Source: Escherichia coli
Lineage (GTDB): Bacteria > Pseudomonadota > Gammaproteobacteria > Enterobacterales > Enterobacteriaceae
Assembly (NCBI RefSeq): GCF_011045215.1
Contig: NZ_CP049201.1
Direction: 5' to 3' (one strand)
DNA length: 64,000 bases
Part shown: piece after piece, positions 1 to 64,000 of the stretch
How the letters are laid out: each line of letters starts with the position of its first letter
How positions within the stretch are numbered: the stretch's first letter is position 1
Notes under the pieces: generated by a model
Seen by the model: only the letters and a program-made list of their open reading frames with translations
Told to the model about the DNA's origin: nothing
The model's database searches: none
Position numbers and translations under genes: made by a program

Positions 1-1437
1 CCTGCAGCTGGCGCAACTGGTCGATGCGCGCATCGTAACGCGCTTGTTGCAGGCTGCCTAATTTCACCTGCGAACTGGCGCTACTCAACAGCGAAATGGC
101 CTGATCGAGTCGCCCGGCGAGCGCATAACCTTCTGCTCGCGCAGCCAGTTCCTGATCGCGGTTATTTAGCGCGGCTTCCGCCTGTGCCAGCAAATCCCAG
201 CCGTTGCTGTCATCTTTATTATTAAAGGTGTAGCGATTCAGAATATTGGCCGCTTCTTGTGGTTGACCGCCTTGCAGATAAGCGTTCGCCAGGTTGAGCT
301 GCAACACAGGATTGGTGCGTAAATCGCGGGCATTTTTCAGACGATTGATCGCCTCATTGGCTTTGTTTTGCCCAAGATCGATATCAGTAGCCAGATCGAG
401 ATACCATGCGTTGCCAGGTTCTGCCGCCAGTAACGGTTGCAGCGTTTTACGCGCCTCGTCGTATTTATTGGCTTCCATTGCCTGTAAAGCACGACCATAT
501 TGTGCTGCTCGTTGCTGACGAACGTTTCCTTTCGCCCATTCATCCAGCAAATCACTGGTGAGCTGGTTACGTCCGGAATTATACATCCCCAGTGTGCGCG
601 CTTTCGCCAGATAGAAATCTTCCGACGACTGCACCACCATCGGGCGCATCTGATTAGCACGGTTGCGGGCATCTGCCAGACGACTTTCCGGCAACGGGTG
701 AGTCAATAAAATTTCCGGCGGGCGCGAGGAGTAACGCGCCTGATCGAGTAATTTTTCGAGGAAGGTTGGCATCGCCTGCGGATCGAATCCCGAGCGTTGC
801 AGCACCTGAATACCAATGCGGTCCGCTTCCTGTTCATTTTGCTGGGTGAAACTGATCATCCCCTGACGCGTTCCCGCCAGTGTACCGGTCAGCGCCGCCA
901 TCCCCGCCTGCGGACTGGCCATCGCCAGTAAAATAGAACCTAACGCGCCGACCCAGGTCAGCGGCGCGCTGCGCTGCTGATCTTCCATCGCTCGCGCCAG
1001 GTGACGTTGGGTGACGTGGGAGATTTCGTGCGCCATAACTGAAGCCAGTTGACTTTCGTTATCGGAATAACGGAACAGGGCAGAGTGCAGCACCACGTTG
1101 CCGCCAAAGAAAGCAAAGGCGTTAATTTCGTCGTTGTTGATCAGAAAAAAATGAAACGGTGTCTTAACCGAATTGGCATGCGAAACCAGACGCATCCCCA
1201 GCGAATTAATATATTGCGTTAACAGCGGGTCATTAATTAACGGCGCGCTGCCGCGTAGCTGGCGGACATAATAGTCGCCCATCTGCATTTCCTGACCAAT
1301 GGAAAGCGTGCTTCCTGCGGAGGTTCCCATATCCGGCAAGGTGTCTGCGCTGTCGGCAAACGCCGGGGCTACCTGACCAATGGTCATAGCAGCAATGAGG
1401 GTTGCAACCAGGTTTTTTTTCAACTGCCTGAACATAA
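1..1437 (-). CDS. bepA: Periplasmic TPR-containing M48 zinc metalloprotease BepA (YfgC); 3' end lies beyond window start
   Basis: Minus-strand ATG at 1437 reads [20 protein letters not shown] (signal peptide); HEISH (HExxH) zinc motif encoded around 1013-1027; not in ORF track because it runs off the window edge. Confidence 0.85.
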
Positions 1438-1647
1438 CCTCTATCCTGTATTTCTGGAGATAGTCATTTGACCGATACTGTGAAATATCGTTCCCACCGC
1501 GCCGCCTTTGAGTGTAACGGCGAAGATTAGCCCACTCAAATGACTTTTCAGTTTCCTGAATCCGTCATAAAAAGCGAAGTCTTTTTTGTGACATTTCGAT
1601 ACAATTGCGGATCGCAATCCCGCTCTTGAGGTTCAGGGAAGGTCTTT

Positions 1648-2709
1648 ATGCTCGAAATGTTGATGCAATGGTATCGCCGCCGTTTTAGCGACCCGGAAGC
1701 GATTGCCTTGCTGGTTATTTTAGTTGCCGGATTTGGCATTATCTTTTTCTTTAGTGGCCTGCTTGCTCCGTTGCTGGTGGCTATTGTGCTGGCCTATTTG
1801 CTGGAATGGCCAACCGTGCGCCTGCAATCTATTGGCTGCTCCCGCCGCTGGGCGACGTCGATTGTATTGGTGGTTTTTGTCGGTATATTGCTACTGATGG
1901 CGTTCGTGGTACTGCCTATCGCCTGGCAACAGGGCATCTACTTAATCCGCGATATGCCGGGGATGCTCAATAAGCTTTCTGACTTTGCCGCCACGTTGCC
2001 GCGCCGCTATCCGGCGTTAATGGATGCGGGCATTATTGATGCAATGGCCGAAAATATGCGCAGTCGGATGCTGACCATGGGCGATTCGGTGGTGAAAATT
2101 TCCCTCGTCTCGCTGGTCGGTTTGCTGACCATAGCCGTCTATCTGGTGCTGGTGCCATTGATGGTCTTCTTCCTGCTGAAAGACAAAGAGCAGATGCTGA
2201 ATGCCGTTCGCCGGGTACTGCCGCGTAACCGTGGACTGGCAGGACAGGTGTGGAAGGAGATGAATCAACAAATCACCAACTATATCCGCGGCAAAGTGCT
2301 GGAGATGATCGTGGTAGGGATCGCCACCTGGCTGGGGTTCTTGCTCTTCGGGCTGAACTATTCGCTGCTGCTGGCGGTGCTGGTCGGCTTCTCGGTACTT
2401 ATTCCGTACATTGGCGCATTTGTGGTGACCATTCCGGTGGTTGGCGTGGCGCTATTCCAGTTTGGTGCAGGCACGGAATTCTGGAGCTGCTTCGCAGTGT
2501 ATCTGATTATTCAGGCGCTGGACGGCAACCTGTTAGTACCGGTGTTGTTCTCCGAAGCGGTTAACCTGCATCCGCTGGTGATTATTTTATCGGTGGTGAT
2601 CTTCGGTGGTTTGTGGGGATTCTGGGGCGTATTCTTCGCCATTCCATTGGCGACGCTGATCAAAGCCGTGATCCACGCCTGGCCCGATGGGCAAATAGCG
2701 CAAGAATAA
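1648..2709 (+). CDS. perM: AI-2E family inner-membrane transporter PerM (YfgO)
   Basis: 353-aa ORF, multi-pass hydrophobic profile; divergent from bepA as in E. coli. Confidence 0.8.
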   Translation: MLEMLMQWYRRRFSDPEAIALLVILVAGFGIIFFFSGLLAPLLVAIVLAYLLEWPTVRLQSIGCSRRWATSIVLVVFVGILLLMAFVVLPIAWQQGIYLIRDMPGMLNKLSDFAATLPRRYPALMDAGIIDAMAENMRSRMLTMGDSVVKISLVSLVGLLTIAVYLVLVPLMVFFLLKDKEQMLNAVRRVLPRNRGLAGQVWKEMNQQITNYIRGKVLEMIVVGIATWLGFLLFGLNYSLLLAVLVGFSVLIPYIGAFVVTIPVVGVALFQFGAGTEFWSCFAVYLIIQALDGNLLVPVLFSEAVNLHPLVIILSVVIFGGLWGFWGVFFAIPLATLIKAVIHAWPDGQIAQE

Positions 2710-2713
2710 TCTT

Positions 2714-2747
2714 CAGCCCGACGAACTGTTTCGCCGGGCTGATTTTT
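2714..2747. terminator. Hairpin (cagcccg / cgggctg) plus T-tract between convergent perM and focB
   Basis: 7-bp inverted repeat 2714-2720 / 2735-2741 followed by atttt; sits between two convergent stop codons. Confidence 0.45.
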
Positions 2748-3595
2748 CAGGATTCCTGACGTAAATAAATAGCCCGATAACAAATACTCACCAGCACTGC
2801 ACCGCCGATAATATTACCCAGCATCACCGGGAGCAGATTGGCGGTAATAAAATGGCTGACCGTCAGTGCAGGAAAATTGTCTGCGCTACTGTGCGCCAGT
2901 TGCCAGAAGGGGCGTGGGGCAAAATGGCGAATGGCAATGGCGAACGGAATCACAAACAAATTGGCGATACAGTGCTCAAAGCCACTGGCGACAAACAGGG
3001 TGATGGGCAAAATCATGGCGACGATTTTGTCGCATAATGAACGCCCGCAATAACTCATCCACAGCGCCAGGCAAACCATCAGATTGCACATAATGCCGAG
3101 GCTGACAGATTCAGTAAATGTATGATGCATTTTGCCCTCGGCGCAGTGTAAAACCGCGACTCCCCACATCGCGTTTTCACTCATCACCAGCCCGGAAAAC
3201 CAGATTAACAAACTGAAACAGGCAATACCTGCCAGATTACCGCAGGCCACCAGAAGTGCGTTAATCAGCCAAGTTCGCCAACTAATAACGCCCCGACTTT
3301 TTGCCATCACCGTCATTACCGACGAGGTGAACAGGCTGGTGCCGCAAACCGCCAGCAAAATAAAGCCGAGTGTAAAGCAAAGGCCGCCCACCAGATGGGT
3401 TAATGCCTGTGAAGACGGGGCATCGGCGATAACGGAAAGGTAAAAAGTAAATCCGATCGCCATAAACACGCCAGCGGACATCGCCATTAAAAAGACCGAC
3501 ACTTTACTGCGGGCAATTTTATGGGCGGCAATCCGTTCAGCGATTGCCGCTTTTCTGGCGCTCAACTGCAAGTCGAAAGAGAGTTTGTTTCTCAT
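2747..3595 (-). CDS. focB: Formate channel FocB (FNT family)
   Basis: 282-aa membrane ORF at the distal end of the hyf operon; length and position match FocB. Confidence 0.85.
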   Translation of the reverse strand: MRNKLSFDLQLSARKAAIAERIAAHKIARSKVSVFLMAMSAGVFMAIGFTFYLSVIADAPSSQALTHLVGGLCFTLGFILLAVCGTSLFTSSVMTVMAKSRGVISWRTWLINALLVACGNLAGIACFSLLIWFSGLVMSENAMWGVAVLHCAEGKMHHTFTESVSLGIMCNLMVCLALWMSYCGRSLCDKIVAMILPITLFVASGFEHCIANLFVIPFAIAIRHFAPRPFWQLAHSSADNFPALTVSHFITANLLPVMLGNIIGGAVLVSICYRAIYLRQES

Positions 3596-3616
3596 GCATA
3601 CTCCTGCAAAAGCAGA

Positions 3617-5632
3617 TTACAACACCTCGCGAACCGAGATCCCCAGACGCTGCATTCGTGACAGCAGCGTGGTGCGCTTCATCCCTAATCGTGTCGCCGC
3701 GCCACGGGGCCCGGCAACAATGCCATTGGTTTCTCGCAATACCTGAACAATGCGCTGACGTTCTTCTTCGTCATTCTCTGGCGTCGTCGGGTGCAGCAAC
3801 TGCGCCATTGAACTGCGAAGCGCTGAATCTTCATTTAGCGTCGGCAGTAAACGGCTTTGTCGGACATTTAGATGTAAATTCAGACTGTTACCACGAGTCA
3901 ACAGTACCGCCCGCTCAATCACGTTTTCCAGCTCGCGCACGTTGCCCGGCCAATCCCACGACATCAACTGGCGTAGTGCCTCGGTCGGGATGGCGTCAAT
4001 TGCGCGATTCATATGGCGCGCCATTTTTTGCGTGAAATGCTTTGCTAAAAGAGGGATATCTTCCGGACGATCGCGTAGCGGCGGCAATTCCAGTGGGAAG
4101 ACATTCAGGCGATAAAAGAGATCGCTGCGAAACTGGCGATCTTCAACCATTTGCCACAAATCACGGTTGGTGGCGGCAATGACTCTGACATTCACCGGGA
4201 TCGTTCTACTCCCGCCGAGACGCTCAATCTCCCGCTCCTGCAATACGCGCAGCAATTTAGGCTGAAGTTCTAACGGCAGATCGCCAATTTCATCGAGAAA
4301 CAACGTGCCGCCATCGGCAATTTCAAAACGACCACGATGGGTATTAATCGCACCAGTAAACGCCCCTTTGTCATGACCGAATAACTCACTTTCCAGAAGA
4401 CTGGCGGGGATGGCAGCGCAGTTGATTTTGACCAGCGGCTTGTCGCGTCGCGGGCTAAGTTGATGGATCGCTCTGGCGATCACCTCTTTGCCAGTTCCGG
4501 TTTCACCGCAAATCAACACCGTACTGTCGCTCTTCGCCACAATATCTACCTGCTGGAGCAGGTCTTCCATTGCCTGGCTTTGATAGATAATGTCACCGAC
4601 GCCCAGATTCGAAAGGAGCTGCTCGCTAAGCTGGTGGTTTTCTTGCTGCAAACTTTCCTGCAAATCGGTCATGCTACGCCAGGCATCGGCATTGCCAACG
4701 GCAATAGCGATGCGATCGGCTATGTGTTGTAGTAGCTGGCAGTTTTCCTCACGAAAGAGAGTGGAAGAGGTATGCGCCAGCAACAATGCACCCGGTGTAT
4801 GGTTGCCAAAGGTAAGCGGTATCAGGAGCGCAGATTCGCAGCCGTTAGATGCAAGTAAGAGTAATAACGGGTCGCGTTGCCAGAGAAACAGATCGTCTGC
4901 ACGGTGCGTCAAGGTCGGTTGTCGGGTTTGTAGCGTTTGTGTCAGCAATACACTGTCGCCAGGCATATTGCGTGGCAGACACGCACAATGTGAGGCAGAA
5001 AGATCGCTGCACCACAGGCTGAACTTCTCGTTCTTTCGATGATCGCCCAGTACCATACTGACTGAAGCCAGACCGAAAAAATGATGGATCTCACGAGCGA
5101 CGTCAGCGATCAGATCGTCGAGATCAAGATGTGACAGCACTGCATTAGTGATATCCACCAGTACCCGATGATGATCGCGATCTTTCTCCAGCAAACGCAG
5201 CGCCACCTGTTGTTCTTCATCATTGAGCCATGATTGCAGAACCGGGGTGATAATGCGTGCCAGCCAGTTAAACAGTGTGCAATCCTGGGGAGTAAAACGG
5301 CTGCCGTGGGTACGAATAAAGCGTAGCTCCGCCATTCCACTACTGCCGAGAAGGACGGCGTGACGCGAATAATCGACCATCTCGCCCTGATACTCTACTG
5401 TTGCCGTCACATCGCTGCCATCATCATGGTAGCGGTAATAGAAGTTGCTTTTGAGAACATGCAGTTCAATAAGTTGTACCGGGCTGAACGGCGGCGGCAG
5501 CGGGATGAAGGCGCGTAATAAAGACGCCTTGCCGTGTTTCTGCGCTAACCGCTCCGCGAGCATTCCGTTTACCGCTTCAATTGTTATTCCTTGCGGCGGG
5601 GCAAACATCGCCTCGTCTGACATAGCCATCAA
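3617..5632 (-). CDS. hyfR: Sigma54-dependent transcriptional activator HyfR (FhlA-like)
   Basis: 671-aa ORF with AAA+ Walker A GETGTGKE and the sigma54-contact motif GAFTGA ([15 protein letters not shown]). Confidence 0.9.
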
Positions 5633-5658
5633 CAGTCCTTATTAATGAGAAATCCTTC

Positions 5659-6072
5659 TCACGCAATTTTTCTGGCCATCAGATAGATGGCCGGTTCCTG
5701 CACAATTTCATCCAACAGATGAATGAATTGAATGCTACGCGCCTGCCACACAGACGTCGCGTCATCTGCCAGTGGCGCGAATGCCCGGGTCAACAGGGCG
5801 GTGTGGCTGGTGTCAATAACAATCTCACCAAAAGTCATCACCCCCAGCATCTTACGTCGGGCTTGCTCCTCTTCGACCAGTGCAAGCCAATCTTTGTATT
5901 CCGTCAGTGGGCAGCGGAAGGCGACATTCAGACAATCAATCACGCCAACGTGATGGCCGATAGCTAGCGAGTAATACATTACCTGAGAGCTGTGTTCCGG
6001 CATCTCGTCGCTACTGGCGACAAACTTTTTTCGCAGCGTCCAGAAAACAATTTCCCCGCACTCTTCAGTCAT
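5659..6072 (-). CDS. hyfJ: Hydrogenase-4 component J (HycH-like maturation factor)
   Basis: Track ORF 5659-6135; start trimmed to internal ATG ([10 protein letters not shown]...) to give the 137 aa expected for HyfJ. Confidence 0.75.
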
Positions 6073-6823
6073 GTAACCCCCGGAGTACGCGAAAGAGTTG
6101 CTGAACGATACTATTGAGACGTGGATCGTCGGCATCGCGCAACCAGGTGTTAACCCGATTTCCTGTAGGATCGTCGCTTAAATGGCGCAGGAGCCGATCG
6201 CAAATTTCTCGCCCCTGACGATAGCCCGCCAGCCGCCGCGCTTCTCGCTCAATGGCGATACGCTGTGATGGCGGGATCTGCGGCCACAACGGTTGCATAG
6301 TCACCCCGGTGGGATCGCGATAATCCACCGCGTGAATCTTCTGTTGCAGCAAACCGAGCGCCACGGCGAAACCGTGAATGGTGGCGGCCGGTGTTGGCGG
6401 GCAGCCGGGGATCCAAACATCAATGGGGACAATGGTGTCGCTGCCGCCCCAGACGCTGTAGAGATCGTGGAAAATACCGCCGCCGACGCCGCACGCGCCG
6501 TAGGAAACACAGATTTTATGATCGGGGGCAGACTCATACGCCCGAAGTGCAGGCATACGCATCGCCCGGGTGACTGCGCCAGTAAATAACAAAATATCGG
6601 CGTGACGCGGTGATGAAACAACCTTAATGCCAAAACGTTCTGCATCGAATACTGGTGTGATGGCGGCAAAAATTTCGATTTCACAGGCGTTGCAGCCACC
6701 GCAATCGACGCGATAAACGTAAGCCGAGCGACGGATATCCTGTAGCAAATGCCGCTTCATCTTTTGCGTTTGCTCGTCCAGCGTGATGGGCTGGCTGACA
6801 TGTTGTGTAAGCACTGGACTCAT
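6065..6823 (-). CDS. hyfI: Hydrogenase-4 small subunit HyfI (NuoB-like Fe-S subunit)
   Basis: 252-aa ORF with a conserved cysteine pattern ([10 protein letters not shown]...CPPTP) typical of NuoB/HycG-like subunits. Confidence 0.85.
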
Positions 6824-7365
6824 AGCTGCTCCTTAGCCACCAGCGGTACATCTGTATCGTCGTTGATCAGCGTCGCGCGTTGTTTGCACTCGGGGCAGAC
6901 GCTCGCTTGCGCCCGCAACATTTCGCGGTTTTGTGGCGCATTTTGTTGCTGTGCCAACAATTCAGCAGCCAGTGCGACGGTTTTTTGCGGGGCAAACGGG
7001 CGTTCGCAACGGCTGCAACGTTGTAGATGGAACGTCGCGCGGGTATAGAGATCGGCTTTATTGGTGACGGTCAGTTCAAAGTTATTGGTAAGCTGGATGG
7101 CTCTGGTCGGGCACACTTCTTCACAACGTCCGCAGTAAATACAACGCCCCAGATAGAGCTGCCAGGTGCGCGAATTTTGCTGGTCGTCGGTCTGGATAGT
7201 CAGCGCATTTGCCGGACAAGCACAGGCGCAGGCACCGCAGGCAATACATTGGCTGGGCATCAGGTCCGGTTTCCCGCGAAAGCCTGGGCTGACCTCCAGT
7301 GGCGCGAAGGGATATTTCACCGTCGCGGTTCCGGCGCGCATAATAGTTTTCAGTAACTTCAGCAT
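6820..7365 (-). CDS. hyfH: Hydrogenase-4 4Fe-4S ferredoxin-type subunit HyfH
   Basis: 181-aa ORF with two CxxCxxCxxxCP ferredoxin motifs. Confidence 0.85.
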
Positions 7366-7374
7366 CTTCTGTCC

Positions 7375-9090
7375 TTACTTCAGCGGCGAACGGTTACGAT
7401 CAATGCCGTAGCGTTCGATCTCTTTATACGGCACGGTTTTTGACTGGCGCTTGCGCACATCAACCAGCGTCACACGGTCGGTACAGGAGTAGCAGGGATC
7501 AAGGCTACCGATAATCAGCGGTGCGTCAGAAACGGTATTGCCGCGCAGCATGTAACGCAACACCGGCCAGTTGGCGTAGGTGGCGGCACGGCAGCGCCAG
7601 CGGAACAATTTTTGGTTATCACCGAGCATGCTCCAGTGCACGTCTTCACCGCGTGGCGCTTCAACAAAGCCCAGCGCGAATGCGTGAGGTTTATAGCTAA
7701 AGCCTTCGGTCAGCAGTGGGGTATCCGGCATGTTGTCGAGAGCAAATTCCAGCATTGCCAGCGAATCAAACGTCTCTTTGACACGGACCATCACGCGGGA
7801 GAAAACATCGCCGCCGGTGAAGGTAAACAGTGTTTTTGGAATATTGCCGTAGTCGGCGTAGGGGTGATCAAAGCGCAAATCACGGGCAAAACCACTGCCG
7901 CGGATCAGCGGCCCTACAGGGCTATAATCACGGGCGATTTGTCGGTCGAGAATGCCAATGCCCTGAGTGCGTTGTTCCATATTCGGCGTGGCAAGCAGCA
8001 TCTCTACCAGCTCCGACACGTCGGCGCGCATCTCGCGCACCAGTTTCAGCGTTTGCAGACGTTGCTCTTTGAGAATATCGCGGCGAACACCACCAATCAG
8101 ATTCAGACCGTAGGTTTTACGCGACCCGGTCAGCAATTCCGCCATCGTCATCGACTTTTCCCGCACGCGGAAAAATTGCATAAAGCCGGTATCAAAACCA
8201 ACAAAATGGCAGGAGAGGCCAAGGTTGAGCAAATGACTGTGTAGCCGTTCGACTTCCAGCAGAATCGAGCGAATGGTATGCGCTCGTTGCGGCACCTCAA
8301 TCCCCAGTGCATTTTCAACCGAGTTGGTATAGGCCACACTGTGGGCAAAACCGCAAATCCCACACACGCGGTCCGATAAGAAGGTCACTTCGTTGTAGCC
8401 CATCCGCGTTTCTGCCAGTTTCTCCATGCCGCGATGGACATAAAACAGACGGTAATCAGCATCGACAATTTGCTCGCCATCCACAAACAAGCGGAAGTGA
8501 CCCGGTTCATCGGAGGTGATATGCAGCGGGCCGACAGGGATCACCCGCGCATCGCTGTTGCCCTCATTGATAAACGGATACGTTTCGGAATCAGTCGTCG
8601 GTTCAGGGCGCAGTCGATAATCCATCGCATCTTTGCGCAGCGGATGCATATCTTCCGGCCAGTCATCGGGCAACACCAGGCGACGCTGATCCGGCAGGCC
8701 AACCGGAATCAGCCCGTACATATCGCGAATTTCTCGCTCGCCCCAGACCGCGGCAGGGACGCGCGGTGTGACTGACGGAAACTCCCGACTGTCGGCATCG
8801 ACCAGTGCCTTCACCACGATCCAGCATTTTTCGGCCCCTTCCATAGAAAGGGCATAATAAACCGCGTAATGACCGTTAAGTGTCCGCTCGTCGTTGCCAA
8901 ACAGGACCGGAAGCCAGCCATCATGTTGATAATAAAGATACTGTACAACGTCAGGCAGCAGATTGATTTTCACCGTAATGGTGACCTGTTCAGGCGTTTG
9001 TCGCTCTTCATCCAGCACCGCGCCGGGGAACTGCGTTTTCAGGGCGGCGAGAATCGCTTCGCCACGATTTGACGATGAATTAACGTTCAC
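7375..9090 (-). CDS. hyfG: Hydrogenase-4 large catalytic subunit HyfG (NiFe)
   Basis: Track ORF 7375-9135; probable GTG start at 9090 giving [14 protein letters not shown]...; NuoD/HycE-like; C-terminal DPCxxCxDR Ni-binding motif. Start uncertain. Confidence 0.8.
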
Positions 9091-10660
9091 TTTGTTTCTC
9101 CGAAACAGATGCGGTGCCTGAAGGCAAAAAATCATGCCAGGTGCTACGTTGTGCAGACAGGTCGTGCGTCCCTGAGAGGACTATAGTGGAAGCGCCCGCC
9201 AGGATCCTGATGACAGGTTGTGGAATATGCGTTCCCATCGCCAGCATCATGACCAGCAGAATCACCATTGGCGAGGTGGTCAACCAGCCGAGATCACCCC
9301 GGTTAACGGCCTGCGGCGGTTTCGCCATTAACACCCGCGCAGCCATCCGTACCAGGCCCGCCAGCACCAGCGTTAACAGCAATAACAGCAGGACGATAAT
9401 CAGCAGATGATTACGTGCCAGTCCGGCGGTAACGGTCATAAATTCGCTAAGAAAAATGTTGAAGGGCGGCATCCCTGCCAGCGCCAGCGCACCGCCGCCA
9501 AACAGCACGGCGGTAAATGGCATGATTTTAAGCATTCCGCAGACGACGTTGAGATCGCGCGTGCCGTACTTGAGCAGTACATTGCCGGAACCGCAGAACA
9601 GCAGCGTTTTTGCCAGACTGTGGTTTAAGGTGTGCAGCAGCGCGGCAAAAATTCCCAGCGGCCCGCCAATGCCTAGCGCCACCGCGACCAGTCCCATGTT
9701 CTCCACGCTGGAGTACGCCAGCAGACGCTTAATGTCCCGCTGTACCAGAATGAAAAATGCCGCCACGGCAACCGACAACATGCCGAAGATGAGCAACAAC
9801 CGGTTGGGGAAATCGCTGCCGATGGCCTGGCAAATAATGATGTAATAGCGAATCAGTACCAACAGCGCACAGTTCAGCAATACGGCGGAGAGTAGTGCGC
9901 TGACCGGACTCGGCGCTTCACTGTGAGCATCCGGCAGCCAGGCGTGCATGGGAAATAGCCCGGTTTTGGTACCAAAGCCAATTAGCACAAACACAAAGGC
10001 CAACAGCATTAATGTTGGATCAAGCAAGGACGATTGCTTAAGAACCTCGCTCCAGAATATCGCCATTTCTGCCTGCGGCATAACGCTGGCGGCGTTGGCG
10101 TATACCAGCACGGTACCGAACAGACCAAAAGCGACACCAACAGTACAAATAATGATGTACTTCCATGCTGCTTCCAGCGATGAACGCTGACCGTAAATGC
10201 CTACCAGAAACGCCGAGCTTAAGGTGGTGGCTTCGATCGCCGCCCACATCACAATCAGGTTATTGCTGGTAACAACCAGCAGCATGGTGAACAAAAACAG
10301 ATGGAAGAAACCGTAGTAATCGCACAGCGTAACGGGTGAAAGCTCGCCGTGCTCAACTTCATGACGCATGTAGCCAATCGAGTAAACACCGGTGAGAAAG
10401 CCAATCACACCAAGAATGGCGAGGAACAAACCGCCCAGACCATCAATATGAAGCCACAGTCCCGCAGCGAATATTTCTCCTGCATCAGCGGCAGTTTGGA
10501 CCACCCAGAGTGCCAGAATCAGCAGCAGTGTGATCCCTAAGCTATGTAATACTGTCACCGTGCGAGTCGCAGAGTGCCCTCGTTTCCGGCAGGCAAAACA
10601 GAGCAGCGAAAAAAGCAGCGGAGTGAGCAGGAGTAAAGCGAACATCACAGAATAACTCAT
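9080..10660 (-). CDS. hyfF: Hydrogenase-4 membrane subunit HyfF (NuoN/Mrp-antiporter-like)
   Basis: 526-aa polytopic membrane ORF in operon position. Confidence 0.85.
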
Positions 10661-10664
10661 CTCA

Positions 10665-11314
10665 TTATCCCTTCAGCGCGGTCAAGTTGTTCACGTCCAG
10701 CGTGCCGTGGGTACGCCATATTTTTCTTGCCAGTAACACCATCACAATGACGGCGAAGATGGCGTCGGTAGCGATACCTATTTCCACCAGTTCCGGTGCT
10801 CGCCAGGCAAGAAGCGCCAGCACCAGATGGGAGCCGTTTTCCATCAGGCAGTAACCAAAAATTTGCCGCAGGATATTGCGCTGGCTGACAATGCACAGCA
10901 GGCCAAGCAGAAAATGACCTAACGCTACCGCCAGCGCTGGTTTCAGCCCGGTAGCCATCGGTAGCTTCACGGGCTGAACGACAAATGCGCAAAGCAGGAC
11001 AATTAACGCGCGAGCAGTGCCATCATTGCCGGACCGAATAACGCTTTTTCCGGGATGTTCTGGGGAATATTTCGTGCAGCGTAAGTCATGATTAACGGTA
11101 CCAGCAGCACTTTGGTGATAAAGGCGCTGGCGGACCAGATCAGCAGTTGCTCTGCGGCGAACAGGCACGAGAGGGTGGCGAAAATAGACACCAGCACCAG
11201 TGACTGGCAGGCGTAAAATCCGCATGACAGGCGATAGCTTTTGACGCTAATCACAAACAGCGATGTCAGCATCATCAGTCCCGCCAGATTATTTACGATC
11301 ATAGAACCGGTCAT
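10665..11314 (-). pseudogene. hyfE: hyfE (hydrogenase-4 membrane subunit) interrupted by an apparent 1-nt frameshift near 11003-11012
   Basis: Track splits it into 11003-11314 (103 aa, ...GPAMMALLAR*) and an overlapping different frame 10665-11225 whose last 114 aa (ALIVLLCAF...TALKG) continue HyfE; 102+114 = the 216 aa I recall for intact HyfE; break lies in a gcgcgcg run. Confidence 0.6.
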
Positions 11315-11325
11315 TCATCATCTCC

Positions 11326-12765
11326 TTACTGCAACCAGGTCGCGGCGATTACGCTGGAAATCAGCGACATCACAATCAGTACAATCAGCACCAGGCGCAT
11401 TGACCCTGGCAGCGGTGCGGCATCGGCGACGGCCTCGCTCGGTTTGCCGGGGACGACGCGACCAAACCAGCGAATAAACCAGGCGAAACTGGCGACCGAT
11501 TCAATCATCAGCAGAATCATGGCGGGCAGCAGGATCCAGTACTCCACTGACAACGCAAAACCGGCAGCAAACAGCGGGAATTTACTGAAGAAGCCGTTGA
11601 ACGGCGGTACGCCGGTAATCGCCAGCGCTGCCACGCAGAAACCCACGCCTGGCAACGGCAGGGTGTGCAATACGCCACGCAGACGCGGCAACAAGCGCGT
11701 GCCGCAGCTGTAACTCAGCGCACCTGCTACAAGGAAAAACAGGCTTTTAGCGAACGCGTGGTTGACGATGTAGGCGATGCTGCCCTCCAGCGCCAGCCGC
11801 GAGCCGAAGATGGAGAGCGACAAACCGAAGAACATCCAGCCAAGTTGAGTGATGGTCGACCAGGCCAGCAACCGCTTCATATCCTGCTGTGGCAAATACA
11901 TCAGAAATCCATAAAGAATGGTGACCAGTGCCATGACCATGCCAACGCCGCCAATCACATGCGGGATATTGCCGCCGTCGATAATGGCGCGGGCAAAAAT
12001 GTAAACGCCCACTTTCACCATCGATGCGGCGTGGAGATAGGCACTGATCGGTGTTGGTGCTTCCATTGCATCCGGTAGCCACGCTTGCATCGGTAGCTGG
12101 GCCGATTTCCCCCACGCGGCAAACAGGATGCCGCCATAAACCAGATAACGTGCGTCGCCGTGTAACTCGCTCATCGCGCTAAGCGCAAACGTTCCGGTCT
12201 GCAAAAACAGCGTGGCGGCGGCAAGATACAACCCCAACGAGCCGATATGAGTGATAAGTAACGCTTTTAGTGCTGAACGCTGCGCTTTATCGCTCTGGTA
12301 ATAACTGATCAACGCCCAGGAGCAGCCGCCCGTAATTTCAAAAAACAACAACTGACCGAGCAGCGTCGAGGAGAGTACCAGTCCCGCCATCGCGCCGATA
12401 AACACCAGCAAAAATGCGTAATAACGATTCGTGCCGTTATGCGGGTGTTCGCGATTTTTATCCGTCAGATAACCCGTGGAGTAGATCGTGACCAGCAAAC
12501 CGAGAAACACCACCACAAACAGAATCAGCGTACTCACGCGATCAATGACCAGGCCAAACAATGCCACATCCCCCACGTTGACCAACGTCAACGTGACGGC
12601 AACTTTATCGGCCTGATAAAACGCGGAGATCAGCGACAACATGCACAGTGTGGTCAGCGCGGCGAACAAAACCCCCCATTCGGCGGCCCGACGTTGTGGC
12701 GAAAACGAAACGACCAGTGCGCCGATAAAAGGCAGCATTAACGTCGTCAGAGCAAGATTTTCCAT
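11326..12765 (-). CDS. hyfD: Hydrogenase-4 membrane subunit HyfD (NuoL/M-like)
   Basis: 479-aa polytopic membrane ORF. Confidence 0.85.
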   Translation of the reverse strand: MENLALTTLMLPFIGALVVSFSPQRRAAEWGVLFAALTTLCMLSLISAFYQADKVAVTLTLVNVGDVALFGLVIDRVSTLILFVVVFLGLLVTIYSTGYLTDKNREHPHNGTNRYYAFLLVFIGAMAGLVLSSTLLGQLLFFEITGGCSWALISYYQSDKAQRSALKALLITHIGSLGLYLAAATLFLQTGTFALSAMSELHGDARYLVYGGILFAAWGKSAQLPMQAWLPDAMEAPTPISAYLHAASMVKVGVYIFARAIIDGGNIPHVIGGVGMVMALVTILYGFLMYLPQQDMKRLLAWSTITQLGWMFFGLSLSIFGSRLALEGSIAYIVNHAFAKSLFFLVAGALSYSCGTRLLPRLRGVLHTLPLPGVGFCVAALAITGVPPFNGFFSKFPLFAAGFALSVEYWILLPAMILLMIESVASFAWFIRWFGRVVPGKPSEAVADAAPLPGSMRLVLIVLIVMSLISSVIAATWLQ

Positions 12766-12781
12766 ATTCCGTCAGTGCTCC

Positions 12782-13729
12782 TTACAGACCGGTTAACCAG
12801 AAGACCCATGCAAGCGCAGCAAGGCTGAAGCCAAGCCAGGTCACATGGTGAATGAGTAAAAAACGCCCGCGTGCCAGCGTGTTTTCTGCGATAGAGGCCA
12901 GTACAAAAATCAGCAAAACCTTGAGCAGCGTAACGACAAGTGAAGTCAGCAGGCAGGCGAGAGAAAGTTCTTGCGCGCGCCCAAAGGGCAGAAACAGGGC
13001 CACAAACAGTGCTGCCATCACGACCTGTTTCAGCCCCAGCCCCCATTTCGCCAGCGCCAGCCCGGCACCGGAATATTCTGTCAGCGGGCCTTCCTGTACT
13101 TCCTGTTCTGCTTCAGCAACATCAAAGGGAATTTTTCCCATCTCAATGAAGCAGGCAAAACCACAGGCCAGTAACGCCAGTACGGTGGTTAGCGGCGAGT
13201 TCCAGCCCATCGCCAGCGTATTGCTGATCATCTCGATATGCGTGGAATCCGCTATCAGTGCCAATACCAGCAGTGAGAGAATGAGCATGGGTTCGACCAG
13301 AATGCCGAGCGTCAACTCGCGACTGGCACCGACTCCCGCAAACGGGCTTCCGGTATCCAGCCCGGAAAGAGCAAAGAAAAAACGAAACAGGGCAAGAAGA
13401 TAGATAAGGGTGATCAGATCGCCGCCGCCCGCAAAAGGGGAAACGGTAATAAATAGTGGTAGGGCCATCGCCAGCACCAGCATGCTGCTGATTAATACCC
13501 ACGGCATCAGGCGGAACATCAGACCTGAAGATGTCGGCGCAACTTCCTGGCGTTTAAACAGTTTGTGGATATCGCGATAATCCTGCCAGATCCCCGGTCC
13601 GCGGCGGGAGTGCATTCGCGCGCGTATCTGCCGGGAAATACCCGTAAAAAGTGGGGTTAGCATCAGCAGAATCACGGCCTGTGCTAACGCAAAAATGACC
13701 AGATATCCGTCGCACAGAGTTTGTCTCAT
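12782..13729 (-). CDS. hyfC: Hydrogenase-4 membrane subunit HyfC (NuoH-like)
   Basis: Track ORF 12782-13750; trimmed to ATG giving MRQTLCDGYLVIF... (315 aa). Confidence 0.8.
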   Translation of the reverse strand: MRQTLCDGYLVIFALAQAVILLMLTPLFTGISRQIRARMHSRRGPGIWQDYRDIHKLFKRQEVAPTSSGLMFRLMPWVLISSMLVLAMALPLFITVSPFAGGGDLITLIYLLALFRFFFALSGLDTGSPFAGVGASRELTLGILVEPMLILSLLVLALIADSTHIEMISNTLAMGWNSPLTTVLALLACGFACFIEMGKIPFDVAEAEQEVQEGPLTEYSGAGLALAKWGLGLKQVVMAALFVALFLPFGRAQELSLACLLTSLVVTLLKVLLIFVLASIAENTLARGRFLLIHHVTWLGFSLAALAWVFWLTGL

Positions 13730-13739
13730 GGTGATTTCC

Positions 13740-15758
13740 TTAGACGGCAATAGCGATTAGCAGCACAACCAGTGCGGCGACCACATACAGGCAATAGAGA
13801 CGAAAGTCGCCGCTTTGCAGATGCTGTATTTCTTTGGCCAGCCGTTGGGTGGCGCTCACGATGGGGCGGATCACCCGCTCATCCCAGAAGGGTTCTGTGC
13901 TCTGAGCCCTGGCGGTGACGTGCGCAAGACCTTTATTTAGCCTCAGCGTAGGGTCGAGCTGTTGTCGTAGACGAAATAGCGCAGAGAAGACCACACGCAG
14001 CGGCTGCATCACGCCATTGCCTGACGGGGCCATCGCATTTTCCCAGCCGTAGCCGCATGCCCAGGCATCTCCTGTGCGACGAAACGCTGCGCGGCGCGAA
14101 CGACACCACAGCCAGTAAAGGCCAGGCAGCAAAGGCATCGCCAGTAGTAACAGCAACAGTAATGAGGGAGTGACCCGTGTATGAAACGTGCCGGGTACAA
14201 GTGCTATTCCGCTGGCGACAGTGACGGGAGGGGTATCGGTAAACGCATGGGCAATATGCATTATCTTCGGTGCCAGCCAACTGGCACTAAGCGCAATTAA
14301 TACGCAGAGTGCCGCGAGCAGTAGCATGGCGACGATCATCGTATTTGGCACTTCCTGTGCCTCTTCAGCGTGTGTACTGCGCGGCGCACCACAGAAAGTA
14401 ATACCGTACATTTTTACGAAGCACATTACTGCCAGCCCACCAGTGACTGCCAGCATTACCATAGCAATAGGACCCGCAAGTTGTAGCGCTACGGCTTCCA
14501 CACGACTTAGTGAGAACAGCGACTGCCAGGTGTACCATTCGCTGATAAAACCATTCAGCGGAGGAATGGCTGATATCGCGAGGCAACCAATCAGGCATGC
14601 TGCGGCTGTCCACGGCATCCGTTTTGCCAGTGCCCCCATTTTTTCCATGTCGTGGGTATGCAAACGCGAAATAATCGCGCCCGCGCCGAGAAATAGCAGC
14701 CCTTTGAACAGCGCATGGTTGAGCAGATGAAACAGTGCGCCGAGCAGTCCAACCACGGTGAGCAGCGGGTCGTGCAGTGACAGACCGACCATCGCCACAC
14801 CGACTGCCAGCAAAATAATGCCGACGTTTTCGACGGTACTCCAGGCCAGCAGCCGTTTGATATCCTGTTCCGCCAGCGCATATAGCACGCCCAGGAGCGC
14901 GGAGATTGCGCCGATCGCCATCACCAGAATGCCCCACCACAGAGGCAAACCCGTTTGCGCCAGCAGATCCATCGCTACTTTCAGGATGCCGAAAATACCG
15001 ATTTTGACCATTACGCCAGACATCAACGCCGAAGCGTGCGATGGTGCGGCAGGGTGAGCGCGCGGCAACCAGCTGTGCAACGGCATCATCCCGGCTTTCG
15101 CGCCAAAACCGAAAAAGGCCAGCAGGAACACCGCCGACGCCAGCCCCGGAGAAAGTGAAAGCGTGCGGAAACTGGCAAAATCGAGGCTGCCGCTTTCGCG
15201 CCCCATCAGCAAGAAGGCGATCATAATCAGCACCGATCCGGCGTGGGCGATAAAAAAGTAGAGCATGCCAGCGTTGATTGACGTTTTATCCTGCCTGGCA
15301 ATGACCAGAAACCAGGAAGACAGCGACATCATTTCAAACAGCACGATGAACCAAAAAGCGTTGTCCATCACCAGCAGGGCAACCATCGATGCGATGAAAA
15401 GATTCATAAAGAAGCCCATCGCCGCCGCGCCTTTGCCCTCGTATTCGCGCATATAAGTCAATGAATAGAGCGAACAAACCACCACAAGCAAGGAGATAAC
15501 CAGCACCATAAATGCCGAGAGGCTATCTATTCGCAGGGTTAAATCGGCAAATTCAAAAGGGGTGGCAAAACGGGCGACTAAAGTTACGCCTGCATGTAAT
15601 TGCGTAATTCCGCTGATGATGCCAATCACGCCGCCCACCAGCGATGTGATGCCGGAAAGCTTAATAGCCAGTCTGTCCAGACCGAGTAAAAACAGCGAAG
15701 CCAGACTGGCAAACAGATAGAGGATCAGCGACCAGGTTAATAATTGCAGGGCATCCAT
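13740..15758 (-). CDS. hyfB: Hydrogenase-4 membrane subunit HyfB (NuoL-like)
   Basis: 672-aa polytopic membrane ORF. Confidence 0.85.
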   Translation of the reverse strand: MDALQLLTWSLILYLFASLASLFLLGLDRLAIKLSGITSLVGGVIGIISGITQLHAGVTLVARFATPFEFADLTLRIDSLSAFMVLVISLLVVVCSLYSLTYMREYEGKGAAAMGFFMNLFIASMVALLVMDNAFWFIVLFEMMSLSSWFLVIARQDKTSINAGMLYFFIAHAGSVLIMIAFLLMGRESGSLDFASFRTLSLSPGLASAVFLLAFFGFGAKAGMMPLHSWLPRAHPAAPSHASALMSGVMVKIGIFGILKVAMDLLAQTGLPLWWGILVMAIGAISALLGVLYALAEQDIKRLLAWSTVENVGIILLAVGVAMVGLSLHDPLLTVVGLLGALFHLLNHALFKGLLFLGAGAIISRLHTHDMEKMGALAKRMPWTAAACLIGCLAISAIPPLNGFISEWYTWQSLFSLSRVEAVALQLAGPIAMVMLAVTGGLAVMCFVKMYGITFCGAPRSTHAEEAQEVPNTMIVAMLLLAALCVLIALSASWLAPKIMHIAHAFTDTPPVTVASGIALVPGTFHTRVTPSLLLLLLLAMPLLPGLYWLWCRSRRAAFRRTGDAWACGYGWENAMAPSGNGVMQPLRVVFSALFRLRQQLDPTLRLNKGLAHVTARAQSTEPFWDERVIRPIVSATQRLAKEIQHLQSGDFRLYCLYVVAALVVLLIAIAV

Positions 15759-16375
15759 TAGCGTTGCTCCTGAGTGAGGGAAAGGGGATCCTCCCCGCCA
15801 TTGGCAAACCAGCTTGCGGCAAGGCGCTGTTTTTCTTTCATCTGGCGTTGCAGTCTATCGTCGGTGATCAGCCGTAACGCCTGATTCGGGCAAGCGCGAA
15901 CGCAGGCCGGACCTTCTGGCAAGAAATCACACAGGTCGCATTTCACCGCGACGGTCTGGACACCCGGTTCCCAGCGCAGCAAAGCATGTTGGGTTGGCGC
16001 GTTTTCTTCGCCGTCTTTGAGTGAGCCTTCAGCCTGAAAAACATATTGCGCAGGGGCATTCACCGGACGGCTTCCTGAAGCGCTGATTGCGCCAAATGGG
16101 CAGACCACGGCGCAAAGCTTGCAGCCAATACAGAGGCTTTCGTTGAGTTGGATCGCATCATCCCTCTGGGAGATGGCATTGACCGGGCAGACCTGCAGGC
16201 ACGGGGCTTCCTCACAGTGATGACACACGACAGGGGCAGTGAGTGTTGACGTCTTCGCCAGGGCCAGGCGCGGGTGTTGCTGTAAACCTTGCGTTTTATG
16301 CACGTCCGAACAGGCAGCGAGACAGGTATTACATCCTATACACCACAGTGGTTCGGCCACCACAAAGCGGTTCAT
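15758..16375 (-). CDS. hyfA: Hydrogenase-4 4Fe-4S ferredoxin subunit HyfA
   Basis: Track ORF 15758-16414 trimmed to MNRFVVAEPLWCIGCNTC (205 aa); multiple CxxCxxCxxxCP clusters. Confidence 0.85.
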   Translation of the reverse strand: MNRFVVAEPLWCIGCNTCLAACSDVHKTQGLQQHPRLALAKTSTLTAPVVCHHCEEAPCLQVCPVNAISQRDDAIQLNESLCIGCKLCAVVCPFGAISASGSRPVNAPAQYVFQAEGSLKDGEENAPTQHALLRWEPGVQTVAVKCDLCDFLPEGPACVRACPNQALRLITDDRLQRQMKEKQRLAASWFANGGEDPLSLTQEQR

Positions 16376-16412
16376 GTCGGCTCCTTGAAAATGATATGAA
16401 ACATTGCATTTC

Positions 16413-16430
16413 ATATTGCATAAAGGATGC
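16413..16430 (-). promoter_or_regulatory. Sigma54 (-24/-12) type promoter candidate for the hyf operon
   Basis: Minus strand reads TGGCATcctttATGCA (GG and GC elements at consensus spacing) about 40 nt upstream of hyfA ATG; operon ends with sigma54 activator hyfR. Confidence 0.5.
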
Positions 16431-16627
16431 CAGTATGATTAATTTAATATATTCAATAAGTTATGAATTAACTGGATTCTGAACGGTACAAAAATGATGG
16501 TCATTAACGTTCAGCAAAAAATGGATTCGACACCCGTGTCGCAGGGGAAAGCGAGAATGTGATCTTGATCACGATAAGTGAGGTGTGCTGACCGCAAGCG
16601 CAGCCAGCACGGAATGGAGCAAAGTAA

Positions 16628-17098
16628 TCAGGCGTGTTCTTTCAGCCAGTTCAGCACAACGTCGTGGTGATTGCTGGTTTTGAAATCGTCAAAGACATGT
16701 TCGATTTTGCCATCAGCGTCAATCAGGAAGCTGATGCGATGAATACCATCGTAGGTTTTGCCCATGAAGGACTTTTCACCCCAGACGCCGAATTGTTCGC
16801 ACACCTGGTGGTCCTCATCAGACAGGAGCGTAAAGTTAAGCAGCTCTTTTTCCGCAAAACGGGAGAGTTTTTCGGGTTTATCGGTGCTGATACCCAGCAC
16901 ATCAACGCCCGCTTTTTTCAACTCATCCATGTTATCGCGTAAGCCGCAGGCCTGTACGGTACAGCCGGGGGTCATGGCTTTCGGGTAGAAATAAACCAGA
17001 ACACGCTGTCCCTGGAAGTCGGTCAAATTAACTTGTTCTCCGTCTTGATCCGGCAAGCTAAATTTCGGTGCGATATCACCGGCTTTCAGTGGATTCAT
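16628..17098 (-). CDS. bcp: Thiol peroxidase Bcp (peroxiredoxin)
   Basis: 156-aa ORF with peroxiredoxin active-site context (FYPKAMTPGCT). Confidence 0.9.
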   Translation of the reverse strand: MNPLKAGDIAPKFSLPDQDGEQVNLTDFQGQRVLVYFYPKAMTPGCTVQACGLRDNMDELKKAGVDVLGISTDKPEKLSRFAEKELLNFTLLSDEDHQVCEQFGVWGEKSFMGKTYDGIHRISFLIDADGKIEHVFDDFKTSNHHDVVLNWLKEHA

Positions 17099-17670
17099 TA
17101 CTTAACTCCATCCTGTTCATCATGTTGGGAATAATTGACGACGTTAATACTGCCTTGTGCATTGAGTTCTGTACATAGGGCTTTGAACGCTTGCTCAATA
17201 TTTGCTGCGTCCGCAGATGCGGGGCTGTGGGCAGTAATCTGAATATGCAACTGCGCAGCCCGTTCATTTTCAGCAGGTTGTGTGCGCGACACCAGCTCCG
17301 CAATGTTCATATGATGCGCGTCGAAAAGTGCTGTGAAGCGTTCAATTAAATGCGGGGAGTCTGCCACATCGACCTGAACCCAGACAGATGCTGGCATTGG
17401 CGGACGCGGACGCGCCGTCGTGCGCTTCATCACGATTAAAAGATCCAGTTCTGCACCTTTCAACGGTAACGTTGATTCAATCAGAGTGATGGCATTCCAT
17501 GAACCGGAAAGCAGCATGATAAACGTGAACTCTTCTCCCAGCATCGCCAGGCGACTGTCTTCAATATTACAGCCGCAACTACTGACATGACGGGTGATGG
17601 TGTTCACAATTCCAGGGCGATCGGCACCCAACGCAGTGATCACCAGATAATGTTGCGATGACAGTGTCAA
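17098..17670 (-). CDS. gcvR: Glycine cleavage system transcriptional repressor GcvR
   Basis: Track ORF 17098-17736; start trimmed to TTG at 17670 giving (M)TLSSQHYLVITALGADRPG, 190 aa; two ACT-like domains. Confidence 0.8.
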   Translation of the reverse strand: MTLSSQHYLVITALGADRPGIVNTITRHVSSCGCNIEDSRLAMLGEEFTFIMLLSGSWNAITLIESTLPLKGAELDLLIVMKRTTARPRPPMPASVWVQVDVADSPHLIERFTALFDAHHMNIAELVSRTQPAENERAAQLHIQITAHSPASADAANIEQAFKALCTELNAQGSINVVNYSQHDEQDGVK

Positions 17671-17815
17671 ACTGGTTATTCCTTTAAGGGGTGAGTTGTT
17701 CTTAAGGAAAGCATAAAAAAAACATGCATACAACAATCAGAACGGTTCTGTCTGCTTGCTTTTAATGCCATACCAAACGTACCATTGAGACACTTGTTTG
17801 CACAGAGGATGGCCC

Positions 17816-18694
17816 ATGTTCACGGGAAGTATTGTCGCGATTGTTACTCCGATGGATGAAAAAGGTAATGTCTGTCGGGCTAGCTTGAAAAAACTGATTG
17901 ATTATCATGTCGCCAGCGGTACTTCGGCGATCGTTTCTGTTGGCACCACTGGCGAGTCCGCTACCTTAAATCATGACGAACATGCTGATGTGGTGATGAT
18001 GACGCTGGAGCTGGCTGACGGGCGCATTCCGGTGATTGCCGGGACCGGTGCTAACGCTACTGCGGAAGCCATTAGCCTGACGCAGCGCTTCAATGACAGT
18101 GGTATCGTCGGCTGCCTGACGGTAACCCCTTACTACAATCGTCCGTCGCAAGAAGGTTTGTATCAGCATTTCAAAGCCATCGCTGAGCATACTGACCTGC
18201 CGCAAATTCTGTATAATGTGCCGTCTCGTACTGGCTGCGATCTGCTCCCGGAAACGGTGGGCCGTCTGGCGAAAGTAAAAAATATTATCGGAATCAAAGA
18301 GGCAACAGGGAACTTAACGCGTGTAAACCAGATCAAAGAGCTGGTTTCAGATGATTTTGTTCTGCTGAGCGGCGATGATGCGAGCGCGCTGGACTTCATG
18401 CAATTAGGCGGTCATGGGGTTATTTCCGTTACGGCTAACGTCGCAGCGCGTGATATGGCCCAGATGTGCAAACTGGCAGCAGAAGGGCATTTTGCCGAGG
18501 CACGCGTTATTAATCAGCGTCTGATGCCATTACACAACAAACTATTTGTCGAACCCAATCCAATCCCGGTGAAATGGGCATGTAAGGAACTGGGTCTTGT
18601 GGCGACCGATACGCTGCGCCTGCCAATGACACCAATCACCGACAGTGGTCGTGAGACGGTCAGAGCGGCGCTTAAGCATGCCGGTTTGCTGTAA
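17816..18694 (+). CDS. dapA: 4-hydroxy-tetrahydrodipicolinate synthase DapA
   Basis: ATG at 17816 gives [19 protein letters not shown], 292 aa. Confidence 0.9.
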
Positions 18695-18710
18695 AGTTTA
18701 GGGAGATTTG

Positions 18711-19745
18711 ATGGCTTACTCTGTTCAAAAGTCGCGCCTGGCAAAGGTTGCGGGTGTTTCGCTTATTTTATTACTCGCTGCCTGTAGTTCTGACTCACGC
18801 TATAAGCGTCAGGTCAGTGGTGATGAAGCCTACCTGGAAGCGGCACCGCTTGCGGAGCTTCATGCCCCGGCTGGAATGATTTTGCCGGTGACCTCCGGTG
18901 ATTATGCAATCCCGGTGACCAACGGTAGTGGTGCTGTCGGTAAGGCGCTGGACATTCGTCCACCAGCCCAGCCGCTGGCACTGGTTTCTGGCGCGCGTAC
19001 CCAGTTCACGGGCGATACCGCTTCATTGCTGGTGGAAAATGGTCGTGGCAATACTCTGTGGCCGCAGGTGGTTAGCGTGCTGCAGGCGAAAAACTACACC
19101 ATCACCCAACGTGATGATGCTGGTCAGACACTGACCACCGATTGGGTACAATGGAACCGTCTGGACGAAGACGAGCAGTATCGTGGTCGTTATCAAATCT
19201 CTGTTAAGCCGCAGGGTTATCAGCAGGCGGTTACGGTTAAACTGTTGAACCTGGAACAGGCGGGCAAACCGGTTGCAGACGCGGCTTCCATGCAGCGTTA
19301 CAGCACGGAGATGATGAACGTTATTTCCGCCGGTCTGGATAAATCTGCCACTGACGCCGCGAACGCTGCGCAAAATCGTGCCTCCACCACTATGGACGTA
19401 CAAAGTGCAGCTGATGACACCGGTTTACCAATGCTGGTCGTACGCGGGCCGTTCAATGTGGTTTGGCAACGTCTGCCAGCGGCGCTGGAAAAAGTGGGCA
19501 TGAAAGTGACCGACAGCACCCGTTCGCAGGGCAACATGGCCGTAACTTATAAGCCGCTGTCTGACAGCGACTGGCAGGAACTGGGCGCGAGCGATCCAGG
19601 CCTGGCATCCGGTGACTATAAACTGCAGGTTGGCGATTTAGATAACCGCAGCAGCCTACAGTTCATCGATCCGAAAGGTCATACTCTGACTCAGAGTCAG
19701 AACGACGCGCTGGTAGCTGTCTTCCAGGCTGCGTTTAGCAAGTAA
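18711..19745 (+). CDS. bamC: Outer-membrane protein assembly lipoprotein BamC (NlpB)
   Basis: [27 protein letters not shown] lipobox signal; 344 aa; immediately downstream of dapA. Confidence 0.85.
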
Positions 19746-19848
19746 AAATACAGGGCTGGAATCATCCGGCCCTTTTTTCTGATATGATACGCAAACGTGT
19801 GCGTCGGCAGGAAAACGCGATTTTAGCGGTAATTCGCACGAAATTTGT

Positions 19849-19895
<47 letters not shown>

Positions 19896-19957
19896 CATCC
19901 GGCACACCAGACAGCAAAAGATTTTAAAACGTTAATTCACACCCAGGAGTGATAAAG

Positions 19958-20671
19958 ATGCAAAAGCAAGCTGAGTTGTATCGTGGTAAAGCGAAAACCG
20001 TATACAGCACGGAAAACCCGGACCTGTTGGTGCTCGAATTCCGCAATGATACGTCAGCAGGGGATGGCGCGCGCATTGAGCAGTTTGATCGCAAAGGTAT
20101 GGTGAACAACAAGTTCAACTACTTCATTATGAGCAAACTGGCTGAAGCGGGTATCCCGACTCAAATGGAGCGTCTGCTCTCCGATACCGAATGTCTGGTG
20201 AAAAAGCTGGATATGGTACCGGTTGAGTGTGTCGTGCGTAACCGTGCTGCGGGCTCTCTGGTGAAACGTCTTGGAATCGAAGAAGGTATTGAGCTGAACC
20301 CGCCGCTGTTCGATCTGTTTCTGAAAAACGACGCCATGCACGATCCGATGGTCAACGAATCTTACTGCGAAACCTTTGGCTGGGTAAGCAAAGAGAACCT
20401 GGCGCGTATGAAAGAGCTGACCTACAAAGCGAACGACGTGCTGAAAAAACTGTTCGATGATGCTGGTCTGATTCTGGTCGACTTCAAGCTGGAGTTTGGT
20501 CTGTACAAAGGTGAAGTGGTACTGGGCGATGAGTTCTCCCCGGACGGCAGCCGCCTGTGGGACAAAGAAACGCTGGAGAAAATGGACAAAGACCGTTTCC
20601 GCCAGAGCCTCGGTGGCCTGATCGAGGCCTATGAAGCCGTCGCCCGCCGCCTGGGTGTACAGCTGGACTGA
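19958..20671 (+). CDS. purC: SAICAR synthetase PurC
   Basis: ATG at 19958 gives [28 protein letters not shown], 237 aa. Confidence 0.9.
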
Positions 20672-20838
20672 TTTTTCTGTTCATCATCTTGCCGTGCTGC
20701 TGGCACGGCAAGACAACCATTCTCGTAAGATGTGCATTGAACGCTCATTCCTCCGCCATTTCATCCCGCTTTCCTGTGGTAATCTTCCTCTGAACCACCT
20801 ACGATCATTTCTATAATGAATATATTGTTGAGGTATCT

Positions 20839-21702
20839 ATGCGTTGGCAAGGGCGACGTGAAAGTGACAATGTTGAAGACAGGCGCAACAGCTCTGGTGG
20901 TCCGTCTATGGGCGGTCCCGGTTTTCGCCTGCCGAGCGGTAAAGGCGGGCTGATTTTACTGATAGTCGTGCTGGTTGCAGGCTACTATGGCGTTGATTTA
21001 ACCGGGTTGATGACCGGGCAGCCGGTTTCTCAACAGCAATCAACGCGGTCAATTAGCCCAAATGAAGACGAAGCCGCAAAATTCACCTCGGTGATTCTGG
21101 CAACCACGGAAGACACCTGGGGACAACAGTTCGAGAAGATGGGTAAGACCTATCAGCAACCGAAGCTGGTCATGTACCGTGGAATGACGCGTACCGGATG
21201 CGGGGCGGGCCAGTCCATAATGGGGCCGTTCTATTGCCCGGCGGATGGCACGGTTTATATCGATCTCTCCTTCTATGATGACATGAAAGACAAACTTGGC
21301 GCGGATGGCGATTTTGCCCAGGGGTACGTTATCGCCCATGAAGTCGGTCATCATGTGCAGAAACTGTTAGGCATCGAGCCGAAAGTTCGTCAACTGCAAC
21401 AAAACGCGACGCAGGCGGAAGTGAACCGCTTATCTGTGCGTATGGAACTCCAGGCCGACTGTTTTGCCGGTGTCTGGGGGCATAGTATGCAGCAGCAAGG
21501 CGTTCTGGAAACCGGCGATCTGGAAGAGGCGCTGAACGCGGCGCAGGCCATCGGCGATGACCGTTTACAACAGCAAAGTCAGGGGCGAGTAGTACCAGAC
21601 AGTTTCACTCATGGCACTTCTCAGCAACGCTACAGCTGGTTTAAACGTGGTTTCGACAGCGGCGATCCGGCACAATGCAATACTTTTGGTAAAAGCATTT
21701 AA
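20839..21702 (+). CDS. ypfJ: Putative zinc metalloprotease YpfJ
   Basis: 287-aa ORF with N-terminal TM segment and HExxH motif ([10 protein letters not shown]). Confidence 0.8.
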
Positions 21703-21716
21703 CTTCCGGGGCAGGG

Positions 21717-23732
21717 ATGGCTGAACTGACTGCGCTTCATACATTAACAGCGCAAATGAAACGTGAAGGGATCCGCCGCTTGCTGGTGTTGAGCGGGGAA
21801 GAGGGTTGGTGTTTTGATCATGCGCTTAAGTTACGTGGTGCCTTACCTGGCGACTGGCTGTGGATTTCGCCGCAGCCAGATGCTGAAAACCACTGTTCTC
21901 CCTCGGCACTACAAACTTTACTTGGGCGCGAGTTCCGGCATGCGGTATTCGACGCCCGCCACGGCTTTGATGCCGCTGCCTTTGCCGCACTTAGCGGAAC
22001 GTTGAAAGCGGGAAGCTGGCTGGTTTTGTTACTCCCTGTATGGGAAGAGTGGGAAAACCAACCTGATGCCGACTCGCTGCGCTGGAGTGATTGCCCTGAC
22101 CCTATTGCGACGCCGCATTTTGTCCAGCATTTCAAACGCGTACTTACGGCGGATAACGACGCTATCCTCTGGCGGCAAAACCAGCCGTTCTCGTTGGCGC
22201 ATTTTACTCCCCGTACTGACTGGCACCCCGCGACCGGCGCACCACAACCAGAACAACAGCAACTCTTACAGCAGCTACTGACCATGCCGTCGGGCGTGGC
22301 AGCGGTAACTGCTGCGCGTGGGCGCGGTAAATCGGCGCTGGCAGGGCAACTCATTTCTCGTATTGCGGGTAGTGCGATTGTCACTGCGCCCGCAAAAGCG
22401 GCAACGGATGTACTGGCACAATTTGCGGGCGAGAAGTTTCGCTTTATTGCGCCGGATGCCTTGTTAGCCAGCGATGAGCAAGCCGACTGGCTGGTGGTCG
22501 ACGAAGCCGCAGCCATACCTGCGCCGTTGTTGCATCAACTGGTATCGCGTTTTCCTCGAACGTTGTTAACCACTACGGTGCAGGGCTACGAAGGCACCGG
22601 ACGTGGTTTTTTGCTGAAATTTTGCGCTCGCTTTCCGCATTTACACCGTTTTGAACTGCAACAGCCGATCCGCTGGGCACAGGGATGCCCGCTGGAAAAA
22701 ATGGTTAGTAATGCACTGGTTTTTGACGATGAAAACTTCACCCATACACCGCAAGGCAATATTGTCATTTCCGCATTTGAACAGACGTTATGGCGAATCG
22801 AGCCAGAAACGCCGTTAAAGGTTTATCAGTTATTGTCTGGTGCGCACTACCGGACTTCGCCGCTGGATTTACGCCGCATGATGGATGCACCAGGGCAACA
22901 TTTTTTACAGGCGGCTGGCGAAAACGAGATTGCCGGAGCGCTGTGGCTGGTGGATGAGGGTGGATTATCTCAAGAACTCAGTCAGGCGGTATGGGCAGGT
23001 TTTCGTCGCCCGCGGGGTAATCTGGTGGCCCAGTCGCTGGCGGCGCACGGCAGCAATCCACTGGCGGCGACATTGCGTGGACGGCGGGTCAGCCGGATAG
23101 CAGTTCATCCGGCTCGTCAGCGGGAAGGCACAGGGCGGCAACTTATTGCTGGTGCTTTGCAATATATGCAAGACCTCGACTATCTTTCGGTAAGTTTTGG
23201 TTACACCGGGGAGTTATGGCGTTTCTGGCAACGCTGCGGTTTTGTGCTGGTGCGAATGGGTAATCATCGTGAAGCCAGCAGCGGTTGCTATACGGCGATG
23301 GCGCTGTTACCGATGAGTGATGCGGGTAAACAGCTGGCTGAACGTGAGCATTACCGTTTACGTCGCGATGCGCAAGCTCTCGCGCAGTGGAATGGCGAAA
23401 TGCTTCCTGTTGATCCACTAAACGATATCGTGCTTTCTGACGACGACTGGCTTGAACTGGCCGGTTTTGCTTTCGCTCATCGTCCGCTATTAACGTCGTT
23501 AGGTTGCTTATTGCGTCTGCTACAAACCAGTGAACTGGCATTACCGGCGCTGCGTGGGCGTTTACAGAAAAACGCCAGTGACGCGCAGTTATGTACCACA
23601 CTTAAACTTTCAGGCCGCAAGATGTTACTGGTCCGTCAGCGGGAAGAGGCCGCGCAGGCGCTGTTCGCACTTAATGATGTTCGCACTGAGCGTCTGCGCG
23701 ATCGCATAACGCAATGGCAATTTTTTCACTGA
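21717..23732 (+). CDS. tmcA: tRNA(Met) cytidine acetyltransferase TmcA (YpfI)
   Basis: 671-aa ORF with P-loop region (TAARGRGKSALAG) and a C-terminal GNAT-like region. Confidence 0.85.
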   Translation: MAELTALHTLTAQMKREGIRRLLVLSGEEGWCFDHALKLRGALPGDWLWISPQPDAENHCSPSALQTLLGREFRHAVFDARHGFDAAAFAALSGTLKAGSWLVLLLPVWEEWENQPDADSLRWSDCPDPIATPHFVQHFKRVLTADNDAILWRQNQPFSLAHFTPRTDWHPATGAPQPEQQQLLQQLLTMPSGVAAVTAARGRGKSALAGQLISRIAGSAIVTAPAKAATDVLAQFAGEKFRFIAPDALLASDEQADWLVVDEAAAIPAPLLHQLVSRFPRTLLTTTVQGYEGTGRGFLLKFCARFPHLHRFELQQPIRWAQGCPLEKMVSNALVFDDENFTHTPQGNIVISAFEQTLWRIEPETPLKVYQLLSGAHYRTSPLDLRRMMDAPGQHFLQAAGENEIAGALWLVDEGGLSQELSQAVWAGFRRPRGNLVAQSLAAHGSNPLAATLRGRRVSRIAVHPARQREGTGRQLIAGALQYMQDLDYLSVSFGYTGELWRFWQRCGFVLVRMGNHREASSGCYTAMALLPMSDAGKQLAEREHYRLRRDAQALAQWNGEMLPVDPLNDIVLSDDDWLELAGFAFAHRPLLTSLGCLLRLLQTSELALPALRGRLQKNASDAQLCTTLKLSGRKMLLVRQREEAAQALFALNDVRTERLRDRITQWQFFH

Positions 23733-23805
23733 CTCCTTCAATTTTCTCCCATGGTCATTGTGAGTCAGCGGCGTAAAATTAATGACATCAGTTAAGGAGT
23801 TCGCC

Positions 23806-24504
23806 ATGAAACATGACCATTTTGTTGTTCAAAGCCCGGATAAACCTGCGCAACAGTTGTTACTGCTTTTCCACGGTGTCGGGGATAACCCGGTGGCAAT
23901 GGGGGAAATAGGCAGCTGGTTTGCGCCGCTATTTCCTGATGCGCTGGTGGTGAGTGTCGGAGGCGCGGAGCCGAGCGGTAATCCGGCGGGGCGTCAGTGG
24001 TTTTCGGTGCAGGGTATTACGGAAGATAATCGCCAGGCGCGTGTGGATGCCATCATGCCGACGTTTATTGAAACGGTACGCTACTGGCAGAAACAGAGTG
24101 GAGTAGGGGCTAACGCCACGGCGCTAATTGGTTTCTCACAAGGCGCGATTATGGCGCTGGAGAGCATTAAAGCCGAACCGGGCCTTGCTTCGCGCGTCAT
24201 TGCCTTTAACGGACGCTATGCGAGCCTGCCGGAAACCGCGTCTACAGCCACGACAATTCACTTGATTCATGGTGGTGAAGATCCGGTTATCGATCTGGCG
24301 CATGCGGTTGCGGCGCAGGAAGCGTTAATCAGTGCCGGTGGTGACGTGACGCTGGATATCGTGGAGGATTTAGGCCATGCGATCGACAATCGCAGTATGC
24401 AATTTGCCCTGGATCACTTGCGTTATACCATTCCGAAACATTATTTCGACGAAGCGCTAAGCGGCGGTAAGCCTGGCGATGATGATGTGATTGAAATGAT
24501 GTAA
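23806..24504 (+). CDS. ypfH: Esterase YpfH (alpha/beta hydrolase)
   Basis: Track ORF trimmed to MKHDHFVVQ (232 aa); GFSQG nucleophile-elbow motif. Confidence 0.8.
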   Translation: MKHDHFVVQSPDKPAQQLLLLFHGVGDNPVAMGEIGSWFAPLFPDALVVSVGGAEPSGNPAGRQWFSVQGITEDNRQARVDAIMPTFIETVRYWQKQSGVGANATALIGFSQGAIMALESIKAEPGLASRVIAFNGRYASLPETASTATTIHLIHGGEDPVIDLAHAVAAQEALISAGGDVTLDIVEDLGHAIDNRSMQFALDHLRYTIPKHYFDEALSGGKPGDDDVIEMM

Positions 24505-24509
24505 TAATA

Positions 24510-24577
24510 GCCGGGTAGGCCTGATAAGACCGTATCAGGCATCATGGCCGGATGCGGCGTGAACGCCTTATCCGGCC
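24510..24577. repeat. REP element (ypfH-ypfN intergenic)
   Basis: gccggatgcggcgtgaacgccttatccggcc class palindromic unit. Confidence 0.6.
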
Positions 24578-24584
24578 ACTTAGC

Positions 24585-24785
24585 TTACTTCTTCGGTTGA
24601 TCCTTTTTCGGCCAGTCGTCGTCATCGTCCCACTTATCGTTGAAATCACGATGCGGGGGAAGCTCCGGCTTGTTGGCGAGAAATTTCTTATGGTCGACGC
24701 GCTTGAGATCTTTAATCACGTTCAGCAGGACGCCTACCAAAAAGACAATCACCAGAATCCACCAATATTTAGCCAGCCAGTCCAT
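24585..24785 (-). CDS. ypfN: Small membrane protein YpfN
   Basis: [25 protein letters not shown]... 66 aa with acidic C-terminal tail. Confidence 0.7.
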
Positions 24786-24812
24786 GCTTATTTCCTCTTG
24801 CAGAACCACTCA

Positions 24813-25940
24813 TCACGCGACGAGCTGTTCCATGATACGTTGATACATACGGGCAAGTAGCTGCAGGTCGGCAGCGTTCACACATTCATTAATTTTATGA
24901 ATAGTGGCATTGACCGGCCCGAGTTCCACCACCTGCGCCCCCATGCGGGCAATAAAGCGCCCGTCGGACGTTCCGCCTGTGGTCAGTAGCTGCGGTTTAA
25001 TTTCATTATAGTGCTCAACCGCGTTAACGACCGCATCCACCAGTTTACCGCGCGCGGTCAAAAATGGCTGCCCGGAAAGCCACCAGTCCACCGTATAACG
25101 CAGTTGATGTTTTTCAAGCAGGGCAAGCACCTGTGCTTTGATCATCTCATCAGTCAGTTCGGTGCTGAAGCGGAAGTTAAACTGCACAAACAGTTCACCC
25201 GGAATAACGTTGTTACTGCCCGTTCCCGCCTGAATATTGGCAATCTGCATACTGGTCGCCGGGAAGAATTCATTGCCCTGATCCCACTCAATAGCCACTA
25301 ATTCATTAAGGAAAGGTGCTGCGCGATGTACCGGATTGTCAGCCAGATGTGGGTAGGCAACATGCCCCTGCACGCCATGAATGGTTAGGTTGCAGGTTAA
25401 CGATCCGCGACGACCATTTTTCACTACATCACCTACCACTTCGATACTCGACGGTTCGCCGACCAGGCAGTAATCGAGACGCTCATTACGTGCCATTAAC
25501 GCTTCGACGACTTTTACCGTACCGTTGTGTGCACTGGCTTCTTCATCAGAGGTGATCAGAAATGCCAGTCGCCCCGTATGGTTGGGATGTTGTGCGACAA
25601 AACGTTCTGCCGCTACCACCATCGCCGCCAGCGAGCCTTTCATATCTGCCGCACCGCGCCCGAATAACATGCCGTCACGAATGGTTGGTTCAAACGGCGG
25701 ATTGATCCAACGGTCGGCGTCGCCAGGCGGCACCACGTCGGTATGCCCGGCAAAGGCTAACGTTTCACCTTGCCCACGCCATGCCCAAAAATTCTGCGTA
25801 TCGGCAAAGTCCATGCGTTCAACGGTAAAACCGATCGCCTGCAAACGTTCAATCAACAAAGCCTGGCATCCTGCGTCATCAGGACTCAGGGAAGGGCGGC
25901 GAATAAGCTGTTGTGTCAGCTCAATAACCGGGCACGACAT
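24813..25940 (-). CDS. dapE: Succinyl-diaminopimelate desuccinylase DapE
   Basis: 375-aa M20 peptidase-family ORF starting [17 protein letters not shown]. Confidence 0.9.
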
Positions 25941-25943
25941 AGA

Positions 25944-26318
<375 letters not shown>

Positions 26319-26680
26319 TTATGAGAATAAATACTCATTTAAGGGTGAAAACATTTTGCCTGCAAATGATTATCAGGAAATATAACATTATCGAAGTATT
26401 CAAATTAACAGCTATTAAATAATATTAAACATTTTTAACGTAAACATTAAGAATATTCATCTTGTTATCTGTCTGTATTTTAACCAGAATTAAATCAGTA
26501 TTAGATGCCGTATGAATATCTCGAAATGTTGCTGTGTATCACATACAAATTATCACCGCAGGACCATAGTATTTACATAAGGTTTGTCCCCCGGAGGTAG
26601 TCATCGCAGCAATCGAGTAAATTAGCTTCACCACGGTATATTGTTTCCGTAGAATACCCATAATTATAAGAGAGGTTGTT

Positions 26681-26740
26681 ATGATTGAACGTGAACTGGG
26701 GAACTGGAAAGACTTTATCGAAGTTATGCTTCGTAAGTAA
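26681..26740 (+). CDS. ypfM: Small protein YpfM (19 aa)
   Basis: atgattgaacgtgaactggggaactggaaagactttatcgaagttatgcttcgtaagtaa = MIERELGNWKDFIEVMLRK, preceded by SD-like gagagg; below the ORF-track length cutoff. Confidence 0.6.
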   Translation: MIERELGNWKDFIEVMLRK

Positions 26741-26804
26741 TTCCTGAGACAAAGTACAAACAGCAAGAACCCGCTGAGCAGGTTCTTAATCGGAAAGTTG
26801 AAAA

Positions 26805-26838
26805 AGGCGACACATTGGCATGTCGCCTTTTTTATTGC
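26805..26838. terminator. Bidirectional rho-independent terminator (ypfM / acrD)
   Basis: aaaaaGGCGACAcattggcaTGTCGCCttttttatt: GC stem flanked by A-run and T-run, between convergent ypfM and acrD. Confidence 0.65.
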
Positions 26839-29800
26839 TTATTCCGGGCGCGGCTTCAGCGGGAAGCGGCGGCGCACCAGCACAAAGAACAGCGGCACGA
26901 AGTAAATAGCCAGAATAGTAGCTGAAATCATCCCGCCCATTACGCCAGTACCCACCGCATGCTGACCACCGGAACCGGCACCCGTGCTGGTTGCCATTGG
27001 CAATACGCCGAAGATAAATGCCAGCGAGGTCATCAGAATCGGGCGTAAACGCTGACGGCAGGCGTGGAGCGTTGCTTCAAACAGGTCGTGGCCTTTTTGG
27101 TTCATCTCGTTAGCAAACTCGACGATCAGGATGGCGTTTTTCGCCGATAAACCAATGACCGTTAACAGACCCACCTGGAAGTAAACGTCGTTTTCCAGCC
27201 CGCGCATCCAGGTTGCCAGCAGCGCGCCGATTACCCCCAGCGGCACGACCAGCATTACCGAGAACGGTACCGACCAGCTTTCATACAATGCAGCCAGACA
27301 CAGGAATACCACCAGCAAGGAAATGGCGTACAGCGCCGGAGCCTGCGCGCCGGAAAGCCGCTCCTGATACGACATCGCCGTCCACTCCAGACCAAAGCCG
27401 TTTGGCAACTGCTTCACTAACGATTCCATAATATCCATCGCCGTACCGGTACTGACCCCCGGTGCGGCTTCCCCAACAATCTCAACCGCAGAATAACCGT
27501 TATAGCGTTCCAGACGCGGCGAGCCTGTCTCCCAGCGTGAGGTCGCGAAAGCAGAGAAGGGCACCATGCCGCCATCTTTATTTCGGACATACCAGAGATT
27601 GATGTCATCTGGCAGCATGCGATACGGCGCAGCTGCCTGCACATAGACTTTCTTCACGCGACCGCGATCCATAAAGTCATTCACATAGCTCGAACCCCAG
27701 GCGGTTTGCAGTGTGTCGTTAATATCGTCGATAGCAACGCCCAGCGCCTGAGCTTTACGCTGGTCGATATCAATCTGCAACTGCGGACTGTCGTCGAGGC
27801 CGTTATGGCGCACACGGGTTAGCTTCGGGTTTTCCGCCGCCAGCGCCAGCAACTGGTTACGTGCAGCCATCAGCGCATCGTGACCTGCTCCAGCGTGGTC
27901 CTGCAACTCCATATCAAAACCCGCAGAACTGCCAAGACCGCTAATTGCTGGCGGGCTGCTGGCGATAACGCGAGCTTCTTTAATCTTGTTAAACGCCTTC
28001 GTTGCACGCTCGATAATGGCAAACGAGGTGCCGGTCTTACTGTCGCGTTCGCTCCAGTCTTTCAGGCGGATAAACATTCGCGCCACGTTTTGCCCGTTGC
28101 CCCCAGGACCAGAGCCAACGGTGGCAAACACCGACATGATGTTGTCTTTTTCATGGGTGAAGTAATATTTCTCGATTTGCTCAACGACTTTCAGGGTCTG
28201 TTGTTGGGTTGAACCGCTGGGCAATTGTACCGAGGTAGTAAACATGCCACGGTCTTCCAGCGGTAAGAACGACGTCGGCAAACGCAGGAACAGGAACACC
28301 ATGCCGCCAAGCAGCAGGACATAAATCACAATCCAGCGCAGGCTACGGTGGAGAATTTTCGCCACCCCTTTTTCGTAGCGTTCGGCGTTGCGGTTAAACA
28401 TCTGGTTAAACCAGGCAAAAAAGCCTTTTTGCCCGTGATGCTCACCTTTTTTCAGTGGCTTAAGTAGCGTGGCACACAGAGCCGGAGTGAGGATCATCGC
28501 TACCAGTACTGACAGCACCATCGCCGCAACAATGGTAATAGAGAACTGGCGATAGATGGCACCGGTGGTGCCGCCGAAGAAGGCCATTGGTACAAATACC
28601 GCCGAAAGCACCATCGCAATCCCGACCAGTGCCCCCTGGATCTGCCCCATCGATTTACGTGTGGCTTCGCGAGGAGTGAGTCCTTCCTCACTCATAATAC
28701 GTTCGACGTTTTCCACCACCACGATGGCGTCATCCACCAGCAGACCGATCGCCAGTACCATCGCGAACATGGTTAAGGTGTTGACGCTGTAACCGAAGGC
28801 GTAAAGTACGGAGAAGGTTCCCATCAACACCACCGGCACGGCGATAGTGGGTATCAGCGTGGCGCGGAAGTTTTGCAGGAATAGATACATAACGAGGAAA
28901 ACCAGGGCGATAGCTTCCAGCAGCGTTTTCACCACGTCTTCAATGGAGGCTTTAACAAACGAGGTGGTTTCATACGCCACCTTGTATTCCAGTCCATGCG
29001 GGAAGTACTGCGCCAGCTCGTCGAGACGATTGAGCACCAGCTCCGCTGTCGCCATTTCGTTTGCGCCGGAGGCCAGTTTTACCCCCAACCCGGAGGCTGG
29101 CTTACCATTGAAGCGGCTAAGATAATCGTATTTCTCCGCCCCCATTTCGACGGTGGCGACATCGCCCAGCCTTACCTCTGAGCCGTCCTGATTCACCCGC
29201 AAGGTGATATCGCGGAACTGTTCTGGTGTTTGCAGCAGTGACTGGGCGTTAATGGTGGCGTTGAGCGCCTGCTTATCGACGGAAGGTGTACCACCAAGTT
29301 GCCCAACCGCAATCTGCGCGTTCTGTGACTCAATGGCATCAGTGACATCTTTAGCCGTCATCTGGAAACTGTTGAGTTTCGCCGGGTCCAGCCAGATACG
29401 CATGGAATATTGCGAACCATAGGCATCGATATCCCCGACGCCATTCACGCGGCTTAACGGGTCCTGAATATTACTGGCAACATAATCGGCAATATCCTGT
29501 TTATCCATCGAACCATCGGTAGAGACGAAAGCAATGGTCAGAATATTGGTATCGCCGGTTTTACGCACCGTCACGCCCTGATTTTGCACCGCCTGCGGTA
29601 ACTTTCGCATGGCTGATTGCAGCTGGTTTTGTACTTGCTGCACGGCTTCGTCCGGATCGGTGCCTGCTTTAAAACTTAAAGTGACAGATGCCTGACCGGT
29701 GCCACTGCTCTGAGATGACATATACATGAGATTATCGAGGCCGGTCATATTTTGCTCGATAACCTGGGTCACGGTGTTTTCCAGCGTCTGGGCCGATGCG

Positions 29801-29952
29801 CCGGGATAGTTAGCGGTCACTCGCACATTCGGTGGCGCGAGATCGGGGTATTGTTCAACGGGCAATGAAAAAATCGCCAGGGTCCCTGTCAGACACAACA
29901 GGATTGCCAGCACCCAGGCAAAAATGGGGCGATCAATAAAGAAATTCGCCAT
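26839..29952 (-). CDS. acrD: RND multidrug efflux pump AcrD
   Basis: 1037-aa ORF starting [23 protein letters not shown] (AcrB/AcrD family). Confidence 0.9.
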
Positions 29953-30115
29953 TAAAAGAGGACCTCGTGTTTCTGTGTATCGTTGTAGGCTTGACTTGCT
30001 TCACTGTAGCGGCAAGGTACGAGCCAATCGTGGAGAAAAAAAGGAGTTAATGTAAATTATCATGCCCTTTTATACTGAACCTTAAGTGCAAGTATTCTTT
30101 GGTCAGTAGGTGGCA

Positions 30116-31816
30116 TTACATCAACTGACTTTCCTCACCCTCCGCAGAGCGAAAGCTAATACTCACTAACGTGCCGCCGCCGGAAGGTTGTGAAAAAGTC
30201 AGCGTCCCACCCAGACGTTCCGCGCGTTCGCGCATGATATTCAGACCATAATGACCTTCGGGTTCTTTCGGTTCACCGATACCAATCCCGTTATCACGGA
30301 TATAAACCGTGTGATTGCCGTCCGGCGCGGTGACGCAACTGACGGCGATTTCGCTGGCGTTGGCGTGCTTCATCGCATTCAGCACCGCTTCGCGAATAAT
30401 TTGCAACAAATGCACCTGCATTTGCGCATCCAGTGCCAGGGTTGGCAGACGGCAGTCGAGGGTCAGTTTGGCGCTGGTTTGATTTTGTAACGTATCCAGC
30501 ATTTCCCTCAACGCGGAGGGGAGATCCGCCTGCTGCAGCGTCAGGCGAAAAGTAGTCAACAGCTCGCGTAACTGCCGATAAGCATCATTCAACGCCTGGG
30601 AAAAATCGGCCATGATACTTTGTGCGGTGGCGTTATCTTCCGGTATCGAACGCTTCAGTAACGTCAACTGGATACGTAAGTAAGAAAGTACCTGAGCCAG
30701 CGAGTCGTGCAATTCGCGGGCGATGGTTGCACGTTCTTCCATCAACAATAACTGCTGAAAATGCTTCTGCGCCTGATTAAAGTACAAACCACGTCCCAGC
30801 ATCGACGAAACGCTGTTAAGCAGCGGTTCTGATGATGAAACGTGACTATTTTGCCAGTGCAGTTCGCCGTAAACCGTCTCTTGCATTGTCACCGGTAAAA
30901 TCTGCATCGGCAATTCCGGGTTTGGTTGCCCTTCGCTAATCCGCCAGTTTTCACCGACATTTAACTCCAGATATTCAGCCGCTTCATTGTCGCGAACAAT
31001 CTGCAAAATATGGCGGAAACAATGCACATCAATCTGGCTGGTGTTCAGCGCCTGCGAACACTGATACAACACCTCCAGACGACGCTTGGCCTCGTGGAGA
31101 TCGCGGGTCTTTTCTTCTACTGACGCTTCCAGCGAACGGTACAATTTATGCAGCTCGCTCGACATCTGGTTAAAGGTTTTTGCAAGTAGACCAAGCTCAT
31201 TCGGCAGACTGGTATCCAGCGGCGGCGAGTCGAACTGCCCGTGTTCAATACGCTGACTGGCGGTAACCAGCTGATTCAGCGGGGCAACCACCTGATGGCG
31301 TATGCGGCGCAAAGTAAAAAAGACCAGCGTGAAAATACCGATGCCGCCAGCCAGGGAAATCGCCACCACCAGCAGCATTTTGCGTTCAGCGTAGTGCTGT
31401 AAAGCCAGCACGAACAGGTCTATCTGATTAACATAATTATTAATATTGGCCTGATACCACGGCAAATCGCCCTTGCTGAGCCGATTATTCATCTCCAGCC
31501 AGTTGGCATTCAGATGCGCATAGCGGGTTTTTACTGCTTCTGGCACATACCAGACGTTGAGATTGGTTAATACTGGTGAATGCAGTGCCTGCTGAAATAA
31601 CTGGCGATGTGCATTGAGTTGTGGACTGCCACTTTGCAAGTCGTAGCCCAGGCGGTAACTCTGCATACGCAGCGATCCGGCAATATTGATAGCCTCAGCG
31701 TCGCGCAAACTGCTCGCCAGAGTTAGCAGAGCGATACCCGTGGAAAGAATCGACAGCAGCACAATGTAAAAAAAGGCCCGGGCCAGACTGGCCGAGACGG
31801 GTCGTTTAACAATCAC
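30116..31816 (-). CDS. narQ: Nitrate/nitrite sensor histidine kinase NarQ
   Basis: Track ORF trimmed to GTG start giving (M)IVKRPVSASLARAFFYIV (566 aa); HAMP plus histidine kinase (ELHDSLAQ H-box). Confidence 0.9.
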   Translation of the reverse strand: MIVKRPVSASLARAFFYIVLLSILSTGIALLTLASSLRDAEAINIAGSLRMQSYRLGYDLQSGSPQLNAHRQLFQQALHSPVLTNLNVWYVPEAVKTRYAHLNANWLEMNNRLSKGDLPWYQANINNYVNQIDLFVLALQHYAERKMLLVVAISLAGGIGIFTLVFFTLRRIRHQVVAPLNQLVTASQRIEHGQFDSPPLDTSLPNELGLLAKTFNQMSSELHKLYRSLEASVEEKTRDLHEAKRRLEVLYQCSQALNTSQIDVHCFRHILQIVRDNEAAEYLELNVGENWRISEGQPNPELPMQILPVTMQETVYGELHWQNSHVSSSEPLLNSVSSMLGRGLYFNQAQKHFQQLLLMEERATIARELHDSLAQVLSYLRIQLTLLKRSIPEDNATAQSIMADFSQALNDAYRQLRELLTTFRLTLQQADLPSALREMLDTLQNQTSAKLTLDCRLPTLALDAQMQVHLLQIIREAVLNAMKHANASEIAVSCVTAPDGNHTVYIRDNGIGIGEPKEPEGHYGLNIMRERAERLGGTLTFSQPSGGGTLVSISFRSAEGEESQLM

Positions 31817-32021
31817 ACGCGTCTTCTCCACAAAAAATCATTAATGTTCCAGTTCGCTGAAACGCAATTTAGTCAGTGATGGGATTATTTGATCTGCCAC
31901 AGTTTATAGCGAAATAGTTACTTATTCTGGGCACATGAACATTGCCGATTCCCCTGTAAGTCGGGTAATAACAACACTCATATAAAGAATAAGGTTTTTA
32001 CAACCAAAAAAGAAGGTCGTT

Positions 32022-34001
32022 ATGAATCGTTTTATTATGGCCAACAGTCAGCAATGTCTGGGTTGTCATGCTTGTGAAATCGCTTGTGTCATGGCTCACA
32101 ATGATGAGCAACATGTCCTGAGCCAACATCATTTTCATCCCCGAATTACGGTTATCAAACATCAGCAGCAACGTAGTGCAGTGACCTGTCACCATTGTGA
32201 AGATGCGCCCTGCGCCCGTAGCTGCCCTAATGGCGCAATCAGCCACGTTGATGACAGCATTCAGGTCAATCAGCAAAAGTGTATTGGCTGTAAATCCTGC
32301 GTGGTGGCCTGTCCGTTTGGTACGATGCAAATCGTCCTGACACCCGTCGCAGCGGGCAAAGTTAAAGCCACGGCGCATAAATGCGACCTTTGTGCAGGGC
32401 GCGAAAACGGTCCTGCCTGTGTCGAGAATTGCCCGGCGGACGCGCTGCAACTGGTCACTGATGCCGCACTCTCCGGCATGGCGAAATCCCGCCGCTTGCG
32501 CACCGCACGTCAGGAACATCAACCGTGGCATGCCAGTACCGCTGCACAAGAAATGCCGGTAATGAGTAAAGTCGAACAAATGCAGGCAACGCCCGCGCGT
32601 GGCGAGCCGGATAAACTGGCGATTGAAGTGCGCAAAACCGGTTTTGATGAAATTTATCTGCCATTCCGTGCCGATCAGGCACAACGGGAAGCCTCGCGCT
32701 GCCTTAAATGCGGCGAGCACAGCGTTTGTGAATGGACCTGCCCGCTGCATAACCATATACCGCAGTGGATTGAACTGGTGAAAGCCGGAAACATCGACGC
32801 CGCCGTCGAGCTTTCTCACCTGACCAACACCCTGCCGGAAATTACCGGACGCGTTTGTCCGCAAGACCGTTTGTGTGAAGGTGCCTGTACTATTCGCGAT
32901 GAGCACGGTGCGGTAACTATCGGCAACATTGAACGCTACATTTCAGATCAGGCGTTGGCGAAAGGTTGGCGTCCTGACTTAAGCCATGTCACCAAAGTGG
33001 ACAAGCGGGTGGCGATTATCGGTGCTGGTCCGGCAGGGCTGGCCTGTGCGGATGTTCTGACCCGCAATGGCATGGCGGTGACGGTGTACGATCGCCATCC
33101 AGAAATCGGTGGCTTGCTCACTTTCGGCATTCCTTCTTTCAAACTGGATAAATCCCTGCTGGCACGCCGTCGGGAAATCTTCAGCGCGATGGGGATTCAC
33201 TTCGAACTCAATTGTGAAGTGGGTAAAGATGTCTCTTTGGATTCGCTTTTGGAACAATACGACGCGGTCTTCGTTGGCGTAGGCACTTACCGTTCCATGA
33301 AAGCGGGTTTACCCAATGAAGATGCGCCGGGCGTTTATGACGCGCTGCCGTTCCTCATCGCCAACACTAAACAGGTGATGGGGCTCGAAGAGCTACCGGA
33401 AGAGCCGTTTATCAATACCGCCGGACTTAACGTCGTGGTACTGGGCGGCGGCGACACCGCGATGGACTGTGTGCGTACTGCGCTGCGCCACGGCGCGAGT
33501 AACGTCACCTGCGCTTATCGTCGTGATGAAGCTAACATGCCAGGCTCGAAGAAAGAGGTGAAGAACGCCCGCGAAGAGGGGGCCAACTTCGAATTTAACG
33601 TCCAGCCGGTGGCGCTTGAGCTGAATGAACAAGGTCACGTTTGCGGGATTCGTTTCCTGCGTACGCGTCTTGGCGAGCCGGATGCCCAGGGGCGTCGGCG
33701 TCCAGTACCGGTGGAAGGCAGTGAATTTGTCATGCCAGCCGACGCGGTGATTATGGCGTTTGGCTTCAATCCGCACGGGATGCCGTGGCTGGAGTCGCAC
33801 GGTGTAACGGTAGACAAATGGGGCCGCATCATCGCGGATGTGGAAAGCCAGTACCGTTACCAGACCACCAATCCGAAAATCTTCGCCGGTGGCGACGCCG
33901 TGCGTGGTGCGGATCTGGTGGTTACCGCAATGGCAGAAGGACGTCATGCGGCACAGGGGATTATTGACTGGCTGGGGGTAAAATCAGTCAAATCTCACTG
34001 A
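32022..34001 (+). CDS. aegA: Fe-S/FAD-binding oxidoreductase AegA (GltD-like)
   Basis: 659-aa ORF with N-terminal 4Fe-4S clusters and a GltD-like NAD(P)/FAD domain; divergent from narQ. Confidence 0.85.
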   Translation: MNRFIMANSQQCLGCHACEIACVMAHNDEQHVLSQHHFHPRITVIKHQQQRSAVTCHHCEDAPCARSCPNGAISHVDDSIQVNQQKCIGCKSCVVACPFGTMQIVLTPVAAGKVKATAHKCDLCAGRENGPACVENCPADALQLVTDAALSGMAKSRRLRTARQEHQPWHASTAAQEMPVMSKVEQMQATPARGEPDKLAIEVRKTGFDEIYLPFRADQAQREASRCLKCGEHSVCEWTCPLHNHIPQWIELVKAGNIDAAVELSHLTNTLPEITGRVCPQDRLCEGACTIRDEHGAVTIGNIERYISDQALAKGWRPDLSHVTKVDKRVAIIGAGPAGLACADVLTRNGMAVTVYDRHPEIGGLLTFGIPSFKLDKSLLARRREIFSAMGIHFELNCEVGKDVSLDSLLEQYDAVFVGVGTYRSMKAGLPNEDAPGVYDALPFLIANTKQVMGLEELPEEPFINTAGLNVVVLGGGDTAMDCVRTALRHGASNVTCAYRRDEANMPGSKKEVKNAREEGANFEFNVQPVALELNEQGHVCGIRFLRTRLGEPDAQGRRRPVPVEGSEFVMPADAVIMAFGFNPHGMPWLESHGVTVDKWGRIIADVESQYRYQTTNPKIFAGGDAVRGADLVVTAMAEGRHAAQGIIDWLGVKSVKSH

Positions 34002-34068
34002 TAGCCTGCGCAGACAAACCCGACTTCACAGCGTAAGATAATTGTTCATTTCGCGCTGTGGAGTCGGT

Positions 34069-34644
34069 ATGACGCAACAAATCACCCTCATTAAAGACAA
34101 AATTCTCTCCGATAACTATTTCACCCTGCACAACATTACTTACGATCTCACGCGCAAAGATGGCGAAGTTATCCGCCATAAACGTGAAGTTTACGATCGC
34201 GGTAATGGTGCGACGATCCTCCTGTACAACGCGAAGAAAAAGACCGTGGTTCTGATTCGTCAGTTCCGTGTCGCTACCTGGGTTAATGGCAATGAAAGCG
34301 GGCAGCTGATTGAAACCTGCGCCGGGCTGCTGGATAACGACGAACCGGAAGTGTGTATTCGCAAAGAAGCGATTGAAGAGACGGGCTATGAAGTGGGCGA
34401 AGTGCGCAAATTATTTGAACTGTATATGTCGCCAGGCGGTGTGACTGAGCTAATCCACTTTTTTATCGCCGAATACAGTGACAATCAGCGCGCTAACGCC
34501 GGTGGCGGTGTCGAAGATGAAGATATTGAAGTGCTCGAGCTGCCGTTCAGCCAGGCGCTGGAGATGATCAAAACCGGCGAGATACGTGACGGTAAGACGG
34601 TGTTATTGCTTAACTATTTGCAAACGTCACATTTAATGGACTGA
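34069..34644 (+). CDS. nudK: GDP-mannose pyrophosphatase NudK (Nudix)
   Basis: Trimmed to [18 protein letters not shown] (191 aa); Nudix box region. Confidence 0.85.
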
Positions 34645-34769
34645 AAAATAACAATAATATTTCGTTGTTTATTGTTGGCTCAATCCGACAAATCCGATTG
34701 AGCCGCGCTACCTGCGCAACGAAGATACGACTTGTGCTGTTTGTTTGAACTTCTGGGGTCGTACCGTCC

Positions 34770-35813
34770 ATGCGCTATCGCATTTTCCTTCTCTTTTTTT
34801 TCGCTTTGTTGCCGACGTCTTTGGTGTGGGCGGCACCAGCGCAACGGGCGTTTTCCGACTGGCAGGTCACCTGTAATAACCAAAACTTCTGCGTGGCGCG
34901 TAATACGGGCGATCATAATGGACTGGTGATGACCCTGAGCCGCAGCGCCGGGGCGCATACCGATGCCGTTTTACGTATTGAGCGCGGCGGGTTGAAGTCG
35001 CCGGATGCGTCTGAAGGGGAGATAGCGCCACGGCTGCTGTTAGATGGTGAGCCGTTGGCGTTAAGTGGTGACAAGTGGCGGATTTCACCATGGTTATTAG
35101 TAACCGATGATACGGCAACCATCACCGAGTTTTTGCAGATGATTCAGGAAGGGAAGGCGATCACCTTACGCGACGGCAATCAGACCATTTCTCTGAGTGG
35201 CTTAAAAGCGGCGTTGTTGTTTATTGATGCTCAGCAAAAGCGCGTTGGCAGTGAAACCGCCTGGATAAAGAAAGGGGACGAACCGCCGCTCAGCGTACCG
35301 CCAGCGCCTGCGTTGAAAGAGGTCGCGGTGGTTAACCCAACGCCGACGCCACTCTCACTCGAAGAACGTAACGATTTGCTGGATTATGGAAACTGGCGGA
35401 TGAATGGTCTGCGCTGCTCGCTTGATCCGTTACGTCGTGAGGTGAATGTCACTGCGCTGACTGATGATAAAGCGCTGATGATGATTAGCTGTGAGGCAGG
35501 GGCCTATAACACCATTGATTTGGCATGGATTGTGTCGCGTAAAAAGCCACTAGCCTCGCGCCCGGTTCGGTTGCGTTTGCCGTTCAACAACGGTCAGGAG
35601 ACGAATGAACTGGAACTGATGAACGCAACATTTGATGAGAAATCGCGTGAACTGGTGACCTTAGCGAAAGGGCGCGGATTAAGCGATTGTGGCATTCAGG
35701 CGCGCTGGCGCTTTGACGGTCAGCGTTTTCGCCTAGTGCGTTACGCCGCAGAACCGACCTGCGATAACTGGCATGGGCCAGATGCCTGGCCCACGTTGTG
35801 GATCACCCGTTAA
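34770..35813 (+). CDS. ypfG: DUF1176-family periplasmic protein YpfG
   Basis: 347-aa ORF with signal peptide MRYRIFLLFFFALLPTSLVWA. Confidence 0.75.
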   Translation: MRYRIFLLFFFALLPTSLVWAAPAQRAFSDWQVTCNNQNFCVARNTGDHNGLVMTLSRSAGAHTDAVLRIERGGLKSPDASEGEIAPRLLLDGEPLALSGDKWRISPWLLVTDDTATITEFLQMIQEGKAITLRDGNQTISLSGLKAALLFIDAQQKRVGSETAWIKKGDEPPLSVPPAPALKEVAVVNPTPTPLSLEERNDLLDYGNWRMNGLRCSLDPLRREVNVTALTDDKALMMISCEAGAYNTIDLAWIVSRKKPLASRPVRLRLPFNNGQETNELELMNATFDEKSRELVTLAKGRGLSDCGIQARWRFDGQRFRLVRYAAEPTCDNWHGPDAWPTLWITR

Positions 35814-35820
35814 ACAAAAT

Positions 35821-35910
35821 AGCGGGACATGTAGGCCGGATAAGACGCTGTAGGCCGGATAAGACGCGTCAGCGTCGCATCCGGCAATCAGCGTCCGGCA
35901 ATCAGCATCT
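35821..35910. repeat. REP/BIME array (ypfG-tktB intergenic)
   Basis: Tandem gtaggccggataagacgc units and inverted gccggatgcgacgctgacgcgtcttatccggcc-type sequence. Confidence 0.65.
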
Positions 35911-35921
35911 GCCGGTCAGTA

Positions 35922-37925
35922 TCAGGCATCTTTCACTCCCAGCACCTTATGCGCTTTTGCCACAATATTCTCGGCGGTAAAGCCAAAGAACGGGAACAGC
36001 TTATCCGCCGGAGCAGATTCCCCGTAACCCGTCATCCCGACAATTGCCCCTTTCAGACCAACATACTTGTACCAGTAATCGGCAATACCTGCTTCCACCG
36101 CCACGCGAGCCGCAACGTTAGAAGGCAACACCGACTCCCGATATTCCTCATCCTGGGCGTCGAAAATATCGGTCGAGGGCAGGGAAACTACGCGAACATT
36201 GCGACCTTCTCCCGCTAATTTCTCTGCCGCTTGCAGGGTGATTTCCATCTCTGAACCGGTGGCAATCAAAATAATATCTGGCTTACCGCCGCTGTCTTTC
36301 AGCACATAACCGCCACGAGCAATCTCTTTAACCTGATCCGGCGTACGTTCCACCTGGGCCAGATTCTGCCTGGAGAGAATCAGTGCCGTCGGTCCGTTGT
36401 GGCGCTCAACCGCCAGCTTCCAGCCCACCGCCGCTTCCACCTGATCGCACGGTCGCCAGGTGCTGAAATTTGGCGTTAAGCGCAGGCTGGCCAGTTGCTC
36501 AACAGCCTGGTGCGTCGGACCATCTTCGCCCAGGCCAATTGAGTCGTGGGTATAAACCATAATCTGCCGCGCTTTCATCAGTGCCGCCATCCGCGCGGCG
36601 TTACGGGCGTATTCAACAAACATCAGGAACGTCGCGGTATACGGCACAAAGCCACCGTGGTGCGCAATGCCATTGGCGATAGCGGTCATGCCAAATTCAC
36701 GCACCCCGTAGTGAATGTAGTTGCCCGCCGGATCTTCCTTCAGCGAAACAGAACCTTTCCAGATGGTCAGGTTGCTGGGAGCCAGATCCGCCGAACCGCC
36801 GAGCAGCTCCGGTAGTATCGGCCCGTAAGCGTTAAGCGTATTTTGCGAAGCCTTACGGGTAGCGATTTTCGCCGGATTCGCCTGCAACTCATTGATATAT
36901 TTCTGAGTCGTTTTCTCCCAGTCCTTCGGTAAACCACCGCTCATCCGACGGGTAAACTCTTCTGCCAGTTGCGGATGAGCCTTTTTATAGGCGGCAAACT
37001 TCTCATTCCAGCTCTGCTGCGCTTTTTCGCCTTTTTCGCGGGCATCCCAGGCGTGATAAATCTCTTTAGGGATCTCAAATGGCGGATGGTGCCAGCCCAG
37101 TTTTTGCCGTGCCAGCGCCACTTCTTCTTCCCCCAGCGGTGCGCCGTGCGCCTCTTCCTTACCTGCTTTATTCGGCGAACCAAAACCAATCACCGTACGG
37201 CAGATAATCAGCGACGGCTTATCTTTCACGCTTTGCGCTTCAAGGATCGCTTCCTTCACCGCCTGCGGATCGTGACCGTCGATTTCATGGATCACATGCC
37301 AGTGATAGGCTTCAAAACGTTTTGCCGTATCGTCGGTAAACCAGCCTTCGGTTTCTCCATCAATCGAAATACCGTTGTGATCGTAAAAACCAATCAGCTT
37401 GCCCAGTCCCAGCGTGCCCGCCAGCGAACAGACTTCGTGGGAAATACCTTCCATCAGGCAGCCGTCGCCCATAAACACATAGGTGAAGTGATCGACGATC
37501 TCATGGTCTGGCTGGTTAAACTGTGCAGCCAGCGTACGTTCCGCTATCGCCAGCCCGACGGCGTTCGCCAAACCTTGTCCAAGAGGACCGGTGGTGGTTT
37601 CAACTCCGGGCGTATAGCCGATTTCCGGGTGGCCAGGGGTTTTCGAATGCAGTTGACGAAAGTTCTTCAGCTCTTCCAGCGGCAGGTCGTAACCGGTCAG
37701 ATGCAGCAAACTGTAGAGCAGCATCGATGCGTGACCGTTGGAAAGAATAAAGCGGTCGCGATCATACCAGGTTGGGTCGGTAGGGTTATGTTTAAGAAAA
37801 TCGTTCCACAGCACTTCAGCAATATCAGCCATGCCCATCGGCGCGCCGGGATGACCAGAATTGGCTTTTTGTACCGCATCCATACTGAGTGCGCGAATCG
37901 CATTGGCAAGGTCTTTTCGGGACAT
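35922..37925 (-). CDS. tktB: Transketolase 2 TktB
   Basis: Track ORF trimmed to [33 protein letters not shown] (667 aa). Confidence 0.9.
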
Positions 37926-37944
37926 ATAACACTCCGTGGCTGGT

Positions 37945-38895
37945 TTATAGTTTGGCGGCAAGAAGATCTTCCAGTTTGCGTTGATCAACGGCGAACAGAC
38001 GAATGCCTTCAGACAGTTTTTCTACCGCCATCGCATCCTGATTGTGCTCCCAACGGAACTCCGCTTCGCTCATGGGAGCTGGGCGTGGGAACGTCTGAGA
38101 AGGTGGGATTAATTTACGTACCACTGGCGAAACTTTTTCCTGCAGCTCCTTCAGCAAATTCGGTGCGATAGTCAGTCGATCGCAGCCGGTTAAGGCGAGG
38201 ATTTGTTCGGTGCGACGGAAGCTCGCGCCCATCACAATGGTTTCATAGTGGTGTTGCTTATAGTAGTCGTAGATATTGCGCACCGATTTAACGCCCGGAT
38301 CTTCTTCCACCACATATGGGTCCATCGGCTTGCGTGCCTGATACCAGTCATAAATACGCCCGACAAACGGCGAAATCAGAAAAACGCCCGCTTCTGCACA
38401 GGCCCGCGCCTGTGCAAAAGAAAACAGCAGCGTCAGGTTGCAGTTAATACCTTCTTTTTCCAGCTCTTCTGCCGCGCGAATTCCTTCCCAGGTCGAAGCC
38501 AGTTTGATCAGAATGCGTGATTTCTCAACGCCTTGTTGCTGATACAAGTCCACCAGATGGCGCGCCTTCTCAATACTCTTTTCTTTATCAAAAGAGAGGC
38601 GTGCATCAACTTCTGTTGACACGCGACCGGGTACGATTTTGAGAATTTCAGCACCGAAATTGACCGCCAGTTTGTCACACGCTGCGACCACCTGTTGTTC
38701 CTGGGTCTTGCCATTTTTTTTACCCCAGGCGATAGCATCGTCTATTAAATGCTCATATTGTGATAATCCGGCAGCCTTGAGTAACAGCGAAGGATTGGTG
38801 GTGGCATCCTGGGGATGATAATGGCGAATGGACTCAATATCGCCGCTGTCTGCCACGACAGTGGTGAACTGTTTGATGCCGTCTAACTCGTTCAT
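37945..38895 (-). CDS. talA: Transaldolase A TalA
   Basis: 316-aa [26 protein letters not shown], operon with tktB. Confidence 0.9.
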
Positions 38896-39183
38896 AGGAA
38901 ATACTCCTTGAAAAGTAAAGTGTTAGATGAGTGCGTTAATTCACACTTCTGAGAAATTTCGCTAAACGCATCAAAAAAGCATAGCAGACAGGCATGGTAT
39001 TGCTGGATTAAGCAGGTAACATCAGTGTTATAGGATTATTACCAAAACATTATATTAATGGTGAGAGTTTGGACTTGCTCAAAGTCTGTAGACTCCGGCA
39101 AGGTAATAATGTGCGCCACGTTGTGGGCAGGGGCTGTTGCCCACACACTTTATTTGTGAACGTTACGTGAAAGGAACAACCAA

Positions 39184-41463
39184 ATGGATGACCAGTTAAA
39201 ACAAAGTGCACTTGATTTCCATGAATTTCCAGTTCCAGGGAAAATCCAGGTTTCTCCAACCAAGCCTCTGGCAACGCAGCGCGATCTGGCGCTGGCCTAC
39301 TCACCAGGCGTTGCCGCACCTTGTCTTGAAATCGAAAAAGACCCGTTAAAAGCCTACAAATATACCGCGCGCGGTAACCTGGTGGCGGTGATCTCTAACG
39401 GTACGGCGGTGCTGGGGTTAGGCAACATTGGCGCGCTGGCAGGCAAACCGGTGATGGAAGGCAAGGGCGTTCTGTTTAAGAAATTCGCCGGGATTGATGT
39501 ATTTGACATTGAAGTTGATGAACTCGACCCGGACAAATTTATTGAAGTCGTCGCTGCGCTCGAACCGACCTTCGGCGGAATCAACCTCGAAGACATTAAA
39601 GCGCCAGAATGTTTCTATATTGAACAGAAACTGCGCGAGCGGATGAATATTCCGGTATTCCACGACGATCAGCACGGCACGGCAATTATCAGCACTGCCG
39701 CCATCCTCAACGGCTTGCGCGTGGTGGAGAAAAACATCTCTGACGTGCGGATGGTGGTTTCCGGCGCGGGCGCCGCAGCAATCGCCTGTATGAACCTGCT
39801 GGTAGCGCTGGGTCTGCAAAAACATAACATCGTGGTTTGCGATTCAAAAGGCGTTATCTATCAGGGCCGTGAGCCAAACATGGCGGAAACCAAAGCCGCA
39901 TATGCGGTGGTGGATGACGGCAAACGTACCCTCGATGATGTAATTGAAGGCGCGGATATTTTCCTCGGCTGTTCCGGCCCGAAAGTGCTGACCCAGGAAA
40001 TGGTGAAGAAAATGGCTCGGGCACCAATGATCCTGGCGCTGGCGAACCCGGAACCGGAAATTCTGCCGCCGCTGGCGAAAGAAGTGCGTCCGGATGCCAT
40101 CATCTGTACCGGCCGTTCCGACTACCCGAACCAGGTGAACAACGTCCTTTGCTTCCCGTTCATCTTCCGTGGCGCGCTGGACGTTGGCGCAACCGCCATC
40201 AACGAAGAGATGAAACTGGCGGCGGTACGCGCGATTGCAGAACTGGCCCATGCGGAACAGAGTGAAGTGGTGGCTTCAGCGTATGGCGATCAGGATCTGA
40301 GCTTTGGTCCGGAATACATCATTCCAAAACCGTTTGATCCGCGCTTGATCGTTAAGATCGCTCCTGCGGTCGCGAAAGCGGCGATGGAGTCGGGCGTGGC
40401 GACGCGTCCGATTGCTGATTTCGACGTATACATCGACAAGCTGACTGAGTTCGTTTACAAAACCAACCTGTTTATGAAGCCGATTTTCTCCCAGGCTCGC
40501 AAAGCGCCGAAGCGCGTAGTTCTGCCGGAAGGGGAAGAGGCGCGCGTTCTGCATGCCACTCAGGAACTGGTAACGCTGGGACTGGCGAAACCGATCCTTA
40601 TCGGTCGTCCGAACGTGATCGAAATGCGCATTCAGAAACTGGGCTTGCAGATCAAAGCGGGCGTTGATTTTGAGATCGTCAATAACGAATCCGATCCGCG
40701 CTTTAAAGAGTACTGGACCGAATACTTCCAGATCATGAAGCGTCGCGGCGTCACTCAGGAACAGGCGCAGCGGGCGTTGATCAGTAACCCGACAGTGATC
40801 GGCGCGATCATGGTTCAGCGTGGCGAAGCCGATGCAATGATTTGCGGTACGGTGGGTGATTATCATGAACATTTTAGCGTGGTGAAAAATGTCTTTGGTT
40901 ATCGCGATGGCGTTCACACCGCAGGTGCCATGAACGCGCTGCTGCTGCCGAGTGGTAACACCTTTATTGCCGATACATATGTTAATGATGAACCGGATGC
41001 AGAAGAGCTGGCGGAGATCACCTTGATGGCGGCAGAAACTGTCCGTCGTTTTGGTATTGAGCCGCGCGTTGCTTTGTTGTCGCACTCCAACTTTGGTTCT
41101 TCTGACTGCCCGTCGTCGAGCAAAATGCGTCAGGCGCTGGAACTGGTCAGGGAACGTGCACCAGAACTGATGATTGATGGTGAAATGCACGGCGATGCAG
41201 CGCTGGTGGAAGCGATTCGCAACGACCGTATGCCGGACAGCTCTTTGAAAGGTTCCGCCAATATTCTGGTGATGCCGAACATGGAAGCTGCCCGCATTAG
41301 TTACAACTTACTGCGTGTTTCCAGCTCGGAAGGTGTGACTGTCGGCCCGGTGCTGATGGGTGTGGCGAAACCGGTTCACGTGTTAACGCCGATCGCATCG
41401 GTGCGTCGTATCGTCAACATGGTGGCGCTGGCCGTGGTAGAAGCGCAAACCCAACCGCTGTAA
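39184..41463 (+). CDS. maeB: NADP-dependent malic enzyme MaeB (malic enzyme + PTA-like domain)
   Basis: 759-aa [38 protein letters not shown]. Confidence 0.9.
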
Positions 41464-41755
41464 TTTTTTTTAACTCTCACGCTTACCCTGAATATTCAGG
41501 GTAAGCAGTTTAGCTGCAATATATTAGTAAAGCTTATTACTGAGTTTGCGAATAATAAAAAAAAGCAGTCTATATAATATCTCGATATTATTTTATTTAT
41601 ATTCATGCGTTGCATATGAAAGTTTATGCACCACAGCGAATATCTCTCCATTCTTAGTGATCTACCTCACCTTTTAAACGCGCTTGCCGAATTTTGTTAT
41701 TTACTCTGACGAAAAATTGTCACGATACACGCAAGTTTTTCACAGGCGGCGACTC

Positions 41756-42091
41756 ATGGATAAAGAACGCATCATTCAGGAATTTGTGCCCGGCAAACAG
41801 GTCACGCTGGCGCATCTCATCGCGCATCCCGGCGAGGAACTGGCGAAGAAAATCGGCGTTCCGGATGCTGGCGCAATCGGCATTATGACGCTAACTCCTG
41901 GCGAAACGGCGATGATCGCCGGTGATTTAGCATTGAAAGCCGCCGATGTGCATATCGGTTTTCTCGACCGTTTTAGCGGCGCGCTGGTGATTTATGGCTC
42001 GGTGGGTGCAGTAGAAGAAGCGTTATCACAAACCGTCAGTGGTTTAGGTCGCTTATTAAATTATACGCTTTGTGAAATGACCAAAAGTTAA
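41756..42091 (+). CDS. eutS: Ethanolamine microcompartment shell protein EutS (BMC domain)
   Basis: ATG at 41756 gives [25 protein letters not shown] (111 aa); first gene of eut operon. Confidence 0.85.
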
Positions 42092-42103
42092 TACGAGGCA
42101 TTC

Positions 42104-42583
42104 ATGAAACGAATTGCGTTTGTGGGTACCGTCGGGGCAGGGAAAACAACGTTATTTAATGCGTTGCAGGGGAATTATACCCTCGCCAGAAAAACACAGG
42201 CCGTGGAATTTAATGATAAGGGCGATATTGATACGCCGGGTGAATATTTTAGCCATCCCCGCTGGTATCACGCCTTAATTACCACGCTACAGGATGTGGA
42301 CATGCTGATCTATGTCCACGGCGCGAATGACCCGGAAAGTCGGTTGCCTGCCGGGTTGCTGGATATTGGCGTCAGCAAACGGCAAATCGCCGTCATCAGT
42401 AAAACGGACATGCCAGATGCTGACGTCGCCGCAACGCGAAAGTTATTGCTTGAGACTGGCTTCGAAGAGCCGATTTTCGAGCTAAACAGCCACGACCCGC
42501 AAAGCGTGCAGCAACTGGTGGATTATCTGGCATCTCTCACCAAACAGGAGGAAGCAGGTGAAAAAACTCATCACAGCGAATGA
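42104..42583 (+). CDS. eutP: Ethanolamine utilisation acetate kinase/GTPase-like protein EutP
   Basis: 159 aa with P-loop GTVGAGKTT. Confidence 0.85.
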   Translation: MKRIAFVGTVGAGKTTLFNALQGNYTLARKTQAVEFNDKGDIDTPGEYFSHPRWYHALITTLQDVDMLIYVHGANDPESRLPAGLLDIGVSKRQIAVISKTDMPDADVAATRKLLLETGFEEPIFELNSHDPQSVQQLVDYLASLTKQEEAGEKTHHSE

Positions 42584-43259
42584 TATTCGTGAAGCACACG
42601 CGCGCGGCGAACAGGCAATGTCCGTGGTTCTGCGCGCCAGCATTATTACCCCGGAAGCCCGTGAAGTGGCGGATCTACTGGGTTTTACCATCACCGAATG
42701 TGATGAATCGTCCCCGGTAACGGCGTCCGTTCCCGCCAGCGTGCCAGCCGATAAAACCGAAAGCCAGCGCATCCGCGAAACCATTATCGCCCAACTGCCG
42801 GAAGGCCAGTTTACCGAAAGCCTGGTCGCGCAGCTGATGGAAAAAGTGATGAGGGAAAAACAGTCGCTGGAGCAGGGTGCAATGCAGTCGAGCTTTAAAT
42901 CGGTGACCGGCAAAGGCGGCATCAAAGTGATTGATGGCAGCAGCGTCAAGTTTGGTCGTTTCGATGGCGCAGAGCCGCATTGCGTGGGCTTAACTGATCT
43001 TGTGACCGGAGACGACGGCAGCAGCATGGCCGCTGGTTTTATGCAGTGGGACAACGCATTCTTCCCGTGGACCCTGAACTACGACGAAATCGATATGGTG
43101 CTGGAAGGGGAGCTGCATGTTCGCCACGCAGGAGAAACCATGATCGCCAAAGCGGGCGATGTGATGTTTATCCCGAAAGGCTCCAGCATCGAATTTGGTA
43201 CGACATCCAGCGTGAAATTCCTGTATGTCGCCTGGCCGGCTAACTGGCAATCCCTATGA
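42558..43259 (+). CDS. eutQ: Ethanolamine utilisation cupin-domain protein EutQ
   Basis: 233-aa ORF overlapping eutP 3' end; operon position. Confidence 0.8.
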   Translation: MKKLITANDIREAHARGEQAMSVVLRASIITPEAREVADLLGFTITECDESSPVTASVPASVPADKTESQRIRETIIAQLPEGQFTESLVAQLMEKVMREKQSLEQGAMQSSFKSVTGKGGIKVIDGSSVKFGRFDGAEPHCVGLTDLVTGDDGSSMAAGFMQWDNAFFPWTLNYDEIDMVLEGELHVRHAGETMIAKAGDVMFIPKGSSIEFGTTSSVKFLYVAWPANWQSL

Positions 43260-44059
43260 AAGATTTCATCACCGAAGCATGGCTAAGAGCGAACCATACG
43301 CTCAGCGAAGGCGCAGAGATCCATCTCCCTGCGGACAGTCGCCTGACGCCCTCTGCCCGGGAGTTACTGGAAAGCCGCCATCTGCGCATCAAGTTTATTG
43401 ACGAGCAGGGCCGCCTGTTTGTTGACGATGAGCAGCAGCAGCCACAGCCCGTTCACGGGCTGACCAGTAGCGATGAACATCCGCAGGCGTGCTGCGAACT
43501 GTGCCGCCAGCCGGTGGCAAAAAAGCCGGATACGCTGACTCATCTGTCGGCGGAAAAAATGGTTGCCAAAAGCGATCCGCGTCTGGGTTTTCGCGCGGTT
43601 CTCGACAGCACCATTGCGCTGGCTGTGTGGCTGCAAATTGAACTGGCGGAACCGTGGCAGCCGTGGCTGGCGGATATCCGTTCGCGTCTTGGCAACATTA
43701 TGCGTGCCGATGCGCTGGGGGAACCGCTGGGCGATCAAGCGATTGTCGGGCTTTCTGACGAAGATCTGCATCGGCTTTCTCACCAGCCGCTGCGCTATCT
43801 CGACCACGATCATCTGGTGCCGGAAGCCAGCCACGGGCGCGATGCTGCGTTGCTCAATCTGCTACGCACCAAAGTGCGGGAAACCGAAACCGTAGCGGCG
43901 CAGGTGTTTATCACCCGCAGCTTTGAAGTATTACGCCCGGACATCTTGCAGGCGCTGAACCGCCTTTCGAGCACGGTCTACGTGATGATGATCCTGAGCG
44001 TAACGAAGCAGCCGCTAACGGTGAAGCAGATCCAACAACGACTGGGGGAAACGCAATGA
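43256..44059 (+). CDS. eutT: Cob(I)alamin adenosyltransferase EutT
   Basis: 267-aa ORF, ATGA overlap with eutQ. Confidence 0.8.
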
Positions 44060-45072
44060 TTATTGAACGTTGTCGTGAACTGGCGTTGCGAGCGCCCGCC
44101 AGAGTGGTTTTTCCGGATGCGTTAGATCAACGTGTGCTGAAAGCTGCGCAATATTTACATCAACAAGGTCTGGCAACGCCCATTCTGGTCGCCAATCCGT
44201 TTGAACTTCGTCAGTTTGCGCTCAGTCATGGCGTAGCGATGGACGGGCTACAGGTTATTGATCCGCATGGCAACCTCGCAATGCGGGAAGAATTTGCTCA
44301 TCGCTGGCTGGCCCGCGCGGGCGAAAAAACGCCGCCGGATGCGCTGGAAAAACTTACCGATCCGCTGATGTTCGCCGCCGCAATGGTCAGCGCCGGTAAA
44401 GCGGATGTCTGTATCGCGGGCAACCTCTCTTCCACGGCGAATGTGCTGCGTGCCGGATTACGCATTATCGGCTTGCAGCCAGGCTGTAAAACGCTCTCAT
44501 CCATTTTCCTGATGCTGCCACAGTACAGCGGTCCGGCGTTGGGCTTTGCCGATTGCAGCGTGGTACCACAGCCGACGGCGGCGCAGCTGGCGGATATCGC
44601 GCTTGCCAGCGCCGAAACCTGGCGCGCCATCACCGGAGAAGAGCCGCGCGTGGCGATGCTGTCGTTTTCCAGTAACGGTAGCGCCCGTCACCCCTGCGTT
44701 GCCAATGTCCAGCAGGCGACAGAAATCGTCCGTGAGCGCGCACCAAAGCTGGTAGTCGATGGCGAGTTGCAGTTTGACGCCGCCTTCGTGCCGGAAGTGG
44801 CGGCGCAAAAAGCGCCTGCCAGCCCGCTACAGGGCAAGGCCAATGTGATGGTTTTTCCGTCGCTGGAAGCCGGAAATATTGGCTACAAAATCGCACAACG
44901 ACTCGGCGGATATCGTGCCGTCGGGCCATTGATACAAGGACTTGCCGCGCCGATGCACGATCTCTCTCGTGGTTGTAGCGTGCAGGAAATTATCGAGCTG
45001 GCGCTGGTGGCAGCTGTGCCGCGTCAGACAGAAGTAAACCGTGAAAGCAGTTTACAAACACTGGTTGAATGA
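44056..45072 (+). CDS. eutD: Phosphotransacetylase EutD
   Basis: 338-aa PTA-family ORF, ATGA overlap with eutT. Confidence 0.85.
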
Positions 45073-45110
45073 ACGGTCCCGTTCTGGACCCTGATAAAGA
45101 GGAAAGCACA

Positions 45111-45404
45111 ATGGAAGCATTAGGAATGATCGAAACCCGGGGCCTGGTTGCACTGATTGAGGCTTCTGACGCGATGGTGAAAGCTGCGCGCGTCAAGCTG
45201 GTTGGTGTTAAGCAGATTGGCGGCGGCCTGTGTACTGCCATGGTTCGTGGTGATGTTGCAGCCTGTAAAGCGGCGACCGATGCCGGTGCCGCAGCGGCAC
45301 AGCGTATCGGCGAGCTGGTATCTGTACACGTTATCCCGCGTCCGCACGGCGACCTGGAAGAAGTGTTCCCGATCGGCCTGAAAGGCGATAGCAGCAACCT
45401 GTAA
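45111..45404 (+). CDS. eutM: Microcompartment major shell protein EutM (BMC hexamer)
   Basis: ATG at 45111 gives [26 protein letters not shown] (97 aa). Confidence 0.9.
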
Positions 45405-45510
45405 TCACCCTGTGTGACGTCGATTCGGGCGTCACGCTCTCTCATTTTTCATTTTACCTTCCGCGGAGGGTAGGGGGAGCTTTTACCTGAAATACGCCAC
45501 GGAGGCGGGT

Positions 45511-45798
45511 ATGAAACTGGCAGTCGTCACTGGACAAATTGTTTGTACCGTACGCCATCACGGACTGGCGCATGACAAATTGCTGATGGTGGAAATGATT
45601 GATCCACAAGGTAATCCTGACGGGCAATGCGCCGTCGCCATCGACAATATTGGCGCGGGAACCGGGGAGTGGGTGTTACTGGTGAGTGGCAGTTCCGCCC
45701 GCCAGGCGCATAAAAGCGAAACGTCACCGGTCGATCTGTGCGTGATTGGCATTGTCGATGAGGTGGTGTCTGGCGGTCAGGTAATTTTCCACAAATAA
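45511..45798 (+). CDS. eutN: Microcompartment vertex protein EutN
   Basis: 95-aa ORF MKLAVVTGQIVCTVRHHGL (EutN/CcmL family). Confidence 0.85.
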   Translation: MKLAVVTGQIVCTVRHHGLAHDKLLMVEMIDPQGNPDGQCAVAIDNIGAGTGEWVLLVSGSSARQAHKSETSPVDLCVIGIVDEVVSGGQVIFHK

Positions 45799-45809
45799 GG
45801 CAGAACATC

Positions 45810-47213
45810 ATGAATCAACAGGATATTGAACAGGTGGTGAAAGCGGTACTGCTGAAAATGCAAAGCAGTGACACGCCGCCCGCCGCCGTTCATGAGATGG
45901 GCGTTTTCGCGTCCCTGGATGACGCTGTTGCGGCAGCCAAAATTGCCCAGCAAGGGTTAAAGAGCGTGGCAATGCGCCAGTTAGCCATTGCTGCCATTCG
46001 TGAAGCAGGCGAAAAACACGCCAGAGATTTAGCGGAACTTGCCGTCAGTGAAACCGGCATGGGTCGCGTTGAAGATAAATTTGCCAAAAACGTCGCTCAG
46101 GCACGCGGCACGCCAGGCGTTGAGTGTCTCTCTCCGCAAGTGCTGACGGGCGACAACGGCCTGACTTTAATTGAAAACGCGCCATGGGGCGTGGTGGCTT
46201 CGGTGACGCCGTCCACTAACCCGGCGGCAACCGTAATTAATAACGCCATCAGCCTGATTGCCGCGGGCAACAGCGTCATTTTTGCCCCGCATCCGGCGGC
46301 GAAAAAAGTCTCCCAGCGGGCGATCACGCTGCTCAACCAGGCGATTGTTGCCGCAGGCGGGCCGGAAAACTTACTGGTTACTGTGGCAAATCCGGATATC
46401 GAAACCGCGCAACGCTTGTTCAAGTTTCCGGGTATCGGCATGCTGGTGGTGACCGGCGGCGAAGCGGTAGTAGAAGCGGCGCGTAAACACACCAATAAAC
46501 GTCTGATTGCCGCAGGCGCTGGCAACCCGCCGGTAGTGGTGGATGAAACCGCTGACCTCGCCCGTGCTGCTCAGTCCATCGTCAAAGGCGCGTCTTTCGA
46601 TAACAACATCATTTGTGCCGACGAAAAGGTACTGATTGTTGTTGATAGCGTAGCCGATGAACTGATGCGTCTGATGGAAGGCCAGCACGCGGTGAAACTG
46701 ACCGCAGAACAGGCGCAGCAGCTGCAACCGGTGTTGCTGAAAAATATCGACGAGCGCGGAAAAGGCACCGTCAGCCGTGACTGGGTTGGTCGCGACGCAG
46801 GCAAAATCGCGGCGGCAATCGGCCTTAAAGTTCCGCAAGAAACGCGCCTGCTGTTTGTGGAAACCACCGCAGAACATCCGTTTGCCGTGACTGAACTGAT
46901 GATGCCGGTGTTGCCCGTCGTGCGCGTCGCCAACGTGGCGGATGCCATTGCGCTAGCGGTGAAACTGGAAGGCGGTTGCCACCACACGGCGGCAATGCAC
47001 TCGCGCAACATCGAAAACATGAACCAGATGGCGAATGCTATTGATACCAGCATTTTCGTTAAGAACGGACCGTGCATTGCCGGGCTGGGGCTGGGCGGGG
47101 AAGGCTGGACCACCATGACCATCACCACGCCAACCGGTGAAGGGGTAACCAGCGCGCGTACGTTTGTCCGTCTGCGTCGCTGTGTATTAGTCGATGCGTT
47201 TCGCATTGTTTAA
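45810..47213 (+). CDS. eutE: CoA-acylating acetaldehyde dehydrogenase EutE
   Basis: 467-aa aldehyde dehydrogenase-family ORF. Confidence 0.85.
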   Translation: MNQQDIEQVVKAVLLKMQSSDTPPAAVHEMGVFASLDDAVAAAKIAQQGLKSVAMRQLAIAAIREAGEKHARDLAELAVSETGMGRVEDKFAKNVAQARGTPGVECLSPQVLTGDNGLTLIENAPWGVVASVTPSTNPAATVINNAISLIAAGNSVIFAPHPAAKKVSQRAITLLNQAIVAAGGPENLLVTVANPDIETAQRLFKFPGIGMLVVTGGEAVVEAARKHTNKRLIAAGAGNPPVVVDETADLARAAQSIVKGASFDNNIICADEKVLIVVDSVADELMRLMEGQHAVKLTAEQAQQLQPVLLKNIDERGKGTVSRDWVGRDAGKIAAAIGLKVPQETRLLFVETTAEHPFAVTELMMPVLPVVRVANVADAIALAVKLEGGCHHTAAMHSRNIENMNQMANAIDTSIFVKNGPCIAGLGLGGEGWTTMTITTPTGEGVTSARTFVRLRRCVLVDAFRIV

Positions 47214-47223
47214 GGAGTAACAG

Positions 47224-48060
47224 ATGGCGCACGACGAACAATGGCTCACCCCACGTCTGCAAACGGCGGCAACGCTGTGTAACCAGACGCCCGCCGCGAC
47301 GGAATCTCCGCTGTGGCTGGGGGTGGATCTGGGCACCTGCGATGTGGTGTCGATGGTTGTCGACCGCGACGGTCAGCCAGTGGCGGTATGCCTCGACTGG
47401 GCCGATGTGGTTCGCGACGGCATCGTCTGGGATTTCTTCGGCGCTGTCACCATTGTTCGTCGCCATCTCGACACGCTCGAGCAGCAATTCGGTCGTCGTT
47501 TTAGCCATGCGGCGACTTCATTTCCTCCAGGTACGGACCCGCGTATTTCCATCAACGTGCTGGAATCTGCCGGACTGGAAGTGAGCCATGTGCTGGATGA
47601 GCCAACCGCAGTTGCGGATCTGCTGCAACTGGACAACGCCGGTGTAGTGGATATCGGCGGCGGCACTACCGGCATTGCCATCGTGAAAAAGGGCAAGGTG
47701 ACGTACTCGGCGGATGAAGCCACCGGCGGACATCACATCTCTCTGACTCTCGCCGGAAATCGCCGTATTTCGCTGGAAGAGGCGGAGCAGTACAAGCGCG
47801 GTCACGGTGACGAGATTTGGCCTGCGGTGAAACCGGTGTACGAAAAAATGGCGGACATTGTCGCCCGGCATATTGAAGGGCAGGGCATTACTGATTTATG
47901 GCTGGCGGGCGGCTCTTGTATGCAACCGGGCGTGGCGGAACTGTTTCGCAAACAATTCCCGGCGTTACAGGTGCATTTACCGCAGCACAGTTTGTTTATG
48001 ACCCCGCTGGCGATCGCCAGTAGTGGGCGAGAGAAAGCGGAGGGGCTATATGCAAAATGA
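47224..48060 (+). CDS. eutJ: Ethanolamine utilisation chaperone-like protein EutJ (Hsp70/actin fold)
   Basis: 278 aa with DLGTCDV and DIGGGTTG ATPase-fold motifs. Confidence 0.85.
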   Translation: MAHDEQWLTPRLQTAATLCNQTPAATESPLWLGVDLGTCDVVSMVVDRDGQPVAVCLDWADVVRDGIVWDFFGAVTIVRRHLDTLEQQFGRRFSHAATSFPPGTDPRISINVLESAGLEVSHVLDEPTAVADLLQLDNAGVVDIGGGTTGIAIVKKGKVTYSADEATGGHHISLTLAGNRRISLEEAEQYKRGHGDEIWPAVKPVYEKMADIVARHIEGQGITDLWLAGGSCMQPGVAELFRKQFPALQVHLPQHSLFMTPLAIASSGREKAEGLYAK

Positions 48061-49237
48061 ATTGCAGACCGCGCTCTTTCAGGCGTTCGATACCCTGAAT
48101 CTGCAACGGGTAAAAACATTTAGCGTTCCACCGGTGACGCTTTGCGGTCCGGGCTCGGTGAGCAGTTGCGGACAGCAAGCGCAAACGCGTGGGCTGAAAC
48201 ATCTGTTCGTGATGGCAGACAGCTTTTTGCATCAGGCAGGGATGACCGCCGGGCTGACGCGTAGCCTGGCCGTTAAAGGTATCGCCATGACGCTCTGGCC
48301 ATGTCCGGTGGGCGAACCGTGCATTACCGACGTGTGTGCAGCCGTGGCGCAGTTGCGTGAGTCAGGTTGTGACGGGGTGATCGCATTTGGCGGCGGCTCG
48401 GTGCTGGATGCGGCGAAAGCCGTGGCGTTGCTGGTGACGAACCCGGATAGCACGCTGGCAGAGATGTCAGAAACCAGCGTTCTGCAACCGCGCTTGCCGC
48501 TGATTGCCATTCCAACTACCGCCGGAACCGGCTCTGAAACCACCAATGTAACGGTGATTATCGACGCGGTGAGCGGGCGCAAGCAGGTGTTAGCCCATGC
48601 CTCGCTGATGCCGGATGTGGCGATCCTCGACGCCGCATTGACCGAAGGTGTGCCGTCGCATGTCACGGCGATGACCGGCATTGATGCGTTAACCCATGCC
48701 ATTGAAGCATACAGCGCCCTGAACGCTACACCGTTTACCGACAGTCTGGCGATTGGTGCCATTGCGATGATTGGCAAATCGCTGCCGAAAGCGGTGGGCT
48801 ACGGTCACGACCTTGCCGCGCGCGAGAGCATGTTGCTGGCTTCATGTATGGCGGGAATGGCGTTTTCCAGTGCGGGTCTTGGGTTGTGCCACGCGATGGC
48901 GCATCAGCCGGGCGCGGCGCTGCATATTCCGCACGGTCTCGCGAACGCTATGTTGCTGCCAACGGTGATGGAGTTTAACCGGATGGTTTGTCGTGAACGC
49001 TTTAGTCAGATTGGTCGGGCACTGCGAACTAAAAAATCCGACGATCGTGACGCTATTAACGCGGTAAGTGAGCTGATTGCGGAAGTTGGGATTGGTAAAC
49101 GACTGGGCGATGTTGGCGCGACATCTGCGCATTACGGTGCATGGGCGCAGGCCGCGCAGGAAGATATTTGTCTGCGCAGCAACCCGCGTACCGCCAGCCT
49201 GGAGCAGATTGTCGGCCTGTACGCAGCGGCGCAATAA
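48050..49237 (+). CDS. eutG: Iron-containing alcohol dehydrogenase EutG
   Basis: Trimmed to MQNELQTALFQAFDTL (395 aa); overlaps eutJ 3' end. Confidence 0.85.
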   Translation: MQNELQTALFQAFDTLNLQRVKTFSVPPVTLCGPGSVSSCGQQAQTRGLKHLFVMADSFLHQAGMTAGLTRSLAVKGIAMTLWPCPVGEPCITDVCAAVAQLRESGCDGVIAFGGGSVLDAAKAVALLVTNPDSTLAEMSETSVLQPRLPLIAIPTTAGTGSETTNVTVIIDAVSGRKQVLAHASLMPDVAILDAALTEGVPSHVTAMTGIDALTHAIEAYSALNATPFTDSLAIGAIAMIGKSLPKAVGYGHDLAARESMLLASCMAGMAFSSAGLGLCHAMAHQPGAALHIPHGLANAMLLPTVMEFNRMVCRERFSQIGRALRTKKSDDRDAINAVSELIAEVGIGKRLGDVGATSAHYGAWAQAAQEDICLRSNPRTASLEQIVGLYAAAQ

Positions 49238-49238
49238 A

Positions 49239-49420
49239 TGCCGGATGCGACGCTTGCCGCGTCTTATCCGGCCTACGGGATTGCACATGTAGAGCGGATA
49301 AAGCGTTCACGCCGCATCCGCCAGTGGCGCGGTGCAATTGCCGGATGCGACGCTTGCCGCGTCTTATCCGGCCTACGGGATTGCACATGTAGTGCGGATA
49401 AGGCTTCACGCCGCATCCGC
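49239..49420. repeat. BIME/REP array between eutG and eutH
   Basis: Two identical 54-bp copies tgccggatgcgacgcttgccgcgtcttatccggcctacgggattgcacatgtag (49239-49292, 49339-49392), each followed by a gcggataa..gccgcatccg unit. Confidence 0.8.
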
Positions 49421-49452
49421 TAATAAATAACAACTAACAGGGAGTAAAGGCG

Positions 49453-50679
49453 ATGGGAATTAACGAAATCATCATGTACATCATGATGTTCTTTATGCTG
49501 ATAGCTGCCGTAGACAGGATCCTGTCGCAGTTCGGCGGTTCTGCTCGTTTCCTCGGTAAGTTCGGTAAAAGTATCGAAGGATCAGGCGGTCAGTTCGAAG
49601 AAGGCTTTATGGCAATGGGCGCACTGGGCCTGGCGATGGTCGGTATGACCGCGCTGGCACCGGTACTGGCTCACGTACTCGGGCCGGTAATTATCCCGGT
49701 TTACGAAATGCTCGGCGCAAACCCGTCAATGTTCGCCGGAACGCTGCTGGCGTGCGATATGGGCGGCTTCTTCCTCGCCAAAGAGCTGGCGGGCGGCGAC
49801 GTAGCAGCGTGGCTATACTCTGGGTTAATTCTCGGGTCGATGATGGGGCCAACGATTGTGTTTTCCATTCCGGTGGCGCTCGGCATTATCGAACCTTCTG
49901 ACCGTCGTTATCTGGCGCTCGGCGTGCTGGCGGGCATTGTGACCATTCCGATTGGTTGTATCGCTGGTGGTCTGGTAGCTATGTACTCCGGTGTGCAGAT
50001 CAACGGCCAGCCGGTGGAATTCACTTTCGCCCTGATCCTGATGAACATGATCCCGGTGATCATTGTTGCGATTCTGGTGGCGCTGGGGCTGAAATTCATC
50101 CCGGAAAAAATGATCAACGGCTTCCAGATCTTCGCCAAATTCCTCGTTGCATTGATCACCCTCGGTCTTGCCGCTGCGGTAGTGAAATTCCTGCTTGGCT
50201 GGGAACTGATCCCCGGTCTGGATCCTATCTTTATGGCCCCTGGCGATAAACCCGGTGAGGTGATGCGCGCCATTGAAGTTATCGGTTCTATCTCCTGCGT
50301 TCTGTTAGGGGCGTATCCGATGGTGCTGCTGCTGACCCGCTGGTTTGAAAAACCGCTGATGAGCGTCGGTAAAGTGCTGAATATGAACAACATCGCGGCA
50401 GCCGGCATGGTGGCAACGCTTGCCAACAACATCCCGATGTTCGGCATGATGAAGCAGATGGATACCCGCGGCAAAGTCATCAACTGCGCCTTCGCCGTTT
50501 CTGCTGCTTTCGCCCTGGGCGACCACTTAGGGTTCGCCGCTGCCAACATGAATGCCATGATCTTCCCGATGATTGTCGGCAAGTTGATCGGCGGCGTAAC
50601 GGCGATTGGCGTGGCGATGATGCTGGTGCCAAAAGACGACGCGACCGCAGCTAAAACCGAAGCGGAGGCACAATCGTGA
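49453..50679 (+). CDS. eutH: Ethanolamine permease EutH
   Basis: 408-aa polytopic membrane ORF. Confidence 0.85.
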   Translation: MGINEIIMYIMMFFMLIAAVDRILSQFGGSARFLGKFGKSIEGSGGQFEEGFMAMGALGLAMVGMTALAPVLAHVLGPVIIPVYEMLGANPSMFAGTLLACDMGGFFLAKELAGGDVAAWLYSGLILGSMMGPTIVFSIPVALGIIEPSDRRYLALGVLAGIVTIPIGCIAGGLVAMYSGVQINGQPVEFTFALILMNMIPVIIVAILVALGLKFIPEKMINGFQIFAKFLVALITLGLAAAVVKFLLGWELIPGLDPIFMAPGDKPGEVMRAIEVIGSISCVLLGAYPMVLLLTRWFEKPLMSVGKVLNMNNIAAAGMVATLANNIPMFGMMKQMDTRGKVINCAFAVSAAFALGDHLGFAAANMNAMIFPMIVGKLIGGVTAIGVAMMLVPKDDATAAKTEAEAQS

Positions 50680-52079
50680 ACACTCGCCAGCTACTGAGCG
50701 TCGGTATCGATATCGGCACTACCACCACCCAGGTGATTTTCTCCCACCTGGAACTGGTTAACCGTGCGGCGGTGTCGCAGGTGCCGCGCTACGAATTCAT
50801 CAAACGCGAAATTAGCTGGCAAAGCCCGGTGTTCTTTACCCCTGTCGATAAACAGGGTGATTTAAAAGAAGCGGAACTGAAATCGCTGATTTTAGAGCAA
50901 TATCAGGCTGCGGGCATTGCACCGGAAAGCGTTGATTCTGGTGCCATCATCATCACCGGTGAAAGCGCGAAAACCCGCAATGCTCGCCCGGCGGTGATGG
51001 CGCTCTCTCAGTCGCTGGGCGATTTTGTCGTTGCCAGCGCCGGGCCGCACCTCGAATCCGTGATCGCCGGTCACGGAGCCGGGGCACAAACCCTTTCTGA
51101 ACAACGGCTGTGTCGGGTACTGAATATCGACATCGGCGGTGGCACCGCGAACTACGCCCTGTTCGATGCCGGAAAAATCAGCGGCACTGCCTGCCTCAAC
51201 GTCGGTGGTCGCCTGCTGGAAACCGACAGCCAGGGGCGCGTGGTTTACGCTCATAAACCGGGGCAGATGATTGTGGATGAGTGCTTCGGCGCAGGCACCG
51301 ACGCCCGTTCGCTGACCGGCGCGCAGCTGGTGCAGGTTACCCGGCGGATGGCAGAGCTGATTGTCGAAGTGATTGACGGAACGCTCTCGCCGCTCGCGCA
51401 GGCATTGATGCAAACCGGTTTGCTGCCCGCAGGTGTTACGCCCGAAATCATTACGCTTTCTGGCGGCGTGGGCGAATGTTATCGCCACCAGCCCGCCGAC
51501 CCGTTCTGTTTTGCCGATATTGGCCCGCTTCTGGCAACGGCGCTGCATGACCATCCGCGCCTGCGTGAGATGAACGTGCAGTTTCCGGCGCAAACCGTGC
51601 GTGCCACGGTGATTGGCGCGGGGGCACATACCCTTTCGCTCTCTGGCAGCACAATCTGGCTTGAGGGCGTACAACTGCCGCTGCGCAATTTGCCGGTGGC
51701 GATCCCGATTGATGAAACGGATCTGGTGAGTGCCTGGCAACAGGCGCTGATTCAACTGGATCTTGATCCCAAAACTGACGCGTACGTGCTGGCGCTTCCC
51801 GCCTCGCTGCCTGTGCGTTACGCCGCGGTACTGACGGTCATCAACGCGTTGGTCGATTTCGTCGCGCGTTTTCCGAATCCGCATCCCCTGCTGGTGGTGG
51901 CCGGGCAGGACTTTGGTAAAGCTCTGGGCATGTTGTTGCGCCCACAGCTACAACAACTCCCGTTGGCAGTCATTGACGAAGTGATTGTCCGCGCGGGGGA
52001 CTATATCGACATTGGTACGCCTCTTTTTGGCGGATCGGTTGTGCCGGTGACGGTGAAATCACTCGCATTTCCTTCCTGA
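50676..52079 (+). CDS. eutA: Ethanolamine ammonia-lyase reactivase EutA
   Basis: 467-aa ORF, ATGA overlap with eutH; ends at the island junction. Confidence 0.85.
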   Translation: MNTRQLLSVGIDIGTTTTQVIFSHLELVNRAAVSQVPRYEFIKREISWQSPVFFTPVDKQGDLKEAELKSLILEQYQAAGIAPESVDSGAIIITGESAKTRNARPAVMALSQSLGDFVVASAGPHLESVIAGHGAGAQTLSEQRLCRVLNIDIGGGTANYALFDAGKISGTACLNVGGRLLETDSQGRVVYAHKPGQMIVDECFGAGTDARSLTGAQLVQVTRRMAELIVEVIDGTLSPLAQALMQTGLLPAGVTPEIITLSGGVGECYRHQPADPFCFADIGPLLATALHDHPRLREMNVQFPAQTVRATVIGAGAHTLSLSGSTIWLEGVQLPLRNLPVAIPIDETDLVSAWQQALIQLDLDPKTDAYVLALPASLPVRYAAVLTVINALVDFVARFPNPHPLLVVAGQDFGKALGMLLRPQLQQLPLAVIDEVIVRAGDYIDIGTPLFGGSVVPVTVKSLAFPS

Positions 52080-52172
52080 ATACTGTAGTTATCAGGCGTG
52101 GCGCTGGGTTGCGGGGTGTTAGTGGGATTATATCCGGCTGTGTATCCGGTCGGGGTGATTGGTCTGTATAGC

Positions 52173-52198
52173 AAAACCCGGCGCGGGGCCGGGTGAAC
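52173..52198 (-). terminator. Rho-independent terminator after island gene 52201-52764
   Basis: Minus strand reads ACCCGGCcccgcGCCGGGTTTTG; an identical hairpin recurs at 53821-53843. Confidence 0.55.
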
Positions 52199-52200
52199 TA

Positions 52201-52764
52201 TCATTCAGGGAACAAGTTGATTTGAAGCAAACTGCCAATGTATTTACCAGTGCTTTTAATTTTTCGCTTTGATGGCTTACACGAATTCAGGTTGACACCA
52301 GCCTGGCTAGATATTGGCTTGTATTGCCGCTCCGCCAGTACGATCAGGTCTGCCGCGTCTTTTAGCTTTCCATCGTTAGCCAGTTCCAATGCTCGATCCG
52401 CCATTTGCCCGCATTGTTGAATCAGCTTAAGTTGCGATACCTCCAGTCGCAATTGCTGGATTCGTTCTACCACTTTCGCCCTAATGCGCTTAGTTTCACG
52501 CATTCCCATTCTTAATGCCTGGTTGCCAGTAAGTGAGTAAACCTCTTTTTCTTTCCTGAAGTTTGCGGCTTTACCGTCAGCTTGGACGCGCATTTTATGC
52601 GCTTCCAAGAATTCGCCCTCCAATTCATCCCTGATCTTCGCGTTGAATCTGTCGTTCTTGAGTTCATTTAACCCTTCCGCCTTGCGGATCTGGTTGATTA
52701 ACTCCAACAATTCATCACTGCGGATACGCCACTCGCTATCAACCTGTACCAAGTCAAACATGTT
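52201..52764 (-). CDS. Hypothetical island protein (about 187 aa from ATG MFDLVQVD; track ORF extends to a TTG at 52854)
   Basis: ORF track; SD-like gggag upstream of the internal ATG; coiled-coil-rich; no confident family assignment. Confidence 0.5.
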   Translation of the reverse strand, partial: NMFDLVQVDSEWRIRSDELLELINQIRKAEGLNELKNDRFNAKIRDELEGEFLEAHKMRVQADGKAANFRKEKEVYSLTGNQALRMGMRETKRIRAKVVERIQQLRLEVSQLKLIQQCGQMADRALELANDGKLKDAADLIVLAERQYKPISSQAGVNLNSCKPSKRKIKSTGKYIGSLLQINLFPE

Positions 52765-52920
52765 GTTGCTCCCGTTTTGCTGCCATAGGGCAACGGCTCG
52801 CCAGCCTTTATCACCTCCTTTAGTTGTTGCGATTCTTAACTGAATGGTTATCAAAACGCTGCGTTAATATCATTGATATGTATCAAATTTGTTTTGTGAC
52901 GCGACAATGCCTTGTGAATA

Positions 52921-52948
52921 TCAATAAAAAACCCAGCGCTATGGCTGG
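52921..52948 (-). terminator. Rho-independent terminator after island gene 52995-53723
   Basis: Minus strand CCCAGCcatagcGCTGGG followed by TTTTTTATTG. Confidence 0.55.
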
Positions 52949-52994
52949 GCTTCTCTTGATGGCTGGTTTTGTAGCTAATCGTTGGCTTTAAGGG

Positions 52995-53723
52995 TTAAGC
53001 AACAATATTAATCCCGCTCCTTGTCGCTGCCTCTTTGGCAATTTTCCCCTCGTCCTCCAGTTTAGCTAACGCCTTGTACATCCAGTGGCGGCCCGGTGCG
53101 CCATGCAGCTTGCCATCTTTGCCGATCTTACCGAACGCATGTAACGCCAAATCGTCGATAGTCCCCTTGTATCCGCCTTGCTCCTTAAGCCATTGCTCAA
53201 GCTGTTCTACTTTGAATTTTGCCGGACGTCCGCCAGCCGCTTTTTGTTGTTTAGCTGGTTCTTCTGCAATATCGCTTTTGTTGTTTAAGTCCGTCATGAC
53301 TGGTTCTCCTACAATAGCGTCGCCCTTGGTCTCGATTTGTTGATTAACTGGTTTGTCTACAATATCGATTTTGTTGTTTAGCTGGTTTTTCAACATATCA
53401 ATCTCAGCCTTTAGCGCCTCGTTTTCTCTGGCTAGTTCTTCGCAACGCTTGATAAATTTTTGTTCCATGCCGTCCGGGCTATCAACGTGCGCCGTACCCA
53501 TTACGATCTTCCCGTTGCTATCGAAGATGACAGCTTGCCAACCGACTGCGGCGAGCATTTTAAACACATCATCAGCGGTCTTGTTTGTTGTATCGCGACG
53601 CCCTTTAAACTTGTGGCTAGCAGCGCCTTTGCCTTTGAAGCCCATTGCCTCAGCGACATCTTGCCGCGTCATCTTGCGAGCGCGCTTGTTCATGCCTAAC
53701 TCAACCCAATCCATGTATTCCAT
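52995..53723 (-). CDS. Hypothetical island protein, basic N-terminus plus coiled-coil and internal repeats
   Basis: 242-aa ORF; repeated NNKIDIVDKPVNQQ / NNKSDIAEEPAKQQ segments, mirrored by imperfect DNA tandem repeats around 53280-53400. Confidence 0.55.
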   Translation of the reverse strand: MEYMDWVELGMNKRARKMTRQDVAEAMGFKGKGAASHKFKGRRDTTNKTADDVFKMLAAVGWQAVIFDSNGKIVMGTAHVDSPDGMEQKFIKRCEELARENEALKAEIDMLKNQLNNKIDIVDKPVNQQIETKGDAIVGEPVMTDLNNKSDIAEEPAKQQKAAGGRPAKFKVEQLEQWLKEQGGYKGTIDDLALHAFGKIGKDGKLHGAPGRHWMYKALAKLEDEGKIAKEAATRSGINIVA

Positions 53724-53820
53724 ACATTACCTCATTTTGTCGCTAAACGTTTTGCTTTCTAATTTATCAACAAAAAAGCGGGTGATGGTAGCCGCTTTGA
53801 TGGGGAAGTTGACAGGGATC

Positions 53821-53843
53821 AAAAACCCGGCGCGGGGCCGGGT
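53821..53843 (-). terminator. Rho-independent terminator (second copy of the 52173 hairpin)
   Basis: Minus strand ACCCGGCcccgcGCCGGGTTTTTGATC, just downstream of gene 53861-54091. Confidence 0.55.
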
Positions 53844-53860
53844 ATTAGCAAGTTAGATGA

Positions 53861-54091
53861 TTACTGGGTATCGCTGTCAGAAAGTAGTCCAATTGATTTA
53901 AAGAATTTCATCACATCCTGATAGCGATACATGACGCCCCGCCCGGTTCCCAGCACATCAACAGGGTCGGGGAATGGAGTTCCGTTCTGTTCCCATTTCT
54001 TACGCCACGAATAAAACGTTCCCCTGCTAATTCCGCCCAGCATCCGGCAGATGGCAGGGCGGCTAAGAAGGATTACTTCATTTTTATCCAT
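53861..54091 (-). CDS. AlpA/excisionase-like HTH DNA-binding protein
   Basis: 76 aa; LSRPAICRMLGGISRGTFYSWRKKW resembles the AlpA-family HTH. Confidence 0.5.
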   Translation of the reverse strand: MDKNEVILLSRPAICRMLGGISRGTFYSWRKKWEQNGTPFPDPVDVLGTGRGVMYRYQDVMKFFKSIGLLSDSDTQ

Positions 54092-54110
54092 TGTTTAATC
54101 TCCCGTGTGT

Positions 54111-54299
54111 TTATTTTGCGTAGATTAAGGCAAATGCTCTTTTGGCTTTGCTTAGTTCGTATTCGCGTTTTTCTATGATTGCCATCAGTTCTTGTGCGGT
54201 GGCTGGCACGCCCGCTCTTATCAGCGCAATCTTAGTATCCATAGCGCACACTCTTTCACGCACCATATCGAAGATAATTTCCGCTCTATCGTGTTTCAT
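54111..54299 (-). CDS. Small hypothetical island protein (62 aa)
   Basis: ORF track; co-directional and closely spaced with the AlpA-like gene. Confidence 0.4.
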   Translation of the reverse strand: MKHDRAEIIFDMVRERVCAMDTKIALIRAGVPATAQELMAIIEKREYELSKAKRAFALIYAK

Positions 54300-54502
54300 G
54301 ATTTCACCTCATATTTGTTGCTAAACCTTGTAAACCCTTGTTTGACTACAAAATACACCTGGTTAAGCGACTGATAAAATGATTTAGGTCAATTTATTGG
54401 TTGATGATTTATGTCTGATTGGATTTGTCTACAAATGGCAGGTTAGTCAACAAATGATGAAACCAGGGAATGGCGGTTATAATGTCAGCGGGGATTGTGA
54501 GA

Positions 54503-54545
54503 AAGGCCCGGGTAGGTTGCTAACTGCCTGGGCCTTTATTTTTGG
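54503..54545 (+). terminator. Plus-strand rho-independent terminator candidate inside the minus-strand gene array
   Basis: aaaggcccgggtagg..cctgggccttt hairpin (about 14 bp stem with two G-U pairs) followed by atttttgg; on the minus strand no U-tract follows. Confidence 0.45.
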
Positions 54546-54648
54546 CGCGTGTACGTGAAATCTGGAAAATTTGCAGGGTAGTTGTTGAGGGATTTTTCGC
54601 GTAGGAGCGTGAAGGGTCCGCCAGTCATCGCCCTGACGTAGCGGTGAA

Positions 54649-55050
54649 TTACTTGCGAGGCTCACCCATCGGCCAGGCACCTTCATTGCGACGATAACCA
54701 ATCCGGTACTCTTCCGGCAGCGGCAAGCCCTGCTCACGATATGGACGCAGATCGAAGCCAAAAACAGGATCGTCGTCGTAGGCGAGGAATAGCCCGGCAG
54801 GCTCTGCCACGCGTTCGATAATCAGTTCCCCATCTTCAACGAAGAAGATCAGATTATCGCGAAAGTCCGTTACCTCACTGACGTGATAACATTCGGCATG
54901 TGCGTCCAGCCAGGCTTCTCGGTATTCCTGAATCTCGGCTTCTGACCATGTTGAAACAGGACGCTCCCAAATTCCCAGGCTGGATTTGCCCTGGCGGGAG
55001 AATAATTTTGCCTCTTTGCTCTGCTCTGGTTTTCTGTTTAAAAAGCTCAT
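54649..55050 (-). CDS. Hypothetical island protein (133 aa)
   Basis: ORF track; SD ggagaa upstream of ATG; start overlaps a TAA of an upstream open frame (TAATG). Confidence 0.5.
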   Translation of the reverse strand: MSFLNRKPEQSKEAKLFSRQGKSSLGIWERPVSTWSEAEIQEYREAWLDAHAECYHVSEVTDFRDNLIFFVEDGELIIERVAEPAGLFLAYDDDPVFGFDLRPYREQGLPLPEEYRIGYRRNEGAWPMGEPRK

Positions 55051-55186
55051 TATTCTTCTCCTTTGAACGGATTGTTCTTGCTCTCTAATAACTTAGCGCG
55101 ACCCAGTAACGTCCGGGCAAGCGCCTCCGCCTTCCTTAGCCTAAGCCCTGCGTCTTCTGCGTCCAGATCTACATTCCTGATAGCCT

Positions 55187-55450
55187 CTACAGCCTGCTCC
55201 GCTGCGTCCGGGCGTGAATCCACTTAAATATGCCGATATGCTCACGAAAGTCTGGATGCTCATATTGCCAGCGGCAGATTGTTCTGAAGCTCGGCATGTC
55301 AGGCATGTTGCCAATCTCTCTGAGACTATGGCCTTCAGCTACCAGCAAGCAGATTTCTTCAGCGATAGCGACCCCATACTTAGCGCTTTTTCTGCTTAAA
55401 CTTGTGACATCAACAGGTAAGTTATTGATTTCTTTATCATCACCCTTCAT
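55187..55450 (-). CDS. Hypothetical HTH-like island protein (87 aa)
   Basis: ORF track; SLREIGNMPDMPSFRTICRWQ segment is HTH-like; preceded by the 11-bp repeat array. Confidence 0.45.
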   Translation of the reverse strand: MKGDDKEINNLPVDVTSLSRKSAKYGVAIAEEICLLVAEGHSLREIGNMPDMPSFRTICRWQYEHPDFREHIGIFKWIHARTQRSRL

Positions 55451-55522
55451 AATTACCCCCGAATTGATAGCGAATTGATAGCGAATTACCCCGAATTACC
55501 CCCGAATTACCCCCGAATCACC
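55450..55522. repeat. Array of seven 10-11 bp direct repeats (gaattaccccc / gaattgatagc)
   Basis: taattaccccc, gaattgatagc x2, gaattacccc, gaattaccccc x2, gaatcacc, read directly from sequence. Confidence 0.9.
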
Positions 55523-55527
55523 ATCAT

Positions 55528-55809
55528 TTAACCCTCGCCTACGTCTGCGTCGATGCTTGCTAACTGGCTGTGTAGATCGCGTTCAATCATTTTTACCTTT
55601 TTCACAAAATCCCTTTCCTCGGCGGTGGCGGGCGCGCCCTGGGCTATGTTTTTCGTGAGGTCGTGGAAAGTGCCGAAAACATAAAGGGAGAACAGCCTTA
55701 ATTGTTGCCGCTTCATTGGCAAATCACTGTTGCTATGTTTGATCTCAGCGACGCCTTTCGAAATAACACGGGCCATCCCATGACAAATTCTTAACGTAAG
55801 CGCAGACAT
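55528..55809 (-). CDS. Hypothetical island protein (93 aa)
   Basis: ORF track only. Confidence 0.4.
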   Translation of the reverse strand: MSALTLRICHGMARVISKGVAEIKHSNSDLPMKRQQLRLFSLYVFGTFHDLTKNIAQGAPATAEERDFVKKVKMIERDLHSQLASIDADVGEG

Positions 55810-55930
55810 GATATTTACTCCCCGACTGGTATAATGAACGTGGTTTTAAACGTTGCTATTTGCTAACCATTTAATCTGTTAACTCAATTTCGCATTGTTG
55901 GCCCGGCACGAACACCGGGCTTTTCTTTAC

Positions 55931-56272
55931 CTATTCGAAATAGCTTCCAATATCCGGTGTCCGGGTATCAGTTTTCCGGGTCGGCTCGAAGTACGATTCC
56001 AGATCCGGCGTTTTCGGCCCACGCTGGGCGTTGGCGGCGGGTTGCTTTTCTTCTGGCTGTTCCGGCTGTTTACTACCAAATCGGCGCTCCAGTTGGTCCA
56101 TCAGCACTACCATCATTTCCTGGACCAGCTTTTCATCGGCTTTATCAAGGTTCTCCAATACCATCGCCATCCCTTTGCGGAATTTAAGCTCAGCGTCGTC
56201 CGGTTCCGGTGCTGATTCGTTTGCTTTAACTGCCAGGGCGATCCGGCGTTTTGCTTCATCCAAAAAATTCAT
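55931..56272 (-). CDS. Hypothetical acidic island protein ending in SYFE motifs (113 aa)
   Basis: ORF track; C-terminus DLESYFEPTRKTDTRTPDIGSYFE. Confidence 0.5.
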   Translation of the reverse strand: MNFLDEAKRRIALAVKANESAPEPDDAELKFRKGMAMVLENLDKADEKLVQEMMVVLMDQLERRFGSKQPEQPEEKQPAANAQRGPKTPDLESYFEPTRKTDTRTPDIGSYFE

Positions 56273-56277
56273 TTTGT

Positions 56278-56721
56278 TTATTCCCCCATGTGGAAATAGT
56301 CATCTAAGCGGCGATTAAACTCGTCGCTGCCATCGAAATATTCACGGATACTTTTATTGACCAGATCATCACCGTCGAAATACTGGCGCGTGAAATCGTC
56401 CAATTCCCCATCGAAGTATTGACGTGTGAAATCGTCTAATTCCCCTTCAAAATATTGACGCGCATCAGGCGCTCTGTTTGGCGCTGTAGCAATCTCAGAT
56501 TGATTGCCCTGTAACTTATCGACGTTTGCTAAATACACGCCCAGTGAGCTGTTTGTTCCCATTACCGCAAGCATTTTCCGGCGATCTGCCATGTTCGGCG
56601 CGAGCGATGATAATTGAGCTTTAATTTTGTCCACTTCCTGATTAACAATACGGTCAATCAGTGGTTGATTCGTGCGAATAATTTCCTGTGCCAACTGGCG
56701 AATATATTCTTTGCGTGTCAT
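56278..56721 (-). CDS. Hypothetical island protein with tandem QYF[ED]GELDDFTR repeats (147 aa)
   Basis: ORF track; encoded by 36-bp tandem DNA repeats at about 56376-56463. Confidence 0.5.
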   Translation of the reverse strand: MTRKEYIRQLAQEIIRTNQPLIDRIVNQEVDKIKAQLSSLAPNMADRRKMLAVMGTNSSLGVYLANVDKLQGNQSEIATAPNRAPDARQYFEGELDDFTRQYFDGELDDFTRQYFDGDDLVNKSIREYFDGSDEFNRRLDDYFHMGE

Positions 56722-56739
56722 TTCTTATCTCCGTTCATC

Positions 56740-57123
56740 TCATTTCTGTAAAAAACCCATACCGTGGCCCAGGCGATTTGAAATTTTCCCGGCAAGCATC
56801 CGGCGAATATGTTTTTCGTTGATGATGTCGTGAGTGACCGGATCTTCACCTTTCATACATTCCGGCATCTGGTCAAACAATACGGAAGCGCCTTCATCAA
56901 TAATCTCAGTTAAGACTGCTGGCAGCATATTAATGATGCGTTCTGCTTCGTCGTTCATTGCTTTATCGAACGCTTTTTTATCCATTGCTTCGGCGGATGG
57001 TTTGTAATTGTCGCCAGTCAGGTTAAGGTAAGTGTTGTTTGGGTGATACATGGCATTCACTCCTTTTACTTTGATTGTTGCGATTTCTTTGTTTTTGTTA
57101 ATTGTGGTGCCTTTGACTTTCAT
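56740..57123 (-). CDS. Hypothetical island protein (127 aa)
   Basis: ORF track; ATGA start/stop overlap with the upstream HNH-like gene. Confidence 0.45.
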   Translation of the reverse strand: MKVKGTTINKNKEIATIKVKGVNAMYHPNNTYLNLTGDNYKPSAEAMDKKAFDKAMNDEAERIINMLPAVLTEIIDEGASVLFDQMPECMKGEDPVTHDIINEKHIRRMLAGKISNRLGHGMGFLQK

Positions 57124-57539
57124 GCTGCTTCTTCCTTCAATAATTGTGGCAATTTGCCTGTTAGTTCGATTTCTTCATTAATAGATGCAAGTAACTGTCT
57201 CAGTTTGCGATGTAATAGCTGGTGACGCTCTCTCGGCATTTTTACCAGGTTGCTTAAGCGGTTATTCTGCGGATCGTAGTCCCGGTGATGGATATCATAT
57301 TTTCGCTCATCGTAAACACCGTAGCACCATAACCAGGCAGCCTTTTCTATTGTCATGCAGGTACGTTTTCCGTTGCTTAAACAAATGGTTATACTCAGGT
57401 GACCGCGATGTTTTTCGTTTAAGCTGCCTTTAATTACCTGGCCTGTGCTGCGGTTGTGAAATAAACCAGTTTCAGGGTCGTAGTGATATTTCTGTCGTAA
57501 TATATCAACTGATAACCGTAGTCTTGTAAGATTGTCCAT
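57120..57539 (-). CDS. HNH-family endonuclease-like protein
   Basis: 139 aa; AAWLWCYGVYDERKYDIHHRDYDPQNNRLSNL resembles the phage HNH_3 pattern (from memory). Confidence 0.55.
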   Translation of the reverse strand: MDNLTRLRLSVDILRQKYHYDPETGLFHNRSTGQVIKGSLNEKHRGHLSITICLSNGKRTCMTIEKAAWLWCYGVYDERKYDIHHRDYDPQNNRLSNLVKMPRERHQLLHRKLRQLLASINEEIELTGKLPQLLKEEAA

Positions 57540-57571
57540 GATGTTCTACCTCAATGTGATTGCTGTGTTAA

Positions 57572-57757
57572 TTATCTTTCTTCTTGTGGCCTATTCAGCC
57601 AGGCCTCGATCTCGCTACGCCAGAATAATAAACGACAATTTCGCGGCGTAAATGGTTGGGGTATTGTCTTATCTTTTAATAGCCATCTTCGAATCGTTCT
57701 TGTTGATACCCCCGCTATTAATGCGAAAGCTCGCAGATCTATAACTTCATCTCTCAT
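57572..57757 (-). CDS. AlpA-family transcriptional regulator
   Basis: Internal ATG with SD gaggt; MRDEVIDLRAFALIAGVSTRTIRRWL...LFWRSEIEAWL matches the AlpA HTH signature; the track's N-terminal extension is low-complexity repeat translation. Confidence 0.6.
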   Translation of the reverse strand: MRDEVIDLRAFALIAGVSTRTIRRWLLKDKTIPQPFTPRNCRLLFWRSEIEAWLNRPQEER

Positions 57758-57780
57758 GTTCTTACCTCGATTAAAAAGGA

Positions 57781-57839
57781 CCGCCCCCAGGGAAAGAAGA
57801 AAGAGGAAAGAGGAAAGAGGAAAAACTTCCTGGAGGCGG
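57781..57839. repeat. Homopurine heptamer repeat (GAAAGAR x4) inside an 11-bp inverted repeat
   Basis: ccgcccccagg [agggaaagaagaaagaggaaagaggaaagaggaaaaa] cttcctggaggcgg; 24-82 nt upstream of the AlpA-like start codon. Confidence 0.85.
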
Positions 57840-58537
57840 GTAATTCGGATTCCTTGAATCAATATCCCATGTGATACTTAATATTATAAAGGGCGGCGGG
57901 CTATGTCGCTATTTTTGCCATAGTGTGACACCATTAATTTATTAACAAAAAGTGCTATTTATTAAATCTTTTTTCGGCAGGTGCAAGAAAAATAATTGCG
58001 ACACGGTAGGGTAGCGGGCGATAATAATCATGTAAGGAGTAGCCACCTTACGCCTCCAAATGTGATCGATAAAAATAATAGTCTCAATTCTTTCTCCCGC
58101 TTCTCGGCGGTTTTTTTGCCTGCAATCACACATCAAAAAAACACATCGAATTGATATGCCTTTAAAACGCAATATAACGCATTTTGACGGCCTTAATTTT
58201 TGCCTATCCACTCGGAAGCGTAAGCCTGTTTTGATTCGTCTGGCGTGGAATGGTGCGGCGGTAATATCAGATCTCAGCGTTCTGTGTGGTGGGATGGAAT
58301 AGCCTGGCAGGATCTGCGTGTGATTTCATTCATCCAACCTTGGATGAATGGTCCGATCTGGTCAGTAGTCCGGCACAAATAAAAAGCGCCTGCGGGCGTA
58401 GCAGACGCTTTGTGTACAGGCTTATCAGTACGGGATGTGCACGAATGATTATACCACCCTCAGAAAAACGTTTGCTTTTGCACTTAAACGGATAAGTGGT
58501 ATTTCTTGGTCTTCATTGGTTTTAGCTCACCATAGGC

Positions 58538-58765
58538 TCATTTAGGTGCGCCCCTGTCGATAATTCGGTACATGTTCTCGGTATATCTCCCGTTAATCAC
58601 CGTTCTGGTAACAACAATCACACCGTTTTCCTCCAGAAAGGCAATGGCCCGCTTCACTCCCTGGCGGCTTACACCGGATAGCTGCGCCAGCCTGTCAATG
58701 GAGATGTTGTATTTGTCCGGCTGGCTTGTCAGGATCTGGAATACCGCTCGTGCTGTTTTCGTCAT
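58538..58765 (-). CDS. Winged-helix/HTH DNA-binding protein (75 aa), candidate island regulator
   Basis: ISIDRLAQLSGVSRQGVKRAIAFLEENGVIV HTH-like segment; divergent from the plus-strand cargo module. Confidence 0.5.
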   Translation of the reverse strand: MTKTARAVFQILTSQPDKYNISIDRLAQLSGVSRQGVKRAIAFLEENGVIVVTRTVINGRYTENMYRIIDRGAPK

Positions 58766-59037
58766 GGCAAAAACTCATTGAAATTGGATACCCTTAGAAC
58801 GCTCTCAAACGCTCCGTAATGCGATGAGAATTTTACCTAAGCAAGTGTAGCTCTTTATTAGTTTTATGATGCCGTAGGCCGATAGAAGGTGCGCTCTCTG
58901 AAGTTTCATTGTCTATCAGTGGTGGGTAATGCTGCCTTTACTATTGGCGTCAAGAAAATCACTGGTGTAGATTGGGCGAATAGTTTACTATTCAAACAAG
59001 GCACAATGGCCTTAGCGGATTGATGTCAGGAGATACC

Positions 59038-59385
59038 ATGTCAAAAATAGTTACTTTGTTTGCGACTAAGCGAGAAGGGAAATCCCTTTCTGTGCGCACT
59101 CGTAAGCCAAAAGCTATGACTGGCTTGCGTAAAACAAATCGTCTGACGCATCTTGACGCGTTAGCGTATCGACTAGGATACCAGTTGGTGCGCGGTAAAA
59201 GTGTCATGTTTCGCTACACTGCTACTCTCGATCACGAAGAAAACAAAGTGATGAATGCGGCCTCGCCTATGGCTGTACCACGAGTAAAAAAAATGACGTT
59301 CACACAAGCGTGTGATTTATCAAAAGATTTATTCGATTCACGAGAAGAACGCTTAAAGAGTGTAAGCTTTGATGGTCCAGAATGA
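59038..59385 (+). CDS. Hypothetical basic protein (115 aa), candidate antitoxin or partner of downstream gene
   Basis: ATG at 59038 with SD aggaga 5 nt upstream; stop overlaps the downstream start by 14 nt; AT-rich. Confidence 0.5.
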   Translation: MSKIVTLFATKREGKSLSVRTRKPKAMTGLRKTNRLTHLDALAYRLGYQLVRGKSVMFRYTATLDHEENKVMNAASPMAVPRVKKMTFTQACDLSKDLFDSREERLKSVSFDGPE

Positions 59386-59887
59386 ATTTATTGGTAAGGT
59401 CTACAGTGATAACAAGTTTAAAACAAACGATGAATTAAAGAGCTTTAAGGATTCGTTTATTTATCATTGGAGATATGGACATCATCCTGATTTTGGAAAG
59501 GATACTCTTTTCCATAAACCCCCGTGTGTATATCCTATCCATTTACGTAAAGTCCATGTAAATATTGGTCTTTATACCAATCAGTACGGCTATAGCGGGA
59601 CAGAACAATGCTGGGATGACTGGTCTACTGGTCGTTATGGTCCCGGTGGTTTCGAAAAAGTTACCCCTACATCTGATGCTTATCTTATATACGCTGTATG
59701 TAAAAATAGAAATGCTGGCGTGTTAGACTTCTGGTTTCCTCCCGCACACAAAAACGCTGAGTTCGAATCCTCTGTACAGTTTGTGGCTGAGATGGCTGAT
59801 AAGTTTTATGAGTCTATCAAGGCGGACCCGATGCCGCGCGATCAGAATCCTTGGCATACGGGGTATATAGTTAAAAAACCAGCCTGA
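59372..59887 (+). CDS. YafO-like toxin-domain candidate (171 aa)
   Basis: FIYHWRYGHHPDFGKDTLF...HLRKVHVN...SDAYLIYAV resembles remembered YafO motifs (FISYKRDG..PDTFGRDALY, HIHL, AHLVYC); family assignment unverified. Confidence 0.45.
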   Translation: MVQNEFIGKVYSDNKFKTNDELKSFKDSFIYHWRYGHHPDFGKDTLFHKPPCVYPIHLRKVHVNIGLYTNQYGYSGTEQCWDDWSTGRYGPGGFEKVTPTSDAYLIYAVCKNRNAGVLDFWFPPAHKNAEFESSVQFVAEMADKFYESIKADPMPRDQNPWHTGYIVKKPA

Positions 59888-60438
59888 TCCACGCAATACT
59901 GATTGTTTTTGGCCTTGTATGGTGTGGTCTGATTTGAGGCAAAATTATTTAATCCCTTAAAAAACTAACTTCAAAAGACTAAAACCAGGGGGATGGTCCC
60001 TCTCGCTCCGCTCCAGGTACCATCCCTGTCGGGATGGGTTTATTGTAGAGTTAAAATTAATTACTCACATCGTCACACCTTGCGAAAGTTTTGCTCAATT
60101 ATCATTCAAACATAGCACAAAAAATATTCGATTTAGTTAGTGTGCACTGACTTTTTTATCAATTTACTTTCATTCGAAAGTCATGGGTTAAATATTAATC
60201 ATCTGGCTGTGGCACGCATGGATTCACCGAGGGTATTTTGGACCATTTGGTCAAAATTCATAAGTACATGATTTCATGGTGATTTATTTTTCTGTATCTT
60301 GCTTTCATTCGAAAGTGGAAACGAAGAATTGGCAATTTATTGATTCAGATCATTGACATTGCATATTTGTGGCGGTTGTCACGGTTGTTTTTTGAGCGCT
60401 TCAACCGTCGATATTGAGTATAAACCCGGCCTTATAGT

Positions 60439-61644
60439 TCACGGTTCAAGTGGATTACCGTCACCAGCCAATATTGAATCAATAGCGTCGGCGTAATCCT
60501 GCATCATTGCTCGCCGTTGCTTCAGGTAGGCCGCCTGGTTATAAACGCCGCGCACACCTTTCGGGACGTGGGCCAATTGGATTTCGATCCAGTCTGGTGA
60601 GTATCTGCCAGACTCATTAAGCGCCGTTGAAAAGGTGGTCCGCCAGCCATGACCAGTGGCAATGGATTTATAGCCGATCCTCTCAAGCGCCTTCAGTATC
60701 GCGCTGGCTGAAAGTGGCTTATCCATGAATCGACCAGGGAAGACGAAAGCACTGTATCCGCTCCTTGTAAACTGGTCCTGTAATAGCTCCACCGCCTGCC
60801 GTGATAGCGGGACCACATGCGGGCGGCGGGCCTTCATGACTTCAGCGGGCAATGTGATTGTTGCGTCCTCCAGGTTTATCCATTCCCAACGGCACAAACG
60901 CAGTTCTGCGGTCCTTAATGCCGTTAATATAAGCAAACGTATTGCCGTCTGAATCTGGACGCTCCCGGCCCTCTCAAGGGCTTTGTAGAAGGCCGGAATT
61001 TCACTAATCGGTATCCACGCGTTGTGACCAGGTCGGCGGGCCTTCAGTGCCGTATCAAGATCTGCAACCGGATTCCTCGTTACCAGTTCGGTGATAACGG
61101 CAAACTTGAAGATCTCACCGATGCGCTGGCGTAGCTTGCGGGCCTGCTCCGGTGCGGTACGTTCTTTCTTCTGGAGTAATGCCAGCACGTCACGGGCGGT
61201 TATATCGACAATCGACCGCTTGCCAAGTACCGGATAGACGTCTTTTTCTAGGGCCGATCTGACCTGTTTTGCATAGGATTCCGACCACCCTCCAACCCTA
61301 GTAGCAAACCAGTCTTCCGCCACCTTCTTAAATCCTGCCGCCATGTTGAGCGCATCAATGGCTTTTTCCTTGCGGGCTTGTTCCACTGGGTTAATTCCAT
61401 TGGCAATAAGGGATCTGCTCTCCGTGGCGCGCCTGCGTGCTTCTTTGAGTGTGATTAGCGGGTAAACACCAATAGCCTGCAAAAACTCTCGTTTATTCAA
61501 CCAATACCTGAATCGCCAGTATTTCGAACCGTTGGGATGCACCAGCAAAAACAGCCCCGGCGTCAGTGAATCGGTGAGTTTATAGGGCTTGTCCTGCGGC
61601 TGTGCGGCGTCTATGGCCTTTGCTGTGAGTGGTGTCTTGCTCAA
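60439..61644 (-). CDS. intZ: P4-type tyrosine integrase
   Basis: 401-aa ORF; N-terminal arm-binding-like domain plus catalytic region (HGWRTT...RGVYN); at the island edge next to eutB as for CPZ-55 IntZ. Confidence 0.85.
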   Translation of the reverse strand: MSKTPLTAKAIDAAQPQDKPYKLTDSLTPGLFLLVHPNGSKYWRFRYWLNKREFLQAIGVYPLITLKEARRRATESRSLIANGINPVEQARKEKAIDALNMAAGFKKVAEDWFATRVGGWSESYAKQVRSALEKDVYPVLGKRSIVDITARDVLALLQKKERTAPEQARKLRQRIGEIFKFAVITELVTRNPVADLDTALKARRPGHNAWIPISEIPAFYKALERAGSVQIQTAIRLLILTALRTAELRLCRWEWINLEDATITLPAEVMKARRPHVVPLSRQAVELLQDQFTRSGYSAFVFPGRFMDKPLSASAILKALERIGYKSIATGHGWRTTFSTALNESGRYSPDWIEIQLAHVPKGVRGVYNQAAYLKQRRAMMQDYADAIDSILAGDGNPLEP

Positions 61645-61832
61645 AACCGGATACCTTGATTTAACGACTGGATAACCCCGATCATGTATCCGGCGCGTTC
61701 GGTTGCGTTCGGCAGGATAAGTAACGGGCGTATTAAGTGGAACACCTTACAGGACAAGGGCTAACGATGAAATAGAATTGTTTGCAGGCTGTGAGAAATG
61801 TTAATCGTCACTTCTTCCTGAGGGAACGACTT

Positions 61833-63194
61833 ATGAAACTAAAGACCACATTGTTCGGCAATGTATATCAGTTTAAGGATGTAAAAGAGGTGCTGGCTAA
61901 AGCCAACGAACTGCGTTCGGGGGATGTGCTGGCGGGCGTCGCAGCGGCAAGCTCACAGGAGCGCGTGGCGGCAAAGCAGGTGTTGTCGGAAATGACCGTA
62001 GCGGACATCCGCAATAATCCGGTGATTGCCTATGAAGATGACTGCGTGACGCGGCTGATTCAGGACGATGTTAACGAAACGGCCTACAACCAGATTAAAA
62101 ACTGGAGCATCAGCGAACTGCGTGAGTATGTGCTGAGCGATGAAACCAGCGTGGACGACATTGCCTTTACCCGCAAAGGGCTGACCTCGGAAGTGGTCGC
62201 GGCGGTAGCGAAGATTTGCTCCAACGCGGACCTGATCTACGGCGCGAAGAAAATGCCGGTAATCAAAAAGGCCAATACCACCATCGGTATTCCGGGCACC
62301 TTCAGCGCCCGTTTGCAGCCAAATGACACTCGTGACGACGTGCAAAGTATCGCCGCGCAAATCTACGAAGGGCTTTCCTTCGGGGTGGGCGATGCGGTGA
62401 TCGGCGTTAACCCGGTGACTGACGACGTGGAAAACTTAAGCCGCGTGCTGGATACCATTTATGGCGTGATCGACAAATTCAACATCCCAACTCAGGGCTG
62501 CGTACTGGCGCACGTCACCACTCAGATCGAAGCGATTCGTCGTGGCGCACCAGGCGGGCTGATTTTCCAGAGTATCTGTGGCAGTGAAAAAGGGCTGAAA
62601 GAGTTTGGCGTGGAACTTGCGATGCTCGACGAAGCGCGCGCAGTGGGTGCAGAGTTCAACCGTATCGCCGGGGAAAACTGCCTCTACTTCGAAACCGGAC
62701 AAGGTTCAGCGCTATCCGCTGGCGCTAACTTCGGCGCAGACCAGGTGACGATGGAAGCACGTAACTATGGGCTGGCGCGTCATTACGATCCGTTTATCGT
62801 CAACACCGTGGTCGGCTTTATTGGGCCGGAGTATCTCTACAACGACCGCCAGATTATCCGTGCGGGCTTAGAAGATCACTTTATGGGCAAGCTGAGCGGC
62901 ATCTCTATGGGCTGTGACTGCTGTTACACCAACCACGCTGACGCTGACCAGAACCTCAACGAAAACCTGATGATCCTGCTCGCCACCGCAGGCTGCAACT
63001 ACATCATGGGGATGCCGTTGGGCGATGACATCATGCTCAACTACCAGACCACGGCCTTCCACGACACTGCCACTGTGCGTCAGTTACTCAACCTGCGCCC
63101 GTCACCGGAGTTTGAACGCTGGCTGGAAAGCATGGGCATTATGGCAAACGGTCGCTTGACCAAACGGGCGGGCGATCCGTCACTGTTCTTCTGA
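61833..63194 (+). CDS. eutB: Ethanolamine ammonia-lyase large subunit EutB
   Basis: ATG at 61833 gives MKLKTTLFGNVYQFKDVKEVLAKANE (453 aa); SD gaggga. Confidence 0.9.
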   Translation: MKLKTTLFGNVYQFKDVKEVLAKANELRSGDVLAGVAAASSQERVAAKQVLSEMTVADIRNNPVIAYEDDCVTRLIQDDVNETAYNQIKNWSISELREYVLSDETSVDDIAFTRKGLTSEVVAAVAKICSNADLIYGAKKMPVIKKANTTIGIPGTFSARLQPNDTRDDVQSIAAQIYEGLSFGVGDAVIGVNPVTDDVENLSRVLDTIYGVIDKFNIPTQGCVLAHVTTQIEAIRRGAPGGLIFQSICGSEKGLKEFGVELAMLDEARAVGAEFNRIAGENCLYFETGQGSALSAGANFGADQVTMEARNYGLARHYDPFIVNTVVGFIGPEYLYNDRQIIRAGLEDHFMGKLSGISMGCDCCYTNHADADQNLNENLMILLATAGCNYIMGMPLGDDIMLNYQTTAFHDTATVRQLLNLRPSPEFERWLESMGIMANGRLTKRAGDPSLFF

Positions 63195-63215
63195 TGACGC
63201 GGAGATAACACATCA

Positions 63216-64000
63216 TGGATCAAAAACAGATTGAAGAAATTGTACGCAGCGTGATGGCGTCAATGGGACAAACGGCCACCGCGCCGTCAGAAGCAAAGTG
63301 CACCACCACCACCTGTGCGGCACCGGTGACCTCGGAAAGCTGCGCGCTGGATTTAGGTTCTGCGGAAGCAAAAGCGTGGATTGGTGTTGAAAACCCACAT
63401 CGTGCGGATGTGTTAACAGAACTGCGTCGCAGCACCGTGGCCCGCGTTTGTACCGGTCGTGCCGGTCCGCGTCCGCGTACCCAGGCGTTGCTGCGTTTCC
63501 TGGCCGATCACTCTCGTTCGAAAGATACCGTACTTAAAGAAGTGCCGGAAGAGTGGGTGAAAGCGCAGGGCTTGCTGGAAGTACGCTCTGAAATTAGCGA
63601 CAAAAATCTCTACCTGACTCGCCCGGATATGGGCCGCCGCCTGTGTGCAGAAGCTGTTGAAGCGCTGAAAGCACAGTGTGTTGCTAATCCGGACGTACAG
63701 GTCGTTATTTCTGATGGCCTGTCAACTGATGCCATCACTGTGAACTACGAAGAGATCCTGCCGCCGCTGATGGCGGGCCTGAAACAGGCCGGGCTGAAAG
63801 TCGGCACGCCATTCTTTGTTCGTTATGGTCGCGTGAAGATTGAAGATCAGATCGGTGAGATCCTCGGCGCGAAAGTGGTGATCCTGCTGGTGGGGGAACG
63901 TCCGGGGTTAGGGCAGTCAGAAAGCCTCTCCTGCTACGCCGTTTACTCGCCGCGTATGGCGACCACCGTTGAGGCCGATCGCACCTGTATCTCTAACATT
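63216..64000 (+). CDS. eutC: Ethanolamine ammonia-lyase small subunit EutC (3' end beyond window)
   Basis: ATG at 63216 gives [18 protein letters not shown]; open to window end. Confidence 0.85.

Follow-up and report, generated by a model that had tools for sequence, protein, structure and literature searches.

In Pectobacterium atrosepticum, a mutant lacking hyfDEF produces as much H2 as before or slightly more (Finney et al. 2019, PMC7384014), and the hyf operon of Escherichia coli has been summarized as poorly expressed and lacking an accessory gene (PMC7384014). The wild-type E. coli HyfE (WP_000147987.1; b2485 in K-12), a small membrane subunit of hydrogenase 4, is encoded between hyfD and hyfF, and its residues 127-216 match the NuoK/MrpC-like Pfam family PF00420 (E = 8e-18). 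Here we analyzed a window of 64,000 nucleotides from E. coli contig NZ_CP049201.1 in which hyfE occupies the same slot in the operon (Table 1). When its two reading frames are joined, the window hyfE shows 100% amino acid identity to wild-type HyfE over residues 1-102 and over residues 103-216, but a G is missing in codons 102-103 and the 216-aa protein cannot be encoded. Thousands of genomes have an annotated hyfE that shares 99.4-99.6% nucleotide identity with this gene, and all 216 of the 216 residues can be recovered across the two frames. Our analysis indicates that this strain very probably carries a genuine, strain-specific loss-of-function frameshift in hyfE.

Alignment of the window with K-12 MG1655 and strain D8 revealed one gap only in hyfE, where the wild type reads CTCGCGGCGTTA and the window reads CTCGCGCGTTA. 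The original prediction for this stretch, made from the letters of the DNA alone, had proposed that a single-base indel placed 102 N-terminal and 114 C-terminal codons in different frames, and had suggested K-12 hyfE for comparison. That comparison returned exactly one gap, a 1-bp deletion; the codon counts were exact, with both segments identical to wild-type HyfE, and so were the coordinates given for the frame junction. On the coding strand, CTC GCG GCG TTA in the wild type has become CTC GCG CGT TAA, with one G of a GG doublet gone, which corresponds on the plus strand to the loss of one C of the wild-type ...acgCCgcgag... at ~11008/11009. The affected codons are those of Ala102-Ala103 (GCG GCG), and residue 103 is now Arg instead of Ala. 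The minus-strand ORF at 11314..11003 encodes 103 aa, of which residues 1-102 match wild-type HyfE exactly and are followed by Arg and TAA, while the other frame, read to the normal stop at 10667..10665, holds A103-G216, all 114 residues as in the wild type. As a 216-aa protein is rebuilt perfectly from the two frames, the arrangement cannot be due to chance. The window does not contain hyfE as a single uninterrupted 216-codon frame, since a premature TAA follows codon 103. The expectation that the junction would lie in a GC repeat held only in part: the plus strand does carry a cgcgcg run at 11007-11012, but this run was produced by the deletion, and the ancestral GCGGCG offers only a GG doublet. 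A 186-aa ORF at 10665..11225 was also considered as a gene and was rejected because it opens with 72 residues that come from reading through the N-terminal coding region in the wrong frame.

Table 1. Coordinates of hyfE, its two parts and the surrounding operon within the window.
Feature	Coordinates	Strand	Remarks
hyfABCDEFGHIJR operon	3617..16375	-	intact save hyfE; premature stop located upstream of hyfF-hyfR
hyfE	11314..10665	-	between hyfD (12765..11326) and hyfF (10660..9080)
hyfE, 5' part	11003..11314	-	102 native codons, Arg CGT (11008..11006) and premature TAA (11005..11003)
hyfE, lesion site	11007..11012	-	plus strand reads cgcgcg; single gap at 11008-11009 in the alignments of every comparison
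hyfE, 3' part in the other frame	10665..11006	-	codons A103-G216 (114 native residues) and stop
Internal ATG (Met120) of hyfE	10956..10958	-	gene-caller start for the 97-aa C-terminal product

The remainder of the operon is in good order. Translation of hyfA, hyfB, hyfC, hyfD, hyfF, hyfG, hyfH, hyfI, hyfJ, and hyfR, together with focB, gave full-length products with no internal stop, and the translated lengths match the annotated lengths in OkiPb01695, bearing out the earlier statement that every hyf gene other than hyfE is intact. Within hyfE itself the PF00420 domain is still encoded, but in a different frame from the start codon.

To place this allele among those of other strains, we considered complete genomes and larger sequence catalogues. 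Among 5,426 complete E. coli genomes, about 4,290 possess hyfE. A 71-nt query centered on the deletion junction had no match at 99% identity or above in any of the 4,292 hyfE-positive complete E. coli genomes (0/4,292), and the top matches were all at 98.6% (71/72 positions, a single gap). Among ~15 billion catalogued proteins, the exact 103-aa product was present on a single contig, Logan SRR11014969_61. On all contigs that were read and that carry a HyfD or HyfF identical to that of the window, hyfE encodes 216 aa; together with the absence of the junction from the hyfE-carrying complete genomes, this ruled out a lesion shared by a lineage. The closest relative that we found, GCA_011318535.1, differs from the window by 4-5 substitutions in 7.5 kb, and its hyfE shows no substitution relative to that of the window and only the extra base. 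The mutation appears to be recent, as the missing base is the sole change separating the window hyfE from the intact allele of its nearest relative. Judged by these sequence comparisons, the lesion is both private to one strain and recent.

The alternative that survives best is that the lesion is an error of sequencing, assembly or polishing, the organism's own hyfE being an intact 216-codon frame from which a base was dropped in the consensus. We regard this as unlikely. A lesion that none of more than 4,000 other genomes shares is what a random error would produce, and the genome was built in part from Nanopore R9.4 reads, which are indel-prone. Against this, Unicycler, with which the genome was assembled, takes its consensus bases from Illumina short reads, and the context is a GG doublet rather than a long homopolymer, with no Dam or Dcm motif seen by eye. 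A further argument comes from Logan SRR11014969, in which a raw-read assembly by another pipeline yielded a 60.8-kb contig that is 100% identical to the window over 12,135 nt, deletion included; SRR11014969_61 is also free of mismatches over 6,312 nt. The lesion was thus reproduced from reads, and we infer from the uniqueness of the allele and the perfect identity that SRR11014969 is an Illumina run of the window's isolate, as a long, perfectly identical k-mer contig is not expected from R9.4 reads. A literature search for this run returned no match, and it is absent from the supplement of PMC7643976. The deposited and Logan assemblies probably share one library, in which case they are independent in software but not in data, and the evidence comes from one isolate.

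Comparison with the nearest genomes over 50 kb points in the same direction. Relative to OkiPb01695, its closest complete genome, the window shows 135 substitutions over positions 1-25000 and one indel, which is the hyfE deletion. Over positions 25001-50000, where PapM-32-1 is closest, indels lie at ypfG-tktB, after maeB, at eutM-eutN, and at eutG-eutH. All of these are intergenic, which is the pattern of purifying selection and real evolution rather than of random consensus errors. The hyfE deletion is the sole coding indel over the 50 kb, and a generally error-prone assembly was rejected on this ground. Of the two possibilities originally raised, an error or a real inactivation, the latter is favored by the loss of 1 bp in comparison with every other hyfE of E. 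coli that was examined, by the same sequence in the Logan assembly, and by the lack of any other coding indel in this region.

The HyfA and TmcA alleles of the window correspond to QIF12689.1 and QIF12696.1, and the strain appears to be E. coli PapRG-04-4. A Shigella origin had been considered, as none of the complete E. coli genomes gave a match above 99.6%, and was set aside in view of these two alleles. PapRG-04-4 came from a Guinea baboon sampled in the Gambia and is the one isolate that represents ST8826 (PMC7643976). It was sequenced on an Illumina NextSeq, for which the supplement column appears to give 34x, and with Nanopore R9.4, and assembled with Unicycler (PMC7643976). The mutation could have arisen in laboratory culture. 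In the supplementary table of PMC7643976 the phylogroup of PapRG-04-4 reads B2, in a column that looks misaligned (two ST1204 isolates are given D and E). The B2 assignment looks doubtful, as hyf is present and the nearest neighbors of the strain are bovine, pig, and otter isolates.

Several other features of the window were recorded alongside the hyf region. At 35821-35920, between ypfG and tktB, small insertions relative to PapM-32-1 are clustered and probably represent variation in REP or other repeats. The eutG-eutH intergenic region contains, at 49292-49373 on the plus strand, a match to the Rfam family naRNA4 (CssrE, a REP-derived nucleoid-associated RNA; 65.3 bits). Between eutA and eutB, a CPZ-55-like integrative element spans 52100-61700, and includes the intZ integrase (60439-61644) along with numerous small ORFs. 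Its best complete-genome match has 81% query coverage and 92.6% identity, making it a fairly divergent variant, and an ORF at 59369-59887 is positioned about where a YafO-family toxin gene is found in the related island of strain C41, a likeness of position only.

We also considered whether the frameshift is real and HyfE function is nonetheless kept, either because ribosomes shift frame or hop on the GCGCG or because HyfE now works as two pieces, of 103 aa and of 97 aa from Met120. This is highly improbable. Recoding is formally conceivable, as GCG-CG permits perfect +2 re-pairing of the alanine tRNA and would yield HyfE minus Ala103. However, the shifted arrangement is conserved in no other genome, and the codon after Ala102 is CGT, a common codon, followed by the strong stop TAA-T, so that no pause is expected to drive slippage. 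Reading the sequence directly, we found no X XXY YYZ motif and no CUU-UGA or prfB-like motif at the lesion site. The two-piece version draws on the observation that the 97 C-terminal residues, the product called by a gene caller from Met120, hold the whole of PF00420, and that the distant homologues MrpC, MbhG, and MbsG, of 114-137 aa, occur as separate subunits in complexes of known structure. Among solved structures, a search returned none of hydrogenase 4 or HyfE, and gave weak matches only, to these same three proteins. Yet there is no Shine-Dalgarno sequence before Met120 or Val116: anti-Shine-Dalgarno pairing in the 20 nt before these codons is -0.2 and +1.2 kcal/mol, respectively, while the 12 true starts in the operon range from -5.1 to -9.3 kcal/mol and the background mean is -2.4 kcal/mol. 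Moreover, the frame is interrupted within a hydrophobic segment (residues 93-113, judged by eye to be the fourth) rather than at a domain boundary, and the N-terminal piece would be malformed. That HyfE now exists as two polypeptides, an N-terminal three-helix fragment and a stand-alone NuoK/MrpC-like protein beginning at Met120, is likewise highly improbable.

Two related readings were rejected: programmed frameshifting, as none of the 4,292 genomes shares the junction and there is no slippery context; and a phase-variable repeat locus, as the ancestral GCGGCG is a GG doublet that varies in length in no other genome. Internal re-initiation giving a NuoK-like protein is not supported, as it lacks a Shine-Dalgarno sequence.

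A strain-specific frameshift in hyfE is in keeping with the wider condition of the operon in E. coli. Approximately 21% of complete E. coli genomes lack hyf altogether, and in a sample of 10 hyf-positive complete genomes, evenly spaced along the similarity ranking, 5 had one or more hyf genes flagged as pseudogenes by PGAP. The two strains used for comparison above are themselves affected, with an internal stop in hyfB of OkiPb01695 and a frameshifted hyfF in D8. Certain lesions are shared, position for position, by isolates that are unrelated, namely a -1 change in hyfB at window-equivalent position 15167 (six genomes), a -1 change in hyfI at window-equivalent position 6476 (two genomes), and a deletion of ~205 bp in hyfD at window-equivalent positions 11800-12006 (two genomes). 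These recurrent lesions were probably inherited within lineages, as their sites are not long homopolymers. The hyfE gene has also been broken elsewhere. A nonsense change, Q85* (CAG -> TAG), is present on 126 contigs from many samples (e.g., Logan SRR23081458, 1501-2151), showing that a whole lineage is without HyfE, and in some of these genomes hyfD is broken as well. Another 10 contigs carry a frameshift after residue 122, and the 97-aa C-terminal HyfE product has been called on 131 contigs. Such frequent breakage of hyf fits relaxed selection on hydrogenase 4 in E. coli.

The loss of one G from the GG doublet would be most simply explained by replication slippage. Translation would then stop after 103 residues, in the middle of the fourth hydrophobic segment, and the NuoK-like C-terminal half of the protein (residues 127-216) would no longer be translated, and the strain presumably makes no functional HyfE. 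Hydrogenase 4 in this strain, if it is expressed at all, would be without HyfE. The lesion may also have consequences downstream, as ~340 nt of untranslated hyfE mRNA would precede hyfF. Because of this untranslated stretch and because the ribosome-binding site of hyfF is the weakest in the operon (-5.1 kcal/mol), expression of hyfF-hyfR may fall, which could come about because translational coupling is lost or by Rho-dependent polarity. The physiological cost is probably small, as E. coli expresses hydrogenase 4 poorly and a related bacterium evolves H2 without HyfDEF. By the same analogy, hydrogenase 4 could stay active without HyfE. For annotation purposes, hyfE in this genome should be labeled a frameshifted pseudogene and not two hypothetical proteins.

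Compared with other hyf pseudogenes of E. coli, which arise from single-base frameshifts, nonsense mutations, and small deletions in one or a few genes of a conserved operon, the lesion in the window is of the same kind. It differs in that its position in hyfE has not been seen in other genomes and it is so far confined to one isolate, whereas several other hyf lesions are common to many genomes. The window hyfE is an ordinary strain-private pseudogene in an often-degraded operon. The other relevant comparison is with the FHL-2 of P. atrosepticum, in which the hyfDEF deletion likewise removes HyfE while the core HyfB, HyfC, HyfG, HyfH, and HyfI are retained (PMC7384014). In contrast to that mutant, the strain studied here loses HyfE only, and HyfD and HyfF are still encoded. 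The two also differ in the nature of the lesion and in the host, as the P. atrosepticum mutant carries a clean in-frame deletion, while the window carries a frameshift with possible polar effects in E. coli, in which hyf is poorly expressed.

Follow-up and report, generated by a model that had tools for sequence, protein, structure and literature searches.

A -24/-12 element upstream of hyfA in an Escherichia coli strain, very probably the known sigma-54 promoter PhyfA of the hydrogenase-4 operon

Introduction

DNA looping and ATP-driven promoter opening are the established mechanism of enhancer-binding proteins. In the formate regulon the FhlA-activated promoters hycA, hypA, fdhF and hydN carry, like hyf, their -24/-12 element 20-41 nt ahead of the gene, and share with hyf CGWCA/TGWCG-type boxes about 90-140 nt upstream. 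Unlike these promoters, hyf also has a distal CRP site and a paralogous activator of its own, HyfR; with a published score of 10.5, against 12.4 for hycA and 14.1 for hypA, it has the weaker -24/-12 element. The hyf promoter of Proteus mirabilis is also described: its reporter activity is reduced in rpoN and fhlA mutants and induced by anaerobiosis, and in the same organism formate significantly induced fdhF (PMC7658346). Like E. coli, P. mirabilis has predicted RpoN and FhlA sites 5′ of hyfA, but no hyfR is described in its operon, and the upstream region can be aligned with that of E. coli only at the motifs.

In E. coli, both the literature and EcoCyc have covered the hyf promoter for about two decades, including its regulators and its dependence on sigma-54, and binding maps on the genome scale agree. 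The title of a 2002 report by Skibinski names FhlA and HyfR as regulators of the hyf operon, the start reportedly being mapped there to about 30 nt upstream of hyfA, and that of a 2004 report by Self calls hyf a ‘silent operon’. In K-12 sigma-54 ChIP-seq data, OS23 is a peak whose downstream gene is hyfA; it has the plus-strand motif ATGGCATCCTTTATGCA, a predicted start 31 nt from hyfA, an occupancy score (fold above threshold) of 16, and EcoCyc status ‘C’, i.e. experimentally confirmed (Bonocora 2015, PMC4591121 Table 1); the same paper stresses that binding sites are not necessarily functional promoters. In genomic SELEX with RpoN holoenzyme the bcp/hyfA spacer reached 92% of the top peak when the holoenzyme was used alone, and was the highest peak (100%) with NtrC (Shimada 2021, PMC8743547). 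Expression of hyf in K-12 is nevertheless described by its ‘poor native expression levels’ (PMC7384014), so occupancy does not imply strong activity.

Here we analyse the corresponding spacer in a 64,000 nt stretch of E. coli chromosome (the window), in which an earlier note had placed a sigma-54-type promoter upstream of hyfA.

Results and discussion

The bcp-hyfA spacer

Positions 16376-16627 are exactly the 252-nt spacer between bcp and hyfA. A 401-nt query across the region finds a match, with bcp and hyfA annotated beneath, in 5424 of 5426 complete E. coli genomes, the best at 99.5% identity and K-12 strain DH1 at 97.8%. The genes and the leader, all on the minus strand, are arranged as follows.

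16628-17098, minus strand: bcp, directly upstream of the spacer
16376-16405, minus strand: short 5′ leader, with the Shine-Dalgarno sequence AAGGAG at 16386-16381
15758-16375, minus strand: hyfA, first gene of the operon, 205 aa, ATG at 16375-16373
down to about 2747, minus strand: remainder of hyfABCDEFGHIJR-focB
3617-5632, minus strand: hyfR, sigma-54 enhancer-binding protein with GAF, Sigma54_activat and AAA lid domains

The RefSeq form of hyfA likewise has 205 aa and a start equivalent to 16375. A start at the ATG at 16414 (218 aa), taken from a mechanical list of open reading frames, was rejected as an artefact, as this ATG precedes the predicted transcription start and is without a Shine-Dalgarno sequence. 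Within the leader, AAGGAGCC.ACATG is invariant in Escherichia, Citrobacter and Klebsiella indica in an alignment of the spacers. An Rfam scan of 16200-16800 found no known RNA element, the sole match, PhrS on the other strand, reaching 13.6 bits where the gathering score is 37.

The -24/-12 element: position, spacing and chance

The spacer contains, on its minus strand and in the context ...aatcataCTGGCATCCTTTATGCAatatgaaatgcaatgtttcatatcattttcAAGGAGccgacATG, a 16-nt core TGGCATCCTTTATGCA at 16432-16417, which with one further 5′ base forms the candidate promoter element.

16417-16433, minus strand: sigma-54 -24/-12 element CTGGCATCCTTTATGCA, with GG at 16431/16430 and GC at 16419/16418
16406, minus strand: predicted +1, placed from the -12 GC, 31 nt 5′ of the hyfA ATG

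The earlier note had read this element as TGGCAT-N6-ATGCA at 16413-16430 on the hyf strand. The motif itself is real, but its letters and coordinates need correction: the N6 form has no match in the window, and the actual motif, TGGCAT-N5-ATGCA, has a single one, at 16417-16432 (minus), 2-4 nt from where it had been placed. The claim of -24/-12 spacing holds, with an exact GG-N10-GC in which GG occupies -25/-24 and GC -13/-12. Taking the GC as -13/-12 puts the probable +1 at 16406; the start rule of Bonocora 2015, 19 nt downstream of the motif centre, gave a distance to hyfA of 31 in their data. The element is thus intergenic and in sense orientation, with its predicted start shortly 5′ of the hyfA ATG.

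In its letters the element is only a moderate match to the consensus TGGCACG-N4-TTGCW, with three mismatches. It is consequently missing from the list of consensus matches with at most two mismatches, of which the window holds 15 against 16.3 expected, without enrichment; the loose pattern TGGCA-N7-TGCA is found twice against 1.05 expected. We built a leave-one-out matrix from Bonocora 2015 Table 1, using its 41 intergenic-sense ChIP-seq sites other than hyfA. No 17-mer on either strand of the window scores higher with it than the element, whose 15.16 bits place it above the 25th percentile of the training sites and below their median. The Barrios 186-promoter matrix (as printed in PMC7658346) ranks it 9th of 127,970 positions. 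Shuffled 64-kb windows contain on average 1.18 sites that score as well or better with the leave-one-out matrix, so the motif score by itself is not significant in 64 kb, while on the sense strand of the 252-nt spacer about 0.002 such sites are expected (an estimate from the shuffle rate). Significance therefore rests on position, conservation and published binding data.

Several other sites in the window were seen in these scans. Five further 17-mers score 13-14 bits with the leave-one-out matrix, at 9600-9616 (minus), 49113-49129 (plus), 33722-33738 (minus), 62605-62621 (plus) and 3792-3808 (minus); two of these lie in hyf genes and are sense-oriented. Bonocora 2015 lists none of the five as a high-stringency ChIP-seq site, and their number is that predicted by chance. 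Separately, ACGGTACAATTTATGCA at 31136-31152 (plus) exactly matches IA19, an intragenic antisense sigma-54 ChIP-seq site in narQ (PMC4591121 Table 2), the only other high-stringency sigma-54 site with a K-12 coordinate in the estimated range of the window.

Comparison with PhyfA of K-12

The 16-nt core in the window is identical to that of OS23, and the only difference in the 17-mer is a C in place of A at its first base; the exact OS23 17-mer ATGGCATCCTTTATGCA is present in DH1, a K-12 strain. PhyfA of K-12 has the same locus and core, the same 31-nt distance between start and hyfA, and shares with the window the CRP palindrome, the activator box and the conserved block described below. The window strain differs from it by the C for A at -26, immediately 5′ of TGGC, and by three substitutions between -28 and -43. 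With the motif, exact spacing and position, cross-genus conservation, intact HyfR and identity with published sites all seen in this analysis, we hold with high confidence that the element is PhyfA, the known sigma-54 promoter of the hydrogenase-4 operon hyfABCDEFGHIJR-focB, in another E. coli strain. Occupancy by sigma-54 and by CRP comes from the K-12 or ETEC literature, and would carry over to the window by sequence identity; dependence of the hyfA promoter on rpoN is likewise documented for the identical K-12 core and may be expected here.

These data bear directly on the reading that the motif arose by chance in an AT-rich spacer and plays no role. Three consensus mismatches, and a rate of about 1.2 equal or better sites per shuffled 64-kb window, are what such a reading would draw on, but it is contradicted by the ChIP-seq and gSELEX occupancy by sigma-54 of the identical core, by the layout of the element with activator box, IHF site and activator gene, which is the expected one, and by the conservation described in the following section, in which GG and GC and the distance to the ATG are strictly kept (53 of 66 loci in sense orientation against 0 of 66 antisense). 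We regard a chance match as extremely improbable, and occupancy and conservation as having already refuted it.

Conservation across genera

A search with HyfA of a collection holding one genome per species gave 68 loci, all in other genera, at 44-73% protein identity, of which 66 were usable. Escherichia and Shigella are not among them and the best match is Citrobacter amalonaticus (73%), which suggests that the source species is missing from, or unmatched in, that collection; the comparison within E. coli uses a separate set of genomes. At 53 of the 66 hyfA-like loci the 120 nt 5′ of the start codon hold a sense sigma-54 site scoring 11 bits or more (median best score 16.2), as against none of 66 antisense controls and one of 66 coding segments. 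Predicted starts are mostly 28-55 nt from the ATG; the closest relatives, Citrobacter and K. indica, have ATGGCATCCTTTGTGCA as their site, at a distance of 28-31 nt. This conserved sense site, together with K-12 ChIP-seq and gSELEX signals on the identical core, bears out the earlier note in its central proposal of a sigma-54-type promoter upstream of hyfA.

When the spacers of E. coli, Citrobacter and K. indica are aligned, discrete footprints emerge with diverged sequence between them, namely the -24/-12 element, an IHF-like site, a 24-bp block, a CGACA...TGNCGA box and a CRP site. Beyond the -24/-12 element the upstream features are these.

16451-16463, minus strand: IHF-like site TAACTTATTGAAT, one mismatch to the consensus YAANNNNTTGATW, centre about -51
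16489-16512, minus strand: most conserved upstream block GAACGTTAATGACCATCATTTTTG, 24 bp, near-invariant as GAACGTTAATGACCATCAYTTTTG, -106 to -83
16526-16541, minus strand: palindromic FhlA/HyfR-type box CGACACGGGTGTCGAA, -135 to -120, centre about -128.5
16558-16573, minus strand: CRP site CGTGATCAAGATCACA, centre -159.5
16585-16610, minus strand: GC-rich hairpin GTGCTGGCTGCgcttGCGGTCAGCAC, just 3′ of the bcp stop, inverted repeat I4, no U-run

Probable upstream activator sites and HyfR

The palindromic box, of the form CGACAC-N3-TGYCGA at 16541-16526, is conserved in the Citrobacter/K. indica alignment. It closely resembles CGTCACTAGTGTCGA upstream of hydN, and resembles also the TCGACA/TGTCG-rich upstream regions of hyc/hyp and fdhF. 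Hexamer enrichment was measured between -200 and -45 at the 54 loci with a sigma-54 site (53 in other genera, plus the window) and in 53 control segments. Of the three most enriched pairs, TCGACA/TGTCGA occurs at 45 of the 54 loci and in 5 of the 53 controls, CGACAC/GTGTCG at 37 and in 3, and TCGTCA/TGACGA at 33 and in none. This enrichment, and the recurrence of CGWCAY-N3-TGWCGA at about -100 to -140 across genera, indicate that the box belongs to the FhlA/HyfR family of enhancers. A published 13-site FhlA matrix was of little use as a discriminator of the box and was set aside as too weak: it gives the CGACAC palindrome only 4.7 bits and prefers the CRP palindrome, its best match in the spacer, which itself reaches only about the 90th percentile of random pieces. 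Also rejected as the main reading was that CGACACGGGTGTCG and a T-run, which are terminator-like, form the bcp terminator, because the box family recurs 5′ of hyfA-like genes in many genera and because Citrobacter and K. indica keep the sequence, but not the pairing or the T-run.

The 24-bp block resembles ATGACATCGTTTTT in the hydN upstream region, and hyfA-like loci show enrichment of the hexamers AATGAC and CCATCA in their upstream zone. The block is probably part of the FhlA/HyfR upstream activating sequence, the identity of its binding protein being suggested by this likeness; alternatively GAACGTTAATGACCATCATTTTTG could be an enhancer specific to HyfR and separate from the FhlA-type box. 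Downstream of the block, the IHF-like site lies in a conserved segment CATAAC..A.TTGA.T, which fits the consensus perfectly in three of five Citrobacter/K. indica sequences, and its sequence makes 16451-16463 a candidate site for IHF. Box, block and IHF-like site thus provide an upstream activating sequence with an intervening putative bend site, although which protein binds which element, and the pairing of activator with box, we infer from sequence likeness.

A cognate activator is encoded in the same operon. The hyfR reading frame is intact and includes the sigma-54 interaction domain; its best NCBIfam match is FhlA, below the cut-off, as expected for the paralogue HyfR, and it is followed by focB. 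This intact FhlA-like frame at 3617-5632 agrees with the proposal in the earlier note that HyfR is the operon’s own sigma-54 activator.

Other repeats were seen around the promoter. ATTGCAT occurs twice on the plus strand, at 16403-16409, overlapping the predicted start, and at 16415-16421, overlapping the -12 element. The duplication, to which the earlier note had drawn attention, is real but carries little weight: of 2000 dinucleotide shuffles of the spacer, 488 (24%) contain a direct 7-mer repeat within 20 nt, consistent with chance, and in the alignment neither Citrobacter nor K. indica keeps the start-proximal copy, so we rejected the duplication as a regulatory element on grounds of chance and of its lack of conservation outside E. 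coli. Two inverted repeats, I2 (CTGAACGTTA/TACCGTTCAG, 16514-16479), which flanks the conserved 24-bp block, and I5 (ATATGAAA/TTTCATAT, 16416-16394), which brackets the predicted start, were rejected likewise, being E. coli-specific with partner arms that are not conserved in Citrobacter.

The CRP site and the bcp 3′ end

The CRP site CGTGATCAAGATCACA has nine of the ten core positions of TGTGA-N6-TCACA, and exactly this motif underlies the CRP ChIP-seq peak that has been assigned to hyfA in ETEC H10407 (PMC4287617); hyfA is also among the known CRP targets recovered by genomic SELEX (PMC3105977). In the alignment a CRP-type palindrome is confined to Escherichia and Citrobacter, three Citrobacter isolates having the perfect form TGTGACTAATATCACA in the same place. 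An FNR site has been predicted at hyfA and found unoccupied (PMC3688515); it may be this same CRP palindrome.

Between the CRP site and bcp, the GC-rich hairpin forms an 11-bp stem in the minimum-energy fold (z = -3.2 for the whole 157-nt region) and is likely the 3′-end structure of bcp. Three Citrobacter isolates have at the same position a hairpin of other sequence that is followed by a T-run, which suggests a conserved bcp 3′-end structure that would be a weaker terminator in E. coli. As the E. coli hairpin has no U-run, a small amount of bcp read-through is possible.

Such read-through enters a different account of the locus, in which sigma-54 holoenzyme binds the site but the site is essentially non-productive, the scant hyf transcription coming from bcp or from an unrecognised sigma-70 promoter. 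The first source is conceivable to some extent given the hairpin, whereas a sigma-70 scan of the spacer gave no sigma-70-like promoter on the hyf strand. The poor native expression of hyf in K-12, and the ‘silent operon’ of Self’s 2004 title, would fit a non-productive site; FhlA and HyfR, the regulators of the operon according to Skibinski’s 2002 title, would not. Although binding sites need not be functional promoters, as Bonocora 2015 cautioned, the hyf promoter is listed by EcoCyc as experimentally confirmed, and that of P. mirabilis depends on rpoN and fhlA (PMC7658346). The sigma-54 site, activator box and IHF site are moreover kept at fixed distances across genera, which points to selection for function. 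We therefore consider a non-productive site very unlikely, and prefer a working sigma-54 promoter.

Predicted operation of the promoter

For the preferred reading, a functional PhyfA, the following course of events is predicted. Sigma-54 RNA polymerase would bind CTGGCATCCTTTATGCA (16433-16417, minus) as a closed complex, the step that ChIP and gSELEX have shown for K-12, and an enhancer-binding ATPase, FhlA or HyfR, would occupy CGACACGGGTGTCGAA at -135 to -120 and probably also the conserved block at -106 to -83. Aided by the bend at the IHF-like site at about -51, the activator would reach the polymerase through a DNA loop, and ATP hydrolysis would then open the promoter for transcription from about 16406. 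CRP at -159.5 may add catabolite control.

Strain variation and significance

The four substitutions that distinguish the window from K-12 cluster at 16433-16450 (minus), between the IHF-like site and the -24 element. The C at -26, giving CTGGCAT, raises the score with the ChIP-derived matrix from 13.6 bits in K-12 to 15.2. A 56-nt promoter-proximal probe is present in 4027 of the 5426 E. coli genomes, and at least 80% of the 401-nt query is covered in 4297; by these matches about a quarter of complete E. coli genomes are without the hyf promoter. The exact 56-nt haplotype of the window is rare, only 6 of the 4027 genomes matching it at 99% identity or more, against 1179 at 95-99% and 2840 that are K-12-like. 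That this haplotype makes hyf less ‘silent’ than in K-12 is conceivable, though we think it doubtful.

Rearrangements are also seen among E. coli strains. Where a genome matches the 401-nt query only at its bcp end, as in strain W224N, yfgO directly follows bcp, and the whole hyfA-focB block (window 2747-16627) is missing. Strain Res13-Lact-PEB14-36 has a 14-bp tandem duplication CATCCTTTATGCAA inside the promoter, aligned to 16417-16432, and its intact TGGCATCCTTTATGCA is in the upstream copy, so that the -24/-12 element is 14 nt farther from hyfA.

To a promoter already well described, the present analysis adds its exact coordinates in the window, a case that is carried by position and cross-genus conservation and not by motif score, and a comparative view of three upstream features, namely activator box, IHF-like site and CRP site. 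Loss of the operon in about a quarter of E. coli genomes, the rare haplotype and the 14-bp duplication could bear on why hydrogenase-4 is silent in K-12.

Follow-up and report, generated by a model that had tools for sequence, protein, structure and literature searches.

A perfect 26 bp palindrome downstream of maeB in Escherichia coli is probably the DNA image of a gene-end RNA hairpin

Introduction

The intergenic region between maeB and eutS of Escherichia coli contains a perfect palindrome of 26 bp, and the question that it raises is whether the symmetry belongs to the DNA or to the RNA transcribed from it. The initial annotation of the 64 kb stretch of E. coli DNA analysed here (the window) considered the palindrome to be atypical for a Rho-independent terminator and proposed that it could be a binding site for a dimeric protein in the region upstream of eutS. 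The analysis described below leads us to a different reading. The palindrome is most probably the DNA image of an RNA stem-loop which ends the maeB transcript and which lies at the position of a terminator found throughout the family, as judged from sequence comparison.

Results and discussion

Sequence, position and rarity of the palindrome

The coordinates of the features discussed here are presented in Table 1. The palindrome consists of two arms of 13 nt (41481-41493 and 41494-41506) which are 100% complementary and are separated by a gap of 0 nt, and the perfect inverted repeat of the initial annotation is thereby borne out. Two details of its surroundings needed correction. The distance from the maeB stop codon (TAA, 41461-41463) is 17 nt (41464-41480) rather than 18 bp, and the run of T residues ahead of the palindrome is T8 (41464-41471) rather than T7. 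As maeB and eutS lie on the same strand, the palindrome falls within the 3' untranslated region of maeB, and the eutS start lies 250 nt further downstream. A segment of 401 nt spanning the site has a match in 5,423 of the 5,426 complete E. coli genomes, in which the annotated order is always maeB then eutS, and the maeB-eutS intergenic sequence of the window differs by one base from that of K-12 MG1655. In the K-12 record (NC_000913.3) the palindrome is found at 2,576,055-2,576,080, between maeB (b2463) and eutS (b2462), and nothing is annotated there in the RefSeq record.

Table 1
Features of the maeB-eutS region (positions are those of the window)
Feature	Position	Strand	Description and basis
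maeB CDS	39184..41463	+	759 aa, NADP-dependent malic enzyme; ORF list and RefSeq annotation of matching E. coli records
Spacer between stop codon and hairpin, 17 nt, TTTTTTTTAACTCTCAC	41464..41480	+	T8 in K-12-type strains, TTCTTTTTT in most E. coli
Perfect 26 bp palindrome, GCTTACCCTGAATATTCAGGGTAAGC	41481..41506	+	Sequence, RNA fold, conservation
Eroded residual U-tract, K-12 type, AGUUUAGCUG	41507..41516	+	Population and sister-species comparison
Escherichia-specific AT-rich segment	41507..41650	.	Alignment, composition, intergenic lengths
Cross-genus conserved eutS upstream block	41652..41755	+	Alignment
eutS CDS, 111 aa, first gene of the eut operon	41756..42091	+	Translation, RefSeq annotation

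A palindrome of this kind is far beyond chance. No other perfect palindrome without a spacer in the window has arms of at least 8 nt, and the longest arm found in 30 mononucleotide shuffles of the window was 6-9 nt, compared with 13 nt here. The number of 13+13 nt palindromes expected in the window is approximately 64000 x 4^-13, or about 1e-3. Near-copies with up to three mismatches were found neither elsewhere in the window nor in 100 shuffles. When loops of up to 10 nt are allowed, eight perfect stems of at least 9 bp are present in the window, of which the maeB palindrome is the longest. We note two other long perfect stems in the window (26801-26832 and 20687-20713). One, AAAAAGGCGACA-loop-TGTCGCCTTTTT, has a 12 bp stem flanked by A5 and T5 and resembles a bidirectional terminator. 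The other, TCTTGCCGTGC-loop-GCACGGCAAGA, has an 11 bp stem of -20 kcal/mol and is without a U-tract.

The RNA hairpin and its tail

In its RNA form the palindrome folds into an 11 bp stem (41481-41491 with 41496-41506) closed by an AUAU loop (41492-41495). Most E. coli have a twelfth pair, C-G, between 41480 and a G at 41507; the K-12 type has an A at 41507 and this pair is lost. The centroid structure has an energy of -19.5 kcal/mol (z = -3.6), and hairpin stabilities in E. coli range from -19.5 to -20.9 kcal/mol, which is comparable with canonical terminator stems. A stable G+C-containing stem-loop is therefore present on the sense strand 17 nt beyond the maeB stop codon, as in an intrinsic terminator, but the U-rich tract of such a terminator (approximately five or more U in eight) is absent in E. 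coli. The tail in the window, AGUUUAGC, has three U in the eight positions after the stem, and the E. coli tail is GUUUAGCU. There is no A-tract, and a promoter and terminator consensus scan of 41300-41900 called no terminator-like or promoter-like site. The description of the palindrome as atypical for a Rho-independent terminator was consequently sound. The accompanying claim that no U-tract follows it is correct for a full tract but overlooks a remnant of three U (AGTTTAGCTG).

The U-tract is polymorphic across E. coli, where it occurs as GGTTTAGCTG, GGTTTGGCTG, AGTTTAGCTG, GGTTTTCCTG and GGTCCAGCTG. Population variants of 41507-41516 besides the K-12 sequence AGUUUAGCUG are GGUUUAGCUG, GGUUUGGCUG, GGUUUUCCUG and GGUCCAGCUG; strain 0H24 has the tail GUCCAGCU, and one population variant, GGUCCAGC, retains a single U. 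With only three U, and only one in that variant, classical criteria predict poor intrinsic termination in E. coli. A hand calculation of the d'Aubenton-Carafa score gives a negative value for E. coli, a borderline one for E. whittamii and a strongly positive one for Citrobacter.

Searches of families and of the literature returned nothing for this element. An Rfam scan of 40800-42300 at E <= 1 gave no family match, and a full-text literature search for the core CCCTGAATATTCAGGG gave no paper containing it. The maeB 3' end, sought by gene name, b-number and K-12 coordinates, is absent from the text supplements of Adams 2021 and TERMITe 2025.

Comparison across the Enterobacteriaceae

For comparison, 80 loci from as many species were fetched with the MaeB C-terminus. 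Nearly all of them have a strong hairpin (-15 to -47 kcal/mol) 0-20 nt past the maeB stop codon, whichever gene lies downstream. In the genera in which eutS is adjacent to maeB (Citrobacter, the Klebsiella oxytoca group, Pseudocitrobacter and Yokenella) maeB is followed by a textbook intrinsic terminator, GGCGCGGG-loop-CCCGCGCC, which begins 19-20 nt from the stop codon and has six or seven T in the next 8 nt (a T5-7 run). A similar canonical terminator is found 3' of maeB in Salmonella. The E. coli hairpin begins 17-18 nt past the stop codon, compared with 19-20 nt in Citrobacter and Klebsiella, and the 5' flank CTTTAAT(T)AATTC is common to Citrobacter and to a divergent Escherichia lineage, here termed L009.

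The relatives nearest to E. coli are informative about the tail. In E. whittamii the tail is GAUUUUUAUAU, with TTTTTATAT directly 3' of the hairpin as in Citrobacter, and its sequence AUUUUUAU is U-rich, as are the orthologous positions in Citrobacter and Klebsiella (six or seven in eight). Escherichia sp. MOD1-EC7003 has the tail GGUUUUAUUG, with GGTTTTATTG after the hairpin compared with GGTTTAGCTG in E. coli proper. Since these sister lineages retain a better U-tract, the U-tract that seems to be missing in E. coli is best described as eroded.

Several of the loci surveyed have a more elaborate or disrupted arrangement after maeB. In Salmonella enterica subsp. diarizonae and arizonae the canonical terminator GGCGCAGG..CCTGCGCTTTTTT follows maeB; eutS lies approximately 2.1 kb from maeB in diarizonae and is missing from the 2.5 kb examined in arizonae, which indicates that extra DNA has been inserted between maeB and eut. 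In 13 loci, from Enterobacter, Leclercia, Lelliottia and other genera, the first 110 nt after maeB contain arrays of palindromic repeats of the GGGAGAGGG/CCCTCTCCC type. In five others REP-like GTCGGGTGGCGC...GCTTACCCGAC units replace the simple terminator after maeB; the 9-mer CGCTTACCC is common to this REP-like unit and the E. coli hairpin, which is probably a coincidence. In E. coli 19AR0656 (NZ_CM132277.1, locus L006, 3085-3850) an IS1 element lies directly after the maeB stop codon, and the strain lacks the hairpin together with the entire intergenic region, eutS and the 5' portion of eutP.

Conservation and copy number in E. coli

The 30-mer containing the palindrome is identical in 5245 of 5410 E. 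coli records (97.0%), loop included. The next 30 nt downstream of the hairpin are identical in 37% of the genomes, for a 30-mer taken midway through the AT-rich spacer the figure is 68%, and by this contrast the hairpin forms a conservation island. Closer to eutS, the 30-mer 41655-41684 of the conserved block is identical in 99.4% of the genomes. The hairpin is kept in 5,409 genomes, whereas at least 80% of the intergenic region is retained in 5,282. Loop and stem are equally invariant within E. coli, and for the loop a model based on RNA alone does not demand this.

These figures bear directly on the possibility that the palindrome is a functionless relic, in which an ancestral terminator decayed after the insertion of AT-rich DNA and the palindrome persisted by chance or through low mutation input. 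The eroded and polymorphic U-tract of E. coli and the weak termination predicted by classical criteria are what a relic would be expected to show. However, decay is difficult to reconcile with the conservation contrast between the hairpin and its flanks, with the retention of the stem across Escherichia species which are 5-8% apart in maeB and with the fact that the observed substitutions keep pairing. We therefore regard a functionless relic as unlikely.

It could also be asked whether the palindrome is a copy of a REP/BIME-like or MITE palindromic element, or a recombination site. REP-like arrays do follow maeB in Enterobacter, Leclercia, Raoultella and others, and IS1 insertions occur near the site in some E. 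coli strains. Against this, each of the 5,426 E. coli genomes has one palindrome locus (the palindrome is matched on both strands, which accounts for the two places reported in each genome), whereas REP and BIME elements are present in many copies. The palindrome has no Rfam match and departs from the REP consensus of E. coli. Scans of metagenomes and viruses with a degenerate hairpin pattern gave 121 matches, of which 83 lie after maeB; the flanks of the other 38 are unrelated, with the exception of an E. coli copy located at the edge of a contig, and several of these 38 resemble the terminators of other organisms. A mobile or repeat origin was rejected on the basis of the copy number and these scans, and we consider it extremely improbable.

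Stem variants within Escherichia

The DNA dyad is not perfect throughout the genus. T:G oppositions interrupt it in three other Escherichia lineages as well as in E. coli strains E4 and MSB1_4I. In all four of the stem variants listed in Table 2 the maeB-sense strand has a G·U pair at the altered position, where the opposite strand has an A·C mismatch, and by pair counts 97.9% of the plus strand is paired compared with 93.8% of the minus strand. Lineages also differ in the centre of the palindrome, which measures either 6 or 7 nt, so that the total length changes from 26 to 27 bp. Such a change is harmless to a loop, but would displace or rotate the half-sites of an operator for a dimer. The strand asymmetry represents approximately four substitution events (p ~0.06 if transitions are random), with no double compensatory changes. 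It favours an RNA hairpin on the maeB strand, and this evidence is directional rather than conclusive.

Table 2
Hairpin variants in Escherichia and fold energies of the two strands
Lineage or strain	Sequence	Length (nt)	+ strand (kcal/mol)	- strand (kcal/mol)
Escherichia sp. MOD1-EC7003 (L007)	GCTTACTCTGGATTATTCGGGGTAAGC	27	-16.8	-8.1
E. whittamii (L008)	GCTTACCCTGAGTAATTCGGGGTAAGC	27	-20.1	-16.2
E. coli MSB1_4I	GCTTACCCTGTTTATTCGGGGTAAGC	26	-19.1	-14.7
E. coli E4	GCTTATCCTG...CAGGGTAAGC	26	-16.9	-12.8

The perfect form is found in E. coli and in the more distant lineage L009 (92.9% maeB identity), and the wobble form in lineages at 92-96%. The idea that the perfect palindrome was derived from a wobble ancestor was withdrawn, because L009 is perfect while closer lineages (95-96%) have the wobble; the polarity of the change cannot be inferred from this distribution.

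Strain MSB1_4I also indicates to which gene the element belongs. It carries a 1.7 kb insert with a minus-strand glycosyltransferase gene between the hairpin and eutS, and the hairpin is still found 17 nt after maeB. The element is thus tied to maeB and not to eut. We note that in this strain (NZ_LR898874.1, locus L088, 502-2536 and 2911-3608) the insertion encodes a family-4 glycosyltransferase and a separate IS1 element lies between eutS and eutP, and that the strain with the insertion also has the wobble variant of the hairpin.

The AT-rich segment and the eutS upstream block

The initial annotation was correct in describing the region upstream of eutS as AT-rich, with 72% A+T at 41507-41650. 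The 144 nt of this stretch contain 21 C and 20 G, and a mild excess of C over G is present only at 41607-41706 (25 C and 15 G). With no C-over-G bias in the 144 nt downstream of the hairpin, a typical rut site is not evident. The AT-rich segment of approximately 130 nt is found only in Escherichia; it is absent in Citrobacter, Klebsiella and Pseudocitrobacter and is approximately 55 nt shorter in lineage L009. The maeB-eutS intergenic length is 291-293 nt with the segment, compared with 158-161 nt in the sister genera, in which the terminator is followed directly by the block that is conserved at approximately 41652-41755 of the window.

From Escherichia to Klebsiella and Yokenella this block scarcely varies (TTCTTAGTGATCTACCTCACCTTTTAAA...TTGCCGAATTTTGTTATTTACTC...AAAAATTGTCACGAT; also TTAGTGATCTACCTCACCTTTTAAA). 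A sigma-70 consensus scan called no promoter-like site within it. It is nevertheless the likely seat of the EutR site and of the EutR-dependent eutS promoter, separate from the palindrome, and EutR has been reported to bind 'immediately upstream of eutS' (PMC4643982). In our view, the regulatory DNA relevant to eut biology is this block and not the palindrome.

An imperfect inverted repeat, TGCGTTGCATA / TATGCACCACA, is present at 41606-41635 (82% complementary, with an 8 nt gap), and the Citrobacter maeB terminator was placed opposite it by MAFFT. This repeat may be a terminator relic or a coincidence in AT-rich DNA. As a relic of the maeB terminator it was tentatively set aside in favour of positional homology at the palindrome, where both the spacing to the stop codon and the 5' flank agree.

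The palindrome as a possible operator

The alternative raised by the initial annotation is that the palindrome is an operator for a dimeric protein, acting on eut, antisense or maeB-proximal transcription, or that it serves as both hairpin and operator. The symmetry itself invites this view. The dyad is perfect through its centre in E. coli, 13+13 nt, a symmetry that a hairpin in RNA would not require; the site is invariant, loop included, in 97% of E. coli genomes; and the TGAAT/ATTCA half-sites resemble those of ARG boxes and Cra sites. The resemblance does not extend to spacing. The ARG box is TGAAT-W4-ATTCA, with a 4 bp centre, and the Cra site is TGAAWC-GWTTCA, with a 2 bp centre, whereas in the palindrome the half-sites abut; both were rejected on this basis. 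The same fate befell LexA and the lux box (CTG-N10-CAG needed, CTG-N6-CAG found), the NarL 7-2-7 arrangement (heptamers matching the consensus at five of seven positions but spaced by 6) and a MerR-type operator (the flanking -35 and -10 elements which it requires are not present). EutR belongs to the AraC family, members of which do not typically use perfect palindromes, and we know of no operator with the right spacing.

Protein-DNA contact in the neighbourhood has been recorded: genomic SELEX with the RpoS holoenzyme gave a peak listed for the eutS-maeB spacer, at a resolution of 100-300 bp (PMC5493296). Most simply, this peak represents RNA polymerase on AT-rich or promoter DNA.

The comparative data weigh more heavily against an operator. 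Half-sites and their spacing are not conserved at the orthologous loci: the dyad is broken by T:G oppositions in MOD1-EC7003, E. whittamii, MSB1_4I and E4, the change of the dyad from 26 to 27 bp at its centre would rotate the half-sites, and every change keeps the RNA hairpin, on the maeB strand only. The eut-carrying genera Citrobacter and Klebsiella have an unrelated GC-rich terminator at the equivalent position, which means that no operator is conserved with eut. The element moves with maeB and not with eutS upon the 1.7 kb insertion. It lies approximately 145 nt upstream of the conserved eutS block, with no promoter-like site in 41300-41900, and it has no second copy in the 5,426 E. coli genomes. 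The proposal of a dimeric-protein site for the eutS upstream region is thus left without support by the terminator equivalence, the broken dyads, the linkage to maeB, the distance and the single copy, and we consider an operator or a dual-use element to be quite unlikely. The small probability which we leave to either role is owed to the invariance of the loop in E. coli. One specific form of it, to which we give very little credence, is that the dyad has been co-opted in E. coli alone as a candidate site for a dimeric protein, or as a nucleation point for a cruciform or a nucleoid protein, and insulates or modulates eut together with the AT-rich insert. If true, this would explain the invariant loop in 97% of the genomes.

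Proposed role of the maeB 3'-end hairpin

We return to the reading that the palindrome encodes an RNA hairpin at the end of maeB. In E. coli this hairpin is probably a weak terminator, a barrier to 3' exonucleases, or both, and the best reading of the data is a weak intrinsic terminator or pause site which doubles as an exonuclease barrier and so defines the maeB 3' end. RNA polymerase moving past maeB would transcribe the hairpin 17 nt after the stop codon, just outside the footprint of the terminating ribosome. The hairpin (-19.5 to -21 kcal/mol) and its short U-tract would cause pausing and partial intrinsic termination. Nothing else that is terminator-like was called between maeB and eutS by the consensus scan, and transcripts that read through may end in the untranslated AT-rich spacer by means of Rho, of a nucleoid-protein roadblock or of both. 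Their ends would then be trimmed back to the hairpin by 3'-5' exonucleases. In this way the hairpin would fix and protect the mature maeB 3' end and may help to shield the inducible eut operon from the constitutive transcription of maeB. The anatomy, the equivalence in position to terminators, the strand-specific retention of pairing, the linkage to maeB and the conservation island are observations; from them we infer the termination itself, the protection of the 3' end and the division of work between intrinsic and Rho-dependent termination.

In evolutionary terms, the U-tract appears to have been eroded to UUU in E. coli proper, where AT-rich DNA of approximately 130 nt now separates the hairpin from the eutS promoter block. 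The full self-complementarity of arms and loop in E. coli would be incidental to function. MaeB is not co-induced with the Eut proteins by ethanolamine plus B12 (bioRxiv 10.1101/2024.03.04.583360), which fits separate control of the two transcription units and is silent on readthrough from maeB into eut.

For annotation, the value of this interpretation is that it would locate the end of the maeB transcript in K-12 at approximately 2,576,055-2,576,080 of NC_000913.3. More generally, the locus would be a tidy case of an intrinsic terminator which loses its U-tract beside an AT-rich insertion while its stem remains under selection. The pattern agrees with the view that 3' stem-loops are retained to protect RNA ends after efficient termination has been lost.

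Comparison with known systems

Dimeric-factor operators, such as the ArgR ARG box, the sites of Cra and the LacI family and the LuxR-type boxes of 18-20 bp, share with the palindrome a perfect dyad, an operator-like length and, in part, TGAAT/ATTCA half-sites. The maeB dyad differs from them in lying away from a promoter, in its lack of conservation as DNA in sister lineages and in its linkage to maeB. REP and BIME elements at mRNA 3' ends are likewise intergenic hairpins able to block 3' exonucleases, and REP-like arrays occupy the same position after maeB in Enterobacter, Leclercia and Raoultella; the maeB hairpin differs in being single-copy and in lacking the REP consensus.

A closer parallel is found among the 3' ends described by Dar and Sorek (2018), who reported that E. 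coli mature mRNA 3' ends can lie immediately after stable stem-loops without U-rich tails or A-tracts, and that these stem-loops protect Rho-dependent transcripts from PNPase and RNase II (PMC6061677). The E. coli maeB hairpin is likewise a stem-loop at a gene end without a U-rich tail or an A-tract. It differs from that class in its downstream sequence, which is AT-rich with C approximately equal to G, whereas the class has a mild downstream enrichment of C over G, taken as rut.

The resemblance to the intrinsic terminators of the Enterobacteriaceae is one of structure and of position: on the sense strand, a stable stem-loop lies a few nucleotides past the ribosome footprint at the stop codon, where Citrobacter, Klebsiella and Salmonella have their canonical maeB terminator and where sister Escherichia species keep U4-U5. 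The E. coli element differs in having UUU only (one U in one variant), in the absence of an upstream A-tract and in a stem of greater length and lower GC content than the canonical stem. Taken with its sequence relatives, it is most likely an ordinary gene-end RNA hairpin of a known kind, descended from an intrinsic terminator.

Follow-up and report, generated by a model that had tools for sequence, protein, structure and literature searches.

A conserved two-hairpin RNA element between the shell-protein genes eutM and eutN of the Escherichia coli eut operon

Introduction

How a single operon supplies the many hexamers and the very few pentamers of a microcompartment shell, at a ratio of about 100:1, is an unsettled question. 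The 64,000-nucleotide stretch of E. coli DNA analysed here (the window) contains the eut operon on its + strand, in which the genes for the major hexameric shell protein, EutM, and the pentameric vertex protein, EutN, are neighbours that do not abut. A sequence-only reading of this DNA had singled out a hairpin followed by a T-rich tract in the 106-nt gap between the two genes and proposed it as a partial terminator or processing site that could tune shell-protein stoichiometry. Here, we describe the structure, conservation and relatives of this gap and weigh the roles that it may have in setting the output of eutM and eutN.

Layout of the eutM-eutN junction

The junction and its neighbouring genes are laid out as follows.

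44056-45072, + strand: eutD (open reading frame list and K-12 annotation)
45111-45404, + strand: eutM, 97 aa, major hexameric shell protein (open reading frame list and RefSeq annotation of identical loci)
45405-45510, + strand: eutM-eutN gap, 106 nt
45511-45798, + strand: eutN, 95 aa, pentameric vertex protein (open reading frame list and annotation)
45810-47213, + strand: eutE (open reading frame list and K-12 annotation)

A 901-nt query around the junction matches 5,408 of the 5,426 complete E. coli genomes at an identity of at least 95%, and the matched loci are annotated pta(eutD)-eutM-eutN-eutE. The eutM-eutN and eutG-eutH gaps are the only long junctions within the operon, and neither K-12 nor other records carry an annotated feature in the former. 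The eutM stop codon is the TAA at 45402-45404. RefSeq places the eutM start at 45111 (97 aa), with the ribosome-binding site AAGAGGA; an in-frame ATG further upstream opens a 111-aa reading frame (45069-45404) that overlaps the end of eutD, and this longer start is used by some annotations, for example that of LF82 ('335 bp').

Further along the window, past eutA (which ends at 52079), a prophage-like insert at 52080-57900 breaks the operon at a position analogous to that of CPZ-55 in K-12; in related genomes, the insert has HTH, terminase-small-subunit-like and tape-measure genes. This 6-kb stretch reaches a coverage of at least 80% in none of the complete E. coli genomes and hence represents an uncommon variant; in this strain it separates eutBCLKR from the main promoter.

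Two hairpins and a spacer

Folding and alignment divide most of the gap into four parts, referred to below as H1, H2, the spacer and the initiation region.

45412-45437, + strand: hairpin H1, GUGUGACGUC-GAUUCG-GGCGUCACGC, 10 bp, -16.2 kcal/mol, terminator-like in a consensus scan
45436-45480, + strand: bipartite hairpin H2, -17.9 kcal/mol, in the MFE and centroid folds
45481-45495, + strand: A/U-rich spacer UUUUACCUGAAAUAC, predicted to be single-stranded (alignment and fold)
45496-45510, + strand: eutN translation initiation region (alignment and fold)

The hairpin proposed between eutM and eutN is present: its arms pair, and the gap that holds it is exactly 106 nt long. The core of H1 consists of GTGACGTC (45414-45421) and GGCGTCAC (45428-45435), which form 8 bp around the loop GAUUCG, and two outer pairs lengthen this core (45414-45435) to 10 bp; the hairpin starts 7-9 nt past the eutM stop codon. 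When a 30-nt fold is slid over the window, 15 sites on the + strand (0.08% of positions) fold as well as H1, and about 0.025 sites of this grade are expected by chance in a 106-nt gap. The gap as a whole folds at -41.4 kcal/mol, with z = -2.75 to -2.9 relative to dinucleotide shuffles.

The T-rich tail also exists, as the G-free 26-nt stretch CTCTCTCATTTTTCATTTTACCTTCC (45437-45462), but it is not a U-tract adjoining H1, and the first TTTTT run lies 7-9 nt beyond the H1 stem. Instead, the tract is predicted by the folds to be the 5' arm and bulge of H2 and not the tail of a terminator. In this bipartite structure, the outer stem pairs GCUCUCUC (45436-45443) with GGGGGAGC (45473-45480), a U-rich bulge of 11 nt, AUUUUUCAUUU (45444-45454), accounts for most of the tract, and the inner hairpin is UACCUUC-CGCG-GAGGGUA (45455-45472). 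Directly 3' of H2 comes UUUUACCUGAAAU, followed by the eutN ribosome-binding site; within the spacer, UUUU adjoins the base of H2, and hairpin-type loci hardly vary at ACCUGAA. The eutN Shine-Dalgarno sequence GGAGG (45501-45505) lies partly within a small GCC-ACGGA-GGC hairpin, which is found in single and alignment folds and shows one-sided changes only. Its predicted paired probability is 0.56, against 0.35 for that of eutM, and CGGAGG is invariant across all enterobacterial loci compared.

No covariance model of Rfam matched positions 44000-47000 on either strand at E-values up to 10, and no sigma-70-like promoter was found in the gap on either strand.

Conservation and covariation

Scanning for EutN in one genome per species yielded 48 loci, and every eutM-eutN gap was extracted from them. 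H1 is present in 25 of 43 junctions, REP cores in 14 and other GC-rich hairpins in 4. The carriers of H1 are Escherichia, the C. freundii complex, a second Citrobacter group, Klebsiella spallanzanii, Buttiauxella, Entomohabitans and Yokenella. Enterobacterial gaps measure 52-144 nt, and all of them fold better than their shuffles (z -1.1 to -5.8).

H1 and H2, both predicted with high confidence, maintain their pairing through compensatory changes. Over 11 distinct orthologous sequences, 92.7% of the cells of H1 are paired, a value of the kind that shuffles almost never reach, and three pairs carry double changes; pair 7 is U-G, C-G or U-A, and the basal G-C is replaced by A-U in Yokenella. The loop of H1 varies from 4 to 22 nt across orthologues while the stem is kept, which fits a hairpin with a structure-based role and argues against a DNA site of fixed spacing. 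For H2, 96.3% of the cells are paired in 9 sequences from 4 lineages, again with double changes at three pairs (GC/CG, AU/GC and CG/UA). The place of H2 is taken in Entomohabitans by a second hairpin of different sequence, which is likewise followed by UGUUACCUGAA.

The gap is conserved above the level expected for neutral sequence. Its identity within Escherichia is 98-99%, compared with 85-96% at the 4-fold sites of eutM and eutN, and relative to Citrobacter it is 78-84%, compared with 54-68%; it diverges 3-5 times more slowly than the neighbouring synonymous sites. Escherichia shows few variants, located in the loops of H1 and H2, at the top of the outer stem of H2 and in a G-run; the loops, the bulge and the spacer are also conserved in this genus. 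In 22 sequences, the 6-bp core GTGACG/CGTCAC does not vary. At least 90% identity over the gap is retained in 5,407 of the 5,426 E. coli genomes, in each of which the element occupies one place only. A pattern scan of metagenomes for more diverse copies returned two real matches, both Buttiauxella-like, the other 19 being chance hits. The gap is a conserved, unannotated two-hairpin RNA element that follows the main shell gene.

Four individual cases stand out among the loci. E. coli 90-1 (NZ_CP050047.1; locus L071, 1501-2860) carries an IS911 that splits the gap after position 79, downstream of H2 but ahead of the eutN ribosome-binding site, and this strain is a natural mutant in which the hairpins are parted from eutN. 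For E. coli EC931 (NZ_CP049118.1), the match with the 901-nt query is limited to its first 293 nt, and a 'BMC domain-containing protein' is annotated beside the aldehyde dehydrogenase; a deletion or fusion may have removed the gap together with eutN. K. spallanzanii (L042) combines a hairpin-type gap with the E. coli-like EutM C-terminus GDSSNL, and its sister species (L028-L030) combine REPs with GDSNI, which suggests a recombination tract over the 3' end of eutM and the gap. Lastly, contigs of 269-466 bp assigned to Gemelliphila, Prolixibacteraceae and Caballeronia (L018, L032 and L043) encode EutN 87-100% identical to that of E. coli and most likely reflect enterobacterial contamination of these assemblies.

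REP sequences at the same junction

REP/BIME sequences occupy the eutM-eutN junction in Salmonella, most Klebsiella, C. koseri, C. amalonaticus, C. sedlakii, Pseudocitrobacter and Pluralibacter, and their cores are the same motifs as those of the BIME in the eutG-eutH gap of the window. The latter gap (49238-49452, 215 nt; fold z = -3.2) contains four REP units, namely GCCGGATGCGACGC...CTTATCCGGCCTAC twice and two inverted partners. The REP consensus core (of the GCCGGATAAG / CTTATCCGGCCTAC type) has no match in any H1-type gap.

Like REP/BIME sequences such as that of malE-malF, the E. coli element consists of stable imperfect-palindrome hairpins within an operon, placed just downstream of the more highly expressed cistron, and REPs fill the very same junction in other enterobacteria. 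Unlike them, it lacks the REP consensus, is single-copy where REPs are dispersed in many copies, and has a locus-specific sequence that is conserved as an orthologue. It is plausible, and we suggest it with reserve, that the module is a locus-specific counterpart of protective hairpins of the REP type. REPs enter many gaps, and their presence at this junction may be opportunistic and not a functional replacement.

Two further candidate functions of the gap were rejected. A small open reading frame (GTG at 45414, 19 codons) has its frame broken by H1 loop indels of +1, +5, +9, +15 and +16 nt. Long-range pairing of the 5' arm of H1 with GUCGUCAC (eutN codons 5-7) was discarded because these codons are kept in REP-type loci that have no H1 and are changed in Buttiauxella, which has it.

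Termination and transcript levels

The stem of H1 (8-10 bp with 6 GC pairs and a 6-nt loop) falls within the range for terminator stems (5-14 bp, loop 3-8 nt); its tail, GCUCUCUCAUUUUU, does not qualify as a U-tract. H1 has a tail score of 0.7-2.0 and the UUUU that follows H2 one of 3.24; other terminator-like sites of the window score 2.2-3.6. The sites were also ranked with a re-implemented d'Aubenton-Carafa score, which uses modern energy parameters, is conservative and serves for ranking only, good-looking terminators reaching no more than about -6 to +6. On this discriminant, H1 scores -20 to -50 and H2 -20, compared with -6 to +6 for the other terminator-like sites of the window. A U-rich tail is missing in Yokenella and weak in Entomohabitans, T-runs are absent from REP junctions, and B. 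noackiae is the one orthologue with a good tail right behind H1. The conserved feature is the hairpin and not the combination of hairpin and U-tract. The element resembles intrinsic terminators in its GC-rich hairpin, the U residues downstream and the match in the consensus scan. It differs from them in the separation of the U-tract from H1, the bulged stem of H2, the low scores and the unconserved tails, and also in that the genes downstream of the gap are well expressed.

Published expression data bear on the same point. In induced E. coli W3110, the relative protein amounts are EutQ 100, EutM 96, EutL 39, EutB 37, EutE 27, EutD 10 and EutN 1 (PMC11334477). In LF82, RPKM values in minimal medium and with bile salts, respectively, are 13 and 83 for eutT, 108 and 357 for eutD, 55 and 177 for eutM, 5 and 62 for eutN, 14 and 149 for eutE, and 13 and 147 for eutJ (PMC6379400), these being per-gene values with a gene-to-gene noise (eutH 514) as large as the effect. 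At the gene level, the RPKM are not uniform and lie higher for eutD-eutM than for eutN, which fits a stabilised or terminated upstream species. Any lasting step-down after eutM is small at most, because eutE and eutJ (149 and 147) nearly equal eutM (177) on induction. This recovery excludes a strong terminator, and polarity at the junction cannot by itself set the EutM:EutN ratio; since EutN lies 27-fold under EutE, most of this ratio is set elsewhere, at translation or protein turnover. The suggestion that the gap tunes shell stoichiometry agrees with the excess of eutM RNA over eutN RNA but, with eutE recovering, is insufficient to explain the scarcity of EutN. EHEC shows uniform fold changes over the junction. 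Published E. coli Term-seq data, obtained with eut switched off, contain no sense-strand 3' end at the gap, and a literature search for Term-seq, sRNA or RNase data at the eutM-eutN junction found none.

The Term-seq data (PMC7815308, supplementary file 1) do contain a weak antisense 3' end in the 3' part of eutM, at about 45337 on the - strand (MG1655 2572217, + strand), which implies that an antisense transcript crosses the gap; no promoter-like site for it was found. In uninduced LF82, eutD (108), eutH (106) and eutR (142) have RPKM far above those of their upstream neighbours (PMC6379400), which hints at internal promoters before eutD and eutH, besides the known eutR promoter.

A leaky intrinsic terminator or attenuator would stop transcription in part at H2 and its UUUU, or at H1 and the pyrimidine tract, and would lower eutN and all genes downstream. 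The call of H1 as terminator-like by the scan, the UUUUA directly after H2 with its tail score, the positive discriminant of Buttiauxella noackiae, in which UUUCUUU follows H1 at once, and the drop in uninduced LF82 from 55 for eutM to 5, 14 and 13 for eutN, eutE and eutJ are all consistent with such a device. It is nevertheless unlikely, given that the discriminants of H1 and H2 in E. coli lie well under those of terminator-like sites in the same window, that the tail of H1 opens with GCUCUCUC and H2 carries an 11-nt bulge, that Yokenella and all REP-type junctions do without U-rich tails, that induced eutE and eutJ RNA are at about the level of eutM, and that the EutB, EutC and EutL proteins are abundant. 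Moreover, Salmonella genetics has shown that autoinduction of eutR requires read-through of the entire operon.

A proposed protective and processing module

We tentatively favour the view that the gap acts as a REP-like protective 3' stem-loop and processing module, which would favour eutM-containing mRNA and involve leaky termination at most. The full-length eut transcript would pass through the gap, and an endonuclease, probably RNase E, would cleave it in the spacer, most likely between GC and UUUU at the foot of H2. H1 and H2 would then stop 3'-to-5' exonucleases, so that the eutM RNA would outlive the eutN segment, and the hairpins may add some pausing or leaky termination. A role as barriers to exonucleases is classically ascribed to REP/BIME sequences and to protective 3' structures in operons. 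RNase E prefers a purine at -2, A or U at +1, and U at +2 and +3. The preference for U at +2 has been documented (PMC5927463). The GC-UUUU step at 45480/45481, predicted to be unpaired, fits as a candidate RNase E site. A stable, conserved structure 3' of the more abundant cistron, as expected for differential decay, is what the locus presents, EutM being far above EutN in protein and eutM above eutN in RPKM.

Protective 3' structures shape operon stoichiometry genome-wide in E. coli, by a mechanism documented for malEFG (PMC5927463). As in that study by Dar and Sorek (2018), a conserved hairpin lies between more and less abundant operon segments, with heightened conservation over the structure. 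The structures of PMC5927463 are mostly located inside the downstream coding region, whereas the eutM-eutN element is fully intergenic and known here from its sequence, eut having been neither expressed nor analysed in that work. Intergenic stem-loops by processing sites have also been proposed to set subunit stoichiometry in the cip-cel cellulosome operon, under the name of selective RNA processing and stabilisation (SRPS; PMC4423207). Both cases concern intergenic stem-loops in an operon for a large protein assembly; the cip-cel system belongs to Clostridia, with different RNases and experimentally mapped processing sites, and for eut we infer the mechanism.

Alternative explanations

The scarcity of EutN could also arise at translation, with the gap serving as a leader of eutN in which a standby or S1 site, partial sequestration of the Shine-Dalgarno sequence or competing pyrimidine tracts set a low output of the vertex protein. 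Although the GGAGG of eutN is a consensus sequence, EutN amounts to only about 1% of EutM and roughly 4% of EutE, which speaks for gene-specific control rather than polarity; the block UUUUACCUGAA...CGGAGG...AUG is the most conserved, unpaired parts are conserved as well, and pairing partly covers the Shine-Dalgarno sequence (0.56, compared with 0.35 for eutM). Yet the small hairpin around it is weak and has one-sided changes only, REP-type loci have neither ACCUGAA nor H2 and yet share the Shine-Dalgarno sequence and the first codons, the Shine-Dalgarno-like purine-rich arm of H2 is lost in Buttiauxella and Entomohabitans, and iBAQ is imprecise for a protein of 95 aa. We consider such a leader distinctly unlikely. 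Other structure-based roles are less probable still. A hairpin at most 15 nt from the stop codon could stall ribosomes and lower EutM, and Liang and Deutscher reportedly described such stalling of terminating ribosomes by REPs in 2015; alternatively, following a cut upstream of H1, the structure could shield the 5' terminus of the eutN-distal RNA in the manner of papBA, a type of model that has been described (PMC5927463). All H1-type loci have H1 starting 7-9 nt past the stop codon, and the stems of REPs start about 5-28 nt past it. Against these roles, EutM is the most abundant shell protein, so that its down-regulation is not suggested, eutN RNA lies under and not above eutM RNA, and the stretch from the eutM stop codon to H1 contains no RNase E-like motif.

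It is also improbable that the hairpins are without current function, a slowly decaying relic or by-product in a junction that tolerates REP and IS insertions. Replacement of the whole element by REPs in 14 of 43 junctions and the IS911 within the gap of strain 90-1 would suit this reading, but synonymous sites nearby diverge 3-5 times faster than the gap, both stems are kept by compensatory changes, and 5,407 of 5,426 E. coli genomes retain at least 90% identity. A double-stranded DNA site for a dimeric protein would explain why the 6-bp core GTGACG/CGTCAC is invariant in 22 sequences, why each arm taken alone comes close to a palindrome (72.7% pairing at slide -3) and why GTGACGTCAC is a perfect 10-bp palindrome in some species. 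However, the spacing of the arms varies by 18 bp, the arms of the C. freundii group are not palindromic and yet are mutually complementary (GACGCC/GGCGTC), and Yokenella alters both ends jointly (GC to AU), which makes a DNA site very improbable; a CRP-like or fixed-spacing site is ruled out by the variable arm spacing. At the other extreme, the H1-H2-ACCUGAA module (about 100 nt) could be a dedicated cis-regulatory RNA of eut operons in enterobacteria, specific in sequence and serving, for instance, as a structural switch or as the binding platform of a small RNA or protein; it would actively set EutM:EutN for closed shells, with REPs as only a crude substitute. We give this reading a slim chance, and keep it in view because the GUGACG/CGUCAC core and the unpaired residues of bulge and spacer are invariant beyond the need of a generic hairpin. 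The conservation of loops, bulge and spacer within Escherichia also counts against the protective module, being more than a plain exonuclease barrier needs.

Returning to the protective module, the original proposal of a partial terminator or processing site holds as far as a conserved, covarying structure at a fitting position is concerned, and its terminator side does not, the terminator features being weak and unconserved. Most likely, the element serves in processing or attenuation; it is no canonical terminator and does not suffice to account for the scarcity of EutN.

Implications

The mechanism considered likely here is well known in other operons, and the conceptual gain is modest. A conserved RNA element at the eutM-eutN boundary offers a handle for testing post-transcriptional control of shell stoichiometry, and sister genera, which have non-homologous REP hairpins there, supply a natural comparison. 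The element is also relevant to the engineering of synthetic Eut compartments, in which the gap is usually dropped.

What the first reader, a model, noticed from the sequence alone, without database searches (positions are those of the whole stretch)
52080..61813. Variant cargo island at the eutA/eutB (CPZ-55) site, bounded by an 8-bp direct repeat
The eut operon is split exactly between the eutA stop and the eutB SD by about 9.7 kb carrying a P4-type integrase. cttcctga occurs at both junctions (52072-52079 and 61814-61821), as expected for an attachment core or target duplication. From memory, the gene sizes here do not match the K-12 CPZ-55 set, so this looks like a different element using the same site. 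All island genes but two run antisense to eut, which leaves open how eutBC (downstream) is transcribed.
Basis: partly seen in the sequence, partly recalled or inferred. Interest (0 to 1): 0.55.

Follow-up and report, generated by a model that had tools for sequence, protein, structure and literature searches.

The report
CPZ-55-family element splitting eut operon
A 9.7-kb mobile element of the same family as the E. coli K-12 "cryptic prophage" CPZ-55 sits between two genes of the ethanolamine-utilisation operon; this insertion hot spot is already known, so the find is correct but ordinary, although the element family looks more like an unrecognised phage satellite than a dead phage.

Summary
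A 9,734-bp insert (52080-61813) separates the eutA stop codon from the eutB ribosome-binding site. It is flanked by CTTCCTGA, which occurs once in unoccupied E. coli eut loci.

It is not an unrelated element. Its integrase is 99% identical to K-12 IntZ, both attachment arms are conserved, and it keeps diverged homologues of YffO (an Sf6-type small-terminase-like protein, frameshifted here) and YffM in the same order. Otherwise only about a quarter of the 10.9-kb stretch compared (island plus eut flanks) matches K-12, and no complete E. coli genome carries the same mosaic.

A near relative inserted in yghO carries CTTCCTGA on one side only. The 8 bp is therefore the recombination core, not a target duplication.

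The element has no capsid, portal, large terminase, lysis or replication genes, yet its ORFs are under purifying selection. It is best read as a partly decayed, satellite-like integrative element.

Strong plus-strand terminators inside it, and published K-12 data, predict that eutBCLK is silenced until precise excision.

The site, the repeat and the existence of variants are already published. This is a new member of a known kind, of low to moderate interest.

The parts
50676..52079 (+). eutA; its stop codon TGA (52077-52079) lies inside the attL core
   Evidence: ORF list. 99% identical to annotated eutA of E. coli SFE8.
52072..52079 (.). attL copy of the 8-bp core CTTCCTGA
   Evidence: A single copy is present in the empty site L001.
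52080..52200 (.). P' arm of the attachment site. Holds the invariant TATCCGGCTGTGTATCCGGT (TATCCGG at 52131 and 52143; candidate arm-type integrase sites) and a - strand terminator hairpin at 52176-52194.
   Evidence: Alignment of six family members, including K-12. Motif positions; terminator scan.
52201..52761 (-). 186-aa protein, weakly anti-repressor-like
   Evidence: PHROG anti-repressor families, E 8e-6 to 3e-4; no Pfam hit. dN/dS 0.21-0.27 against relatives.
52995..53723 (-). 242-aa protein annotated in relatives as helix-turn-helix/XRE, with a coiled-coil middle. Weak homologue of K-12 YffS. Followed by - strand terminator 52926-52955.
   Evidence: RefSeq names of homologues. 26% identity to YffS, E 0.014. 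Only weak coiled-coil hits in Pfam. dN/dS 0.12-0.38. Terminator.
53861..54091 (-). 76-aa Xis-like DNA-binding protein. Followed by - strand terminator 53825-53843, whose 22-nt block (53822-53843) is identical to 52173-52194 at attL.
   Evidence: phrog_4745, E 3e-11. Weak Xis_Gifsy_1 hit. 84-86% nt identity over 212 bp to the HTH gene next to int in phages mEp021, mEp515 and mEp554. Repeat family D4.
54111..54299 (-). 62-aa protein of unknown function
   Evidence: 100% identical in L003 and L004. No family hit.
54293..54640 (+). Family-wide conserved non-coding block: a perfect -10 TATAAT (54478-54483), a conserved leader, and a 14-bp-stem + strand intrinsic terminator (54502-54546). In relatives the tape-measure gene sits just beyond it.
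   Evidence: No credible Rfam match.
54649..55050 (-). 133-aa protein of unknown function, immediately downstream of the TerS-like gene
   Evidence: No hit in PHROG, NCBIfam, PADLOC or Pfam. dN/dS 0.15 against L004.
55050..55450 (-). Sf6-type small-terminase-like gene, the homologue of K-12 yffO. Here it is a pseudogene, split into 87-aa and 57-aa ORFs by a 1-nt deletion between 55209 and 55210.
   Evidence: phrog_1482, E 8e-12. Intact homologue matches Sf6 gene 1 protein, PDB 4DZJ/3HEF, E 4e-8. Homologues carry PF20901. Protein and DNA alignments show the frameshift.
55451..55522 (.). Six tandem 11-bp units (AATTCG + 5 nt) that abut the start codon of the TerS-like gene
   Evidence: Present only in the same TerS subtype.
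55528..55809 (-). 93-aa protein, homologue of K-12 YffM
   Evidence: 36% identity, E 8e-12.
55931..57123 (-). Three conserved ORFs of unknown function: 113 aa (55931-56272), 147 aa (56278-56721, with a repeated RQYFDGELDDFT motif) and 127 aa (56740-57123; homologues start at residue 25)
   Evidence: No family hits. dN/dS 0.10-0.24 against four relatives.
57120..57539 (-). 139-aa HNH endonuclease
   Evidence: PHROG HNH families, E down to 9e-11. PADLOC HEase, E 2e-5. The exact protein occurs in other elements at the eut site.
57572..57757 (-). 61-aa AlpA/excisionase-type HTH protein. The listed ORF extends to 57862 from a TTG start.
   Evidence: phrog_66 'excisionase and transcriptional regulator', E 3e-7. 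Pfam HTH_17, E 1e-3.
58538..58765 (-). 75-aa winged-helix protein, a candidate regulator. Followed by - strand terminator 58383-58411.
   Evidence: PHROG hits to the N-terminal DNA-binding domains of replication initiators and regulators, E 6e-8. 88-100% identical in relatives. Terminator.
59038..59887 (+). The only + strand genes: a 115-aa ORF (59038-59385) overlapping a 172-aa YafO-family toxin-like ORF (59369-59887). A putative toxin-antitoxin pair in the variable slot next to int.
   Evidence: RefSeq name of the 99%-identical homologue. phrog_1651, E 9e-43. Pfam YafO_toxin only at E 0.009. The slot holds other genes in K-12, C41 and ampC_0069.
60439..61644 (-). IntZ tyrosine integrase, 401 aa, apparently intact
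   Evidence: Pfam three-domain architecture. 99.25% identical to K-12 IntZ, dN/dS 0.05.
61645..61813 (.). P arm of the attachment site: conserved CCGGATACC, GATAACCCC and TGTATCCGGC, a GCGTTCGG doublet, and promoter-like hexamers on both strands
   Evidence: Alignment. Promoter scan: - strand 61804-61777 facing int, + strand 61751-61778 facing eutB.
61814..61821 (.). attR copy of the core CTTCCTGA, followed by the native eutB Shine-Dalgarno sequence
61833..63194 (+). eutB, intact but separated from the eut promoter by the insert
   Evidence: ORF. Annotated homologue.

Best explanation
The insert is a mosaic, partly decayed member of the CPZ-55 (IntZ) family of small integrative elements of E. 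coli.

Shown:
- An IntZ-type tyrosine integrase with an arm-binding domain recombined an attP, whose core is CTTCCTGA, with the identical 8 bp that spans the eutA stop codon.
- This left the core at both junctions and left eutA, the eutB Shine-Dalgarno sequence and eutB intact.
- The element keeps the family backbone: int, a variable slot, a winged-helix regulator, an AlpA/Xis-like gene, small conserved ORFs, an Sf6-type TerS-like gene, a conserved non-coding block, and accessory units each with its own terminator.
- It lacks every gene needed to build a capsid, lyse the cell or replicate.
- Here the TerS-like gene is frameshifted, and the tape-measure gene carried by its closest relatives is absent.

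Inferred:
- The family is helper-dependent and satellite-like, working roughly as TerS-encoding PICIs or PICMIs do: excision by Int plus an AlpA/Xis-like protein, and redirection of a helper phage's large terminase by the element's own TerS. I put this at about 0.45.
- This copy can probably still excise but could no longer be packaged.
- Because almost all its genes are antisense to eut and it contains strong + strand terminators, transcription from the eut promoter should stop inside it. eutBCLK would then be silent and the strain Eut-negative until precise excision rejoins the operon.
For: Junctions and empty site:
- define the junctions. The same core flanks K-12 CPZ-55 and four other family members at eut.

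Core rather than target duplication:
- Empty yghO reads gaatat|CAATCAGG|aaagcgg.
- The occupied site reads gaatat-CTTCCTGA-element...element-CAATCAGG-aaagcgg.
- That is the pattern expected after tyrosine-recombinase exchange at a secondary site with a non-identical overlap, followed by replication.

Family membership:
- IntZ is 99.25% identical to K-12 and 92-93% to other members.
- Both arms and the 170-bp block are conserved.
- YffO is 49-52% identical and YffM 36% identical to the syntenic ORFs.

Genes are real:
- dN/dS is 0.05-0.38 for nearly all ORFs measurable against relatives; the short winged-helix gene reaches 0.47-0.69 on a handful of substitutions.

Satellite-like content:
- The TerS-like protein matches Sf6 gp1 structures at E 4e-8 and homologues carry PF20901.
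- HNH and AlpA/Xis-like genes are present.
- No capsid, portal, TerL, lysis or primase hit appeared in any of the ORFs searched against PHROG, NCBIfam, PADLOC or Pfam.
- There is no DNA similarity to 50,697 phage records apart from 212 bp.
- The TerS-like family forms 118 clusters at 90% identity. All but two of the named ones are from E. coli, and every E. coli context inspected is eutA/eutB.
- The module also occurs with a DUF5906 primase in contigs L009/L010.

Decay in this copy:
- A 1-nt deletion in the TerS-like gene.
- 2.5 kb carrying the tape-measure gene is missing relative to L003.

Polarity:
- + strand terminators at 54502-54546 (RNA fold -28.5 kcal/mol against -16.4 for the opposite strand) and at 55900-55921.
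- In BW25113, eutS and eutR rise in ethanolamine but eutB does not, and no microcompartments form (bioRxiv 10.1101/2024.05.13.593892).
- CPZ-55 excises at under 1e-5 (PMC3105296), and W3110 and EMG2 have lost it (bioRxiv 10.1101/2022.06.29.497745).
Against: - No helper phage, induction, packaging or transfer has been shown for any member of the family.
- No replication module was found in the window or in K-12, which PICIs are expected to have.
- The AlpA-like assignment is borderline (Pfam E 1e-3) and the YafO assignment is weak (Pfam E 0.009).
- Full-length relatives carry a genuine tape-measure gene (phrog_1538, E 4e-96) and a Neck1/gp10-like gene. These are phage structural genes and fit a prophage remnant as well as a satellite.
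- The TerS-like protein has no close homologue in any sequenced E. coli phage. No relative was found in IMG/VR with the peptide patterns used.
- The frameshift could be a sequencing error. Its exact product is not on record elsewhere.
- Polarity on eutB is predicted from hairpins and from K-12 data, not measured for this variant. A promoter-like site facing eutB exists in the attR arm (61751-61778). It is absent from K-12.
Confidence: 0.8

Rival explanations
1. It is the deletion remnant of a normal-sized temperate phage (a defective prophage in the classical sense). The TerS-like, HNH, Neck1-like and tape-measure genes would be leftovers of a complete morphogenesis region. The element would have no life cycle of its own beyond occasional excision.
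For: - The family is catalogued as a cryptic prophage (PMC3105296, PMC6379469).
- Relatives carry a full-length tape-measure homologue and a gp10/Neck1-like gene.
- This copy shows decay: a frameshift and absence of the tape-measure gene.
- No replication gene was found.
Against: - No member inspected, from 6.8 to about 12.9 kb, has capsid, portal, TerL, tail tube or lysis genes.
- The same compact backbone recurs in many divergent variants under purifying selection. Random decay would not give this.
- No sequenced phage shares DNA with it beyond 212 bp, and none supplies a close TerS.
- The order TerS, small ORF, gp10, tape-measure, with no head or tail-tube genes between them, is not a phage gene order.
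Confidence: 0.3
2. It is a transposon-like insertion that generated an 8-bp target-site duplication, as CPZ-55 is described in PMC6379469.
For: An 8-bp direct repeat flanks the insert, and a single copy is in the empty site. PMC6379469 uses this wording.
Against: - The relative in yghO has CTTCCTGA only on the left and the unduplicated native CAATCAGG on the right. The 8 bp therefore travels with the element.
- No transposase is present.
- A complete arm-binding tyrosine integrase and conserved att arms are present.
- Independent variants all use the identical site.
Confidence: 0.03
3. It is an unrelated island that merely shares the eutA/eutB attachment site with CPZ-55.
For: Only 26% of the 10.9-kb query matches K-12 by megablast. 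Most K-12 yff proteins have no detectable homologue here.
Against: - The integrase is 99.25% identical.
- Both arms and an internal non-coding block are conserved.
- YffO and YffM homologues are syntenic.
- Intermediate mosaics connect the variants.
Confidence: 0.05
4. The element acts as a reversible genetic switch ('active lysogeny'). It keeps ethanolamine catabolism off and restores it by regulated precise excision under conditions where ethanolamine use pays.
For: - Integration preserves both flanking genes and the eutB Shine-Dalgarno sequence exactly, so excision regenerates a wild-type operon.
- Int and two Xis-like genes are intact.
- K-12 lineages have lost CPZ-55 cleanly (bioRxiv 10.1101/2022.06.29.497745).
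- CPZ-55 blocks eutB induction (bioRxiv 10.1101/2024.05.13.593892).
Against: - Measured excision of CPZ-55 is very rare, under 1e-5 (PMC3105296).
- No link between ethanolamine or B12 and excision is known.
- Preservation of flanking genes is the normal outcome of site-specific integration and needs no adaptive explanation.
Confidence: 0.08

Closest known systems
CPZ-55 cryptic prophage of E. coli K-12 (intZ, yffL-yffS)
   Same: - The same attB (CTTCCTGA at the eutA stop) and the same orientation.
- A 99.25% identical integrase.
- Conserved P and P' arms.
- A 92%-identical internal non-coding block with a + strand terminator.
- Syntenic homologues of YffO (TerS-like) and YffM, and weakly of YffS.
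   Different: - 9.7 kb here against 6.8 kb in K-12.
- Most genes are replaced. A YafO-like toxin-antitoxin pair stands in place of yffL.
- Winged-helix, AlpA-like and HNH genes, four small conserved ORFs and Xis-like and Ant-like units have no K-12 counterpart.
- The TerS-like gene is frameshifted here and intact in K-12.
Other elements at the eutA/eutB hot spot (for example UPEC U71 in PMC6652756; strains C41, K99B, ampC_0069, O157:H7 F3113, CFIAFB20180540 in RefSeq)
   Same: The same family backbone and mosaic exchange of modules. Segments are 86-98% identical to the window.
   Different: - None covers 80% or more of the island except CFIAFB20180540 (83% coverage, 93.8% identity). That one sits in yghO and carries a 729-aa gene (RefSeq 'hypothetical protein') where ampC_0069 has its 729-aa tape-measure protein.
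- The window combines a K-12-type integrase with non-K-12 content.
Phage-inducible chromosomal islands (PICIs) of Gram-negative bacteria, e.g. EcCICFT073 and EcCIMP1 (PMC11773190)
   Same: - About 10 kb, with an integrase at one end.
- An AlpA-family gene heads a long same-strand operon.
- A packaging gene of the TerS type.
- No capsid or lysis genes.
- A variable accessory slot next to int.
- A second Xis-like gene at the far end resembling a phage Xis, as described for EcCIMP1.
   Different: - No primase/replicase or recognisable origin.
- No experimental helper.
- Relatives carry tail genes (tape-measure, Neck1-like), which PICIs by definition lack.
PICMIs, the minimalist satellites of Vibrionaceae (PMC10803314)
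   Same: A minimal gene set built around an integrase, an AlpA-type regulator and a TerS homologue, without capsid-remodelling genes (PMC10803314 abstract). That PICMIs also lack replication genes rests on my own knowledge.
   Different: A different host family (Vibrionaceae against E. coli). PICMIs are satellites of virulent phages. No sequence relationship was tested. The resemblance is functional only.

Membership tests
CPZ-55 / IntZ family of elements at eutA-eutB | IntZ-type integrase | tested here: met
   99.25% aa identity to K-12 IntZ over 401 aa, dN/dS 0.05.
CPZ-55 / IntZ family of elements at eutA-eutB | Integration at the 8-bp core that overlaps the eutA stop codon, with int next to eutB | tested here: met
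CPZ-55 / IntZ family of elements at eutA-eutB | Conserved attP arms | tested here: met
   Alignments A3 and A4. The P' arm is 84% and the P arm 91% mean column identity, with invariant TATCCGG-containing blocks.
CPZ-55 / IntZ family of elements at eutA-eutB | Same gene complement as the K-12 type element (yffL-yffS) | tested here: not met
   Only YffO (49-52%), YffM (36%) and weakly YffS (26%) have homologues. Three DNA segments are shared. It is a member of the family, not a copy of the K-12 element.
Arm-binding (P4-type) tyrosine integrases | N-terminal Arm-DNA-bind_3 domain, a central domain and a C-terminal catalytic domain | tested here: met
   Pfam PF13356 (E 1e-22), PF22022 (E 1e-29), PF00589 (E 1e-20). 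The motifs LRTAEL, HGWRTT and LAH...VYNQAAY are visible in the translation. Catalytic activity is not testable here.
PICI (phage-inducible chromosomal island) | Integrase at one end and an AlpA-type master regulator | tested here: inconclusive
   The integrase is present. The AlpA-like ORF gives only phrog_66 at E 3e-7 and HTH_17 at E 1e-3. It is separated from int by the toxin-antitoxin pair and a winged-helix gene.
PICI (phage-inducible chromosomal island) | Primase/replicase and origin | tested here: not met
   No primase, helicase or Rep hit in the ORFs searched against PHROG, NCBIfam or Pfam. The only hint is a 75-aa winged-helix protein resembling initiator DNA-binding domains.
PICI (phage-inducible chromosomal island) | Packaging-redirection gene (TerS or Rpp) | tested here: met
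   An Sf6-type TerS-like gene, frameshifted in this copy.
PICI (phage-inducible chromosomal island) | No phage structural or lysis genes | tested here: inconclusive
   Met in the window. Several family members encode a tape-measure protein and a Neck1/gp10-like protein.
PICI (phage-inducible chromosomal island) | Induction, packaging and high-frequency transfer by a helper phage | not testable with these tools
   No experimental report found.
P4-like satellites | psu, delta, sid, alpha (primase) and epsilon genes | tested here: not met
   No PHROG or Pfam hit to any of these. Only the integrase type is shared.
Capsid-forming PICIs (cf-PICIs) | Own capsid, protease, portal and large terminase genes | tested here: not met
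   None detected in the window or in annotated relatives.
Type II toxin-antitoxin system, YafO family | YafO_toxin domain plus an adjacent small antitoxin gene | tested here: inconclusive
   Pfam PF13957 only at E 0.009 but covering model positions 13-100 of 101. RefSeq names the 99%-identical protein a YafO-family toxin. The upstream overlapping 115-aa ORF has no family hit.

The most novel reading that the evidence does not exclude
The CPZ-55 family may not be a set of dead prophages. It may be an unrecognised family of helper-dependent phage satellites, found here almost only in E. coli.

Its features would be:
- a fixed home between eutA and eutB;
- no replication module;
- a fast-diversifying Sf6-type small terminase (118 clusters at 90% identity);
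- a conserved small + strand RNA or terminator cassette;
- in full-length members, its own tape-measure and neck proteins.

Its residence would also act as a reversible off-switch for ethanolamine catabolism.
Probability: 0.3. Interest if true: 0.6.

Novelty: new member of a known kind. Interest (0 to 1): 0.3.

Why it matters
For this genome, it predicts that the strain cannot induce ethanolamine ammonia-lyase or form Eut microcompartments unless the element excises. Ethanolamine use is tied to gut and urinary-tract fitness.

More generally, about 8% of complete E. coli genomes carry a relative of this island (456 of 5,426), at this site in every context inspected but one. Many of those genomes appear to be K-12 laboratory derivatives. 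What these elements are has never been worked out.

The comparison made here has three outcomes. It corrects the published 'transposon-like target duplication' description. It shows that the K-12 element is a diverged, reduced member of a larger mosaic family. It gives a concrete, testable case that the family is satellite-like.

Tried and rejected
- **Known defence or cargo genes.** PADLOC, NCBIfam and Pfam found none, apart from a weak YafO hit and an HNH hit.
- **RNA families.** Rfam at E up to 1 gave only two chance-level hits.
- **A parent or helper phage.**
  - blastn of 7.9 kb of the island against 50,697 phage records matched only 212 bp.
  - tblastn of the TerS-like protein found only remote hits in Pseudomonas and Bordetella phages.
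  - The relatives' tape-measure protein reaches about 30-45% identity to siphovirus proteins in the listed hits; one unlisted phage record scored 90-95% over an unknown stretch and was not examined.
- **Family members in IMG/VR viral contigs.** None was confirmed with the peptide patterns used.
- **Small contigs (7-10 kb) carrying the TerS-like gene as possible excised or packaged forms.**
  - The one ENA contig examined still had eutA and eutB flanks.
  - The Logan contigs L009/L010 were a different element with a primase.
- **TATCCGG as an arm-site motif.** It is common throughout the window (22 copies against 5.7 expected). Only its clustering and invariance in the arms carries weight.
- **A promoter for eutB.** One 9-of-12 match lies in the attR arm, but promoter-like sites in the region are no more frequent than in shuffled sequence (13 against 14.3).
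- **Literature linking CPZ-55, intZ or the yff genes to satellites.** None found.
- **An exact copy of the frameshifted TerS fragment elsewhere.** None is on record.
- **Structure prediction.** Not attempted. The unknown ORFs have only shallow, E. coli-only alignments.

Full report
**1. Checking the observation**

The motif CTTCCTGA lies at 52072-52079 and 61814-61821 (sequences). On its own it is weak evidence. It occurs six times on both strands of the window against 1.4 expected, and 2 of 100 shuffles reach six.

The comparison with unoccupied loci is decisive. In E. coli SFE8 the annotated eutA ends and eutB begins 11 nt apart. The sequence reads ...catttcCTTCCTGAgggaacgacttATG, with a single copy of the motif. 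In the window the left copy closes eutA (50676-52079). The right copy is followed by the same gggaacgacttATG of eutB (ATG 61833). The insert is therefore exactly 52080-61813, or 9,734 bp.

- G+C falls from 0.55-0.62 in eut to 0.39-0.50 in the insert.
- The flanks match 5,423 of 5,426 complete E. coli genomes, mostly at 95-99% identity.
- All plausible genes are on the minus strand except two overlapping ORFs at 59038-59887.
- The 401-aa ORF next to eutB has the Arm-DNA-bind_3, Phage_int_M and Phage_integrase domains.

**2. What is already published**

CPZ-55 is described as integrated right after the eutA stop with an 8-bp duplication, TCAGGAAG. This is the reverse complement of CTTCCTGA. It was found in 8% of 638 genomes (PMC6379469).

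The eutA/eutB junction is drawn as a 'prophage insertion hot spot', and a 'novel prophage' at the same site is reported in UPEC strain U71 (PMC6652756).

In BW25113, eutS and eutR rise in ethanolamine medium but eutB does not, and no microcompartments form (bioRxiv 10.1101/2024.05.13.593892). CPZ-55 excises at under 1 per 100,000 cells (PMC3105296). W3110 and EMG2 have lost it (bioRxiv 10.1101/2022.06.29.497745).

The site, the repeat, the existence of variants and the polar effect are therefore all known in outline.

**3. Relation to K-12 CPZ-55 and to other occupants of the site**

Against a K-12-type genome (L002), only three DNA segments match:

| Window segment | Content | Identity to K-12 |
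|---|---|---|
| 51900-52193 | end of eutA plus the P' arm | 92.6% |
| 54470-54639 | non-coding block | 92.4% |
| 60442-62000 | int, the P arm and the start of eutB | 94.0% |

Despite this, the integrase is 99.25% identical to K-12 IntZ (10 nonsynonymous against 51 synonymous differences). It is only 92-93% identical to the integrases of five other occupants.

K-12 YffO is 49-52% identical to the two halves of the TerS-like gene. YffM is 36% identical to the 93-aa ORF upstream of it. YffS is weakly similar (26%, E 0.014) to the 242-aa ORF near attL. All three are in the same relative order. Both attachment arms align across six elements with invariant blocks.

So the window and K-12 carry diverged members of one family, not unrelated elements.

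Within 5,426 complete genomes, 456 have some match to the island interior. Only one covers 80% or more: CFIAFB20180540, at 83% coverage and 93.8% identity. The others share different subsets of segments. That is the pattern of a mosaic family.

Relative to CFIAFB20180540 the window is colinear, with two exceptions:
- 2.5 kb holding a 729-aa gene is absent at about 54617-54626.
- The segment 57053-58018 (HNH plus AlpA-like) is replaced.

The exact HNH protein occurs in other elements at the eut site that do carry a tape-measure gene.

**4. The 8 bp is the recombination core, not a target duplication**

CFIAFB20180540 carries its element in yghO, not in eut.
- The unoccupied yghO reads gaatat-CAATCAGG-aaagcgg.
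- The occupied locus reads gaatat-CTTCCTGA-atacggtag... on the left and ...cgtcgctt-CAATCAGG-aaagcgg on the right.

Nothing of the target is duplicated, and CTTCCTGA arrives with the element.

This is what tyrosine-recombinase integration at a secondary site with a non-identical overlap gives after replication: one junction keeps the donor overlap and the other keeps the target overlap. That statement rests on established knowledge of lambda secondary-site integration. The first and seventh positions (C and G) are shared between the two sequences. That fits a 7-bp overlap cut at both ends, but it is an inference.

**5. Gene content**

From attR to attL the island holds:

| Coordinates | Strand | Feature | Evidence |
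|---|---|---|---|
| 60439-61644 | - | int | |
| 59038-59385 and 59369-59887 | + | putative toxin-antitoxin pair | toxin: phrog_1651 E 9e-43, Pfam YafO_toxin only E 0.009, RefSeq name 'YafO family toxin' for the 99%-identical homologue |
| 58538-58765 | - | 75-aa winged-helix protein with its own terminator | |
| 57572-57757 | - | AlpA/excisionase-type HTH | |
| 57120-57539 | - | HNH endonuclease | |
| 55528-57123 | - | four small ORFs without any family hit | |
| 55050-55450 | - | TerS-like gene | |
| 54649-55050 | - | 133-aa ORF | |
| 54293-54640 | + | conserved non-coding block | |
| 54111-54299 | - | 62-aa ORF | |
| 53861-54091 | - | 76-aa Xis-like protein | phrog_4745 E 3e-11; 84-86% nt identity to the HTH gene beside int in phages mEp021, mEp515, mEp554 |
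| 52995-53723 | - | 242-aa HTH/coiled-coil protein | |
| 52201-52761 | - | 186-aa weakly anti-repressor-like protein | |

The last three units each end in their own minus-strand terminator.

No ORF matches a capsid, portal, large terminase, tail tube, holin, endolysin, primase or helicase family, or any PADLOC defence model other than an HNH 'HEase'.

The unknown ORFs are real genes. Against relatives diverged by dS 0.4-0.8, dN/dS is 0.10-0.24 for the 113-, 127-, 133- and 147-aa ORFs. It is 0.12-0.38 for the 186- and 242-aa ORFs.

**6. The TerS-like gene and signs of decay**

The intact homologue from CFIAFB20180540 matches the solved small terminase of Shigella phage Sf6 (4DZJ, 4DYC, 3HEF; E about 4e-8) over residues 23-107. 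Its database relatives carry PF20901 (Sf6_terminase).

In the window the gene is cut into 87-aa and 57-aa ORFs by loss of one A, between 55209 and 55210. The surrounding DNA is 97% identical to the intact gene. The exact truncated product is not on record elsewhere, so a sequencing error cannot be excluded.

With the missing tape-measure segment, this copy looks like a decayed derivative. It still has an intact integrase, intact arms and cores, and two Xis-like genes.

**7. What the family looks like**

The TerS-like profile finds 118 clusters at 90% identity among 5.8 billion proteins. Of those that carry a source name, all but two (one Escherichia sp., one partial Staphylococcus epidermidis record) are from E. 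coli. Pairwise identities to the query go down to about 31%. Every E. coli context inspected lies between eutA and eutB, with the same backbone.

Full-length members (about 11-13 kb) add two genes:
- a 718-731-aa tape-measure protein (phrog_1538, E 4e-96, full-length; PF20155 in relatives);
- in some, a gp10/Neck1-like protein.

They do not have any head, tail-tube or lysis gene.

Two Logan contigs that are not from the eut site carry HNH, small ORFs, the TerS-like gene and a YffP-like gene. These sit next to a DNA invertase and a DUF5906 primase. The packaging-type module therefore also travels with a replication gene in another element.

No sequenced phage shares DNA with the island beyond 212 bp. 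No E. coli phage has a close TerS. The pattern-based scan of IMG/VR confirmed no relative.

**8. Most likely mechanism**

Shown:
- site-specific integration by an IntZ-type integrase at an 8-bp core;
- membership of the CPZ-55 family;
- a gene set that cannot make a virion, lyse a cell or, as far as can be detected, replicate;
- purifying selection on the backbone.

Inferred, at about 0.45: the family is helper-dependent and works like TerS-encoding satellites. After a helper phage is induced or infects, an AlpA/Xis-type protein and Int would excise the element. Its own small terminase would recruit the helper's large terminase to the element's DNA. The HNH and small conserved ORFs would act in packaging or interference.

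The rival reading is a stabilised prophage remnant. It is favoured by the tape-measure and neck genes in relatives and by the absence of any demonstrated helper. It is disfavoured by the constant compact architecture, the selection on ORFs, the non-phage gene order and the absence of any parent phage.

By the PICI definition used in PMC11773190 (integrase, AlpA, primase, no structural genes), the primase criterion is tested and not met. The no-structural-genes criterion fails in relatives. I therefore do not file it as a PICI. It works most like a TerS-only minimal satellite such as the PICMIs (PMC10803314). No homology to them was tested.

**9.

A transcript from the eut promoter enters the island antisense to its genes.
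- The attL hairpin (52176-52194) has its T-run on the other strand.
- A 14-bp-stem hairpin followed by TTTATTTTT at 54502-54546 is a plus-strand terminator. As RNA it folds at -28.5 kcal/mol (z -3.0) on the plus strand, against -16.4 on the minus strand.
- A second terminator-like site is at 55900-55921.

The first of these lies in the block that is 92% identical in K-12, where eutB is experimentally uninducible.

I therefore predict the same polarity here: eutS-eutA inducible, eutBCLK not. eutR would still be made from its own promoter, which is established for Salmonella and E. coli eut and is stated in the bioRxiv paper.

Two caveats apply.
- A promoter-like site facing eutB (AGGACA-16-TAGAAT, 61751-61778) is present in the window and three relatives, but not in K-12.
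- The plus-strand toxin-antitoxin operon could leak transcription through int. Neither caveat is more than a consensus match or a possibility.

Precise excision would restore a wild-type junction, because the core, the stop codon and the Shine-Dalgarno sequence are all preserved.

**10. Novelty and score**

The finding is a correct reading of a real feature. The hot spot, the repeat, the polar effect and the existence of variants are already known.

What is new is modest:
- this particular mosaic, which is absent from 5,426 complete genomes;
- the evidence that the 8 bp is an att core;
- the recognition that K-12 CPZ-55 is a reduced member of a larger, satellite-like family found almost only in E. 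coli.

I rate it a new member of a known kind, with interest 0.3. The most novel reading not excluded, a new satellite family that also acts as an eut switch, gets probability 0.3.

Noticed in passing
window 54293-54640 (core 54470-54546, + strand): A non-coding block is conserved across the whole family, 92% identical to K-12 although the flanking genes are unrelated. It is present once per genome in 304 of 5,426 E. coli genomes and is unannotated in 39 of the 40 records listed.

It holds a perfect -10 TATAAT, a conserved leader GGGGATTGTGAGAAAG, and a strong + strand terminator whose G-U pairs work only on the + strand. Strain C41 has a different hairpin plus T-run at the same place.

It is a candidate 55-60-nt antisense small RNA or attenuator. 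There is no Rfam match.
   Followed up: partly
L003 (E. coli CFIAFB20180540) 1493-14003; empty site L007 480-510: The closest relative of the island is integrated in yghO, not in eut. It has the element's CTTCCTGA at attL and the native CAATCAGG at attR, so there is no duplication. This is a secondary-site integration that defines the overlap region.
   Followed up: yes
window 55451-55522: Six tandem 11-bp units (AATTCG + GGGGT or CTATC on the coding strand) run straight into the start codon of the TerS-like gene. They occur only with this TerS subtype (5-6 copies in CFIAFB20180540 and C41). Other subtypes have unrelated upstream sequence. They could be a cognate binding or pac-like array.
   Followed up: partly
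L006 4352-6997; L017 2695-4893; L018-L020: Full-length family members encode a genuine 718-731-aa tape-measure protein (phrog_1538, E 4e-96; PF20155). Some also encode a gp10/Neck1-like protein. They have no tail tube, chaperone, head or lysis genes. That is an odd combination for either a satellite or a prophage remnant.
   Followed up: partly
L009 1-10391 and L010 (Logan contigs SRR32385924_58, SRR32385951_134): A yffN/TerS-like/yffP-like module, 76% identical to K-12 at the DNA level, sits with an HNH gene, a DNA invertase and a DUF5906 primase. This element is absent from complete E. coli genomes. The module therefore also occurs in a replication-competent element.
   Followed up: partly
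window 53900-54111: The gene for the 76-aa Xis-like protein is 84-86% identical at the DNA level to the HTH gene next to the integrase of lambdoid phages mEp021, mEp515 and mEp554. This is the only phage DNA match in the island. It recalls the helper-type Xis carried by the PICI EcCIMP1 (PMC11773190).
   Followed up: no
window 52173-52194 and 53822-53843: Two identical 22-nt copies of a - strand terminator hairpin (AAAACCCGGCGCGGGGCCGGGT) close two separate accessory units. A third, diverged copy is at 52928-52949.
   Followed up: no
window 56375-56462 (within ORF 56278-56721) and the C-terminus of ORF 55931-56272: A 36-bp coding repeat gives about 2.4 tandem copies (TRF) of an RQYFDGELDDFT-type peptide, with further YF[DE]G motifs downstream. 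The neighbouring 113-aa protein ends in two SYFE motifs. These repeated acidic/aromatic peptide motifs have unknown function.
   Followed up: no
window 57791-57823: GGAAAGA is repeated 4.7 times (TCTTTCC on the coding strand), just upstream of the AlpA-like start codon.
   Followed up: no
window 61751-61778 (+ strand): A promoter-like site, AGGACA-16-TAGAAT, in the element's attR arm points into eutB. It is conserved in C41, K99B and ampC_0069 but not in K-12 or CFIAFB20180540. It is statistically unremarkable in the scan.
   Followed up: no
protein family of window 55050-55450 (P0001-P0118): The TerS-like family is found almost only in E. coli, yet splits into 118 clusters at 90% identity, with identities down to about 31%. 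That is unusually high diversity for a gene at a single chromosomal site.
   Followed up: partly
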